From Nemertoderma westbladi (taxonomy: Eukaryota > Animalia > Xenacoelomorpha), in assembly GCA_032718475.1 (NCBI GenBank), contig JAUCBJ010006842.1, positions 265,980 through 329,979 of the forward strand: a stretch of 64,000 nt of DNA, given 5' to 3'. Below, one piece after another: positions 1-64,000 of this stretch. The notes beneath the pieces are model-generated. The model saw only the letters and a program-made list of their open reading frames with translations, was not told the DNA's origin and did not search any database. The position numbers were made by a program, and so were the translations under genes. Positions within the stretch are counted from its first letter, which is position 1; every line of letters begins with the position of its first letter.

Positions 1-1163
1 AGGAATTAAGTCAAAGAATCTCCCTGCAGTCATGACTTTTGTGGACTTCAAGAAGGCATTCGACTCCATCCATAGAGGTAAAATGCTTGAAATCCTAAGA
101 GCTTATGGAATACCAGAAGTAATTGTTGCTGACATTGGATTGTTATATTGTGACACAGAAGCGCAGACGTATTCTCACCAGATGGTGAAACTGAGTTTTT
201 CTCAATCCTGGCTGGCGTACTGCAAGGTGACACATTAGCACCACTATTGAAACTATTTGTAATTGTGATGGACTACGCAATGAGGACGACCACAAAGGGT
301 GAAGATCTGGGATTCACACTTCAAGAACGCAGAAGTAGTAGATATCCGGCAACTACAGTCACAGACACCGACTTTGCGGATGACATCACCCTGCTCTCTA
401 ATACGCTAGCAGATGCACAGCTTCTACAAAATAAAGTGGAGAGGGCTGCTAAGGAGGTTAGATTGCATATAAATGCTACCGGTACCAAGACCGAATTCAT
501 GACCTTTAATGTTGATGGAAAGAAGACAACCATTGATAATAATCAACTAAGGAAGGTCGATGACTACCAGTACCTTGGATCATGGATAGAGAGTAGCAAA
601 AAGGACATAGAAGTTAGGAAAGCAAAGGCTTGGGTAGCTCTATCAAAAATGGATACCATCTGGAAATCAGATCTCTCCAGGCACCTGAAGACTTTAAGTT
701 CTTTCGAGCCACAGTGGAAAGTGTATTTTATACGGGGGTGAGACCTGGACACTGACTAAATCACTTGAACAACGAATTGATGGTTGCTACACAAGACTAC
801 TGAGGGCAGCCCTAAACTTGTTATTGTATTATTATTTTATATATACTAAACATCAGCTGGAGACAGCACATGACAAACGCCGAGCTTTATTGCACAATAC
901 CCCCTGTATCAACCACCCTCCGTGAACGCAGATTAAGATTCAGTGGGCACTGCTGGCGAAGTAAAGACGAGGTCATACAAGATCTACTTCTCTGGCAACC
1001 AACTCATGGAAAGCGTAGTCGTGGACGACCAGCCATAACATATATAGATCAACTTGAAAGGGATACTGAACTTGGGAGAAACGAAATTGTGACAACTATG
1101 GAGAATCGGGAAGCCTGGAAGGATCTCATTTCCACTGTCCGAGTTCGCTCGACCTCGTGGTAG
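1..1163 (+). mobile_element. RTE-clade LINE, frameshifted RT and C-terminal portion, runs off the window start (family A)
   Basis: ORF pieces carry RT motifs FVDFKKAFDSI, GVLQGD (other frame), DFADDITLL and YQYLGSWI, plus the RTE-type C-terminus RRLRFSGHCWR...RGRP. Homologous to 39559-41280 (-) and 48347-48706 (+). Confidence 0.9.
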
Positions 1164-1493
1164 GTTTTAAATTAATTACAAGATAGATCAGGAAACAATA
1201 TAAAATTCAACAGAAAGAAAGCTCATTAAAAAATCATTGCCTTCTTATATTTTTGTATATATGTGACTGTATCCTTCCAATGACTATATAGAAAAATATT
1301 ATACTTTAATTTCCGGAAAATAAAGTAAACCATATATCAACACATTTATCTCACGCCCGGAGATAAAGAACATCTTAAATCCTGGAACTTCAATAACAAA
1401 TTGGGATTGAAAGGAAATTTAACAACAATATATCTATTAGATCGATTTGTAAACAATACAATAAGTTAAATATAAAACTAAAAAAAATCTTTA

Positions 1494-2980
1494 TTAGGAA
1501 CCGAGAGGTTCATTACTGTAAGAATTGTTGGCTGATTGATTGACTGGCTGGCTGACTGACTGATCTACAGCCAAAACTACTCTAACGATTTTGATGAAAT
1601 TTTCACAGTGGCTTGATACCGCGATTCTAAGGTCCCTGGTATGTTCCGCTATTTTGTCCATGAGCCGTGGGCTCGAAAAATAGACATAAACGAAAAAACG
1701 CCATAGGCGCAATGGTAAAAAACACCAATAACAGCTGGTGTCGTGATGAAAAATGGCTTATGTAATGCATTTCTACAGAAGGCTTAGTAATAAATCGATG
1801 AGGTTGCCAAGATTATTATACTCAGTACACCCATACTGTTTGTATAGGCCACCACTCTCTGTCAAAGCAAACATTAACGGGTTGGTTTAGTTTGAAATCT
1901 AATATCGCCTCAGCTGAATTACTCTTCCCAATGCAATCTATGGGAATATCTCACTCTGCTAATGTAAGCTGAATGACTTAAGTACACAGTGTGTTGGCTA
2001 CATTAATGCCAACATTATTGCAAAATGTTTTATTGTTTGATTACTCTCTGTCAGTCTCCCCTTCAGAACATTGTATAGGAAATTTACTTTAGTTTACTCT
2101 ACTGTGCCATTCAGCTGAAGGGATTTGAGCGATTGCCAAGTTACAGAGTTGGATCATTATCTGACCATAGGCAAAGGCAAATCTTGTTAAAATATACTTT
2201 TTCCATGTTTTTTTTTCTGACCAAAAATTTCAAAAAAAATTTTTTGTAGCCAGTACTGCCAATCGATTCGCCATCAAAAATAACGCAAAAAAATTTTTTT
2301 GCAAAATTTTAAATTACTGTAAATTTTTGGCGACTGGGGGGGGTCAATTTTTTTCGATCCGCTATAACTCCGGAACGCTTTGTCCAAATTCGATGGGGTT
2401 TTCATTTTTCAACTTAATTCGATGTCCTCTTTCAGCCTATCCATGTTTCGAAACCCCAAACAACGCCGTTCAAAAATAAATTTTTTCTAGTTCTAGAATT
2501 TTACAAATTTCAAAAAAGTTGCAGTATTTTATTAACGCCTTTACGGAATTCGATAGCGTTTTCGATTTTTATATTAAACGCAATATCCTGAATCTCACTA
2601 GCCTAGTTTCGCGTCACCAATGCCAAGACTTCATACTTTTTGAGGAAAATTTTTCTAGAATAATTTTTATTTAATTACATTTATCGCGATTTCTTATTAC
2701 TGGATGCACATGAATTGATGGAGTTTTCAATTTCTTAACTAAACACGATATCGCGCATCGCACCAGCGTGGTTTCGAAATTCCAAAACGAGGTCTTCACT
2801 AGTTGCAGGTCGATTTTGTTCTAGAATGGAGCAACTAATAATAGATCGAATTTATTAATAATTATTGTATGAAATATGATTGTATTTTTACATAATTATT
2901 AGTTCTATACTAATTCTCGTTGTCTCTTTTATTTAAAATAAAAAGTCGGTTCCTTATCGGGCCGCTAGGCCCGTCACTAG
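1494..2980 (+). mobile_element. Non-autonomous Helentron/HINE (DINE-1-like) element, copy 1, terminal type A
   Basis: The 5' end TTAGGAACCGAGAGGTTC holds a hairpin, followed by a (CTGA/CTGG)n microsatellite and the core ACGATTTTGATGAAATTT. The 3' end has sub-terminal inverted repeat TCGGTTCCT, hairpin CGGGCC-GCTA-GGCCCG and a CTAG terminus. Confidence 0.75.
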
Positions 2981-4074
2981 TTAGCAAGTCGTTAGACTTG
3001 ATTACTGTAAGAATTGTTAGCTGACTGACTGGCTGACTGGCTGACTGACTGGCTGATCTACAGCCAAAACTGCTCTAACGATTTTGATGAAATTTTCACA
3101 GCATCTAGATACCGCGATTCTAAGGTCCCTGGCATGATCGGCTACTCCGTCCATAGCCTCTGGGCTCGAAAAATAGAGATAAACGAAAAAAACGCCATAG
3201 GCGCAATGGTAAAAAAATAACACCCATGACAGCTGGTGTCCTGATGAAAAATGGCTTATGTAATGCATTTCTACACAAGGCTTAGTATAAATCGATGAGG
3301 TTGCCAAGATTATTGTACTTAGTACACCCATACTGTTTGTTTAGGCCCTACCAACCACTCTCTGCAAACAAACATCAACTGGTTGGTTTGCTATTCTATA
3401 GGGAGCCACCTAACAAGGAAGTACATACAGTGCCAACTTTATAATCATTCACTGGGTTAGCCGGCTATTACAGCCTCAGCTGAATAACTCTTCCCAATGC
3501 TTTCTATGGCGATCTACAAGGTTACTCTCTCTTCTATGTTAATTGACGTGTAAGCTGATTGACTGTTAGTTACACAGTGTGTTGGGTACTATTGGATTGC
3601 ACTGTATTTATAATAATAATTGTTTTATTTTTAAATCTTTCGGCCAACATTAATTCTGTGGAGGCAGTATGCTTATAAGGTGGAATGTTTACTCAGCCTC
3701 ATACTGATACTGTGTAAGGCTAACACTAACATTATAGTTTGAAATATATATATCACTGCTTATTATCTGTATCAGGATACACACTGGCATTCTAAATGTT
3801 TTATACTGTAGGTGATTGACATTGTGCAAGCTGAATGACTGTTAGTTCTTTCAGACCATAGCCAAACATTGTTGAGGGAATTTAGTTTAGTTCACTCTAC
3901 TGTGCCATTCAACTGAATGAATTTGAGCAATTTTGCCAAATTACAGAGTGGGATCTCTCTCTGACCATAGGTAAATAGCCCTTCCATTCTGACCATAGGT
4001 AAACATTGTTGAGGGAATTTATATTTGATTGATGACTTCCGACTTGCTTAACGGCGTCTTGACGCCGTCTCTAG
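2981..4074 (+). mobile_element. Helentron/HINE-like element, copy 2, terminal type B
   Basis: Same 5' internal core as copy 1. The 5' end is TTAGCAAGTCGTTAGACTTG; the 3' end has subTIR CGACTTGCT, hairpin ACGGCGTC-TT-GACGCCGT and CTAG at 4071-4074. Confidence 0.75.
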
Positions 4075-5871
4075 TTAGGAACCGAGAGGTTCATTACTGT
4101 AAGAATTGTTAGCTGACTGGCTGACTGGCTGGCTAATCTATAGCCAAAACTACTCTAACGATTTTGATGAAATTTTCACAGCGGCTGGTTACCGCGATTC
4201 TAAGGTCCCTGGTATGTTCCGCTATTTCGTCCATGAGCCGTGGGCTCGAAAAATAGACATAAACGAAAAAACGCCATAGGCGCAATGATAAAAACACCAG
4301 CTGGCACTAATCAAAAATGGATAGAGATAGCCTAGTAATGCTATTCTATAGGAATGGCCACCTAACAAGGAAATGCTTTCTCTGCCAAGTATTATCCTCA
4401 CTCTACAACTCAGACAGTAAGCAAACAAAAGCCGTGGGATTCTAATGTATTACATCATAAGCTGATTGCTCTCCCAATAGCCCTCACACACTCACTGAAT
4501 CCAATGAAATCGAATATCTATTAGCTTAATGCGAATAGCTGGTAAGCTGAATGCCATTTTAGTTATTGTGTAGGCCTACTACTGTTGACTGTAGAGTAGA
4601 CTGCTATGTTGCATGTATTTAATTAAAATAATTTTCGTAGAGGGAAGTTAATTTGGGATTACTCTCTATCAGGTGTAAGCAAAGCTGTTCAATGGGGTGG
4701 GCAATGGGACCCAAATATAGCACATTATGCATGGCAACGATTTCTGATATAATTAAAATACAAATTGATTTATTTTTATTTTTATTTTATATCTATTTTA
4801 TTGATAAAATAATAATATGATTTTACCGAATTTCATTTACCCCGTTGGGGAGTGTATATTATTATACTATTATTAAAATACAAGACAGGGGCTTGTTTCG
4901 ATATATGTAGTTGCGCCCTTCGAGCAGCACGTGAGTAACATCAAATATTAGACACAATGTTTGACTTTGTCCCTTCTAGCAGCACGTGAGTTTTGCTTTG
5001 ACCCTTGATATATGATGTTGCGCCCTTCGAGCAGCACGTGAGTTACATCAAATAATAGACACACTGTTTGACTTTGTCCCTTCGAGCAGCACGTGAGTTT
5101 GGCTTTGACCCTTTCAGCAGCGTGTGCCAATCGAGCCGAATCATACTGATCGAGCCGAATAGAACCAATCGAGGCGGTCAAGCCGAGTCGAGCCCAATCG
5201 AGCCGAGTCAAGCCGAACGGAGCCGAGTTGAGCCCAATCAAGCCTAGTCGAGCCGGACTGAGGTGAGGCAAGCCCAATCGAGTCGAGTCGAGCCCAATAG
5301 AGCCGAGTCGAGCCCAATCAATCCTAGTCGAGCCTAATTGAGCCGGACCGAGCCAAGTCGAGCCCAATCGAGCCAGACTGAGCCAAGTTGAGACAAATCG
5401 AGCCGAGTCAAGCCCAATCAATCCCAACCGAGCCGAGTCGATCGGATTGAGCCCAATTGAGCCAAGTCTAGCCAGACCGAGCCGAGTCGAACCCAATCGA
5501 GCCGATTGAGCCGAATCGAGCTGAGTCGACTCAGACCGAGCTGAGCCGAGCCCAATTGAGCCGTGTCACGCCAAATTGAGCCGGATTGAGTCGAGTCGAG
5601 CCCAATCAAGCCGAGTCGAGCCCATTCGAATCGAGTCGAGCCCAATAGAGCCGAGTCGAGCCCAATCAAGACTAAGTCGAGCCCAATCGAGCCGGACTGA
5701 GCCAAGTTGAGCCAAATCAAGCCGAGTCAAGCCCATTCAATCCCAATCGAGCCGATTCGAGCCCAATCGAGCCGAGTCGAGCCCAATCGAGCCAAGTCGA
5801 GCCGAGCTCATTGTCTCTTTTATTTGAAATAAAAAGTCGGTTCCTTATCGGGCCGCTAGGCCCGTCACTAG
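4075..5871 (+). mobile_element. Helentron/HINE-like element, copy 3 (type A ends), with a different interior containing a satellite
   Basis: Type A 5' end at 4075; type A 3' subTIR, hairpin and CTAG ending at 5871. Interior diverges from copies 1 and 4 after ~4300. Confidence 0.72.
5128..5807. repeat. Degenerate pentamer satellite (CCGAG/TCGAG/CCCAA)n
   Basis: Continuous 5-bp periodic array, e.g. AGCCGAGTCGAGCCCAATCG repeated. It generates the low-complexity LGSARLG ORFs on the minus strand. Confidence 0.95.
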
Positions 5872-7387
5872 TTAGGAACCGAGAGGTTCATTACTGTAAG
5901 AATTGTTGGCTGATTGATTGACTGGCTGGCTGACTGACTGACTGATCTACAGCCAAAACTACTCTAACGATTTTGATGAAATTTTCACAGCGGCTAGATA
6001 CCGCGATTCTAAGGTCCCTGGTATGTTCCGCTATTTCGTCCATGAGCTGTGGGCTCGAAAAATGGACATAAACGAAAAAACGCCATAGGCGCAATGGTAA
6101 AATAACACCAATAACAGCTGGTGTCGTGATGAAAAATGGCTTATGTAATGCATTTCTACACAAGGCTTAGTATAAATCGATGAGGTTGCCAAGATTATTG
6201 TACTTAGTACACCCATACTGTTTGTTTAGGCCCTGCACTCTTTGTCAAAGCAAATATTAACTGGTTGATTTAGTTTGTGGTTCTAGACATGCTTAGTATA
6301 AATCGATGAGGCTGCCAACTGGTTGGTTTAGTTTGCAATCTATTACCGCCTCAGCTGAATAACTCTTCCCCCTGCTGAATGACTATTAGGTATACAGTGT
6401 ATCGGCTACATTAATGCCAACATTATTGCAAAATGTTTTATTGTTTGATTACTCTCTGTCAGTCTCCCCTTCAGAACATTGTATAGGAAATTTACATTAG
6501 TTTACTCTACTGTGCCATTCAGCTGAATGGATTTGAGCGATTGCCAAGTTACAGAGTTGGATCATTCTCTGACCATAGGCAAAGGCAAATCTTGTTAAAA
6601 TATACTTTTTCCATGTTTTTTTTCTGACCAAAAATTTCAAAAAAAATTTTTCGTAGCCAGTACTGCCAATCGATTCGCCATCAAAAATAACGCAAAAAAT
6701 TTTTTTTGCAAAATTTTAAATTACTGTAAATTTTTGGCGACTGGGGGGGGTCAATTTTTTTCGATCCGCTATAACTCCGGAACGCTTTGTCCAAATTCGA
6801 TGGGGTTTTCATTTTTCAACTTAATTCGATGTCCTCTTTCAGCCTATCCATGTTTCGAAACCCCAAACACCGCCGTTCAAAAATAAATTTTTTCTAGTTC
6901 TAGAATTTTACAAATTTCAAAAAAGTTGCAGTATTTTATTAACGCCTTTACGGAATTCGATAGCGTTTTCGATTTTTATATTAAACGCAATATCCTGAAT
7001 CTCACTAGCCTAGTTTCGCGTCACCAATGCCAAGACTTCATACTTTTTGAGGAAAATTTTTCTAGAATAATTTTTATTTAATTACATTTATCGCGATTTC
7101 TTATTACTGGATGCACATGAATTGATGGAGTTATCAATTTATTAACTAAACACGATATCGCGCATCGCACCAGCGTGGTTTCGAAATTCCAAAACGAGGT
7201 CTTCACTAATTGCAGGTCGATTTTGTTCTAGAATGGAGCAACTAATAATAGATCGAATTTATTAATAATTATTGTATGAAATATGATTGTATTTTTACAT
7301 AATTATTAGTTCTATACTAATTCTCGTTGTCTCTTTTATTTAAAATAAAAAGTCGGTTCCTTATCGGGCCGCTAGGCCCGTCACTAG
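5872..7387 (+). mobile_element. Helentron/HINE-like element, copy 4 (type A), near-identical to copy 1
   Basis: Type A ends; ~6405-7387 matches ~1997-2980 almost base for base. CTAG at 7384-7387 is followed by TT. Confidence 0.75.
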
Positions 7388-8044
7388 TTATGATTTGTGA
7401 CTTTCTATTTGAGCTATTTGGCAATACAATATATGTTGGGGCTATGAAACTTACAGGATTTCGCTGACTAACACATTGGAATATTATATTATTTGTACTT
7501 TAAGCTATAATTTAGTTTGTTTATTGGTGTGAGTATTTCGCAGATGGCTTTGGCATTTGGGGAGATAAATACACATAAAATGAGTCACTAAAAAAAGCGC
7601 AAATAATATTTTAATATACAAGTAGCATGGAAAACAGTCAGTAAGAGGGAATAATTCTTGGGTAGTAATTAAATAATATGTTTTGTATTAATTTAAAATA
7701 TATTGTAAAAAATTATCAATGTGGAATTAGACTAATCAGATACAATTATAATTTCAGTTGACTCCAGGGCTAGTCCATTGGAAAATACATTGGCCATGTG
7801 AAATGTAGAACAGACTTTATGTTGTTTTATTTCACTTTTACAGCACCTCCTGGAGAAGTATATCTGGCTTTCACTAGGAACTATAGTAGTTAGTTACAGG
7901 CTAGGTTGAATATAAACAAAACAATAAACGTTTTAGTATCTGAGAAAATTGTAAGATATGAAAAGCGCTATTAAACATTAAATAAATACATAAAAAACAA
8001 AAGTGAAAACCTATTCTTCACATATAATCTTCACGTTTTATTTT

Positions 8045-9545
8045 CACTAAACTTGTTACATGATCGATAAAGAAAATACACCAATCATGGGAAATGAACA
8101 GGTTACAGTGGCGGTGTTTTCTAACCATAACAATAAACGATACTCAATAAAACTATGGTGATATATGGTCGATACAAAAAAATACTCCATGAGACATATT
8201 CACTCCATGAGCCTGCCAAAGTACAAGATTATGCACTGGCTGGTCCTCACGGCGAAAGCAATGTCCTGCAAAGCGGAGGCGATTTTGTTCTAGCGTCAAG
8301 CTTGGGGGAACCAATGAGACACCTCCAATGTTATATAGTGTCTGGTTGGAGATGTGTGCATTGTACTTGACACAATGAACCCGGCGTAGCATTCTTGTGA
8401 ATGTGCCATCCAGAGATTTGGTGTCCTCAGCAGTTAGAGCCCAGCATGGACTCCCATAGAGGAGTACTGGAACTACTGCTGCTCTAAATAATCGGACCTT
8501 AAGTTTCCGATTAATTCTCGGTGACTTCCAAAGCCTGGAAAGCCTATTCAAAGCTGCCCATGCCTTTCCGAATTCGAATTACGTATTCGAAGGTCCTCAC
8601 CTGTCTTCCGGATCCATGATCCCAGGTAACAGAAGTCGTCCACATGCTCAAGCATGCCATCCTTTGAGCTTATGCTCATCCGATCAGAGACTTGCTGAGG
8701 ACTTTCAAAGTTAACTGTCAAAATTTCAACTAATCAAAACAATAAACGGTGCTCAATAAAACTATGGTGATATATGGTCGATACAAAAAAATACACCAAT
8801 CATGGGAAAGAAACAGGTTGCAGTGCTGGTGTTTTCTAACCAATACAATTAACGAAACTCATAAAATTGCTTACATGGTCAGTACACAAAATACACCAAT
8901 CATGACAAAGGAACAGGTTTCAGCGACGGTGTTTTCTAATCAAAACACTAAACGATGCTCAATAAAATTTGTTACATGATCGATACAGAAAAAACAACAC
9001 TCATTGGAAAGAAACAGGTTACAGCGACAATGTTTTTTAATTTTTAACCAAAACAATAAATGATACTTAATAAAACTGGTTATATGGTCGCTACAGAAAA
9101 TAAACCAGTAATGGGAATGGAACAGATTACAGTGTGGTGTTAATAAAACTTGTTACATGATTGATACAGAAAATACACCAATCGTTGGAAAGAAACAGGT
9201 TACAGTGGCGGTGTTTTCTTACTAAAACAATAAACAATACTCCATAAAATTATCGGGATTTTGTCGATACACAAAATACGCCAATCTGGGAAGGAAACAG
9301 GTTGCAGTGCCGGTGTTTTCTAACCAAAACAATAAACGATAAAACTGGTTGCATGGTCGATACAGGCAATAACGCAATCATAGCTAGCAGTATTTCCTAA
9401 CCAAAACAATAAACGATTGACTTGGTTAAATTGTCGATTTAAAAAAATGCACCAATCATGGGAAAGGAACAGGTTACAGTGCAGGCGATTTCTAACCAAA
9501 ACAATAAACTAAACTCATTACAACATATAAACCAATCATCGAAAG
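8045..9545. repeat. Diverged tandem repeat, unit ~100-110 bp
   Basis: Recurring ATCGATACAGAAAATACACCAATCATGGGAAAGGAACAGGTTACAGTGGCGGTGTTTTCTAACCAAAACAATAAACG; interrupted by an RTE fragment. Confidence 0.9.
8190..8730 (-). mobile_element. RTE-clade LINE fragment (family B)
   Basis: Minus ORF 8153-8551 reads KVRLFRAAVVPVLLYGS...RLRFAGHCFR, and upstream sequence encodes DDFCYLGSWI. Homologous to 53780-54260. Confidence 0.85.
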
Positions 9546-10321
9546 GAAACGGGTCTAACCAGCATAAGCTAACAACATGTGTTATTTTAATTATTATTTA
9601 TATGTTCTTTCGTTTATTTGTTTTGGTTACTTCCACCTGTCTCCGTAATATGCTCTTTTACTAACCTGCCTCCAAACCCTCACCCGGCAATTACTATTGA
9701 AGTGTTTGTTGTTCTATCTATTTTTTTCGTTTAGAAGGAGCTCTACCACTACCATATGACCCCCACCCTCATTGCAAAATATTACTGAGGCTGCACAATG
9801 TTAGATATGCCACACATGTGCATTTTTGTGCTCTATGGTTATTGGTGGAACCTCACAGACAAAAATTCAGCTCTACCCTGCAGTTCCACTGCTTAAAGCT
9901 AGACGATCACTGCTATCTGCAAGCATTGTGATATGGCAAATTCCTCGCTTGAACAGTATGCCTATCAATCAGTAAATTTCCTATACTGTCTGCACTCTCC
10001 AGGATATGAGAACAAGACCGAACTAGGAAGGCTCTGGTCTGTCGCCATTGCTCCATTGTGAAAGCCGATTTTGAATGTATGAGTAATACTGAAAATAAAA
10101 ACAACTCTTCCAATCCCAAATAAAACTAATTCAATTCTATGCTTATGGCGATACTGTTAAGGACACAATGCATCAGTTCAACATCAGCAGCAATAAGATC
10201 CTTGAATACGGAATAATACTATTACATCGCAATGTAAAATAATATTATTATTATATTTTTCTCGCAATTGTTAGTTGTTTATTTACATTATTTATATTCA
10301 CTTCCAATAAATATTATAAGA

Positions 10322-11290
10322 ATGATTAATGATACCGAAATACTCCCAGTAACACAAAATTTCATGGAACTGATAAAAATAATTACATCGATACTTCCCA
10401 TACTGACTGTATTCATAAACTGCCTTATACTGGTTAGCTACCTTACTAACCGCTTTATCCGCAGCAACCAATCCAATGTACTGATTGCGAACTGTGCTGT
10501 GGCTGGACTACTAGAAGGTGCTATTGTATTAACATCGCACACATTAATGCAGATTATAGATTCAAGTTTAGACTTTATGTACTATTATATTATATATACA
10601 ACCATACTTGAGTTGGACAATCTAATATATATAGTTCATCTGGTAAGTCTGGTGGCATTCTCTGTTGAAAGATACATATATATCACACATCCTTTTACAT
10701 ACAACGAATTTGTTACTAAGTCCTTACTGCGACGTTTGATTGTTGGTATTTGGTTGTTCTGTCTCGTTTACATATGCATCAAGGTGTTAGTGGTTAATTT
10801 GAATTTAGTAGGATCGGGTGATTCTTCTGATGCTATAAAAAATAATTTTATTATGACCTACGATATTATTAGCATGGTAGTTTGGACATCAGTTGCCGCA
10901 ATTTGTCTCTTTGTAGCAAATATTGCAATAGTCAGGATAGTTATTCATCATATATGGCGCATTCGAGAACATCCGGTTGTGTGCGAAGCAGATAATCACT
11001 TCAAATCGTCTACAATCAGTGGAATAATTAATATGATATTTCTAAGCGTATCAACCCTGTTGTTATGGGCACCGCACCATAGTTTCCAGTTGTTTTATTT
11101 AATTAATGGCTATGATAGGAAGGCACGCATCATACTGAGTTACTCGCGTGTAATTGGATACACAAATTACCTTATGATAGCAATCATATGCATCCGAGAT
11201 GCTGGATTTCGAGCAACATGTACTAATATATTGAAGTGCTATTGTGTTTGTAAAGCCAACCGTGAACCAATATACCGTAGGAAGTCATGA
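10322..11290 (+). CDS. Rhodopsin-like (class A) 7TM GPCR, single exon, divergent aminergic/TAAR-like
   Basis: Seven hydrophobic segments: TM1 Asn (FINCLI), TM2 ANCAVAGLLEG, TM3 SVERY..I.HP, TM4 Trp, TM6 LLWAP, helix-8-like GFR. N-terminal NDT sequon. First ATG at 10322 (the ORF track starts at a TTG). Paralog at 50629. Confidence 0.88.
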   Translation: MINDTEILPVTQNFMELIKIITSILPILTVFINCLILVSYLTNRFIRSNQSNVLIANCAVAGLLEGAIVLTSHTLMQIIDSSLDFMYYYIIYTTILELDNLIYIVHLVSLVAFSVERYIYITHPFTYNEFVTKSLLRRLIVGIWLFCLVYICIKVLVVNLNLVGSGDSSDAIKNNFIMTYDIISMVVWTSVAAICLFVANIAIVRIVIHHIWRIREHPVVCEADNHFKSSTISGIINMIFLSVSTLLLWAPHHSFQLFYLINGYDRKARIILSYSRVIGYTNYLMIAIICIRDAGFRATCTNILKCYCVCKANREPIYRRKS

Positions 11291-11922
11291 TTATTATAAC
11301 ATTGCTATACTTTTATTATAATTTAATGATTGTAGGCAATATAATAACAGAGACATTATTTATCAATTTGATTGGAAAATAATTATTTGGGTGTTTAGGT
11401 GTTAAAACAGGGAAGATATTAAATATGATTTTAAAGGGGAACCCAACCAACAACGCTGACGCGTACAAATTATAAAGTAGATAAAATATTATATTTGGAA
11501 GGTGCATCCAATCTCTATGTGAGGACGGAGGTCATTAGTTGGCATTGTAATTTTGATGTTATTTAATATTTATTTTTATAAATAAATCATTATAAAATGT
11601 ATTACAATGTTATTAATATTTTTTATAGATATTAAAATGTTCTCACATTAAGGTATAATGCAACCATTTCAATTACAGATGTGGCCTTTTCCTTTCAAAT
11701 GACTGTTACAATGTCAAGTATTACATACCGTTTAAGGGTTTAACGTATCTTAATCAAGATGTTAATGAAGTCATTGAGATATTATAATATTATTGGTGTT
11801 GAAGGTCGACGACACCCGCTGGTGAAGTTAAAATATATCTATGTGGATACGATCAAATTAACAGGGACTTGAAGCAGGGTCATCTCAATAGGAACTTTAA
11901 TTTTGTCCGTATGTAACCTGTC

Positions 11923-12100
11923 ACACTGTAACCTGTTCCTTTCCCTCAATTAATAAATATCATTAATTAGCTTTATTAATGTTTGTCGGCGTTGTGTTGG
12001 TGTAAACGCTTCACCGACAACCGACAACCAACGCCGACAAACATTAATAAAGCTAATTAATGATATTTATTAATTGAGGGAAAGGAACAGGTTACAGTGT
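11923..12100. repeat. Perfect 72-bp inverted repeat with a 34-bp spacer
   Basis: 11923-11994 is the exact reverse complement of 12029-12100. Confidence 0.93.
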
Positions 12101-12204
12101 TAGGTTATTCTAACCTAAACAATAAACGATAATCACGAACTCAGGTTACATTTTCATATTTGCTGTTGTCGGCCGTGTTGACTGTCGGTTGTCAGCGTAG
12201 CGTT

Positions 12205-12435
12205 TACACCCGTATATAATCCCTCATATAAAAGTACATTTTCACTGGTTCGAAAGAATTTGTCTTCAAGAGACGGGAGAAGTCTGATTTCAAGATGGTA
12301 TCCATTTTTGATGAACAACCCATGCCTATCAAAGATAATGTCTGTGTGACTTGTTGTTGCAGGATATCTGCAGCTTTTTTTTTCTTGTAGTGTGAATCCA
12401 AGATCATCCGTGGCCATCCTCGTTGCGTAATCCAA
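12205..12435 (-). mobile_element. Internally deleted RTE family A remnant
   Basis: Translates to MDYATRMATDDLGFTLQEKKSCRYPAT and SKMDTILKSD, matching the ORF at 247-741. Confidence 0.8.
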
Positions 12436-13789
12436 TGTGAAACGATATATGGACGATGTTATGCAGAAGTAATAACCCTACATTTTATGGAGTTTCAAGT
12501 TATTTCAATTACTACAGGTAGTTCAAAATTCATATCGAAATTCACCTTCGGAATTGTAGAATTGTAGGAGATAGCTGACAGCCTGATAGCTGACAAAGTG
12601 TAACACACATGTATGAAATCAGACCCTCATTATTATACATTAATGAGTAATAAAGTAAGCCCCCATCATGCCCCTTGCATTTCGTAGAAATGCAGTAAGC
12701 CCAATATTAGCATTATCTGCTATCAGCCGAATGCCCTAGGAGCTTAACTTACCCCAAGCTAGAGAAGCAAACAGTATTGTAGGGTAAATATAATAAATAA
12801 TAATATCAGACAGTAGTCATTCAGCATTATCCCTCTTTTCCACAAAGTAATACATTTTTGTCATATTATATTTTATAAAAAATTATGTGTCAATTGTGCC
12901 TCATCTACTGTAGTATATGTTACTCCTGCTTTCTGTACCGGACTGAAAGCAGGAGTAATATATTCATCGATTAGTCATGAAATTTATTACTAGGGAAGAT
13001 TCCCTGGGAAATGGGTTTCTTTTGGGGGCACTAATTCGCAGAGGGACTTCTAATTTTTTTGTGGTGTGTAACTTTCACATGAGTTGTGCTGTGTAACATA
13101 TGTAGGTAATTATTGGTTGAGCAATTAATTTCTATTTCTTTTTATAATTTCTTTTAAGGCTTGATTTGCACCAACTGACATTGTATATTGAGATGATGAG
13201 GGACCCCTGCCCCCATAATCAAGGATTATCAACCAGGCCAAGCCACCCATTGGAAACCACATTATTATCGTATGTTTTATCTGTGTGGGGTAGGTCTGCT
13301 TGTGCATACCATGAAAAATGATGTTCAACATAAGTCCCATATGTGCACACCCAATTATCGTGTCACATTGTCACGTGTCACGTGACACATTCAGAAAAAA
13401 CAAAAATAGTTAGTTCAATAGTTGATAATTATAAAATACTAGTCACTAGTAGAATGATTTTCAGGATTAAGCTATCATGTTCTAGAATGGTAATCAATTA
13501 AAAATAATTACCCACAATGCTTAAAAGTGTAAACATAAGAGTACTACTAGTTCCACTGTAGCTAATATAATTATTGATGATGTAATGAAAAAATTTTCTT
13601 TAGGTGACTATACAGTACACACTAAATAAATATAGACGAAGTGGGGCATTCGCGCAGCACGTGACATAAAGTGTAACGTGTATAAAGTATCAACTCGAAA
13701 GAATTATAAGCAAAATCTAAGCAGATGTCCCATAATCAATTTACTGCCTATGCCTTTGCCAGAAATATTTCAGATATTTCTGAAATGTT

Positions 13790-14460
13790 TTCATTTCAGC
13801 CCACAAGCGGTGGACTGGAGAATTACCGAGGGATTACTGTCCCAATAATGATGCAGCCTATGATAGTTTATGGTTTAGCATGTATAACTGCCAAGTTTAA
13901 TTATGAATGGATAACAAATAACAACATCATTTTGGACAACAAATAACAAAATGAGGAGAGAACGTTTTCACTTTCAGATATTTCGACCTCTAGCGGCAAA
14001 CTGTTGAAGTGTAGATGGAGTACCGTCACCGTCCCACAAAGAAGCAGTCAGTTTTATAGTACATAATACACATGCCAAGTTTGCACATGCCACAGTGGAA
14101 ACAGTGGAAGTTTCTCACTTTCGGACATTTCACCCTCTAGTGACAGAATGGAGAACTAAGGACCGATCACCTTCTTCACAAAGATGCAACATGTGGTATA
14201 AGTACATGTATGCCAAGATTTAGCATAAACGAATTAAAATCACGGCAATGTGAGAAGGTTTTCACCTTCAGACATTTCGCCCTCTAGCGGCAGACTGGAT
14301 AACTGCAGATGAATCATTTTACTCAAAAATATACAGCATATGGTCTGGTACATATATTCCAAGATTCAGCCTAAAACAGATTAAGATCAAGGAAATGGGG
14401 AAGGCTATCACTTGCATACATTTTGACCTCTAGCGGCAGACTGGCGAACTGCAGACCCCA
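13790..14460. repeat. Diverged ~147-bp tandem repeat
   Basis: Motif TTTCAGACATTTCGCCCTCTAGCGGCAGACTGGA recurs; CCTCTAG begins at 13987, 14134, 14281 and 14427, with a variant at 13801. Confidence 0.85.
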
Positions 14461-14916
14461 CAAAGACGACGACAACGATGACAACTGAAACAAACGCGGT
14501 TAGCTATTGACTAGACCCTTCCTAATAGTGAAAACGGTTTTCAAAAATAGTGAGAAGATTTTTTTCCTAGGAGAATTAGCCCGGGGACACATTTTTCGGG
14601 GGTGAGGGGGAGATATTTTCCTGTTACACCAGTTTTGTTTACTCTGTAACTGTGTTTAATATGTACCTACGATGTACAGAAGTATGTAGCGTTCTGATGG
14701 GAAGGACTACTGATTTACGATATACGAATACATCATTGGTTAAACCAATATATATGATATAGAATATTGAGTATTATGTTGTCACATTCAGTGTTTTACA
14801 TTTGGTAGCAGAGCGTGGTTGTCAGCAATACAACAATAAGATCTTTGGGGGAACAATGATAAACAGCTGCAATTACTTGTAAATGCTGCAAACATTATTT
14901 ACTCATCATAATATTA

Positions 14917-15525
14917 GTGGAGGGCCATTATTTGACATTATTTGCAGACGATGTAAAATTATATGCTCCTACCATCAGTAACCATTTATTGGCGTCAGCG
15001 CTCAAATCACTCGGAAAATGGGCACACAATTGGCAATTGAAGGTAGCAACTCATAAATGTACAGCTATTCATATTGGTGCTAATAACATAAAGACTAGTT
15101 ATACACATAACGGAATTACAGTTTGTTCAAACCTTAAATTTGATAAATATTGTAAAGACCAGTCTGCAAAGGCTTATAAGTTAATTAACATGATTTTTCG
15201 GTGATTTTATACTTGTATCTTAAAAGCATTCTTACTGGCGTACAAATCGTATATTAGATCTTTACTTGAGTGAGTATTGCACACCCATCCTTACCAGGTA
15301 GGTAGTGTTGGGTACAAGTCTAGTAGATAGTGTTGATCTAATTGAAAGGATACAAAGATTCTTCACTAGAAGGCTATTTGCACGATGCTCTATACGAAAT
15401 AATGTTACATATTTACACCGCTTTTCCTATCTCAAGCTGCAACCTCTCCAAGTCCGACGACGAGTTCTCTGTGATCTAAAAATTGTATATTCGATAGAGA
15501 GAAAATTAATGGACCTAAATTACGA
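14917..15525 (+). mobile_element. Degraded CR1/L2-group LINE RT fragment
   Basis: LFADDVKLY, WAHNWQLKVATHKC and IERIQRFFTRRL motifs spread over broken frames. Confidence 0.8.
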
Positions 15526-15529
15526 ATTA

Positions 15530-15910
15530 CTAAATTTCGTTGAAAAATAGTTGAGATGTGAGCGTTCAAATGTTGCCTGGTTTTGCAAAGACGTGAGGCT
15601 ATTTTATTCTATTAATAAATAAACCATATTCTGGAACATTTTTTTTAATGTATGAAGTGCTACGTCATAGTATGATTAAAGATGTAATGCATTGTTGCTC
15701 AGCTACTTATTTGGATAAACAAAATATTCCAGATTATGATGCATTTATATTTATAGAATAAAATAGCCTCGCGCATTTGGATAACCATGCAACATTTGAA
15801 CGCCCATATCTCAGCTATTTTTCAACGAAATTCAAATTGTGTTACATATTTGGAATCCTTGCAAGGCCAGCTTTCAATTGGTACCAATAAACAGCTATAA
15901 GGTAGAAGAA
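15530..15910. mobile_element. Palindromic long-TIR MITE copy (left part), split by the Gypsy insertion
   Basis: Homologous to 33660-33781 and 34261-34502; continues at 29156. Confidence 0.75.
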
Positions 15911-16377
15911 TGTGGTGATCAGCAGCAAGGACATACAAAATATGAAACACAACAATATCAAATTACAAAAAACGTTATAAATAATATAACACCATCTAGG
16001 GAAGTTTACAGGAAACAACAAAATTGCGCTAGAATAATCCTGACCGCTGATTGGAGGATAACAAAGAGGGATAGATAGGTAGGATAATACCGGTAAATAA
16101 GGAATATATCAAGATATGGTCAGTACAATACAGTACCTACAGTAGTAGTTTAGATTCGTGTTTCTTTTTGGATGTCTGACATCTGACTGTCTGACGTATG
16201 TACAGATGTATTTCAGTATTTTGATTTATCTGTTTTGATTAGATGAACTAACAAACTATAATCGTTTTAGCCAGCCTGCCAGTTAACGGCAGATTTTCTT
16301 CAGGGAAACCAGAAAAACTAAGTGGTAGATTGCCACGGAACCCAGGTTCGACCTTATCCTGTTATCCAGCTTCCACA
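15911..16377 (+). repeat. 5' LTR (467 bp)
   Basis: Direct repeat of 28691-29155; I count about four substitutions and one 2-bp indel. Confidence 0.97.
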
Positions 16378-16379
16378 TT

Positions 16380-16396
16380 TGGGGGCTTGTCCGGGA
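16380..16396 (+). promoter_or_regulatory. Primer-binding site complementary to tRNA-Pro
   Basis: TGGGGGCTTGTCCGGGA lies 2 nt after the LTR; one mismatch to the tRNA-Pro PBS TGGGGGCTCGTCCGGGA known from MLV. Confidence 0.9.
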
Positions 16397-16563
16397 GGAT
16401 TTTTTTTCTTCCTGGTTGCTGCTGCTGGTTATAGACTTGTTACTTGTTACTTGTACCGTCAGACTGTTGGGCGTAGATAATCGATTGTTGGTTATCGGTA
16501 AACTGGCTGACTTTGGACTTGTACCGGTAATATCAAGCATTCAGACAGTCAGCGAGTCAGGGT

Positions 16564-18309
16564 ATGACAGACGTTTTTGGATTCGAGAACGATAGCGATA
16601 GTACCGGTAGTAGATGCGGAGGGTCTGACCAAACGCAAATAGCCGTCGGTCCAAGAGAAGAATCAAGTTGGACGGACATAAACTTAAATAGTCCGGCGGT
16701 TGTCGTTCCTGGTTCCGGTTGCGACCGTCCTAGATATTCTGAAACGCAGTCTCACAGTAGGAATCGGTTTCCTGCAGTACCGGTACCAGGAGAAGGGGAC
16801 GATTACATACATCCTAATAGAGAGCAGCAAGGTACTGATACCTGTATACAGCTTGAATGCGACGCACCGATAATGGCGGATATCAGGAAGGAACCGGAAA
16901 TATTCGATGGGCGTGGAGATGTTGATTCCTGGGTTAGTGCATTACAGCGATTGGGACGTCTTCGAAGATGGAATTACGTGATGATGGGAAGGGTTGCTTC
17001 CATTTATGTGTCAGGTACCGCGGCTCGCGTAATAGAAGAATTACCTACTGAACAACAAGTCGATTTTGATAGCGTAGTAGCCGCTCTGCGAGCTAGATTT
17101 AGGCCTTTACCCCCCGAGGTTATATGTAGTAAGCTGTTAGATTGTAGGCTTGGAATAAATGAAACTATAGAGGAGTATGTAGATAAACTCCAGAAATGGG
17201 GACAGCAAGCCTGGGTAGATATGAATGGTGCGCAACGAGATCGGTTATTACTTACAGTTTTTTACAGAGGCATACCCTCTGATTTGGCTTTTAGGATTAG
17301 AAACAGCCATCCGCAATCGTTTGACGAGGCTTTACGTATGGCGCGTAATGAAGAAATTTATTTAGCGGAGGCGAACCATATAAATTACGGAGATCAAGCT
17401 GGACATACTGATCGAAATACCGGCATTGATTCTAATAGGCCAAAGCATACCTTTTTGCAGGAAAGTGGTGTACATGGATATGTAAACAATACGGCGAGTT
17501 TTAATAGAAATTCTACTGTACCGAGTAGACCAGTTACCGTTGATCCAAAAATAAATAAATTAGAATGTGAGATACAAGAATTACGGAAACAAATTTCCGG
17601 TATGCAGTGCCAGCCAGCTCCTGTACGTCCGTTTACTGCATGGAATAAGAGTAGAACAGATTCTGGTCCAAACCATTCTGAAAGGAGTAGTGATACATTA
17701 GCCTACAGTAGTGGTAGACCTGTAGATAGCCCTTATTTGACTGAGCCAAGTAGGTCAATTATTCAAAGTGAACATTTTCAGGGAAGTAATAATATGACAC
17801 CCCGTAGGAATGTAACATGTTTTAACTGCAATGAATTTGGCCATTACAGTACCCAATGTCCCCAGCCGTTTGCTTCCCATAATGTTCAGCTACGGAGAGA
17901 TATTGTTTGTTTTAATTTTAATTGTAACGAGTCTGGACATTACAGTACCCATTGCCCAAGATCTCAAACATCCCGATTTAATAGATCGAGTGACGATGTG
18001 AGACGTACTTATCCATACAGACCGAGACCTTCCCCACTTAGTACTGGTAGCAATATGTGTCAGCCATCCCAATATGTGCCACACCCTACTCCACCGCCCA
18101 GTAGGTTTAGTACGGATGCTGGTACACCGGCTTCGAGTTTTGAAAATAATCACATACGGTATACAACGCATACGAATCGCGATTGGTACATACCTATACA
18201 TATAGGACGTACAAAGATGGTTGGTTTGGTAGATAGCGGTTCAGATTTTACTATAATGGATATACGTAAATTACCAAAGGATTGTGAACTGGGAGCCAGT
18301 AGTATACCA
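16564..18309 (+). CDS. gag: Gypsy Gag plus N-terminal half of the aspartic protease, interrupted by a LINE
   Basis: Capsid-like PEIFDGRGDVDSW; two CCHC knuckles (CFNCNEFGHYSTQC, and a second with a 6-bp duplication); protease LVDSGSDFT. The ORF track runs on into LINE sequence to 18345. Confidence 0.92.
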
Positions 18310-18310
18310 T

Positions 18311-21300
18311 CTATTAATTCCCATCTATTGATTATTCCCATCTAAAATCCATCTATTGTTTTATGTAATTATCTGTACCACTTACAGTGTGCAACTAGTC
18401 GAGATGATATAGTTAGCAACCCTAGAAATTTCTACTGTATATATTGCCATGACACAATTTTCCCCTTCAGTTCCGTAGTTGATAATGATCCCGATATTTT
18501 TCCTTGTTCTTCGTCTTATCATGATTTACTAAATAACGAATTTTTTTTGGAAAATAGCGGAAATGTAAATAATGAACCTTTGTCTCTAATAGATCCTGAT
18601 TCCAACATGGAAACAAATTTTTTCACAAATAATTACGATCCTTATACGTTTACACAATTTTCACAAACCTTAAAATCAAATACTCTCAGTTTTTTTCACT
18701 TAAATTGCCGTAGCCTGCAGTCAAATTTAAATGACATTTCTACATTTATAGATCTTCTGCAACATCGCTTTTCGGTAGTATCTTTTACCGAAACTTTCTC
18801 TAAGGACGATAGCCGCGTTAAACTGTATGGTATTCCTGGGTATAAAGCGCCCTATTTGCAACATCGTGGTAATACTGTTCGGGGAGGCGTTGCCATGTTT
18901 GTTAGGGATGATATGGAGTCAGTACAACGTTCCGATTTAGTAATGCCTGATATAGATAATTTATGGGTGGAAATAAATTCCAAAATTCCTAATAAAAAAT
19001 TAATAGTAGGCACTATTTATAGATCTCAAAGTATACAGCTAGACCATTTTTTCAACATTTTAGATAATCAACTTGCAAAATTAAACCAATTAAACTGCGA
19101 TATTGTGATAAATGGCGACTTTAATATAAATACCTTAGTAAACTCTAAATCTAAATTTACTTACATGCAAATACTCAATTCTTTCGGTTACCAACAATTA
19201 ATAGATAAGCCCACTAGAGTTTGTAGGAGTACAAATTCTTGTATTGATCATTTTATTACAAATAAATATTCAGAAATTATTCAAAGTGGCGTCTTCCCAC
19301 TTGAAATTGGTACCACCGACCACTACGCAATCTTTTCTGCTTTTCGTGATTCTAGAGATTTTTTTGCCGAAAAAAAACATATAAAACATGACTTTTCGAA
19401 CTTCGATAATAATGCTTTTGTGGCCGATCTTTCCAACGAAAACAACTGGACTACAACTTCAAATAACTTAACTAATACTGATTTTGAAAACTGCTATCAC
19501 GATATAGAAAAAATATTTAACCGCCATGCCCCAAAACGATGTGTTCCCCTTAGAGAATCGCCACGTAAGCCTTGGTTAACTCCTGACTTAGTAAATAAAA
19601 TTAATATTAAACATAAATTATATTCCAATTATGTAAAAATAAAATCAATAAGAAACCACGAGATCTATAAACGATTCCGTAACAAATTGTCAACTTTATT
19701 AAAACAACGGGAACGCGCTTTTTTTTCAAATCAATTCCAATTACATTCAAAAAATATTTAAAAAACGTGGAGACTAATAAACCAAGTCTTAAGTAAACGT
19801 TCAGATCGCTCCTCACCAATCTGTATTAAAGAGCCAAATACTGGCGTTAAGCTAACCAATCCAAACAAAATTGCAGAGACTTTTAACTTGTTTTATACCT
19901 CAGTGGGCCAAGCACTAGCAAATGAAATCGAGGATACTAATAAAAGTCCATCATTTTATATAAAAACCCCGCAGTCAAATTCTTTTGCTCTTTTAGAGAT
20001 TTCTCCAGAGGAACTACAAAAAATAATTATGGACCCACCTGACGATAAATCAAGTAATGACGAATTTTCAATAAAATTATTAAAAATAGGTTCACTCCAT
20101 ATTGCGAATAAGCTAACTCCTTTTATTAATAACTGTATACGTACATCATCTTTTCCAGACTTTTTGAAGATTGCTAGAGTGGTTCCAATTTACAAGGGAG
20201 GAGACCCCACTGACACATCAAACTATAGGCCTATTTCAATACTAAGCATTGTCAGTAAAGTTCTAGAACGTGTAATATATGACCAATTAATTGTATACAT
20301 AACTAAATATAAAATTCTTTGTAATAACCAGTACGGATTTAGGAAAAAATTATCTACATACCATGCCTTATTACAAATTACCGAAAATATTCGAGACACC
20401 TTGGACAATTACGAATCTTCTTGTGTAATCTACGTCGACTTGAAGAAGGCGTTCGATACACTATCCCATAAAATTCTTCTAAATAAACTCGAACTTTATG
20501 GTATCCGCGGGCCTCCTTTAGATTTACTAAATTCATATCTTACTAACCGAAAGCAGTATGTAGTGGTCGGCGACCACTGCTCCTCTTTGCGCGATATCCA
20601 GTTAGGCGTCCCACAAGGCTCCATATTAGGCCCCCTCCTCTTTATTCTATATGTAAATGATCTTCCGTTGTGTAGTAACCTAAATACTGTACTATTTGCC
20701 GATGACACGAGCTTGTCTGCCAGTGGTAAATCGGTTGGTGATCTGATAGCTAATGTAAATAATGAGTTAGGTAAAGTGGTAGAATGGCTTAATACAAATA
20801 AATTATCCCTAAATTTAAAAAAAACTGAATATTCGTTATTTTCTAACTTGTCTCTAGATTATTCTTCAGCACCTAAGGTTAAAATTAAAAATACAGAATT
20901 AAGATTAAAATCTACAGTTAAATACTTGGGTATCTTAATCGATTCAGATATGTCCTGGCGATCGCATACATCCTACATTTTAAAGAAGATAGCCCGTTCA
21001 GTAGGAATTTTTTTCAGACTGCGTTATTTACTCCCGATGTGTATTTTACGAACTTTGTACTATTCTCTTATAAACCCTTATTTGCAGTATGGTATCGTAG
21101 TCTGGGGAAATACTTTCAGTTCATATCTTAAACCTATCCGAGTTTGTGTAAACAAGGTTCTTAGAGCAATAACCTTTTCTCACTGGCAGGCAAGTTCGGG
21201 TCCACTTTACCGTGATTTATCTATATTACCTTTGGAGGAATTGTATATCTTCACCGTCGCTAGGGCGATGTTCGATATACATAATAAAGAGGGGGTGGCT

Positions 21301-21868
21301 GCATTGGAGGGGCGCTTTGTACCTGCGAGTACCGTCCATAGTCACAACACGCGGTTCGCCTCTAGGGGAAATTTCTGGGTACCTTCTGTTAGGCTTCAAG
21401 TTGCCCGAAGATCATTTAAATATCAAGGAACAAAACTATGGAATGAATTATCTGAAGAAATACGAAATATAAAGTCAAAAATTACTTTCTCTAAACGATT
21501 AAAATCACATCTGATGGGGTATGATTGAATAGTGGCAATATGTATCAGGGATTGCAATGCTCTCGATTTCATCCTAAGAAATTATAAAGGCATTTTATGA
21601 GTCCGGCCTGCCGGCTCTGGCTCCGGGTCCGGCTCTGGCTAATCCAGCTCATCTGTGTCGTGCGGCGCCAATGTGAACACTAATAACCAGTCTTGCTGGA
21701 TGCGCATTGTTGAGGCAGTATCTACGGTAGGCGTATTCATTAATTAATTAATGTGTATTGTATATTACGTAGTGCATTCATTATGCTGATTGACGTGGTG
21801 CCCTACACTAGCTATGCTATGGGGCCCACGTCAATCATTATGCAATCTATGGAAATAAATAAATAAAT
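18311..21868 (+). mobile_element. CR1/L2-group (Crack-like) LINE, 5'-truncated, nested in the Gypsy protease
   Basis: PHD remnant, APE endonuclease and RT; 3' stem-loop at 21787-21837; (AAAT)n tail. Removing it restores SSIP-LKIKGVGG in frame. Confidence 0.93.
18547..21528 (+). pseudogene. LINE ORF2 (APE endonuclease + reverse transcriptase) with one in-frame TAA at 19759-19761
   Basis: EN motifs HLNCRSL, FTETF, GDFNIN, PTR, CIDHF, TDH; RT motifs YRPISIL, DLKKAFD, GVPQGSILGP, FADDT. The two track ORFs share one frame. Confidence 0.93.
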
Positions 21869-22753
21869 TGAAAATTAAGGGTGTAGGAGGGTTAATGCCA
21901 GTATTAGGTGAAGTGCATCTACCGATTGTTATTACGTCAGACTTTAAAGTAGACATATTAGTGTATATTGGCGACTTACTGAAAATTGATGGTTCTGAAA
22001 TTATTTTTGGTAAAGATTTTATCTACCAAGCCTGTACCTCATTTGATTTAGTAAAGCAATGTATGATTTTACGGAATAACGAGTGTGTTTATTTTTGTAG
22101 TCCACCGACTCAGGTTATATCTAACTCAACCACAGAACACTATACTCGCCGTATAATTATGTCAGAAAAGAGGGTTACTATACCACCAGATTCACAGGCA
22201 TATATTACATGTTGTTTGAAGGGAAAGGGAAGTAATTGTAGCTTCCCAGCAGGACCAGTTTATATTGAACCTCTGTATCAGTCGAATACTCAAACCCTAC
22301 TAGCACGTTGTATTATAGATCCAATTGATAGAGAACGTGTTACATTACAAGTTTTAAACCCAAACAATTCACCAGTTACTGTTTTTAAGAACCAGAAGGT
22401 AGCATCATACTGTGACGTCACTAATTATACCTTGTGTACTTTAGAAAGTAGGGCTATCAGTACAGATAGTGTAGTTAATGATGCCAATGGTAAACAGATA
22501 TTTTTACGTGAAGAATTAAAATTAGACCATTTAGACTCTGATAAACAAGCTGATGTATTGGACATTGTTGGACAGAATCCCCATTCATTTTCTTACAATG
22601 ATTATGACATAGGACGGACTACACTGTTACAACATTCTATACCTTTGAAACCTGATGCTAAACCGATACATGTAAAGCCTTATCCAATACCCGTAGCCAT
22701 ACGTCCAGAACTGAGAGAACGGTTAAGTAATTTACAACGTGTAGGAGTTATAC
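21868..22753 (+). CDS. pol: Gypsy protease C-terminal half and pol linker, up to the second LINE insertion
   Basis: KIKGVGG...IIFGKDFI (protease), then DIGRTTLLQHSIPL...PIHVKPYPIP (start of the Gypsy RT region). Confidence 0.88.
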
Positions 22754-24812
22754 CATGGTTCGACAACGAATGTCATGATCGTAAACTACACATGCTGCAT
22801 TTGTTCTCAAAAAGGAATTTCTCTACTACTGACAAAGATATTTTCTGGGAAGCACGCCGTGAATACAAAAAACTGCTGAAATACAAACGTGAAATTTATG
22901 AGGAAGATCGCCTTCTAGAACGTATAGCTCAAACTGAAATTACACCATGGACTTTGCTGAGAGAAGGCAAACCAAACAATGTAGCACCTATACCAATGGA
23001 TAAACTTGAAACTCATTTTGAGAATCTTTTAAGTCACTTAAATGACCCGTTAAATACTCCCGACATTCCAGAAACATCAAATGATGAAACCAACAGTGAT
23101 GAATGGTATAATGTGAGTAGAAGTAGAAAATACTATTAACCACGCAGCTAACCGTAAAGCTAGCGGACCCGATCGTATTTACTAAGAACACCTTAAACAA
23201 GGCCTACCGTTTATTATTCACCTCTTAGTCCTACTTTATAACACGTGTCTCAATCTAGGCTCAATCCCAGAAGTTTGGATGTCCAGTTTCATCAAGGTTC
23301 TATACAAAGGAAAGGGTAAAATTACCAATCCAGATAATTACCGCGGCATAGCGCTTCTAAGCGTCATTCTCAAGATATTTACCTCCATTATAAACAAGCG
23401 TTTACTACTCAGACTCTTACATCGTTTACCACTAGAACAATTTGGGTTTACCCCGGGCAAATCTACAACTGACGCAATTAAGCTCCTTCTTTCCGAGATC
23501 TCGTCACTAGTTGCCTCTGAGGGACGAGTCTATGTGGCTTTCGTAGACTTTCGGAAGGCCTTCGACTCCACCAGCCGAAATATTTTCTTCCATAAACTCT
23601 ACCACGATTTCGGTGTCAAAGGGAAACTATACAACATCATCAAATCAATACTGAAAGTAAATTTCATACAAATCTATGATGGGTTACGTCTATCAAATGC
23701 AATCCGACAAATACTCGGTTTCTTACAAGGCGATTGCCTTTCTCCGACGAATTTCATCCTGTACATTGCCGACCTCGTATCTGCCCTGCGGCGCGCAATC
23801 CAGTTTCTGAAATGTATATTTTATGCCGATGATCTTGCTTTTTACTCTACCAACCCTAGGGATATTCAAGACGGTCTTAACAACCTTCACAAATGGTGCT
23901 GTGAAAACTCTACAAGTTAACCTAATAAAAACAAAGATTGTTAAGTTTAGGAAGGGTGGCCGGCTTGCTCTGTATGACAAATTCTTTTACAATGGGGAGG
24001 CTGTAACAATCTGTGACCATTACGAGTATCTGGGACTCACCCTACAACCAACTTTGACGTTCACAAAGCACATTAAAGCAAAAAAAGAAAAGGCATATTC
24101 CGCCATTGGCTCTCTTAGAAACCTGCATCTAGTTTCTGTACAAACCGGAATGAAAATATTTCAAATGAAGATTTTCCCAATGACAACGTATGCAATATCC
24201 GAGTTTGGTCCCCTGCTTACACTGCCCCAACTAAAGGAAATCGACAAAATAAAATCTACATTTATAAAACGGTTACTCGGCCTACACATCTCCTCATCCT
24301 CCACGCTCGCTTTGAAATTAATCAACGAAGAAACCTTAACTAATGACATTGTTCTTAAATTCCCAGGCATATTTAACTCAGCAATTCTAGAACAGTACAA
24401 CACTTTCAGAAACGATCGCAATGCAAATTTCAATGCAGAACAATACCAGCTGGGCCCTGCGTTCCAATCATCTAGCTGGAAACGCAGCGGCCAACGACAC
24501 CGTCACCTAGCAACAAGAACCATATCACACGGGTTTCATTTCAAGCTGTGTGAAAATAATTCCTACCACTATCCATGTATTGACTGTATATGTCGTTTCT
24601 GTCTGCAACCCGCAAAGAACCGATACCATGCCCTAGTCTGCGACAAATGCCCAACAATATCCACCTTATCCTCTCAATAACTAATTATTTTAGACCATAT
24701 ATTAATATTTTTAATAATTTATAAATTTTAGATTCCGTGCAATTTAATATATAATTACAGTACTTAGGTTTTTTACCATTTACCCCGACTGGGGGGTGTC
24801 CAGATTAATTAA
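22754..24812 (+). mobile_element. 5'-truncated LINE (RTEX-like) nested in Gypsy pol, with a 69-bp target-site duplication
   Basis: Motifs PWFDNEC, NYRGIALL, FVDFRKAFDS, LQGDCLSP, YADD, KTKIVKFRKGGRL and C-terminal CRFC...H...C; two frameshifts. 22685-22753 is repeated at 24813-24881. The clade assignment is tentative. Confidence 0.9.
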
Positions 24813-27788
24813 CAATACCCGTAGCCATACGTCCAGAACTGAGAGAACGGTTAAGTAATTTACAACGTGTAGGAGTTATACAGCCGAGTACCAGTGAATG
24901 GTCTTCTCCTCTTATTATTGTTAAGGCACCTAATAAGCCATGGCGCTTAGCTATAGACTATAGGGGACTTAATTCAGTAGCGGTTCCTCAATTTTGGCCA
25001 TTACCTAATATTGATTACATGTTAGCAGAAGTTGGTGCTGCCAGACCAGAATATTTCAGTGCATTGGATTTTAAATCCATGTTTTGGCAAGTAGAGATTA
25101 ATCCGGAGGATTATGCGAAGACCGCCTTTCATACTCAGTGGGGAAACTTTGAGTTTCGTAGAATGCCGTTTGGGCTTCAGTCATCACCCAGTACGTGTCA
25201 GAGATTAATGCAACTAGGATTAGAAGGGATATAATGTGCTTTAGTGTACATGGATGACCTGATATTGTATTCTAGAACGTGGGAACAGCACATAGAACTC
25301 ATAGATATAGTACTACGGCGTATAAGTGAGTTAGGTCTCAAATTGAAACCATCTAAATGTTGTTTTGGAGCGAGTTCAATACACTTCCTAGGACACATTA
25401 TTGATCGGGATGGTATACATACTGATCCTAAGAAAATAAGTACGATGGTCGATTTCCCCAGACCTACTTGTGTGAAGGACTTACAGAGTTTTCTGGGCCT
25501 GTGTGGATACTACAGGAAATTTGTGAGAGATTATGGCAAATTAGTACAACCATTGTATGGCCTAACTAAAGTAGGAGTGCCGTCTTACTGGAATGCAGAT
25601 TGTGAACAAGCTTTTCTAGAACTCAAGAATCGACTCGTTTCATCGCCAATTTTATCCCACCCTGACTTTGAACGAGAGTTTACCTTAGAAACTGATGCCA
25701 GTGGATCTGGACTTGGAGCGATACTTTGCCAAGACGATAAGGTTATAGCTTATGCTTCGCGTTCCCTGACTTGTGCTGAAGCTAAGTGGTCGATTACGGA
25801 ATTAGAGGGATTAGCAGTAGTTTGGGCCGTAGCTAAGTTTCGTTTTTATTTATTGGGTCGGCATTTTAAAGTGATTTCAGATCATAACCCCCTGCGATGC
25901 TTGTCTTGGGTTGGTGTCAATCGCCATATTACGGGTCGTCTCCAAAGGTGGGCACTGAAACTGTCAGAATACGATTATACTTTTATTTATAAGCCCGGAA
26001 AGTTTAACAGGGCTGATTGCTTATCCCGAATAAAGTAGAACATCCTCTAGATACGACTAACACTGTAAACAATCACAGTAACGAACTCGATGTTGAACCA
26101 TTTTGTTTAATTAATGTTCCTGTAATAAACCCTGTAGACTCTACAGACGTGACTGGAGACACAGACAATTTGATGAATAACCAATCTAATGTAGTGAATG
26201 TAGATACCGATGAACTACAAGGTCTTGTAGACTTATTTAGTTGCAATGGAACGGATTCGAAGGTTTGTAACCATGACTACCAGGATAAACAGAGTTCAGT
26301 AGCAAATGACGATGATGGATGTTCATATTACCGTGCTCCAGACACCTCAATACATGTAGATAGTTTCGCAGACGTTCAGTCTTCCTTACCTGTGTTACCT
26401 AGCAATGTGGAGTTTTGTAGTTTGTCCAGACTACGTAAACTGCAGTTGGAAGATTCAAATATTAAGGTGATGGTAGAATATTTACAAACGGGAAATAAAC
26501 CAGAATTTAATCGTAAGCTCTCTGAGTGTAAGAATATGGTAAAGTTACATACACAATATGTATTAGTAGATGGTATTCTATGTCACGTCTCGGATTGTAA
26601 GACAAATAAGACAATACAAGTAGTAGTACCTAAGTTACTACGTAGACAGGTACTACTTCAGTTCCATGACCTCAGGTCACATTTAGGAATTAATAAAACG
26701 TTGAATGACATTAAAGTAAAATTTTATTGGGTAAATCTCCGGGATGATGTAGCGCGGTACATACATAGTTGTGATCCTTGTCAACGACGTAAAGGATCTA
26801 CTTATATTCAACCATTAACTAGTTTACCAGCCCCCACCCGAGTTATGGAAAGATTATCTATTGATATCGTGAAAGGGTTTCCCACTAGTCCAACTGGTAA
26901 TAAACTTGTTTTCACTATTACAGAACATTTAACCCGATATGTTGAACTATTACCTGTCCCTGACGAACAAGCTGAAACTTTAGCCCGGGAATTGGTAAAT
27001 AAAATATTTTGTGTATACGGTGCAGCTGAGATTATTTTATCGGATAGAGGTCCAAGTTTTACTTCGTCACTTTTCTCGGAACTGGAAAAAATATTTGGCA
27101 TTGTTCGTGTGTTAACTTCAGCGTACCACCCACAATGCAATGGTCTTACTGAAAGGGTCAACCAATCCATGTGTAATATGTTAGCACTGACAACTCGTGA
27201 CCAACTCGTGGTCATGGTCGTAACCATGACAACTGGGAAGAAATGCTTCCCCTAGTACAATTTAATTATAACACTAGCGTACATTCTAGTATAGGGATGG
27301 CACCATTTACGTTGATGTTTGGTAGGGAGGCTCGTCTACCAATAGATACTCGTATTGAGCGGCCTTATAGTTTGTTGGCTGACACAGCGACATACCCTGA
27401 CGAATTACGTAAGAACTTACAAAATGCCCACAAGTTAGTTAGAGAACAACTAAGTAAAGCACAGAATAAACAAAAACGCCTCCACGATCGTAAAGTGAAA
27501 CAAAATTTGCAATCATTTGTGACAGGCGATAAAGTATTGTATTTTGATCGACGCGTTAAGCGCAAGAATAATAAGTTGCGGTTCCGTTTTACCGGACCCT
27601 ATGTAGTGCTCCGTAAGCATTCGCAGTTTTCATATGAATTACGTCCTGTACGGAAACGAGTTACACCACGAACTCCAGTGTTGGTAGTGAACGCGACAGA
27701 TTTAAAGTTATATCAAGTGCGTTCATCCGCTTGTGAAAGTAATAACCCTTCTATGTCCAATGGACAAAGTGATGTCGACACACCTTAG
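24813..27788 (+). pseudogene. pol: Gypsy pol: RT, RNase H and integrase, with a stop and frameshifts
   Basis: WRLAIDYRGLN, MPFGL, YMDD; RNase H ETDASG...ELEGLAV; integrase HHCC, SIDIV, SDRG, ERVN, GPY. TAA at 25232, frameshift near 26030, 11-bp duplication near 27191. Confidence 0.95.
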
Positions 27789-28680
27789 TGTACAGTAGTA
27801 CATACAGTAAGGTATAAGTATATACAGTAGAACAGTGACTGATGATATTTACATAAACCAACAAACTATATGCAATATGCACTACCGTATGCAGTTTAGA
27901 TCCTACTAAACATTTTGTAGGTTATTATTGCACGGTCAGTATATTATTGGTATGTATACTTGTTACTATTTAGATTAGACATATTTAGTGTTTTATTTTA
28001 TGAATGTAAATTAAACTATAAATTTTTGCTGTTCCCACTTCACCCTCTTTGTTGTCGCAGAAAAATAACTATTTAGCGGAACCGAATCCTCTAATCTCAT
28101 TTGGTAGTAAATGTGGTGTTGTTTTACATTTGAATAAATGTACAGTATGTATTTTATTTTTGGATACCATAAGTTTATTGATATGTTTATTCATTCTGTG
28201 GGTAGAGACTTATTTTGTTTCTGTTTATTTCATAGAAAACTCGCCAATTGGCTATTTTGCTTGCATTGGGCGCCAAGGGAGGTCTTGAAAGTCTGTTGTA
28301 TATTATTAGCCTATTGGTTATTAACTTTTTATTAAATAATATTTGCCTATTGGCTATCATTTTGCATTGCATGTATTAATTGTTGTCTAATGACTGCCAT
28401 ATTCAGTAAATTTAATTGCCTATTGGCTAAGCTACTGTAGCTGAAATTAATATCGACTTAGTACATATTGCAGTTGGTATTGGCAACTGGTAGTTGAGAA
28501 TAGGAATTCACATTTCCTGTACATAAATGAATAAAGTGTACCAAGTGCGTTGGATTTTAACTAATTCTATATTCATATATTTTGTAGGTATTTTTACATT
28601 ATTATTGTGCTGTTTTTATTTAGATTCGGTTCTGCATAATATTTTGATCAAACCACTCGGGACGAGTGGTTTCCTTTCGT

Positions 28681-28688
28681 GGGGGGGA
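28681..28688 (+). promoter_or_regulatory. Polypurine tract
   Basis: GGGGGGGA ends 2 nt before the 3' LTR. Confidence 0.8.
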
Positions 28689-28690
28689 TT

Positions 28691-29155
28691 TGTGGTGATC
28701 AGCAGCAAGGACATACAAAATATGAAACACAACAATATCAAATTACAAAAAACGTTATAAATAATATAACGCCATCTAGGGAAGTTTACAGGAAACAACA
28801 AAATTGCGCTAGAATAATCCTGACCGCTGATTGGAGGATAACAAAGAGGGATAGATAGGTAGGATAATACCGGTAAGTAAGGAATATATCAAGATATGGT
28901 CAGTACAATACAGTACCTACAGTAGTAGTTTAGATTCGTGTTTATTTTTGGATGTCTGACATCTGACTGTCTGACGTATGTACAGATGTATTTCAGTATT
29001 TTGATTTATCTGTTTTGATTAGATGAACTAACAAACTAATCGTTTTAGCCAGCCTGCCAGTTAACGGCAGATTTTCTTCAGGGAAACCAGAAAAACTAAG
29101 TGGTAGATTGCCACGGAACCCGGGTTCGACCTTATCCTGTTATCCAGCTTCCACA
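28691..29155 (+). repeat. 3' LTR (465 bp)
   Basis: Direct repeat of 15911-16377; followed by the AGAA TSD. Confidence 0.97.
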
Positions 29156-29395
29156 AGAATAACTGCGGTGTAACTGGTGTAATATCACTGGAGACACTTT
29201 TTTTAAACTCATATAGCTAAAGATTAAAAGCAAAAATAAAAATTCTGGCTCACCCAGTCAGTGGTCGGGAGGTGAAACTATCTCTGTTTCAAATTTCATG
29301 CAATCTCATTAAGATTTGTTGAAAAATTAGGGGGGGGGGGGGGGGGGGGGTGGGCGTGTCACTGAATTACGACATTATATTCTGGGACATGGTAT
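29156..29395. mobile_element. Right part of the MITE split by the Gypsy
   Basis: Homologous to 38443-38667 and to the reverse complement of 33359-33590; includes the family's poly-G run. Confidence 0.78.
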
Positions 29396-29757
29396 GTATA
29401 CATTGGTGTAATTTCGACAGATTGATGTAAATATATTAATTTTAAATAAATACTTTTCTGCTCTTTATCAAACTCGAATACAGTACGATTATATTGTGCA
29501 CACAATACAATCATAATTTTATTTATATTTATTTATTTTTTATTTCAAGTTCAATATGGATATTTTTAAAACCAAAACATAATTTGAACCATCCTTAAGT
29601 GCTTAAACGCCTAGGCGGTCTTCTCCCTCCCTTATCTCGTACTTTTATAATTGTATCATATGTTTTAAATTGCATATTATTTTACTCAGTTGATGGCCAT
29701 TCCACCAACCCACCTGCGGCAATCGCACTACTATTCGTTCGCAACTGCTGGGCGTAT

Positions 29758-30193
29758 AGGCCCGTATCCGTGCTGCTTTTTTTGAGCTTTATTTAGTTAA
29801 AACAATTTATAGGAATTAATTGCTTCAAGATGAATCTGAGAATTTTGGAATGTGAAAACCTAAAATATAGAAGAAAGCTCCAAAAAAGCTCGTAAAAGAG
29901 CTCAAAAAAAGCTTGAAAAACAGCTCAAAAAACTGGGTCCAATTTTGAAAATATTTCGATTAAACGTATAAATTAGTGTTGGTATGACATAAATGTTCTA
30001 GAAATTAAATTTAATCTCGAATTTTAAATACAAAGTGGTACTGGTACAGTATGTGTATCTCCAGTTTAACTAAACGTTAGAAAAGGTAAAGAAGCTTGAA
30101 AAAAAAAAGCTCAAAAGGAAGCTTGAAAAAAGCTCAAAAATAGCTCAGAATACCTACCCACATAAAAAAAAAAAGCAGCGCGGAAACGGGCCT
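29758..30193. mobile_element. MITE-like element
   Basis: Ends AGGCCCGTATCCGTGCTGCTTTTTTT and AAAAAAAGCAGCGCGGAAACGGGCCT are imperfect TIRs; internal AAAAGCTC repeats. Confidence 0.65.
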
Positions 30194-33100
30194 TTCGGAA
30201 CATACGGTACATATTCTGCTTATTGATTAATTAATTCATTCATTTATGTTATTATTATATGTTACTTATTTATACTTGTGGGGCGAGTCAGAACTGCGTG
30301 CCATCATCAAACTGTTACTATGGCCGTTTTCCAAAAGTCTGATTGCGTGTCTCTGTTAGGTGTGTGTGTGTTGGAAGCCAATATTAGAATCTACCTACAG
30401 TCACTACATACAGTAGCAATAGTATAATTATAATAATTGTTCGCTCAGATGGCTTGCAGTTCTGCTGCACGAAGGGCCCCACTCGTGTTATAAGTGCATA
30501 ACTGCTTTCGATCCATCATGCTGGGGACGAACTTTTATAAATCAATAAAAGTTATTAATGAATGATATTCTTTGAATTCAACAGGCTGTAAATTCTCGGG
30601 TGGCCACTCACCTGGAAATGCTGGAATAGTCAGGGAATTTCATTTTTCTTCAAATGTCAGGGAAATATGACAGCATTTTTGTAAAAAATTGACAAATCAG
30701 GGAATTCTTCATTCGTGTCATAAGCGAAAATGTGTCACGCTCTCGGTAAAGTTATAGATAGTGTAATTACGTTTTTAATTTTTTTTAGGATAGCGTTGTA
30801 GTGTATTTGTATAATATTGTATTTTTAACCAAGAATAACAAATGAGCGTAGAAAAAACTGCAAAGCTACAGGAAGGTAAGAATATAGTCATTATTATTTG
30901 ATGTGTTTATTATTGTTGTTACATATTGTATAAATAAATATACTATCTCATATATCTGTGACCCTGGCACCCTAAATCCGGAGAAACAGCAGGCATTTCT
31001 TCTTTCTAGGAGTCTACACAAATTGTATGCATGAGGTTTTTGAGATGCAAGAGCAGGCGTGCATGCTGTGCTTATCTATAATAAAAAAAATAACTTCATT
31101 AGCACGCAAGATGCGGTTTTATCCCGAAATAATTCTCACAACTTTTAAAATTTTGTTAAATTTGTTGTCCTAGATTAAATTTCCCGCTAACGAATAGACA
31201 CTGTATCTGTGCTGGACAGGACACTGGCACCTAACTGACGACCAATATAAAGTACATTGTACATGTACAATATAAAGTTACAAGGTAATAAAGGTTTGTG
31301 CGCGGCAAACATAATAATTATAACGGACCAATGCTTCTTTCTGTAGCACAATTGATGTAATCTATGTAATGTATCCGCTGTAGTAATGTACAACAGGTTG
31401 TACATGTACAGTACAATGTACATTGAACTAATGTAGAGCATTAGTTTAAAACATTGTGTATTTAATAATTAATGTTGACAATTGCGCCTTTGCGGTCTTA
31501 ATAATGACATGTTGGGAAACATAACAGATTGGCATTACTAGCTCAAAACATGTGTAAACACTATACAGGCATCATAATTGTTATTCCATTTCCATAATAT
31601 TGTTATCTTGTTCCAAAAATTGAGAAATTGTTTTTATGACTGATAATGATTATATTACACAGTTAACCGGAATTTAAAATCTAAAACCGCTTATCAATAG
31701 CGATTTTCATCAGTTATCACATTTCGAGATATCACAATTCGCATTCAGCCATTAAAATCACCTATTTGAAATTACTATTATTGCATAAAAAACGAAAAAT
31801 GAATAATCTCGAAATATTTATTTTGTAATATTGATCACTTCACAAAACCCTACTACATTTACTTGCTCACATAGTGACAATTAAATTGCACATATCACAT
31901 AGCAACAGTGTATGATGGTACCAGACAGCTTTTAGAAATTTTAGTTAATAAAATTTTCAATATTTATAACTAACCTAAAAAAATTCTGCGCCACTCACCT
32001 AGTCACGTAGAATCAATATTTATAGAAATTCATTCGTCTGATAGACATGTTGCCCAAATCTTGTACATCATATAAAAATATTTCATGTTGTATATAAACA
32101 CAAAAGACAAATTTATACTTTAACTAGACCTAGAAGGTAAATAATAATTAACGTTTAAAGTAACTAACTTGAAAAAATAACTAACTCCAATTTACTTTTA
32201 TTAAATAAATATATATTTCAGCTTATGTGCCTCCACAATACAACAGACCCACCATATTGATCAGACATGCAAATCCTCATTCATCCGCATTATGGATTAT
32301 GGAGGAATCTTTTTCATGAATAATTCAAATGGCTGACCACCACTTTTCCTCTCACCAGCTGGCTGACATAGAACAATATCATGCACAGATTGAGCATGAG
32401 CAGTCCACTCTGATCAGACTGACCTGTGATGCCGTCGTGGTGGTACTGAGTTTTAGCGATAAGAGATGTTTATTGTATTTGTGAAATCTCCCTCATTTGT
32501 AAAGTAACAACATTGTATCAATACGCCATGATCCCTGTATAATACATAGATAGTATCGTACAGTAATCTACTTAACATCACGGCCATACCTGCCTGCTTG
32601 CCTTACAATTTCCCTTTCAAACTTTATGATTTTCAATCTAAGATCCTAAGCAGCAGAAATATTCGAACTGACCTACTAAATCATTACTTGTATTAAATAC
32701 TTCGCATTAGAAAAATTGTGGGCTTATTTATGGCTTATCTGGTAAAGTTACAAGATTACCAGATCGTGTAAATAATTGCAAATTCGCAGTTAGGCTATTA
32801 GATAGATAGATATTTATTGACAAGAATATGAAGGATTAATAATAAACATTTTATTGCCCAGAACAAGAAATTAAATCAACATAACCTAAACCTAAAATTA
32901 ATATTCAAGTCAATGGGTATCAAAAATTAATTGTCCCCCTAATAAATGTACAGCACACTACATTTCATTCCCAAATTAATTTCGTAGTTCAGTAAAATCT
33001 AAAAGTATTACTATATTTTGCACGAATGCTTTCAGTCAAAGGGCAATGTCAGCAACATGCAATGACAGCACATGTGACTCATCCTGGGACTTGTGGCACG

Positions 33101-33781
33101 AACAAACTCGTGATTTGCGAGGAATACGGGTCCAACTACCCTTTTCTATTAAAAGATTGTGCGATGAGAGCCGTATTGTGGTAAAAGCTAAGCGAGTTAC
33201 CATTTATCATCATAGAAATGTTAACTAACCCCCCATATTTAAACACCCTTATACATCAAATAATAAAAGTAGTTTTCAAACTACAGTACCGGGTATACAG
33301 AAAAGGTTCTCATTCTTGTCGTTATTTAAACTACGCTACTAATCATTACCCCAGAATACACCATGTCCTGGAATATAGTGTCGTTATTCAGGTACCTGGA
33401 CCCCCCCCCCCCCCCCAGATTTTTCTACAAATCTTAATGAGATTGAATGAAATTTAAAACAGAGATAGTTTCACCTCCCTCCTCCTCCGTGGGTTTGCCA
33501 GAATTTTTATTTTTGCTTTCAATTTTTAGCTTCAAGCGTTTGAAAAAGGTGTCTCCGGTGATATTTCACCAATTACGCTGCAGTTATTCTTGAACCTTAT
33601 CGTGATTGGTACCAATAGAAAGCTTACCGTGCAAGGATTCCAAAAATTTAAAATCATTTGAATTTGGTTAGGAAATAGCTGAGATATGAGCGTTCAAAAG
33701 TTTCATGGTTTTGCACCTGCACTAGTCTGTTTTATTCTATTAAATAAAAACACCACATTCTAGAACATTTTGTTTATGTAT

Positions 33782-34254
33782 TATCTTCCTCAACTCATTC
33801 TTCGTGACTTCCCTACTCCTTTCTTCCCCGGTTTCGAACTTCCCATTTTCTTCCCTTTCTTATTTCCCTTTCCTCTAAGACTTCCAGACCTGCTCCTTCT
33901 ATTCTTCCTCCAGTCCTGATTAAGGCATCGTTTCATTTCACTGCATCTACAGGAGGTACAAAAAACTCCAGCTCGTGCACAACTGCACTTTGTGCAATTG
34001 GACTCGGGGTCTCTGCAACAGAAGAGGCGCTTTACTTTCTTGGTTGGGAAATCTGCTGGGATTCGGGGATGGGGCAGGTCTCCATGGAGCCGACCTCTCC
34101 ATAGAATATTATGACTAACCAATTTAATAACTTTTAGTAACGTCAGCTGGTGGTGGTATAAAATTTGTTGCAAATTTGAAAGTTTTTAGTTTTGTTTATT
34201 TCAAATATATTATTGTATAATAGAAATAATAATAAATTTATATATAATTAAATC
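33782..34254 (-). mobile_element. 473-bp insertion with a 14-bp TSD, encoding a Cys-rich (CXC-like) plus basic peptide
   Basis: TTTTGTTTATGTAT at 33768-33781 and 34255-34268. ORF 33790-34173 contains CCRDPESNCTKCSCARAGVFCTSCRCSEMKRCLN. Confidence 0.6.
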
Positions 34255-35199
34255 TTTTGTTTATGTATGAATAGCTACATAATAGTATGATTAAAGAAGC
34301 ATTGCATTGTTTCCCAGCTACATATGGGATGAACAAAATGTTCCAGAATATGATGTATTTATTAAATAGAGTAAATGGCCTGCATAGGAAGCAAATATAT
34401 GCAACATACGAATGCTCATATCACAGCTGTTTCCTACCAAATTTAAGTGTTTGAAATCCTTGCACGGTCAGCTTTCTATTGGTACCAACAAATCACGATC
34501 AGGGGTGGTATGCACCAAGCGATCTAATTAGTCTGAACTAGGTAACCTGTACTAATTAGAACAAGCTCAGTCTAATCATTATGCACCAACTTTAGACTAG
34601 CCTAATTTCTAGTCGAATTAGAATAGAAATATTAGACAGCTAATAGGTGTCTAATATTAGTTTCTGCTCAGCTGCTGATATGTTTCCAATAGTTACGAGC
34701 CAAACAATCAGCCTATTTGCTATTCTGTAGTAAATAAAGTTGAGTAACGAGTGGACATTATACTGTATTGTACATACATTTACAATATACACGTACTGCA
34801 AGTAGAGTAAGTGGTAAGCCACATAAAATTTAGCAAAAGAACTTTGTAAAAGTTTGATATTAGTGCAATACATTATTATGGGTGAGCCGAGCGTGTCAAA
34901 TAATATTTTATGTTTGTGAAAATGCTTAGAACATCTTTCTAACACGCTATTAACTTTCGATTTCACGTAAAAACTATTTCCCATAACGGTCATGGGAACA
35001 GCTCGCTACCACTACTATATCGAATATCGGGCATAATCATTTAATGGCTGTTGTTAGGAACAAAGATAATTTGATACCTTTATCACACAAAATCTCAAAG
35101 TTTATTGGAGCTTATAGTGCTCAAAATATAATAATTCGAAAATAACAAGCTGTTTATTACGGTGGCCCACAACGGACACAGTTAATAAATAAATCAACT

Positions 35200-35352
35200 T
35201 CGCGGCAGTTTAGTTTTGCCATGAAATTTCGCGGCACGTTTAGTTTATGCCGTGAAATTTCGCAGCACGTATAGTTTATGCCGTGAAATTTCACGGCACA
35301 TTTAGGTTATGCCGTGAAATTTCACAGCACGTTTAGTTTATGCCGTGAAATT
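35200..35352. repeat. Short ~31-bp tandem repeat with a palindromic core
   Basis: About five copies of GCCGTGAAATTTCGCGGCACGTTTAGTTTAT; the core GCCGTGAAATTTCACGGC is self-complementary. Confidence 0.85.
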
Positions 35353-36025
35353 ATATCTCTGACCAGTGCATACATTTTGGAACAAAAACTACAAGAATCG
35401 ATAGAGGAAAACTCTAAGAAAACTTCTACCTCTAACCTTTAATAATTAAAATAAACAACTGAAATCGAATGCCCATAAAATCTGCTTAAGCTTAAAAAAA
35501 TAAATTTTGAAAACAAAAACCATGAATATGATATTGTTTAATTCAAAATTTGATCAATTTATGGAAGGTAGGGACATGAAGAAAGCGCCAGAATTTTAGC
35601 AAGTTTTCAAAACTGATTGCCACACATAGTATAGATAGTTAACGTATAAATATTAGTATTTTAACAGTATTAACATTCTGTTATTTTAGTCATTTTTCGA
35701 AGGAATTTATCCAAATAAAATCACGAATAGCAAAAAATTCCCATTCAAATATCTTAATTTTTCGTAAAAAATGTTACGAATTTCTGATTATGCCCATATG
35801 CTCTTTCGAATGGTCAGTATTTGATTTTTTGGTTCGTAACATAGACGAAATATTGTCAAACAAGTAATAATTCATAATAAACCTTTTTTTAATAATGCAC
35901 AAATCAAAATTTTTACATTATTCTCAAGCTGATATCACATTCAATTTTAAAATATATCATCGAATAACTGTTAATTTACATTGAACACTATTGATCACCA
36001 TTGATCACACAACTATTAATATAGT

Positions 36026-36925
36026 ATGGCAGATGTTGTTGATCTGTATGAATGTCCACGTTATGTGAGACCAATACTCGACCCTCTGTTAGAATTTGAC
36101 GACACTGAATTGCTAAGAAGATATCGCTTTGATGGTGAAACCATTCGATACATCACCGACCTTTTAGATCCCGAATTAAATGGTTATGGCACATCGTTGA
36201 ATCGTCCGATTCCAAAAATCACACAAGTCTGTATTGCACTGAGATACTTTGCATCAAACTCGTTGCAACAAAGTGTATGCGATACAATTGGTGTACACCA
36301 GAGTTCTGTGTCAAGAATTGTTGCCCAAGTAAGCAGCGCTTTGAACCAAAAAGTTCCAGAATTCGTCAAATTCCCTGTGAGCGCTGTTTCAAAACAAACA
36401 ACTCAAGCAGGATTTTTCGAAATTGCAGGATTTCCGGGAGTTGTAGCTTGCATTGATGGAACGCATATAAGAATGCCGAATCCATCGAGAGCAGACAATT
36501 CATTCATGAACAGAAAAAATTTTTACTCAATCAACGTACAAATTGCATGTGATCACAACATGAAGATTGTGAATTGCAATGCTCGTTGGCCCGGCAGTTG
36601 TCACGACTCGTGGGTGCTTCGAAATTCCGAATTATGGAATTCTTTTGAGAATGGAGACTGCACCGGAATCGTTCTCGGAGACTCCGGATATCCTTGTCGA
36701 TCTTGGTTGATGAGCCCATTTCTCAATCCTCTAACAGCTTCACAGAAACGTTATAACAAAGCACACAGGAAAACAAGGGTGCTTGTTGAGCAAACCATTG
36801 GAATTTGGAAAAGGCGCTTCAGAGTCCTGTATGATGGATGTCGGGTAATGTTGGATAGAGTTCCAAACATTATTGGAGCTTGCGCAGTTTTGCACAACAT
36901 TGCTATTGCAGTTGTTCAAGAATGA
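36026..36925 (+). CDS. Harbinger DDE transposase (HARBI1-like, DDE_Tnp_4), C-terminus probably frameshifted
   Basis: GFPGVVACIDGTHI, NRKNFYSINVQ, WPGSCHDS, LGDSGYP, RVLVEQTIGIWKRRF, CAVLHN. A plausible tail (GAAYRDHIVNTHFS) continues in another frame to ~37003. Confidence 0.93.
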   Translation: MADVVDLYECPRYVRPILDPLLEFDDTELLRRYRFDGETIRYITDLLDPELNGYGTSLNRPIPKITQVCIALRYFASNSLQQSVCDTIGVHQSSVSRIVAQVSSALNQKVPEFVKFPVSAVSKQTTQAGFFEIAGFPGVVACIDGTHIRMPNPSRADNSFMNRKNFYSINVQIACDHNMKIVNCNARWPGSCHDSWVLRNSELWNSFENGDCTGIVLGDSGYPCRSWLMSPFLNPLTASQKRYNKAHRKTRVLVEQTIGIWKRRFRVLYDGCRVMLDRVPNIIGACAVLHNIAIAVVQE

Positions 36926-39558
36926 AGATGAAATGGAGTTTCCCGTCCAGCTTAATTCAGGGGCTGCATACAGAGACCACATAGTAAATACCCACTTTCC
37001 TAATTAACAGTCAATAATACTATTACTACATCAAATTCTTACAGAAAGTAACCTTCGGTTCCAAATTAATTGCTGATAATTATTTTATGGCAGTGCGGCG
37101 GAGTTGAGTTTTGTTGTTGTCTATAATAAACTAAATTTAATAATAATTCAGAATAACGCAGATCAGTGCGCAGTAGTGTGAAGTAGTGTGAAGTCGTGTG
37201 AAGTAGTGTGAAGGTTAATAAAGCATCTCCTAAAGAATGCGCCTTTTACGAAACTCAGTAGCCATCCAGTTGTGATTATTATAAGTCATAACTCTGTATT
37301 GATACTTAAAGCGCCACGTTCTGAAGGAACTGCTAATATTTCCCCGAAAGTAAATATATTGTCAGAGATTATATATTAACGATAAATCGAATAATACAGT
37401 AGGTCTACACTGCAATCACTATCAAAGCATCCGAATCCAGTCTCCCTTAACTGTGGGTGAATGGTCGCGCACAGGCTCGCTTCGGCTGATGTACCTTCAG
37501 TACATTAAATAAATGATATACAAAAAGACACCTAAAATTGGCAGGTTAAACTGCTAAAGGTCTAAAAGCGCGAACACACAGTAAAAAATATCTTGAAAAA
37601 AAGGTAGGCCTAAAAAAATACTCATGAAAAAGATTCCATAAAAAATAAATAGGTACGGTACTGACTGACTGACTGACTGACTGTTAAAGAAAAAAAACAC
37701 CCCACGTGCCACGTGGCCCAGGGCTGCCATCCACCCCATGACATTTGCGGCGACATGCTGACATGGCATTCGCAGTGAGACACCTCGCCGCAAAGTCACC
37801 TCGCCGCACATTATCTGCGGCGAGGTGACCTGCTGATAAGTAGCAGTGCGGCGAGGTGACCAGCACCTGTGTGAGTGTGTAGGCCTAGGCTATCCTACAA
37901 AGTACAGAAGTACGGTACCTAGGCCTTCTTCGGTAGGGATTAAGCATTTATTTATCTATTTATTTATTTAGCTTAGGCCTATTTCAGTGTATTTACAGTA
38001 ACAGAGTAAGTTGAGCATACATGTCTGCCGGTAGCCGGTATAACATCAGGAAACATCCCACAACTGCACAATGTACATGTAGGCCTAAGTACAAGCCACA
38101 ATGTAAAAAACAAGCACCACACAACACAATACCAGCAGAGTACTGGAGTCAGGGAGTAGTATTAATAATTAAGGTAACATCTATACAGTGTTAGACAGGC
38201 TGACAGGCAGCCAATGATAAATCATTAAAAAAAATGCTGATCTGTGATTGGATTTGATGCAATTGAGGCTAATCATTGTATTGGTTCTTCCAGTCTAATC
38301 TAATTAGACTGAACTAGGAATGGAATAGACTGGAAATGTTGGTGCATATAGAAATTAGACTGATCTAACTCTAGACTGAGTCTACACTAATTAGTGAACT
38401 AATTAGACTCATTCTATTCTAAATTGGTGCATATCACCCCAGGTTCAAGAATCTGGTTAAATATCGCCGGAGACACCTTCGCAACGCAAACGCTTGTAGC
38501 TAAGATTGAAAGCAAAAATAAAAATTCTGGCTCACCCATGGACGAACCTTCAGAGGTGAAACTATTTATGTTTCAAATGTCATGCAATCTCATTAAGATT
38601 TGTAGAAAAATTTGGGGGGAGGGGGTCCAGGTACATGAATAACAACACTATATTCCAGGACATGTTGTAAAGGCAGGCAGTGCAAAGACATTATTTCACA
38701 CATGATGCAAGATGTGTACTGACAGTAGTGCCGAGAATAAAGTAACGGAATATAGTTCTATTCTAGAACGGAACAGGTACTCAACTAGGATTATCAGAAA
38801 TTCCGCATGCAAAGTAAAAGGTAAACTTAATAATCAGTTGGTGCAGAATAGGGTTAAAGATATTGAAAAAGCGTACCTCTGCCATATGAAGTGGGGCTAA
38901 CTGAAAAAGTAGAAAAATTATGTAGGAATTACAACGTTAATACATATTTTAAAAGAGTTAGGAACCATGGACTTCTAGAATATTATTTATACCAGGACTG
39001 GAAACTAGGTAGCTAGCTATAGGCAAAATAAAAAAATACCAGTTGAGGCTTACTTATATTAATTACTGCCAATAGTAATAATTGTGAACATGATATACAC
39101 GTTTTTGGTGATTATTATATAGGTTATAATTAATTTTCATATTTTTGTACATAGTAAGAAGTTTACTTAAATAAATTATTATTGTTTGATCTATAGGCCT
39201 AAAGGTGCATTCACATAACGTATGTGTATGTAATGGTAGCAGCGATGCAAATATCAATTAGTCAGTCGTTAGCCACATTATATCAAGACATACACATACA
39301 CAATATACACATACACTATCACACCCACATACACATACACATACACATACACACCAACATATGTTATGTGAACGCACCTTTATACATTCCATAAAATAAA
39401 TTGATAAATATATTATTGACAATGACAACATGACATGTATTACTGAAGTAAATTAGAAGACAAAAACAGCAATTAGGATACTATATCCTAATTCTAGAAT
39501 AATTAGTACGGGACGTAACATCCTGTACGATGGGAATATCAGCAATTTAATATTACAA

Positions 39559-41280
39559 CTACTTACTACTACTAGGTCGAGCGAACTTGGACAGTGGAAA
39601 TTAGATCCTTCCAGGCTTCTCGGTTCTCCCTACTTGTCGCAATTTCGTTTCTCTCAAGTTCAGTGTCCATTTCAACTGGTCTATATATGTTATAGCTGAT
39701 CTTCCACGGGTACGCTTTCCATGTGTTGGTTGTCAGAAAATTCTGGTATGACTTTGTTCTTTACTTCTGCAGCAGTGCCACTGAATCATAATCTGTTCAG
39801 GTGGGGTGGTTGATACAGGTGGTATTATACCAGAGCTGCTTGGCGTTTGTCATGTGTTGTCTCCAGCTGATGGTTAGGGCTGCCCTTAGTAGTCTTGTGT
39901 AGCAACCATCAATTCGTTGTTCATGTGATTTCATCAGTGTCCAGGTTACACCCCCGTATAAAAGTACACTTTCCACTGTGGCTCGAAAGAAATTGGTGTC
40001 AGATGGTATCCATTTTTGATAGAGCCACCCATCCATGCATTTGGTTTCCTAACTTCTATGTCTTTTTGCTACTATCTATCCATGACCAAAAGTACTGGAA
40101 GTCGTCAACCTTCTTTAGTTGATTATTATAAATTGTTGTCAAGTTTTAATCAGCATTAAAAGTCACGAATTCGGCCTTTGTTGCATTTATATGCAATCCA
40201 ACCAACCTCCTTAGAAGCCCTCACCACTTTATTAAGTAGAAGCTGTGCATCTGCTATTGTATTAGAGAGCAGGGTGATGTAATCCGCTCAGACGGTGTCT
40301 GTGACTGTAGTTGCTGGTTATCTACTACCTCTGCATTCTTGTAGTGTGAATCCCAGATCTTCACCCTTTGTGGCCATCCTCATTGCATAATCGAGTACAA
40401 TTACAAATAGTAATGACGCCAATATGTCACCCTGCAGTACACCAGCAAGGATTGAGAAGAACTCAATTTCACCATCTGGTGAGAGTACCTAAGCTTCTGT
40501 ATCACAATATAACAATCCAATGCCAGCGACAATTACTTCTGGTATTCCTTAAGCTCTTATGATTTCCCACGTTTTACCTCTATAGATGGAGTAGAATGCT
40601 TTCTCGAAGTCCACAAAGTCAGGACTGCGGGGAGATCTTTGACTTAATTCCCTCAATCAGTCTCCGTAGTGCAAGTATCTGAGCTAGTGTTGATCTATTT
40701 GGTCGAAATTCGTTTTGGTTTTGATGCAACAGTATCTCTATGTGAGGCCTAATTCTATATAGAATCATTTTGTTGTACATTTTGGCAGCTACCACAAGCA
40801 GACAGATCTCATGATAGTTTGTTGGCATACTGAAGTCTCCTTTCTTGGGTGTGAGGCATTAGTTGACCTTTAATCCAAAATGGTGGTGGCTTTTCCCCTT
40901 TCAGCATCTGGTTGCAAACATCCAATAATGGTCTGTTTAGCACTCCTGTTTTCCATACCTCTTCTGCAGGGATTTCATATAATCCACTTGTGTTAAGATT
41001 GGACATGCTTTTTAATGCTTCTTTGGAGTTCGGCAGGTGTGAAAGTCCCTGGTTTCTATAGGTAGCATCTTGTCATATATTTTCCTTGTAGGGCTGACCT
41101 CGGTGTTTGGTGGCTGCCCAAGTAAGTTGCTGAAGTGATCTTTCCATTTCCCAACACGTTCTTCAGGACTATCAGCTTTGAGGCGTCCCTTAACACAACT
41201 TTTCCGACCAGATACCTCATTGATACCTCCTTGATTGTTGCTGTATGTGAGCAGTTGTAATTTCTTCACTTTTATCGTGT
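39559..41280 (-). mobile_element. RTE family A LINE, degraded and 5'-truncated
   Basis: Reverse-complement homology to 1-1163; (TAG)n-type tail at 39559-39574; RT fragments such as QNEFRPNRSTLAQILALRRLIEG. Confidence 0.9.
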
Positions 41281-42343
41281 ATGTACTTCACACTGCTGTC
41301 TGTGCAGTTTTATCGCAGGGCTGGGTTTGTTCCAACCTGATAAAACGGTTGTTATTTAGGGAGTAACTATATTACAATTTTCATCTTTAACATTTTATTT
41401 TGAAATAGCAGTCGCCTAAAACCAGATGCAGTGCCGACTGCATGCTATAGATCGAAAGATGGCACACTCGGAAACCTCAACCACAGGTGCAAAATATATC
41501 AAAGAACAAGAAATACTATACAATTCTATAGTACATTAGTAATCATATAGTCATATCATATAGTACATCAGTAATTTATTAAAAAATGGTTGCATATTTG
41601 AGATTAGGTGAGTTCCTTTGGATATATGGTTAGTGATCTCATAACTTGAGCGACTTTCATTTGTTTGGGGTTAGGGTTAGTGCCAAGGGGAACTTGAGTT
41701 AAAGGGAGATCCGTTGGAGTTGGGGTTACTAGAAAAGAAAAATGGTCAGATATATTATATTTTGCAAAATATGTATGTATTGTTCTAGAACATCAACATA
41801 ATGCCAAAAAAGTTCAAACAGGTGGAACCGCTGCCGAATTATTTAATATATGTAATTATGTATTGTATATATATACAAAAATAATAATACTGTTGCTTAG
41901 ATACAGGTAATAATGGCAGGTGTTGTACTATATTTACAGTGCATGTAACTGTGATAACTAGCCAGTGATAATGTAATTATTCTTTTATATACCTAATATA
42001 CACCTTTTATAATTCTGTTATAAACCATGAATAGATTTTTACTTAAAAATAATGTTTTTCGATAACATTTTTGCAAAATCAATAAACTGCCTTGGAAGGC
42101 GTCCAGACTAGGGTGGTTTCCCTCTTTTTGTAATTATAAAAATATAATTTCTTACTGTGAAAATCGATAGATTATGTGGCCAATGTTGACTCCCATGACT
42201 CCACCTAGATATTGCGTATCTACACATATATGGAATTAATATCTCGATCGTGAACTTATTGTGCCGAGGTTAATTTGATGACTACATCTGAGATTGGGTC
42301 TGTCGTCGATGCCTCAAGTATGTCGACTGAATTATCATTTTTT

Positions 42344-43443
42344 CGTAATAAAATTCCTCTATGATAATAGGGAAGTCCACAAAACATTCGACTAAATACA
42401 AATTCTGTTGGAAATTTGTTCAGTTCCACTACATTGTGCAGAGCTCGAGATTCCATTGCACATACATAATGTGATTCGGTCACTTTATATGAACACCAAA
42501 TATAAAGAAGTGACCTCCCACCCAATCCAGTCATGGCCAACAATATGTTTCCCCCACAATTTTTTGGCAACGTCAATTATTTTGTTCTTCAATGATGGTT
42601 CGGAAAAACAATTTTCAACAAAATATCGAAATGGTAGATGTGCCCCGAGTAACTTCTCAAAGGTTAATCCGATATCGGTACGTGTCCACCTTCCTCCACG
42701 TCTTCCAATGCTTCAAAGAAATTATTCAGAATGATTTCGATAGAATCTGCTGCTGAATTAAAGTTTTCAGTTACATTGCTCGGTTTTTTACTACCACCCT
42801 CTTCATTTTTTGGAACACCTCTTTGTCGTTCAAATGAAAGGTCTTCGGATGACTTTCGCTTCAGCGACATTTTCTTAGCTACAGTATAATTGTGAGGAAA
42901 ACCCCCAACTACAAACCACGGACTCCAAACCACTGTCTCAAAACCATGGACTCCAATAGCTTTAAGTAGCAATACGTAATAGTTAATGTTCTAGTGTTAT
43001 GTACAAAATTCCGTTATTGGTAAATATATTGAGGCGGTACCAAAATATTTGTTACTATATTGAATGTATGAATAGAATGAATATTACTATAATGAATGTG
43101 AGGCGTATATTATCCACATGGATAGTGATGGTGAAACTCGCAAAAAGAACAATAATTATTGATTTATTAATGATGATACATATTTAAATAATTAATTAAT
43201 CTAGATCCCGTAAGTGATATGCCAGGCATACTGGTGTTGTCATCTGTGGCATGGATGTACAACATATTGCATGAGAAACGTCTGATGCAGACTCTTTGCA
43301 AAACTTGCATATACATCCGCTATCCAGCCGCCAGAAGAAATAAGTTGCTTTCCTTGTAAAGTTAGCAATGCAAATCAACTAATTACTATAATTAAACTAT
43401 GATTAGAAATATTAGTTTCTGTGGGAACTCAATTCAGCTAATC
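42344..43443 (-). repeat. Arm A of an inverted duplication carrying an unidentified decayed ORF
   Basis: Reverse-complement match to 45486-46258, apart from an insertion at ~43053-43380. Confidence 0.9.
43053..43380 (-). mobile_element. 3' fragment of an RTEX-like LINE inserted in arm A
   Basis: Absent from arm B. Encodes CICKFCKESASDVSHAICC, similar to CICRFCLQPAKNRYHALVC of the LINE at 22754-24812. Confidence 0.6.
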
Positions 43444-44119
43444 TACCTACATTATAAGCACAGGTAATACTTGTTCAGATCACAACCATATACCGAATTT
43501 TTGGGTCTGCAGAGTTAGACCTCTAGTGTGCACTAGCGATCTTGTTGGTCTTGTTAGTCGATCTGTAAACCTTAATGCCACCAAGGTTACAAGACGAGAA
43601 CTATTTCAGCCTATATTAGATTGGAAATTGGATTGGGGACTGAGCTATTTATTGGAGCCTTTTAAATGATAAAACCTGGGAAAACAAGGTTTTGACACAT
43701 CATGTTCGTAGAAATGAAATAGTATCCAGTGATCCAATAGATGAAGGTATATATGACACCCCTCACATATTCCTCATAAAATTCAATTATCCAAATGAGG
43801 ATAAGATATTTTTAGGGACGAAAGACACACAAGACAATAATTATCATCCCATTAAAATTGTTTCAAAAAATTATCTGACTGCGTGGCGTCCGAGGTATGA
43901 AAGGAGTAAGGAAGAGGATGTGGAATGGACTCTTATTATATATAGGAAGGGATCTAGGGGTCTTAACCTCGTATGATAAGTATATTTTACCGAAAATAAC
44001 TTATCTTTTATTGGCGCAATTGTAGGACTAATCCCATCACATGCGTACTTTTTAACCGGGTAGTATACAAATTTAGGAATCGCGTAATATTTAGAAATTA
44101 ATATCTCATATCTCTCCAA

Positions 44120-44162
44120 ACCACGTACACGTTTCGACCTTACTGGGTCTCATCAGCGTGGT
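44120..44162 (-). ncRNA. Minimal type I hammerhead ribozyme
   Basis: Minus strand reads ACCACG-CTGATGA-GACC-CAGTAA-GGTC-GAAAC-GT-GTA-CGTGGT: 6-bp stem I, intact CUGAUGA and GAAA core, 4-bp stem II, very short stem III, GUA cleavage triplet. Confidence 0.88.
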
Positions 44163-44222
44163 GTCGGATTCGAACCTGGGACCTCGAGGTGGAAGCCAAG
44201 ACTACAACCACTAGGCCACAGG
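44161..44222 (-). ncRNA. tRNA-derived Pol III promoter head (SINE-type, not a functional tRNA)
   Basis: Minus strand has A box TGGCCTAGTGG and B box GGTTCGAATCC at tRNA spacing; acceptor and anticodon stems pair poorly. Confidence 0.8.
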
Positions 44223-45485
44223 TTCTTGAGATATGGAGTATTAATTTCCAAGCCAGCTGCCATTTTATTAGCCCCTGATTGTTGATTATTGATAGTAACA
44301 ATGTGTTGGCAAGCTGTATTTATCGAGGTGTTTGTTATTATACATTTATTATATATAGGAAGGGATCTAGGGGTCTTGACCTCGAACGATAAGTTTATTT
44401 TACCTTTTACCTTTCATTTACACCTCGATAAATACAGCTTGCCAACACATTGTTACTATCAATAATCGAATGGACTCTTGTTATAGCCGAACCAAACACA
44501 GCAATATTCACCAGCTCTCTGAAGAAAGGCCCTAAGGTAACGTTAACTCTAGGCAATTTTTTCCAACTTATTTTTTTTTCAGTCGAAAAGAAATAATAGA
44601 GAGATAAAAATTCTAAAGCAAAATAAATAATTAAGTTATTTCTCAATTTTTACAATAATTTTATTTTTTGATAGTAGTTATGTAAGGCACTCTGGGGCAC
44701 AAGGAGCTGTCAGGCTAAAATAACCAACCATCCTATTGCAGTTTAATTTTGTCATTGATTTAATATCCATATGATGTAAGGCAATCGCTAAAATACCAAT
44801 TTACCATTACGATGATTATAAAAAATGTTATCATTGCAAAACAGTACACTTACAGAACATAACTGATTTTACAATACAGTACACTACAGTACAGTACAGT
44901 ACACTCTACAAAGTAGATGTATGTACATTTTAAGTGATTTATCTAATATCCATATAGTACAGTGTCTACATTATATTCACTAATTTTATTAATGACTCTT
45001 TTATCATATCAAAATTTGTACACCTTTTCCTGATATTTACCAGACTGACAAAATATGTCAGACTACATTAAAATTTCAACTACTTTTTTACACCGATTTA
45101 TCACAAATTAAATCATTTTCATATAATTTCGCCATGAGAATAATTGGTCAATTTCAATATCAATATTCAATTTCAATATTGCTTAAAAAATGCTTTTCCG
45201 AATAGTCCTGAATAGGACTGGCCTTTTATAAAATCAATTTTCTTTTGTGGTTACTATTCAGGTGCGGCTATTATTCAAATATTCCAGATTAGCTGCTGGT
45301 ATTATTGGGTGTTGTGATTATTCGAAGAACAAGCTCGAAATGCACTAGGCAGCGATGCCACCTGCAGGCGCAGTTTTTTTGTTCGATTCATGAAACAAAG
45401 AAATGGGTAGACTGGCAATCAAACAAGTCTCGAATATCGGGGCTCCATTTGTGATGTGCGGATGGTATGTCAGCCTATTATGCGG

Positions 45486-46258
45486 ATTAGCTGAATTGAG
45501 TTCCCACAGAAACTAATATTTATAATCATAGTTTAATTATAGTAATTAACAAATTTTTTGGTACCACCTCGATATATTTACCAATAACGGAATTTTGTAC
45601 ATAACACTACATACAACATTAGCTTTTACTTACAGCTACTTAAAGCTATTGGAGTCCGTGGTTTGGAGTCCGTGGTTTGGAGTCCGTGGTTTGGAGTCGG
45701 TGGTTTTCCTCACGGTTCTACTAGCTAAGAAAATGTCGCTGAAGTGAAAGTCATCCGAAGACCTTTCATTTGAACGACAAAGAGGTGTTCCAAAAAATGA
45801 AGAGGGTGGTAGTAAAAAACTGAGCAATGTAACTGAAAACTTTAATTCAGCAGCAGATTCTATCGAAATCATTCTGAATGATTTCTTTGAAGCATTGGAA
45901 GACGTGGAGGAAGGTGGACACGTACCGATATCGGATTAACCTTTGAGAAGTTACTCGGGGCACATCTACCATTTCGATATTTTGTTGAAAATTGTTTTTC
46001 CGAACATTCATTGAAGAAAAAAATAATTGACGTCGCCAAAAAATTGTGGGTGAAACATATTGTTGGCCATAACTGGATTGGGAGGTCACTTCTTTATATT
46101 TGGTGTTCATATAAAGTGACCGAATCACATTATGTATGTGCAATGGAATCTCGAGCTCTGCACAATGTAGTGGAACTGAACAAATTTCCAACAGAATTTC
46201 TATTTAGTCGAATGTTTTGTGGACTTCCATATTATCATAGAGGAATTGTATTACGAAA
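45486..46258 (+). repeat. Arm B of the inverted duplication
   Basis: Matches the reverse complement of 42344-43443; 14-bp TTGGAGTCCGTGGT tandem units precede the ATG at 45733. Confidence 0.9.
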
Positions 46259-46263
46259 TAAGA

Positions 46264-46731
46264 TCTCCGGAATAAAGATGGGACTCAAATAAACGACTCT
46301 CCAGTCTTTGTGGGATTATGCGGAATAGACTTATCAGTCATCGGAGATCTTCAAAATGTATAATCTCCAGTTCTAGTGGTCGTACGAAGTTCGTTTTGGG
46401 CTCATTCGAAAGCTCTTTTCTCAGTGACCACAGTTGGTTTGGTTAGGCAAACTCTTGAAAGCTGCCTGAGCAATCATAACTTGAACAAAATTTGTACAGC
46501 ATATTTTACCCAAATTCATGTTATGTTGCTTCACAACCATTTTATCTTATAGCAAATGGTAACTTTGTTCTCTGAGAAAAGAGCTTTCGAATGAGCCTAT
46601 AACAAACTTCGTACGACCACTAGAACTGGAGAATATACATTTTGAAGATCTCCGATGACCAATAAGTCTATTCTACGTAATCCCACAAAGACCGAAGAGT
46701 CGCTTCTTTGAATCCCGTCTTTATTCCGGAG
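46264..46731. mobile_element. Foldback/MITE-like element with ~160-bp inverted arms
   Basis: 46264-46424 pairs with 46572-46731 (TCTCCGGAATAAAGA...TCTTTATTCCGGAGA). Confidence 0.8.
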
Positions 46732-48346
46732 ACTTGAAGTTGTCTTATAAACAGATCAGTAGGTCCAATAATCATAAAAAAATATACCTTCTCAATTAAA
46801 ATTTTGTGCTCTTTCTCGTGGAGACATCCAATTGGAACCACTGAGCACAGAAATTTGCAGAAATTGAATGCAAACCCCAAACTTCACTGCATTTACTGAT
46901 ATCGTGATATATCGGAGCCAGTATCTTCTATCCCAGATATCTCGAAAACTAAGAAAGATATGGGAAAACGGTTTCCATATTTGGATTCAGCATGAAATTC
47001 TGCATTAGATAGAATTTGTTTCAAAAATTCGATTTTTCGCCATCCAGCTATATATAATATTATTATTGAAATATTGAACTAATTTGGCCTCTACTTTTAC
47101 ACCCCTTTGGTAAACTAAAGCCATTTTATTCGGAAGGAATACTCCACATCATTGGTGATCTTCACCCTAGAAAGGGCCAATGAAGAAAAATATGATTTTG
47201 GGTTAAATGCGTTTAAAGTGTTTGTTGTCAAAATTCAATTAAATGCCTTGTACATAAAGAACTGGAGGGAAATTCGATTCCAATTATGATCACAATGCTA
47301 TTAACTTTTCTACTTCAGTGTCATTTATTCTGTTGGCAGAATAATTATTAATATTATTTTATCATCATCGTCATAATTATTAACCAATAACAGACTCTTC
47401 GAAAGGCATAAACAAAGAACTTAAACGGCTTTCTAAATAAAATAAAACAATCCCCCTTCATTATTTACGCGCATGCAATTGTAATTTATATTAATTTATT
47501 AGCTAGCTGTTTTCATTTCCAAGGTCGCGTTGAATGCATAAGATTCCTGGTAGGATAACCACCCAGTCGCACTTGGTCCCTCTACTATGCCCGACCGGCA
47601 CTAATCGTGCCAGTCTACAGTGCGACCGACTATACCTAATCAACACCAGCCATTATTTTCCTTGAAAAGTACGAAAGAGATACTGTTAGATTTTTTTTCA
47701 TGTAATCCACCATTCTTATTCCACAAACAGGTTGTGAAGAAATAGCCAAGCCAATGATAATTTTTTAATAATTTCCTTTCAATATAATCCACAATGAATG
47801 TTACACTTTAATAATTCTACTGATTTGGATTTTGGGGCAGTAAGCATTACAAAATGCTTAAATTCGAATCACCCCCCCCCCCTCAACCCCAAACATCCCC
47901 TTTTAATTAAGCTAATTCGTACTATTCGAAAATTCTAAAAGCCATTCTCAATTCTCTTGCAATCTTGCTTTAATGTTCTATGCATTGTTGGTTGTTTCCT
48001 TCTTAAGAGTCAACTCTGATCAGTGAAACACTTTTAGACTGTCTATGTCACAGTCTATGACACGGGGGGGGGACTTAAATTAGGTTTTTGTTGAGTTTGA
48101 TATAGGATAGATATATAGTATTATGTACTGTGCAATATTTGTGTACTGTATGTAACATTTAGTAGTTATAGTGTTGATGGTGTGTTGTAGGTTATGCAAT
48201 ATATTTGTACTGTATACAACATTTCGTACTTATACCTGTTGTTACCGTACTGTGCAAAACTGTAAGTAGCGGTTGTATGTGTTTTTGTAATTTGTAGATT
48301 ACAGGATTATTACAGTATTAGCGTTCTATTCTATTAGCTTTCATTA

Positions 48347-48706
48347 GGTTGCTACAGAAGACTACTAAGACTACTGTAAGGGCAGCCCTAAACATCAGCT
48401 GGAGACAACACATGACAAACTCTATTGGTACTATACCCACTGTATCAACCACCCTCCATGAACGCAGATTAAGATTCAGCGGGCACTGCTGGAGAAGTAA
48501 AGAGGAGGTCATACCAGATCTGCTTTCTGGGAAACCAACACATGGAAAGCGTACCCGTGGATGACCTATATATAATATATATAGACCAACTTGAAAGGGG
48601 TACTGAACTGGAGAGAAACGAAATTGCGACAACTATGGAGAATCGGGAAGCCTGGAAGGATCTCATTTCCACTGTCCAAGTTCGCTCGACCTAATAGTAG
48701 TAGTAG
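48347..48706 (+). mobile_element. RTE family A 3' fragment with (TAG)n tail
   Basis: Matches 780-1160 and ends GCTCGACCTAATAGTAGTAGTAG. Confidence 0.9.
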
Positions 48707-49632
48707 CTATTTTAATCTGAACGACAGACTACACTACCTGAAGAGGATGATGCCTAAGGCTCTCAGTGCTGTTCATGTTCAACTAATTTTGTAGTGACAA
48801 ATTAACTAAACCCAAATAAATAAATATAAATGACAGACAGTTATCAGACAGTTAACTAATTATTGCCAGGTTAACCAATTTTGAGGAGTTTATTTAAATA
48901 ATAGTTCAACTATTCGATAATTCAACTAAAACTTAACTAAATACCAAAATTTGAATATTTCAAGTAACCATAGTACAGTTGTTATTGACGTTTCGCAACA
49001 CCCCACAAAATATATTGAGTATATGGCTTTTCATATGATTAGCACAATGTTAACTTAACAATGGGTGCTATTACTTGTTATTGTTTACAAAGTATTCTAT
49101 CAAGACTCTCAACGAGATGGTTCAGAACAGTCAAAGGACAAGGGGACATTAAAAAAAAACCGTCAATCAAACAAACAAACATCAAACGTTTAGAGAACTT
49201 GAAAATTATTTATTTATTGCAATAAAGGCTTAATGTATTTATTAGAAAATAAGGAATTTTGCAGGTTTACACCGTGAGTGGGACTTACTAAATTTGAAAC
49301 TTGTTAGGTACACTGGCTCAGAGGGATCCTGCTTTCAGCTTTCGGAATGTGTTCGATTTTCGTTTAAAGTCAACTATTAAAAAAACAGTTAACTAACTAA
49401 ATTCGCAGTGAAAAGTTAAATAAAACCACTTGAACTAAATAACATCAAATGTGAACTTAACTAGTTAAACAGCACTGGCCTAAGGCAAATGAATATGTTG
49501 CATTGCTGCAGTTAGTACTGTTACGATTTATATTGTTATTACAGATCTTTATAATACATGGAAATTATAATCTAACTAATGTAAATATAAAATAAGAATA
49601 ATATGTAGGCCTAAGCACTTTTATTTTGTGAA

Positions 49633-49945
49633 GCAAGCAAACAGTCGACTGAAGCCGGAGGCGAGCGGAAGAGGCTCCTCTTTCGATAGCTACTACATGA
49701 AGGGGTGGGCGCTACTCCTATCCCAAGATTTTCTCCCAGTTATTTCAGTAGTACTCATTTTATAGACCCCAGTGGATGAAAGGCTGAGTGAACCCTGGTG
49801 GGGCAGAACCTACAACCAATAGATTGCAGGCCCGGCGCTCAACCAACTGTGCTACCCAGGCTGAGTGAACCCTGGTAGGGCAGAACCTACAACCAATAGA
49901 TTGCAGGCCCGGCGCTCAACCAACTGAGCTACCCGGCCGTCCATG
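49633..49945 (-). mobile_element. tRNA-derived SINE with duplicated head and conserved central domain (Deu/Nin-like)
   Basis: Minus strand has A box GGTAGCTCAGTTGG, then GGTTCACTCAGCCTTTCATCC...TAAAATGAGTAC. 11-bp TSD TATTTTGTGAA at 49622 and 49946. Confidence 0.82.
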
Positions 49946-50628
49946 TATTTTGTGAATGGACTATATTTCATGAACTATCCATATCTGTAATCCATACACC
50001 ACTTGCAAGGTCAACAGTGTGGTTTATTAATTATGGGCAAAATGAAATTGGTTATAGCGATATTTAATTAATAGGACAACCACCAAATTCAAGAAGTGAG
50101 GTTTAAATGATTTCATGGGATGAAAACTCATAATATGAACATAAAAGTTGATTGGCCCATGTACTATACTGTGATCTTTATTACAATGATGCAGTTTGTT
50201 CTACTCTCCCTACTATTGAATACAGTTGCTTATTTTATTTCTAAAATGTATTTGTATATAATGTACTATAACAGTATGATAATACTCTCCACAGCGAAAT
50301 CGACTCCATAGCGAGATCGTCAACCGACTCTATTAAACCTAGGTTTCAAAATTCCGGTTATCATCTGCCGGGTGTGTGTGTCTATGACAAATTAGGTACC
50401 ACGGTGGATGAAGAATTTATTCGCTATGGAGTGGGCTCATATTTTGGCCTTTTTCCTAATCACTTTCTATTACATTAAATAAACTTAATTCACCGTCACT
50501 CTACCCCACAACAATTTATTTATTATTATTAAAATTTATTTGTGGTTGCATTGGCCTAGAATCTAAAAACTATTATTGATATAATAACTAATATATTTGC
50601 TGAAATACATTTTGTGCAGAATATAACT

Positions 50629-51618
50629 ATGACGCATAATGTGAACTGTAGCCAAAGCAATGGAGTGCCAGTAGTTTCACTTTATTTGCAGTTGCCGTTC
50701 ATAATCACAACCATACTTTCCATTGTAACCATAGCTCTCAATGGTATCATATTTGTTAGTTATATCATCAACCGCGATATCCGCAACAACCAATCCAACC
50801 TGCTGGTAGCTAACTTGGCTGCGGCTGGACTACTAGAAGGTGTTATTGTACTACCTGCACACGCAATGATGCATAATATCAATTCCAATTTTGAATTTAT
50901 GTATTATGAAGTGTTGTATACGATTATTCTGGAATTAGACAATCTCATTTATATTGTCCATCTTACAAGTTTGGTATTATTCTCTTTTGAAAGATATTTA
51001 TTCATTGCACACCCATTTACTTACAACAAACATTTTAGCAAAGAATTTATATATCATGTAGTTATTGGTGTCTGGCTCATTTTGTGCATTTATATTTGTT
51101 TTAAAGTCTTGGTGGTTAATTTAAACGTGTTTGGGACTGCTGAATGTGGTAACAACAATGATGGAATCAAGAATAATTCCACTATGGCATACGATATCAT
51201 CAGTATGTTGGTTTGGGCCTGCCTTTCCGGGGTCTGCCTGTTTGTTGCAAATGTTGCTATAATCCGAATAGTTATCCATCATGTCCGTCGGATTCGAAAC
51301 CACCCAGTAGTGCGAGACGAAGATGAGCACATCAAATCTTTCACAATTAATGGAATCGTGAATATGATATTCATCAGCTTATCAACCCTGCTGTTATGGG
51401 CACCCCACCATACTTTCCAGCTTTATTATTTAATCAATGGTTATCAGAAAAACGCCCGTGCAATGCTGAGTTACTCACGTTTGCTTGGCTACTCGAAATA
51501 TGTAACAATTTCAATTATTTGCATTCGTGACAGTGCTTTCCGTGCCACTTGCAATAACATAATTCGGTGTCGGTTTAGAGATATTGGTAAAGAACCAATG
51601 TACCGTAGAAAATCATGA
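50629..51618 (+). CDS. Rhodopsin-like (class A) 7TM GPCR, paralog of 10322-11290
   Basis: ANLAAAGLLEG, ILELDNLIYIVHL, SFERY...HPFTY, LLLWAPHH, C-terminal EPMYRRKS. First ATG at 50629; NCS sequon. Confidence 0.88.
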   Translation: MTHNVNCSQSNGVPVVSLYLQLPFIITTILSIVTIALNGIIFVSYIINRDIRNNQSNLLVANLAAAGLLEGVIVLPAHAMMHNINSNFEFMYYEVLYTIILELDNLIYIVHLTSLVLFSFERYLFIAHPFTYNKHFSKEFIYHVVIGVWLILCIYICFKVLVVNLNVFGTAECGNNNDGIKNNSTMAYDIISMLVWACLSGVCLFVANVAIIRIVIHHVRRIRNHPVVRDEDEHIKSFTINGIVNMIFISLSTLLLWAPHHTFQLYYLINGYQKNARAMLSYSRLLGYSKYVTISIICIRDSAFRATCNNIIRCRFRDIGKEPMYRRKS

Positions 51619-52109
51619 CAATATAAATAAATGTGGTATAAGACCCACTTGAGGGGCCAACTTAAAGGAACCGCTAACTAACTATGATGCTGTTGTTTGG
51701 TAATACACCCTAACCCAAAAAACACATTTTGAGAAAATAACCAATCAATCAATTATTCACAATTTTTTTATTGAATACATGGTAAGTGATGACGAACACG
51801 GGATTAAAATGATAAAATAAAATTATAAGGTGTTTTTCCATTCAATGTGAGCTGAATTGTTGGAGGTAAGTATTATTAAATACCATAGGATATTACTTCT
51901 TTTGATTGGTCACTTCCTTAATAATTGATTGGCTTAAAATAAAAGCACATGGAAAACACCATAACTCTGGGATTATTATTGTGAACTGAGGCTGGCTCCC
52001 TTGACCCTCCAAAGATTGAACGAAATAATAACAGCCATATGTTGAAATCAAACCTGCGCCAGTTACCAATAGTGTAAATCAGGAGTGGCGCCTAACCCCC
52101 ACTGGGCTA

Positions 52110-52582
52110 TATTTATTGCCGCAATAATTATTTATTGCCGCAATAATTAATTATTGCCGCAATAATTATTTATTTCCGCAATAATTAATTATTGCCGCAA
52201 TAATTATTTATTTCCGCAATAATTAATTATTGCCGCAATAATTATTTATTGCCACAATAATTATTTATTGCCGTAATAATTATTTATTGCCGCAATAATT
52301 ATTTATTTCCGCAATAATTATTTATTGCGGAAATAATTATTTATAGACGCAATAATTAATTATTGCCGCAATAATTATTTATTGCCGCAATAATTATTTA
52401 TTGCCGCAATAATTAATTATTGCCGCAATAATTATTTATTTCCGCAATAATTAATTATTGCCGCAATAATTATTTATTTCCGCAATAATTAATTATTGCC
52501 GCAATAATTATTTATTGCCACAATAATTATTTATTGCCACAATAATTATTTATTGCCGCAATAATTATTTATTGCCGCAATA
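52110..52582. repeat. 19-bp minisatellite (ATTGCCGCAATAATTATTT)n, ~25 copies
   Basis: Strict 19-bp period; one core is inverted near 52326 (TGCGGAAATA). Confidence 0.95.
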
Positions 52583-53779
52583 ACAATTGGGCATATTAAA
52601 ATATTTTCATGAGTGATTTAATTATTTACATGCACTATTATATTATTTCAAAGACTGCAGTAATTGTTATGATTTTGATCCTTTTGAGACGCCATAACGG
52701 TATGTAAATACACACCCAGTTAATTATTTTACATGCATTATTTGTACATAGATTGGTATGCCTAACATACTCTATTAGTAACCGACGCTTATTCACTAAA
52801 AAGAATGGAGATGATTAACAGCGATAATATTCCCAAACTCTCACTCAGCCTTTTACATATATTGTTAAGTCATAAGTCGTGAATAAGAGAAATTGAATTA
52901 CATTGAATATAATTATCACATAATTATTTGTTGATTTAAGAGTTTTTGTTTTTTTACTTAATTTGTTGATTTATCCAAGGAACTCCACAAAGAATAACTA
53001 ATGACTAAATAGAAGAAAGAAGACTAAATGACAGTGATAAACATGTTGATCCTCTCACGAAATAGAATCGCATACATTTCTGAAAGAGTTTGCCAGTCTA
53101 AGAATGGGGGTAAAATTCTTGGGACATAATAACCAAAACATATTTTGGGGCTACAATCAGAAACAAAACATATCAATAGTTATTTAGCAATGGAAGATAA
53201 TTCATTTTGTAACATTATGCCAACTTTCTTATAAGCCCTGTGGTAGTGAATTCCTTCGGTCGGAAATTGGTAATTAACATTGATAGGCCTACACCTACAA
53301 TAAACTCCTATAAAACGTCCTGATTCTCAATTGTAACTGTAATTAATTGCATAAATGAATATGAAGTTCATGAAGATTACTAAACATTACAATATTTTAT
53401 TACCTTATCTTTAATATAAATTGCAAGGATTACAAATCGGTACCAAAATATGTATTTCTGATATCAGATTATTCAAATATCAGATATTGGGTTTTTAATA
53501 GATGCATTTTTGGCTTACTCTGGAGTACCTACATTTATTTATTAAAAAAATAAACAAACTTGTGGATGCAATATTTCATTTATTTCATGAGTTGCTATGC
53601 AATAGTAATGCAACAGGAAGATACCAATGCTTTGGAAAGAAGTGTTTAGAATGAATGAATGCCTTGATTTATACTATTATGTATTTAAATAATTCCTTTT
53701 ATAATTTCAGTTACTATTGTGAGCCATTGATACTACTACTAGTATCGGCATGCTGCATTGCAGCTGCATTTTAAGGATG

Positions 53780-54260
53780 CTGCGCCGGCTTGTCGACAAA
53801 ATTAAGATGCGTCTCAAGAAAGTAATGGGCTGTCCACCATGCTTATTCACTCCATGAGGCCGCCAAAGCACAAAATTATGCACTAGCTGGTCCTCATGGC
53901 GAAAGCAATGTCCTGCAAAGGGGAGGCAGCTTTGTTCTAGTGTCAAGCTTGGGGGAACCTATGAGACACCTCCAATGTTATATAACCAGCATAGCATTCT
54001 TGTGAATGTGCCATCCAGAGATTTCGTGTCCTCAGCAGTTAGAGCCCAGCATGGACTCCCATAGAGGAGTACTGGAACTACTGCTGCTCTAAATAATCGG
54101 ACCTTAAGTTTCCGATGAATTCTATGTGACTTTCAAATCCTGGAAAGCCCATTCAAGGCTGCCCATGCCTTTCCTTTACATATTCCGGATCCATGATCAC
54201 AGGCAACAGATGTCATCGACATGCTCAAGCAAACCATCCATACGATCCAGGCTTATAGCA
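53780..54260 (-). mobile_element. RTE family B fragment
   Basis: Homologous to 8190-8700 with internal deletions; encodes FAGHCFRHEDQLVHNFVLW. Confidence 0.85.
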
Positions 54261-55814
54261 CTTACAGGGGCCCGAAATTACAAAATCTCTCAAGTGGCAA
54301 AAATTTAATAATTTAATAATAATTTAATACTGTATACAAAAAATAATCACTAAAACACATCAACTAAGTTTCTTTCTATTTTAAACACCATCGGTTTAAG
54401 TCAAAAATTATGAGCCAAACCTCCAAAGGCTGTAACTGTAGTAACTGAAGCAACTGCATTTGATCTAGCCAGCCTACATAGTTCATATATGGTAGTGTGA
54501 AGTACTTTTGGACAGGTTCAACCAAGTCAATTGTGTATTTTTTTGTAGGGAGACCAAACATAGGTACAATACTCTACTAAAGGCCTAATATACGCTTTGT
54601 ATGCCTTAAGTAGGGCAGATCGATTAGCAGTTTTGAAGCACCAAAATATCATATTAGTGATTTTGTGAGCTTTTACAGCTTATTCCCTACTTCGTTGGGA
54701 ATGTGGAGAACTCAAAATTCGTCTAGTTTGAAAAAAAAAATGGCTTGCCCAGTTTTGCGTAAAGGAGGGGCATGTATGATCAAGGAGATAGCGCAGGCAA
54801 GTGGAATGACATGCAAAAGAGCGCTCGAACTTGCTGAAGATTTGTGCCCAGATTTGAAGCGGACAAAATTGGCTGGTCACAAGCCAGAAAGACTTGAGTG
54901 CCTAAATCGCTAAGCTACAAGCCATCTTAGCGGACAATTATAATTATTCTATGGCTAGTTATATATTCGCTTCTGACACACACACACACACTGACACAAA
55001 CACAAACACACACACACACAGACTTTTAGAAAATGGTATTGCATTGCCTACTGCAACAGCACATGAATGTCGCGCTATCATGAAGTGGCAGAACAAATCG
55101 CCTTCCTCAACAGACATCAGTGAAGGAAGGCTTGGGATCATCAGTGAAGTGGTTGTGTTGGTGGTGAGAGCTTCCATTTCGAGATCGTTCGTCAGCTACA
55201 GAGCAACAAAAAAGATCCTGCAAGAAGCCCAGAATCTGACATTTTTCTTCAAGGGTTGGCTTGGCGCACATGGATATAGGAACAGTATAATCTAGTTTGT
55301 TTACTCACGAATATCAGCTGCATTATTATAGAGACTACATTACAATAATTAACGGCAGTTCGGAATGGATTATATTAAAATGTTGGGACGACTTTCCATT
55401 ATTATTACAAGGACTATTAATTCATTCAAAGCAATGGTAAAATTAATTATAATAATCCCGTACATAGTAATTTTCATTAGTATATGCAGCTAGACTTACT
55501 ATAATGGTTATTATTATGGTTTAACTTATTATTTCAGTATTAACTTAATTTACTCAGGTTACTCCAAATGAACCGCACTTTGGTGTGAGAGCTTCCCAGC
55601 TCTAACGGTGTTTTTAATATATAGAATAATAAAAATAAATAAACAAATAAAATAGAGATATAATTTCTAACGAGCTCTAATTGGAGATGCAGGAGACCAG
55701 CCCTGAGAAGCTGATGGCGAAAATATAGTTAACAACAAGCCTCTAATATCTGGATTCTGTAAATATGGTATATTATATCAACTTGATCGAAAACAGGTAC
55801 TTTGATGTATTCCT

Positions 55815-56460
55815 GCAGGTGACTCTTCAAGGACCAGAAATGATATGGATAAAGCATTTGCTGATGTGCTGAGAGATCTCCAACCTACTGGAGAGGAGCC
55901 AAAGAAGAAGAAGAGAAAGAAGATGGTAGATGTTGTGCCAGGGAAAGTGCATCCCTGGATTATTTTAATGAGAATGGTGAACTAGACGCGAGTGGTGATG
56001 AAGACAATGATAATGGGGAATCTTGTGATGATGATAGATGATGATAGAGATGATGTTGAGTCTGAGGAATCTGGTGAGTCTGAGGAATCTGGTGGTGAAG
56101 AGCCATCATCAAAGCGGTTCAAAGGTTAGAGTAATGCAGCACTATCAGAGTTTAATGATAATTTTGTGAAGGGGGGTCTCATTATAGCAGTCTACGATAA
56201 GGAGTGGCTTATTGGAATAGTCCTACATATCACTCATTCTGAACTGCAAGTCTCATTTATGGATCGTGTGAAAAACATGAATCGTGTATTTGGTTTTGGC
56301 CAACACCAGCAGATAAATACCATATACTTCTAACAAGTATACTTGGAATATTCAAGAGTGACTTGTTGGTTCCCTTGAATCTCAGATCCTTCAAGGTCAA
56401 CCGAGGAACTCAGGGTGCATGTGATGCTGCATTTGCAGCCTACCCCAGAGACTTATTGCT
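55815..56460 (+). pseudogene. Degraded DNA-transposase C-terminal-like remnant
   Basis: Broken frames read PKKKKRKKMVDVVPGK, an acidic tract, then IIAVYDKEWLIGIV...VSFM. I recall this style from pogo-like and other transposase C-termini. Confidence 0.35.
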
Positions 56461-57984
56461 TGTACTATTACTGGTACTGACTGAAATAATGTAACGGTAA
56501 AGCACAACATCCGAGACTTCATTGCTGGTACCATTACATTATTGTAACTGGCAACATTATTGTTTCTCAACAAGGCATTTTTCTGATAAAAATTATATTT
56601 TGAGTTGCAGTAGTGATTGTAGAGGCTAGGCCTAGTACCAGTACTTTTTGTTTACTCTACATGTAATTGGACTATGGACTCTGTCTGCACCCCCAACAAA
56701 CTCATCAAGACTGACAGAGTCATGTCAATGCATGATGAATTGAATTGAATTGAGGCACTCTTTTAATACCATCTATATCTAAAGCTCAAATTGTATATAT
56801 GTTTGTCTATATCTACTACTACTACTAGGTCGAGCGAACTCGGACACTTGTCTATATCAAAAGCTCAAATTGTATATGTATGTATATATGTATGTATGTT
56901 TGTTTGTTCCTCTTATCTCCTCCTAAACTACTGTCTCTCGCGATATGGGGAAAGTACCATTGGATTCAGCGTGGTCCTGGGATCTGTATAAAGTAATTTT
57001 CACTGAGATGCAGTGAATATTTTCGGTACTTTTAGTACTTTTTCTGAATTTATTGCAATTCGATTAGTGTATTTGCTTCTGAGAGACGAACACGGTTAAT
57101 AAAAAAGATAAGACCGTCCACAGACAAACATAGTGTAGTTGGGTCCCTCCCCATTATTGAACAATGCTTAGAATTCAATCAGCTGGCCTCCCAGCACTAA
57201 TAGATATTCCCATGGGATTCAATGGGAAGGGCTATTCAGCTGGTGGGGTAATACATAACAAACTAACAGAATAGAGTGAGATAATAATAAACTTGGTAAG
57301 TAATGTACTTTTCTGCAGTTTGGGCCTATCCATTCAATCAATAGTAGTAGCTTACTTAGGCCCTCATGAGAACCAGCAGCTGGTGTTTCTATCATTGAGT
57401 CTATGGCAATTTTCGTGTTTTGGGGCTATTTGTGGAAATAAAAAAAGACAATTTAATAATTTTTTCGAAAATTTTTTTTCCACATCCTGAGGTTGAGCTG
57501 CGTCGATTGTTATAACTTTCATTGATGGACGAGCTATAGCTTTGGAGGAGTTCACCTGATATACATACATACATAATTCATAGATACTGAATACTTTTAC
57601 AGTAAAGCCTGGTTCACAATATTGTGTAGTTGTTACACACACACACGTATGTAGCTACTTCACAAAGCCTTATGTAGTCGTTTTTCTACACGAGGTATTG
57701 TGTAGTAACTACACAAGGCCTTGTGTATGTGTACTTTTGCAAATACACAAGGATTGAATTAAATTCAACTTTTTGGGAACTACACAAGGCATATTAATAT
57801 TGAGTGTCTATTTAGGTAAATGATTGTCTAATGATTTTATCATTATCGATTCGTGTATGGTATAGATACACATATTTTTCTCAATATCAATTCACCTGTT
57901 CAGTTTAATAGAAAAACTATACATTTAAAATTTATGTACCAATGAGATATAAACAATAGCGTCTAGTGCAAAGAAAGTTAGATT

Positions 57985-58408
57985 AACTCTTATTAAAGTC
58001 AGAAATCATCCCAATTTATTCAATACAACTGGAAAAGATTCTAAGGATGTAGCAAAGAGGCATGCGAGCTGGACAAGCATCTCCAATGTTCTTAATGGTA
58101 ATTATAAATAGATACATACCTAATAATATTACACTAAATAATATCACTAGCAATGCTATAAATTGTATTTATTTAATCTTGATATTTTCATAGAAACTAC
58201 TGAGCAGTGAAAAGCCCGATTTACACATCTTCACCGAGAGTATACCCGATGCAAGGCAGCACTGAAGGGAAAGAGTGGCGATGCGGCGAGGAAGAAAATG
58301 CAGGATCCTTCATCAATTCTTTCACAGATGTGTTTTTTAGACGCATTTATCAGCTGTTGCAATACTATATCTAGCATGCCGTCTTCCCAAATCTCCACGG
58401 ATGTGTAG
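57985..58408 (+). pseudogene. Two-exon MADF (Myb/SANT-like) domain pseudogene, probably a Harbinger-associated ORF
   Basis: Exon 1 reads LIKVRNHPNLFNTTGKDSKDVAKRHASWTSISNVLN; GT-AG intron at ~58098-58193; exon 2 reads ETTEQ*KARFTHLHREYTR...SG...MCFLDAFI. A partial duplicate at ~58590-58670 has TGT (Cys) at the stop position. Confidence 0.7.
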
Positions 58409-60113
58409 GGATCCGCTACCGATTCTTCTGAGGAGGAAAATGTTAAAACATATAAAACAATAAGACTTTCATAATAAACTTTGTTAGGATTAACAAGTTT
58501 ATCATAAAATTTGTTTAGGATTGATTATCACATTTCTAATAAAAACTTGTCAATTTGTTTCCGATTCGTAGTTTCTGTATTTATCTAATCTTGATATTTT
58601 CATAGCAACTACTGAGCGGTGTAAAGCCCGATTTACACATCTTCACTGAGAGTATACCCAATGAAAGGCAAAACTGTGTATGTGAAAGAGCCGAATATTA
58701 TTTATTACCAGTGCTGTATGTAGAGATATGAGTTTCCGATTCTGTTATTACATTTGTCTGATAATCAGATACCTGACATATACCGATACTTGCCTAACAA
58801 CTCAACCCTACCGGACCTGAAATGAAAAATCATTGTTATCAGGACTGCTACGCATAGCACCTACACGTAGCTACGCGTAGCAACTATGCGTAGTTTCACA
58901 ATCCATACGCGTAGTTCCAAAATAACTATGCGTAGTTTTAAAACACCTACGCGTAGTTGTTAAAAAGGCAGTAAGTCTGGCCCTACCGGTAAATGACAGG
59001 AATGGAAGTTACAAACTACGCATAGCTACGCGTAGCTACGCATAGGCCTATTCATCCTTCATCAATTCTTTCACAGATGGGTTTTTAGAGGCATTTATCA
59101 GCTGTCGCATTACTATATCTAGCATGCCGTCTTCCCAAATCTCCACGGATGTGCAGTAGGGGTGAATGAAAAAAATTTTTTTTTTTAATTTTAGATTTTC
59201 TCTCTTATAGAAAGTGGCATTGTGTTGAGAAAATTCAGAAAATAAAAGAACAATTTTTTAAAAATAACAGTTGACCCCTCAACAACAAATTTCAAATCTG
59301 ATAATTTTGCCGCAAACTAGAATTTTTGAGTGTAAATTGTGAAAAATTAGATTGTATATATAAAATATTTCTCCTAGCAAATATTCAAGCATTTATGGTA
59401 CTTAACAAAAATATGTGAAGTTGGAATTCAAATTTAATGTTTAAACCCTTCCACATATTTCTTGAAAATCTCAAAATTTTTCATTTTTTCCAAAAATTCA
59501 GCAATTATTAAAATTGTTTTTGTACAATAATGGCGCACCATAATTTTGGTTTTTCTCCCAAGGATTCAGTGCCTTGCTATAAAAACATGTCAAAATGGCA
59601 ATAAATTGAGATATTAACATGTTGACTTGCCCCTCCACTAATGGTTTGGAATTTGAAATATTGTAAAAATTGTTAGGAAGAAAAAGTTTTAAGCTCTAAG
59701 AATTGTAGACTTGCAATTGTAAAGCATTTTCCAGTCACAATACAAATGTTTGTACCAAACTATAGTATAGTATAGAAATACCAGGAACATTATGCCTATA
59801 GCATACCCATGGCCTACTATATATACGGCCTAACAGGCAACCTTGAGAAGCCTTAAAATTTAAGGCCATTGTAGTTTCTACATTCTACATGGATTATTGC
59901 ACGGAAAATCCTTTTTAACAACTTTACTGTTTTCGAACTTAAATTTTGTGACGAATCTAGAAGTGATACCTATTTCTAAAAAGATTGGATATTTTTCGAG
60001 TTACTGCACTTCAAGATATTTTATTAAAGTTTTTCTAAAATATTTACCTATTTAACTACATTTGTAAATATGAATATCTTTTGAATTTTACTATTTCTAA
60101 AACATTAACTGTT

Positions 60114-60625
60114 TTAACAATAGCCCGGTGTTTACAGTCCTATTTATGTTTGCAGTTGTTCACAACAATAGCCCGGTGTTTACATTCCTATTTATGTTTG
60201 CAGGTGTTCACAACAATAGCCTTGGTGTTTACATTCCTATTTATGTTTGCAGGTGTTCACAACAATAGCCTGGGTGTCTACATTCCTATTTATGTTTGCA
60301 GTTGTTCACAACAATAGCCTGGGTGTTTACATTCCTATTTATGTTTGCAGGTGTTCACAACAATAGCCCGGGGTTTACATTCCTATTTATGTTTGCAGTT
60401 GTTCACAACAATAGCCTGGGTGTTTACATTCCTATTTATGTTTGCAGTTGTTCACAACAATAGCCTGGGTGTTTACATTCCTATTTATGTTTGCAGTTGT
60501 TCACAACAATAGCCTGGGTGTTTACATTCCTATTTATGTTTGCAGGTGTTCACAACAATAGCCTGGGGTTTACATTCCTATTTATGTTTGCAGTTGTTCA
60601 CAACAATAGCCTGGGTGTTTACATT
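60114..60625. repeat. 48-49-bp minisatellite, ~10.5 copies
   Basis: Unit CAACAATAGCCTGGGTGTTTACATTCCTATTTATGTTTGCAGTTGTTCA. Confidence 0.95.
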
Positions 60626-60653
60626 AAAACATTAACTGAACGACATGTCTGTA

Positions 60654-62464
60654 TCAAAGCAGCATAGCAGATGTATGTGGTGTTAAACTCTTTCCTCGCC
60701 ACAACCGCGTATCAGTACCCACTGTCTTAAACCACTTCTCAACCCAATCAGCTACATCACGGAGAAAGGTAGGTTTATTGTTGCCAGCCACTACAGCATT
60801 ACCCAGATAATTAGACTGGTGGAATCGTTGCTTGGAATTATTTATGACCCACCAGTCATTAATGAGTCTAAGAAACTGAGCTGTGGGATATCGATTCGGA
60901 AAATATCTCTCCAATGCCGCGCTGGTTGATTCATTGAATATTGCTAGGGCAATAGGAACGGATTGTTTGTTGTTGCCAGGATGCACAGCTTGGTATGTGA
61001 GCTGTTTGGCCATGCGTAAATGAGCATCCAATTGGAAATCTCGGTCATAAAGATCTAGAAGATCTTTCCAATGGCAGCTACCTTCAGTAACACAAATTGT
61101 ATCTTTGAAGGCAGTAAATATGAATTCAGGAAAGCTAAAATGTTTTCCATTTGCAAGGCTATTGCGGATGTTCTTTATAATATGTACAGGATCGTATAGT
61201 AAACAGATCTTCATTCCATTGTAATAAATAATGCGATTCTTCTCGTCATTGTCATTTGATCCAGCACGGCCAAAGCGAGTATACAACTTAGTATTAATGG
61301 GTGAATCATCACAACCAATAGCACGAATGTGCAATTTAGCATCACATACATCTTTCATTACCGACACAAATTCATCCACTAGCCAAACTGATGTTGCTGA
61401 TATGACTGGCACAGCACGAACCACATAGGATTTTCCGTGTTTGGCACCCACTATCATGAAACATACAATTGCTTTGAACATGTTACCATCATCATCTACG
61501 CCAACAAATTCGCCCTGACTATAAGATGCCTCCATCTGTAACTTCATCTCATCACATACCAATGTGACATCGGCATCAAACAAACCATCCTCCACCATTC
61601 GGTGCAATGCTTTCATACTGTCAACGCCTCCCTTTTGCAGTTTATTTAGAAGTGTAAGGGATGGTAACTGAATTTCCCTTTTAAGCAGAGTATACGCCTG
61701 ATAGGAAGTGTAACATAACTTTAATGCGAATTGTATAACGGTATGAGAATAAGGAGGGCGAGCATACTTTGAGTAATATTGGTGATGGAAAACCTCATCG
61801 AAAACTGCTGAGTATTTATACTGAGAAATATTTCTTAAATAAACAGCAAAGTTTCAATCTGGGTTGCATTTGTAATCTTACAGATAGATGTTTTACTAAA
61901 CCAAATGGGTAAAGGAACTGGATGCTGGGTAAGTTCTAATTTAACGTGTAAATCTGAAGTAATCTTTATAACTCCATGTAAACTTGGCATACCACTACCT
62001 CCACAGAAATCCAGTTCATACATCAATACTCGATCTGCAGTTTTGTCAAAATGGTAACCAGTTGGACAAAAATCCTCAGTGATATCAGACAAACATGAGA
62101 CGGCATATCGATTGCTAAATTCAGCAAGTTGATTCTGCTGAAATGGGCGATCAATAGGCTCTCGCCGAGGCCGCTTGACTGAAGGCACCATGGATGGCAG
62201 TGTATCAGTAACAGCAGGAATGGTTGGAATAGGCGACAATGACCAATCGAGTAGCATCTTTCCCGTAGCTATAGTCTTGAGATATTGCTTCTCGAAATGA
62301 TCGATACAAACACGGGAATTAGGTGTTGCTTCAAAGTCTTTCCTATTTACAAAAGCCATCCATCTTTTACTTAGGTCCCGCCCCAAAGGAAACTGGAAGC
62401 TCGCTTTTTTTTCCACACCAACATAACCAGTCTTGCATCCAAACACAGAACATTTATTAACCAT
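60654..62464 (-). pseudogene. THAP-domain P-element transposase, frameshifted (~61850) and 3'-truncated
   Basis: THAP C2CH finger CSVFGC...FQFP...RW...VCIDHF...PIPT; then YSHTVIQFALKL...LPS, CDEMKL, GCDDSPIN, YDPVHIIKNIRN, KQSVPIALAIF. Confidence 0.9.
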
Positions 62465-63576
62465 ACATTACTTTATTACTTTATATAAGTTAACTATCAC
62501 TACCGGTATATACACTGGTATATAAGCAAAGCATATAAAGTACTGGTAGGTACCGGTACCGGTGCGGTAGGCCTATGTTTTTAATTTCAAAAGGTGTTTT
62601 TAATGAGTAATGCAATCAAAGGTACCGGTACATGCTGAATGCCATGCCATGTGCCATGACAGCATGATTGATTTTGCAGTTGGCCTACCTACAGTTAGTG
62701 GTAAGTAAATACTGCGTCAGGCAGACTGGCAGACAGAGAATTTTCTAAATCTAAAATTTAAATGGGCAAGTTTGTTCCGAGTCTAGCCGTAACATAATTA
62801 TCCTGTCAGCCTGTATGCGCGCTAGACAAGACATCTAAATGCGCGCCACACGCACTTTCGGATGCGCTCCACATGTTGAGCAAACTTCCAACCTGGGCCT
62901 TACAAAAACGTAATGCTGAAATCAGAAATGGCCTAACCCGAACACCTAAACCACATAAGGTAAACAGTACCGGTAGCTAAACGTTAAACAGGCAGTGGTA
63001 CAGTACAGGTAGGTAGAGCTTATAGAGATATACCAGTCTGCCAGTACAGCTGTACAGCATACGGCAGTATGGCTGTATGGTACCTACATCGGTTCGGTGG
63101 CTGTGGCTGTCAGCGTGTAGTAAGCTGTGACTGGAATCAGGTCTGCAGGTAATGAATGAATGGCCTTAAATTTCTAGGCCTTTTAAGGTGGCCTGTTAGG
63201 CCGTATATATAGTAGGCCATGGCATACCTAACCATGTAAATTAACTACTGATATAGAATAATTTTAAAATACTTTCAGTTTCACACACACACCACTTACC
63301 AAGCAGTGACATAACCGGTACATACTGCTTACAGTAGGCCTACTGAAATAAGAGGATTGTAAACAACTTTCATTTTTCACAAACACACATAATAGCTACA
63401 TACCGGTTACACCACTCTGGCTGCGTATTTTGACCTAGCCCTATTTAAATATTGCATGCATGCATAAAGCTGCTAAGCTGCATGACTGACATGCGAGTCA
63501 GTCATTAATAGTAAGAACTAAGTAGTGAGATTACTTGTTTTTTATTAAAATATTCCTGAGAATAGATATTGCTGTA

Positions 63577-64000
63577 ATGTCATCACGTTCAGAAACTAAA
63601 CATCCATATTTTGGATATCCAAAGGACCTATCTATATCAAATAAATTGCCAACTGGGCTGGATTGTATGCAACACCTAATGTTCCTGCGTCAACAAAAAC
63701 GCAATGGTGCAACCGACACTGATTCTGAATGCCGTGACTGTGCTGAAGTTGTGTTAGGGATTTGTATTCCTACATTTACATCTTCAACTGCGTTGGCGAA
63801 ACGATTAAGAAAATTGTTTGATACATATAAATCTGTAGACCGCATTTCAAAGCAAATAAAAAACCATCAAGCTGCAATTGTTGATAAGTATTTAAAGCAA
63901 CTATCTGAAATCTTGGATATTGCATTTTGGAAATGTAAGAGTCATTCCAGATGTATTTGTGAGAAATCCAAGAAAATTCCTGCCTCGGAATGGGAATTTT
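63577..64000 (+). CDS. N-terminus of a probable hATm-like transposase, open to the window end and absent from the ORF track
   Basis: MSSRSETKHPYFGYPKDL...KLPT...ILDIAFWKCKSHSRCICEKSKKIPASEWEF with no stop in 141 codons. The LDIAxxKC...CxC...KIPxxExxF motif is one I associate with hATm-type transposases. Confidence 0.65.
   Translation, partial: MSSRSETKHPYFGYPKDLSISNKLPTGLDCMQHLMFLRQQKRNGATDTDSECRDCAEVVLGICIPTFTSSTALAKRLRKLFDTYKSVDRISKQIKNHQAAIVDKYLKQLSEILDIAFWKCKSHSRCICEKSKKIPASEWEF

What the first reader, a model, noticed from the sequence alone, without database searches (positions are those of the whole stretch)
43923..44485. tRNA-headed SINE-like element fused to a hammerhead ribozyme, with Penelope-style insertion structure
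Seen on the minus strand: Pol III A and B boxes (44222-44161) run directly into a complete minimal type I hammerhead (44162-44120), whose stem I occupies the place of the tRNA 3' acceptor strand. Predicted cleavage is after GUA, between 44126 and 44125. A ~130-nt body and a ~59-nt tail follow. The tail is repeated upstream (44347-44405 vs 43933-43991), and a 48-bp upstream segment recurs inverted (44285-44332 vs 44420-44467). An 18-bp near-perfect direct repeat bounds the whole. No ORF. Known: minimal hammerheads with a tiny stem III are typical of Penelope-like elements and retrozymes and often cleave as dimers; partial tandem plus inverted 5' pieces are typical of Penelope insertions; Schistosoma Sm-alpha is a precedent for a tRNA-related repeat with a hammerhead. 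Inference: a Pol III-driven, self-cleaving non-autonomous retroelement mobilised by a Penelope-type RT, possibly through circular or multimeric RNA. It may be an undescribed family.
Basis: partly seen in the sequence, partly recalled or inferred. Interest (0 to 1): 0.82.

Follow-up and report, generated by a model that had tools for sequence, protein, structure and literature searches.

The report
tRNA-promoter hammerhead retrozyme, Penelope-style insertion
This is one insertion of a very abundant, roughly 412-base non-coding repeat of what is probably an animal, in which a tRNA-type promoter motif sits directly in front of a predicted self-cutting hammerhead RNA (a design known from blood flukes), and its two fixed, outward-facing ends suggest it is likely copied by Penelope-type jumping genes.

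Summary
A box, B box and a full type I hammerhead lie as described, and neither pattern arises in shuffled windows. Sequencing-run contigs show a homogeneous, very abundant family, an empty target site, and head and ribozyme linked in other copies and in a divergent relative. Three corrections. (1) The element is a circularly permuted 411-413-base unit, here 1.14 units plus an inverted arm; the tRNA part is internal, not a SINE head. (2) The hammerhead has canonical retrozyme-type helix sizes, not those of the minimal Penelope type; the family's stem III is a perfect palindrome, pointing to dimer cleavage. Copies end at two fixed places 69 bases apart, as Penelope insertions do. Best reading: a non-autonomous retrozyme with its own Pol III promoter, mobilised by a Penelope-type enzyme from multimeric or circular RNA. 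Expression, cleavage and the partner enzyme were not shown. Promoter plus hammerhead is known from Schistosoma Sm-alpha. This scan has noted what looks like this family at least four times elsewhere in this genome.

The parts
43923..43940 (.). Target-site duplication, copy at the element's 3' end (12 bases exact, 17 of 18 overall)
   Evidence: empty site joins 43922 to 44468 in runs X1 and X3
43941..44353 (-). One full unit, 413 nt here (about 411 in the family majority), 39% G+C, no ORF; its 3' end at 43941 is fixed family end 1
   Evidence: repeat spacing 413; loose ends at 43941 in 28 X1 and 25 X3 contigs with unlike flanks; composition
43976..44004 (-). Hairpin in the 3' body; the upstream partial unit breaks off at its loop; holds the unit's only T4 run (43996-43993)
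   Evidence: predicted fold
44091..44114 (-). Clasp, 3' arm (continuous with the 3' strand of hammerhead stem I)
   Evidence: I2; most pair probabilities above 0.98
44115..44168 (-). Type I hammerhead: 6-bp stem I plus 5-bp extension that uses the end of the B box, 4-bp stem II with 6-nt loop, stem III of 1-2 bp with palindromic loop; predicted cut 44126/44125
   Evidence: family majority has C (minus strand) at 44129, giving the palindrome ACGCGT
44166..44176 (-). Pol III B box motif
44208..44218 (-). Pol III A box motif, 44 nt from its first T to the T of the B-box loop (tRNA-like spacing)
44172..44225 (-). tRNA-like segment, predicted to refold as one long hairpin (44225-44219 pairs with 44178-44172); T stem and acceptor stem of a cloverleaf are lost; an anticodon-arm-like stem remains (44200-44196/44187-44183)
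   Evidence: no tRNA by ARAGORN or Rfam
44228..44251 (-). Clasp, 5' arm; a few contigs end near 44248 with unlike flanks (possible RNA 5' end)
   Evidence: 5 X3 contigs, agreement 0.51
44284..44353 (-). 69-nt stretch between fixed end 1 and fixed end 2 (44285/44284), the likely equivalent of the Penelope 'tail'
   Evidence: loose ends at 44285 (12 X1, 13 X3, 4 X5 contigs) and at its mirror 44466 (11 X1, 9 X3); distance
44354..44404 (-). 5'-truncated end of the preceding unit (partial tandem), 4 differences in 59 nt from the 3' copy
44405..44419 (.). 15-nt junction filler with a 7-nt slippage duplication
44420..44467 (+). Inverted arm, exact mirror of 44284-44331; its outer end is fixed end 2
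44468..44485 (.). Target-site duplication, second copy

Best explanation
This is one insertion of an abundant 411-413-base non-coding repeat unit that likely works as a non-autonomous retrozyme with its own RNA polymerase III promoter and is likely copied into new sites by a Penelope-type reverse transcriptase. Shown: the anatomy, the abundance, head-to-tail closure of the unit, two fixed ends and a target duplication. Inferred cycle: (1) In arrays of two or more units, the A/B boxes of one unit drive a transcript through the next; a lone copy like this one cannot make a full unit from its own boxes. (2) Two hammerheads pair through the palindromic stem III and cut at 44126/44125; this needs an exchange of 33 base pairs between units, so cutting is probably slow or protein-helped. 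(3) Stem I, its extension and the clasp would hold the two cut ends together for ligation into a circle. (4) A Penelope enzyme nicks both target strands and starts copying at two fixed internal RNA sites (43941 and 44285), giving a direct copy that runs past one unit and an inverted arm. The template was an uncut multimer or a religated circle, because the insert crosses both the cut site and the unit junction.
For: Abundance: summed contig depth 1.1e5-8.2e5 over 43935-44393 against 29-68 in the two bins beside the left end; 3127 (X1) and 1292 (X3) contigs laid; similar to a LINE-like 3' end that recurs 3-4 times in the window. Closure: one 441-nt contig spans 43941-44377; contigs go back about 400 bases (44401 to 44001, 44404 to 44004, 44347 to 43943). 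Fixed ends with unlike flanks at 43941 and 44285/44466, matching the partial tandem, inverted 5' copy and one-sided tail of PLEs and the two internal RT start sites and two-strand extension of the anole PLE protein. Ribozyme under constraint: within 44120-44162 the only difference listed at 1% or more is 44129, where 99.8-99.9% of depth has the perfect palindrome; a relative in run X7 differs at 2 of 80 nt over the ribozyme but at 13-14 of 96 nt over the head, and keeps the same circular order. Fold: clasp domain z -6.5, rest of unit z 0.2 and -0.4; swapped dimer with 6-bp stem III -128.4 against -126.0 kcal/mol for two monomers. Independent case: L043, 1 of 53 loci from the B-box-plus-core scans, has A box, B box, type I hammerhead and the same head hairpin without blastn similarity. 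No poly(A) or simple-repeat 3' end.
Against: No RNA evidence at all. No autonomous partner was found: no genome is held and 0 of 119 window frames hit a GIY-YIG family. The distance between the fixed ends is 69 nt against 30-40 nt in described PLEs. The ribozyme is not the min-HHR type of PLE pLTRs. A T4 run at 43996 could end Pol III transcripts before the tail, and T runs are not depleted beyond chance. tRNA ancestry is not detected by Rfam or ARAGORN. Stem III has pairing probability 0.0 in the monomer and the unconstrained two-chain fold does not form it. The upper part of the head hairpin is broken by several of the X7 changes. Only 14 of 431 and 24 of 2168 loose-end rows were shown. An earlier unchecked note reports this unit joined to a LINE tail.
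Confidence: 0.62

Rival explanations
1. The unit is the pseudo-LTR of a protein-coding Penelope element, and this is a truncated, ORF-less product of that element, as earlier notes concluded for similar units in another genome.
For: PLE-type ends; non-LTR retrozymes match PLE pLTRs in Xenopus (24 of 57 families hit Repbase elements, 21 of those 22 elements PLEs); unchecked notes e1-8796959, e1-10341848.
Against: The unit closes on itself with no ORF between (441-nt contig, joints going back about 400); longest stop-free frame round the circle 86 aa; no long, high-agreement loose end among the rows shown for organism A (most rows hidden); canonical rather than minimal hammerhead.
Confidence: 0.15
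2. A SINE-like element mobilised by a LINE enzyme, with the inversion made by twin priming.
For: Pol III boxes, 12-18-bp target duplication, many LINE fragments in the window; Sm-alpha is classed as SINE-like; one unchecked note of this unit joined to a LINE tail.
Against: No poly(A) or simple-repeat end; no blastn similarity to the window's LINE fragments; the outer end of the inverted arm recurs at one place in many copies, whereas twin-priming sites vary (recalled); the tRNA part is internal.
Confidence: 0.12
3. The ribozyme and boxes are real but cutting and circles play no part: uncut read-through multimers are the only templates, and the clasp locks the hammerhead off.
For: No cluster of ends at 44125/44126 among the rows shown and no drop in depth there; in the anole PLE, uncut RNA is the main substrate and no reads end at the cut site; activation needs a 33-bp strand exchange.
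Against: The ribozyme is far better conserved than the head in the X7 relative and nearly invariant in the family; similar dimer-type retrozymes of axolotl cleave and are circularised by RtcB. This reading is compatible with the Penelope step of the best explanation.
Confidence: 0.08
4. A satellite or MITE-like DNA repeat spread without an RNA step, the clasp being terminal inverted repeats.
For: 24-nt inverted repeat; tandem form.
Against: The clasp is internal, has no flanking duplication and its outer ends are not the main family ends; 5' truncation, inverted arm and long target duplication are retro-type; ribozyme conserved.
Confidence: 0.03

Closest known systems
Sm-alpha / Sj-alpha SINE-like hammerhead repeats of Schistosoma (seen as passages in PMC6765202 and PMC2770079; the primary papers were not held or not read)
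   Same: tRNA-related Pol III promoter followed by a hammerhead; many copies, tandem and single; promoter ends up at the 3' end of the cut monomer, so single copies cannot propagate.
   Different: Probably another lineage (not determined); fixed twin ends and an inverted arm of Penelope type; a 24-pair clasp; 411-413-nt unit. Sequence homology to Sm-alpha was not tested.
Metazoan non-LTR retrozymes (Cervera and de la Pena 2020, PMC7229834; review PMC7761336; Li, Clavereau and Pollet, bioRxiv 10.64898/2026.07.22.740005)
   Same: Unit of 150-450 bp, low G+C, no ORF, canonical type I hammerhead, long target duplication, tandem and single copies; stem III like the dimer-dependent axolotl type; proposed Penelope origin.
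   Different: The review says they seem to lack promoters and the preprint has no occurrence of 'tRNA' or 'promoter'; this unit has A and B boxes. Circular RNA not shown here.
Penelope-like elements: insertion structure and PAc of Anolis (PMC11167929, PMC8557442, PMC3846280, PMC4209133)
   Same: Partial tandem, inverted 5' copy, extension on one end only, two fixed ends, hammerhead upstream of them, target duplication.
   Different: No ORF; extension 69 nt rather than 30-40; hammerhead canonical rather than minimal; Pol III boxes rather than a TATA-type pLTR promoter.
LINE-dependent tRNA SINEs (general knowledge; an ordinary example lies at 49700-49934)
   Same: tRNA-like A and B boxes, non-coding, high copy, target duplication.
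   Different: tRNA part internal, unit permuted, ribozyme present, no simple-repeat tail.

Membership tests
Sm-alpha-like promoter+hammerhead repeats | Pol III A and B boxes at tRNA spacing | tested here: met
   (0 of 200 shuffles)
Sm-alpha-like promoter+hammerhead repeats | Detectable tRNA ancestry | tested here: inconclusive
   no ARAGORN or Rfam tRNA; anticodon-arm-like stem with one two-sided change in an X7 contig (read by hand)
Sm-alpha-like promoter+hammerhead repeats | Type I hammerhead directly behind the promoter, linked across copies | tested here: met
Sm-alpha-like promoter+hammerhead repeats | High copy, tandem and single | tested here: met
Sm-alpha-like promoter+hammerhead repeats | Pol III transcription and self-cleavage | not testable with these tools
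   no RNA run on record
Sm-alpha-like promoter+hammerhead repeats | Sequence homology to Sm-alpha | not tested
   no repeat library (Dfam, Repbase) available
Metazoan non-LTR retrozymes | 150-450-bp non-coding unit, G+C under 50%, canonical type I hammerhead | tested here: met
   413 nt, 39% G+C, helices 6/4/1-2 bp (definition)
Metazoan non-LTR retrozymes | Head-to-tail repeats and target duplication longer than 4 bp | tested here: met
Metazoan non-LTR retrozymes | No own promoter (as described in PMC7761336) | tested here: not met
   A and B box motifs present; their function is untested
Metazoan non-LTR retrozymes | Expressed as circular RNA | not testable with these tools
Non-autonomous Penelope derivatives | Partial tandem plus inverted 5' copy | tested here: met
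   definition
Non-autonomous Penelope derivatives | Two fixed ends with a 30-40-bp one-sided tail | tested here: inconclusive
   two fixed ends found, but 69 nt apart
Non-autonomous Penelope derivatives | Minimal hammerhead of pLTR type (helix I 4-5 bp, helix II 7-8 bp, as described for S. mansoni PLEs) | tested here: not met
   helix I 6 bp, helix II 4 bp
Non-autonomous Penelope derivatives | Sequence shared with an autonomous PLE of the same genome | not testable with these tools
   no genome; no GIY-YIG in 119 window frames
LINE-dependent tRNA SINE | tRNA part at the 5' end | tested here: not met
   about 128 nt of high-depth unit lie upstream
LINE-dependent tRNA SINE | Poly(A), simple-repeat or LINE-derived 3' end | tested here: not met
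   (compared with this window's LINEs only)

The most novel reading that the evidence does not exclude
A recurring class of 'Penelope SINEs': Pol III-driven circular-RNA retroelements that have arisen several times in animals, in which a captured tRNA was rebuilt to serve as a promoter at the DNA level and, at the RNA level, as part of a clasp that gates dimer cleavage and holds the cut ends for circularisation, with a Penelope enzyme rather than a LINE enzyme doing the copying.
Probability: 0.35. Interest if true: 0.72.

Novelty: new variant of a known kind. Interest (0 to 1): 0.5.

Why it matters
Reviews describe animal retrozymes as promoterless and SINEs as passengers of LINEs, with Sm-alpha as a fluke oddity. 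A homogeneous, very abundant family that has Pol III boxes, a dimer-type hammerhead and Penelope-type ends joins these three groups. It gives a short test substrate for open questions: what transcribes retrozymes, whether cutting and circles are needed for spread, and which RNA sites a Penelope enzyme recognises in trans (two predicted start sites are mapped here to within a base or two).

Tried and rejected
No RNA holder listed. Run X4 (RNA only by guess) as expression evidence: rejected, because it also holds other high-copy repeats of the window at like depth. Polymorphic (allelic) insertion: not shown; the empty-site flank differs from the window by 30 substitutions and 5 gaps over 43563-43922, so it may be a paralogue. 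Circle versus linear multimer from the 4 differences in 59 nt between the tandem pieces against 0 in 48 between the inverted arms: not significant (Fisher p 0.088), and decay after insertion explains it (copy about 2.5% from the X4 contig). T-run depletion as a Pol III signature: not significant in this unit or in L043. Strand from folding energy: both strands fold better than shuffles (z -4.0 and -3.6). The Rfam mir-31 hit is the inverted repeat. Other core-motif and B-box-like matches in the window (55195, 51300) lack stems. Exact or near family patterns: 0 hits in genome contigs and 0 in viral contigs; 0 of 25 viral loci with a similar stem III have A or B boxes or blastn similarity. Of 53 loci from the generic scans, 52 lack the full A box + B box + hammerhead set. 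Sequence look-up among earlier findings: none; near look-up: none. tRNA isotype: the loop reads TCC here and TTC in the X7 relative, so it is left open. The organism's lineage was not determined; 'animal' rests on rhodopsin-family receptor genes and the transposon content.

Full report
Observation. The repeat finder gives the 59-nt direct repeat (43933-43991/44346-44404, 93%, spacing 413), the 48-nt perfect inverted repeat (44284-44331/44420-44467) and the 18-nt flanking repeat (17 of 18). A hammerhead descriptor with stems hits only this place and none of 60 shuffled windows. An A+B box pair hits only this place and none of 200 shuffles. The bare core motif is not significant by itself. Rfam gives Hammerhead_HH9 at 25.4 bits, below its gathering score, and no tRNA; ARAGORN finds none. 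There is no ORF of note. The window looks like animal DNA crowded with transposons; the lineage was not determined and no genome is held.

It is a family. Eight runs were listed, none on record as RNA; five were laid. Over 43935-44393 the summed contig depth is 1.7e5-8.2e5 in X1 and 1.1e5-5.4e5 in X3 (two studies), against 29-68 in the two bins beside the left end. The tool warns that this is no copy number; it is of the same order as a LINE-like 3' end at 48377-48710 that recurs 3-4 times in this window. The family is homogeneous: within the hammerhead the only listed difference at 1% or more is 44129, where 99.8-99.9% of depth has the base that makes stem III the perfect palindrome ACGCGT. 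The window copy differs from the X4 contig at 11 places plus 6 gap positions in 437 nt. Head and ribozyme are linked in single contigs of X1, X4 and X7. The X7 relative differs at 2 of 80 nt over the ribozyme and at 13-14 of 96 nt over the head, and one of its contigs carries the unit junction 161 nt before the ribozyme piece (155 expected), so it has the same circular order.

The unit is permuted, not tRNA-headed. High depth continues about 128 nt upstream of the tRNA-like part and across the junction at 44353/44354. One 441-nt contig covers 43941-44377, which is a 411-nt unit plus a 30-nt overlap, as expected for a closed loop in a 31-mer graph (the word size of the assembly is recalled). 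Other contigs go back about 400 bases. So the '59-nt tail repeat' is the truncated end of the preceding unit, and this insertion is 1.14 units plus an inverted arm. It breaks off at the loop of a body hairpin.

Ends. Contigs leave the element with unlike flanks at 43941 (28 in X1, 25 in X3; 7 more at the equivalent 44354) and at 44285 or its mirror 44466 (12 and 11 in X1, 13 and 9 in X3, 4 in X5) (only 14 of 431 and 24 of 2168 rows were shown). Both are 3'-type ends of the RNA, 69 nt apart, facing outwards. PLE insertions show a partial tandem, an inverted 5' copy and a 30-40-bp tail on one end. The anole PLE protein cuts and extends both DNA strands and starts at two internal RNA sites that define that tail. 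The match is close in geometry and off in length. An empty site joining 43922 to 44468 occurs in X1 and X3, which confirms the target duplication. Its flank is about 8% divergent from the window (X5), so it is a paralogue or a distant allele; polymorphism is not shown. X1 holds the filled left junction without differences.

RNA structure (predicted). The stretch 44251-44091 folds far better than shuffles (z -6.5) while the rest of the unit does not (z 0.2, -0.4) (z -5.25). One clasp pair (44249-44093) is U-A in the majority and G-U here, a change on both sides, though indels next to it blur the register. An anticodon-arm-like stem survives with one two-sided change in an X7 contig, while several X7 changes break the upper part of the predicted long hairpin (read by hand). 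Helix sizes 6/4/1-2 are those called canonical for metazoan type I hammerheads, not the minimal type described for Schistosoma PLEs; one pair with a palindromic four-base loop resembles the dimer-dependent axolotl type. Stem III does not form in the monomer (probability 0.0). A swapped dimer with a 6-bp stem III is about equal in energy to two monomers (-128.4 against -126.0 kcal/mol) but needs 33 pairs to change partner.

Mechanism. Shown: anatomy, abundance, closure, fixed ends, target duplication. Inferred: Pol III transcription from the boxes of one unit through the next; dimer cleavage; ligation helped by the clasp (RtcB circularises other retrozymes in vitro); copying by a Penelope enzyme from two fixed sites. 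Because the insert crosses both the cut site and the unit junction, and runs about 150 nt upstream of where its own boxes could start, its template was an uncut multimer or a circle; the data do not tell which. As for Sm-alpha, a single copy cannot propagate from its own promoter. Against: a T4 run at 43996 must be read through; there is no RNA evidence; run X4 fails its control; no partner was found. Five X3 contigs ending at 44248 hint at RNA 5' ends at the start of the clasp; this is weak.

Wider occurrence. A scan for a B box followed by a hammerhead core gave 4 viral and 49 metagenome loci. One of the 53, L043, has A box, B box and a full type I hammerhead with a palindromic stem III, in a 1341-nt closed unit without ORF. 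Its head also folds as a long hairpin in which the bases before the A box pair with the B box, and it has no blastn similarity to this element. It is one contig, but an independent case of the same design.

Comparison and novelty. Promoter plus hammerhead is the Sm-alpha design. Size, ribozyme type and tandem form are those of non-LTR retrozymes, which a review describes as promoterless and a 2026 preprint derives from PLE pLTRs without mention of tRNA or promoters. Searches for a tRNA-promoter, Penelope-mobilised hammerhead element returned no such description; the library lacks most subscription papers, and Dfam and Repbase could not be searched. What I saw: PMC11167929 abstract and whole main text; bioRxiv 10.64898/2026.07.22.740005 abstract, passages and part 1 of 2 of Results; PMC7229834 passages and section 13; passages of PMC6765202, PMC4209133, PMC7761336, PMC8557442, PMC3846280, PMC2770079 and PMC10886601 (the last not relevant). 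Ferbeyre 1998 and Lunse 2017 were not held and are known only through reviews. No supplements were read; retrozyme consensus lists in them could include this family. Earlier unchecked notes describe 411-412-base units of the same design at four other places in this genome; they are probably this family, though the sequence look-up found no match. They are not counted as support.

Verdict. A real, well-delimited element: a new variant joining the Sm-alpha design with Penelope-type integration. Interest 0.5.

Noticed in passing
L001:528-594 (= L079), L012:424-480, L014:1267-1201 (minus), L083: In four distinct phage-like tRNA arrays a type I hammerhead sits directly before tRNA-His, and its predicted cut leaves exactly one base (the -1 position; G in three, U in one) before ARAGORN's position 1; in three the ribozyme follows the 3' end of another tRNA. 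A targeted viral scan gave 18 loci, 2 with tRNA-His so placed. It may be RNase P-independent 5' processing of tRNA-His.
   Followed up: partly
L043:1-1468: A 1341-nt closed unit with A box, B box and type I hammerhead, internal tandem repeats and telomere-like C-rich repeats upstream of the ribozyme.
   Followed up: partly
window 42338-46261: The element sits inside a large inverted repeat (42338-43086/45514-46261, 93%; 43380-43443/45485-45548, 98%), a foldback-like low-copy element.
   Followed up: partly
window 49700-49934 (minus): An ordinary tRNA-headed SINE-like repeat with its 77-nt head duplicated in tandem; high depth in X1 and X3.
   Followed up: partly
window 10238-11290 and 50560-51618: Two intronless rhodopsin-family receptor frames, 70% alike in DNA.
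   Followed up: no
window 16531-27788: A Gypsy-type LTR element (gag, pol, integrase) interrupted by two LINE insertions; also a DDE transposase at 36020-36925 and a THAP/P-like transposase at 60654-62467.
   Followed up: no
L010:3001-3042, L031/L038:3001-3055: Minimal hammerhead-like motifs with palindromic stem III behind a B-box-like word but without an A box, in AT-rich, eukaryote-like contigs.
   Followed up: no
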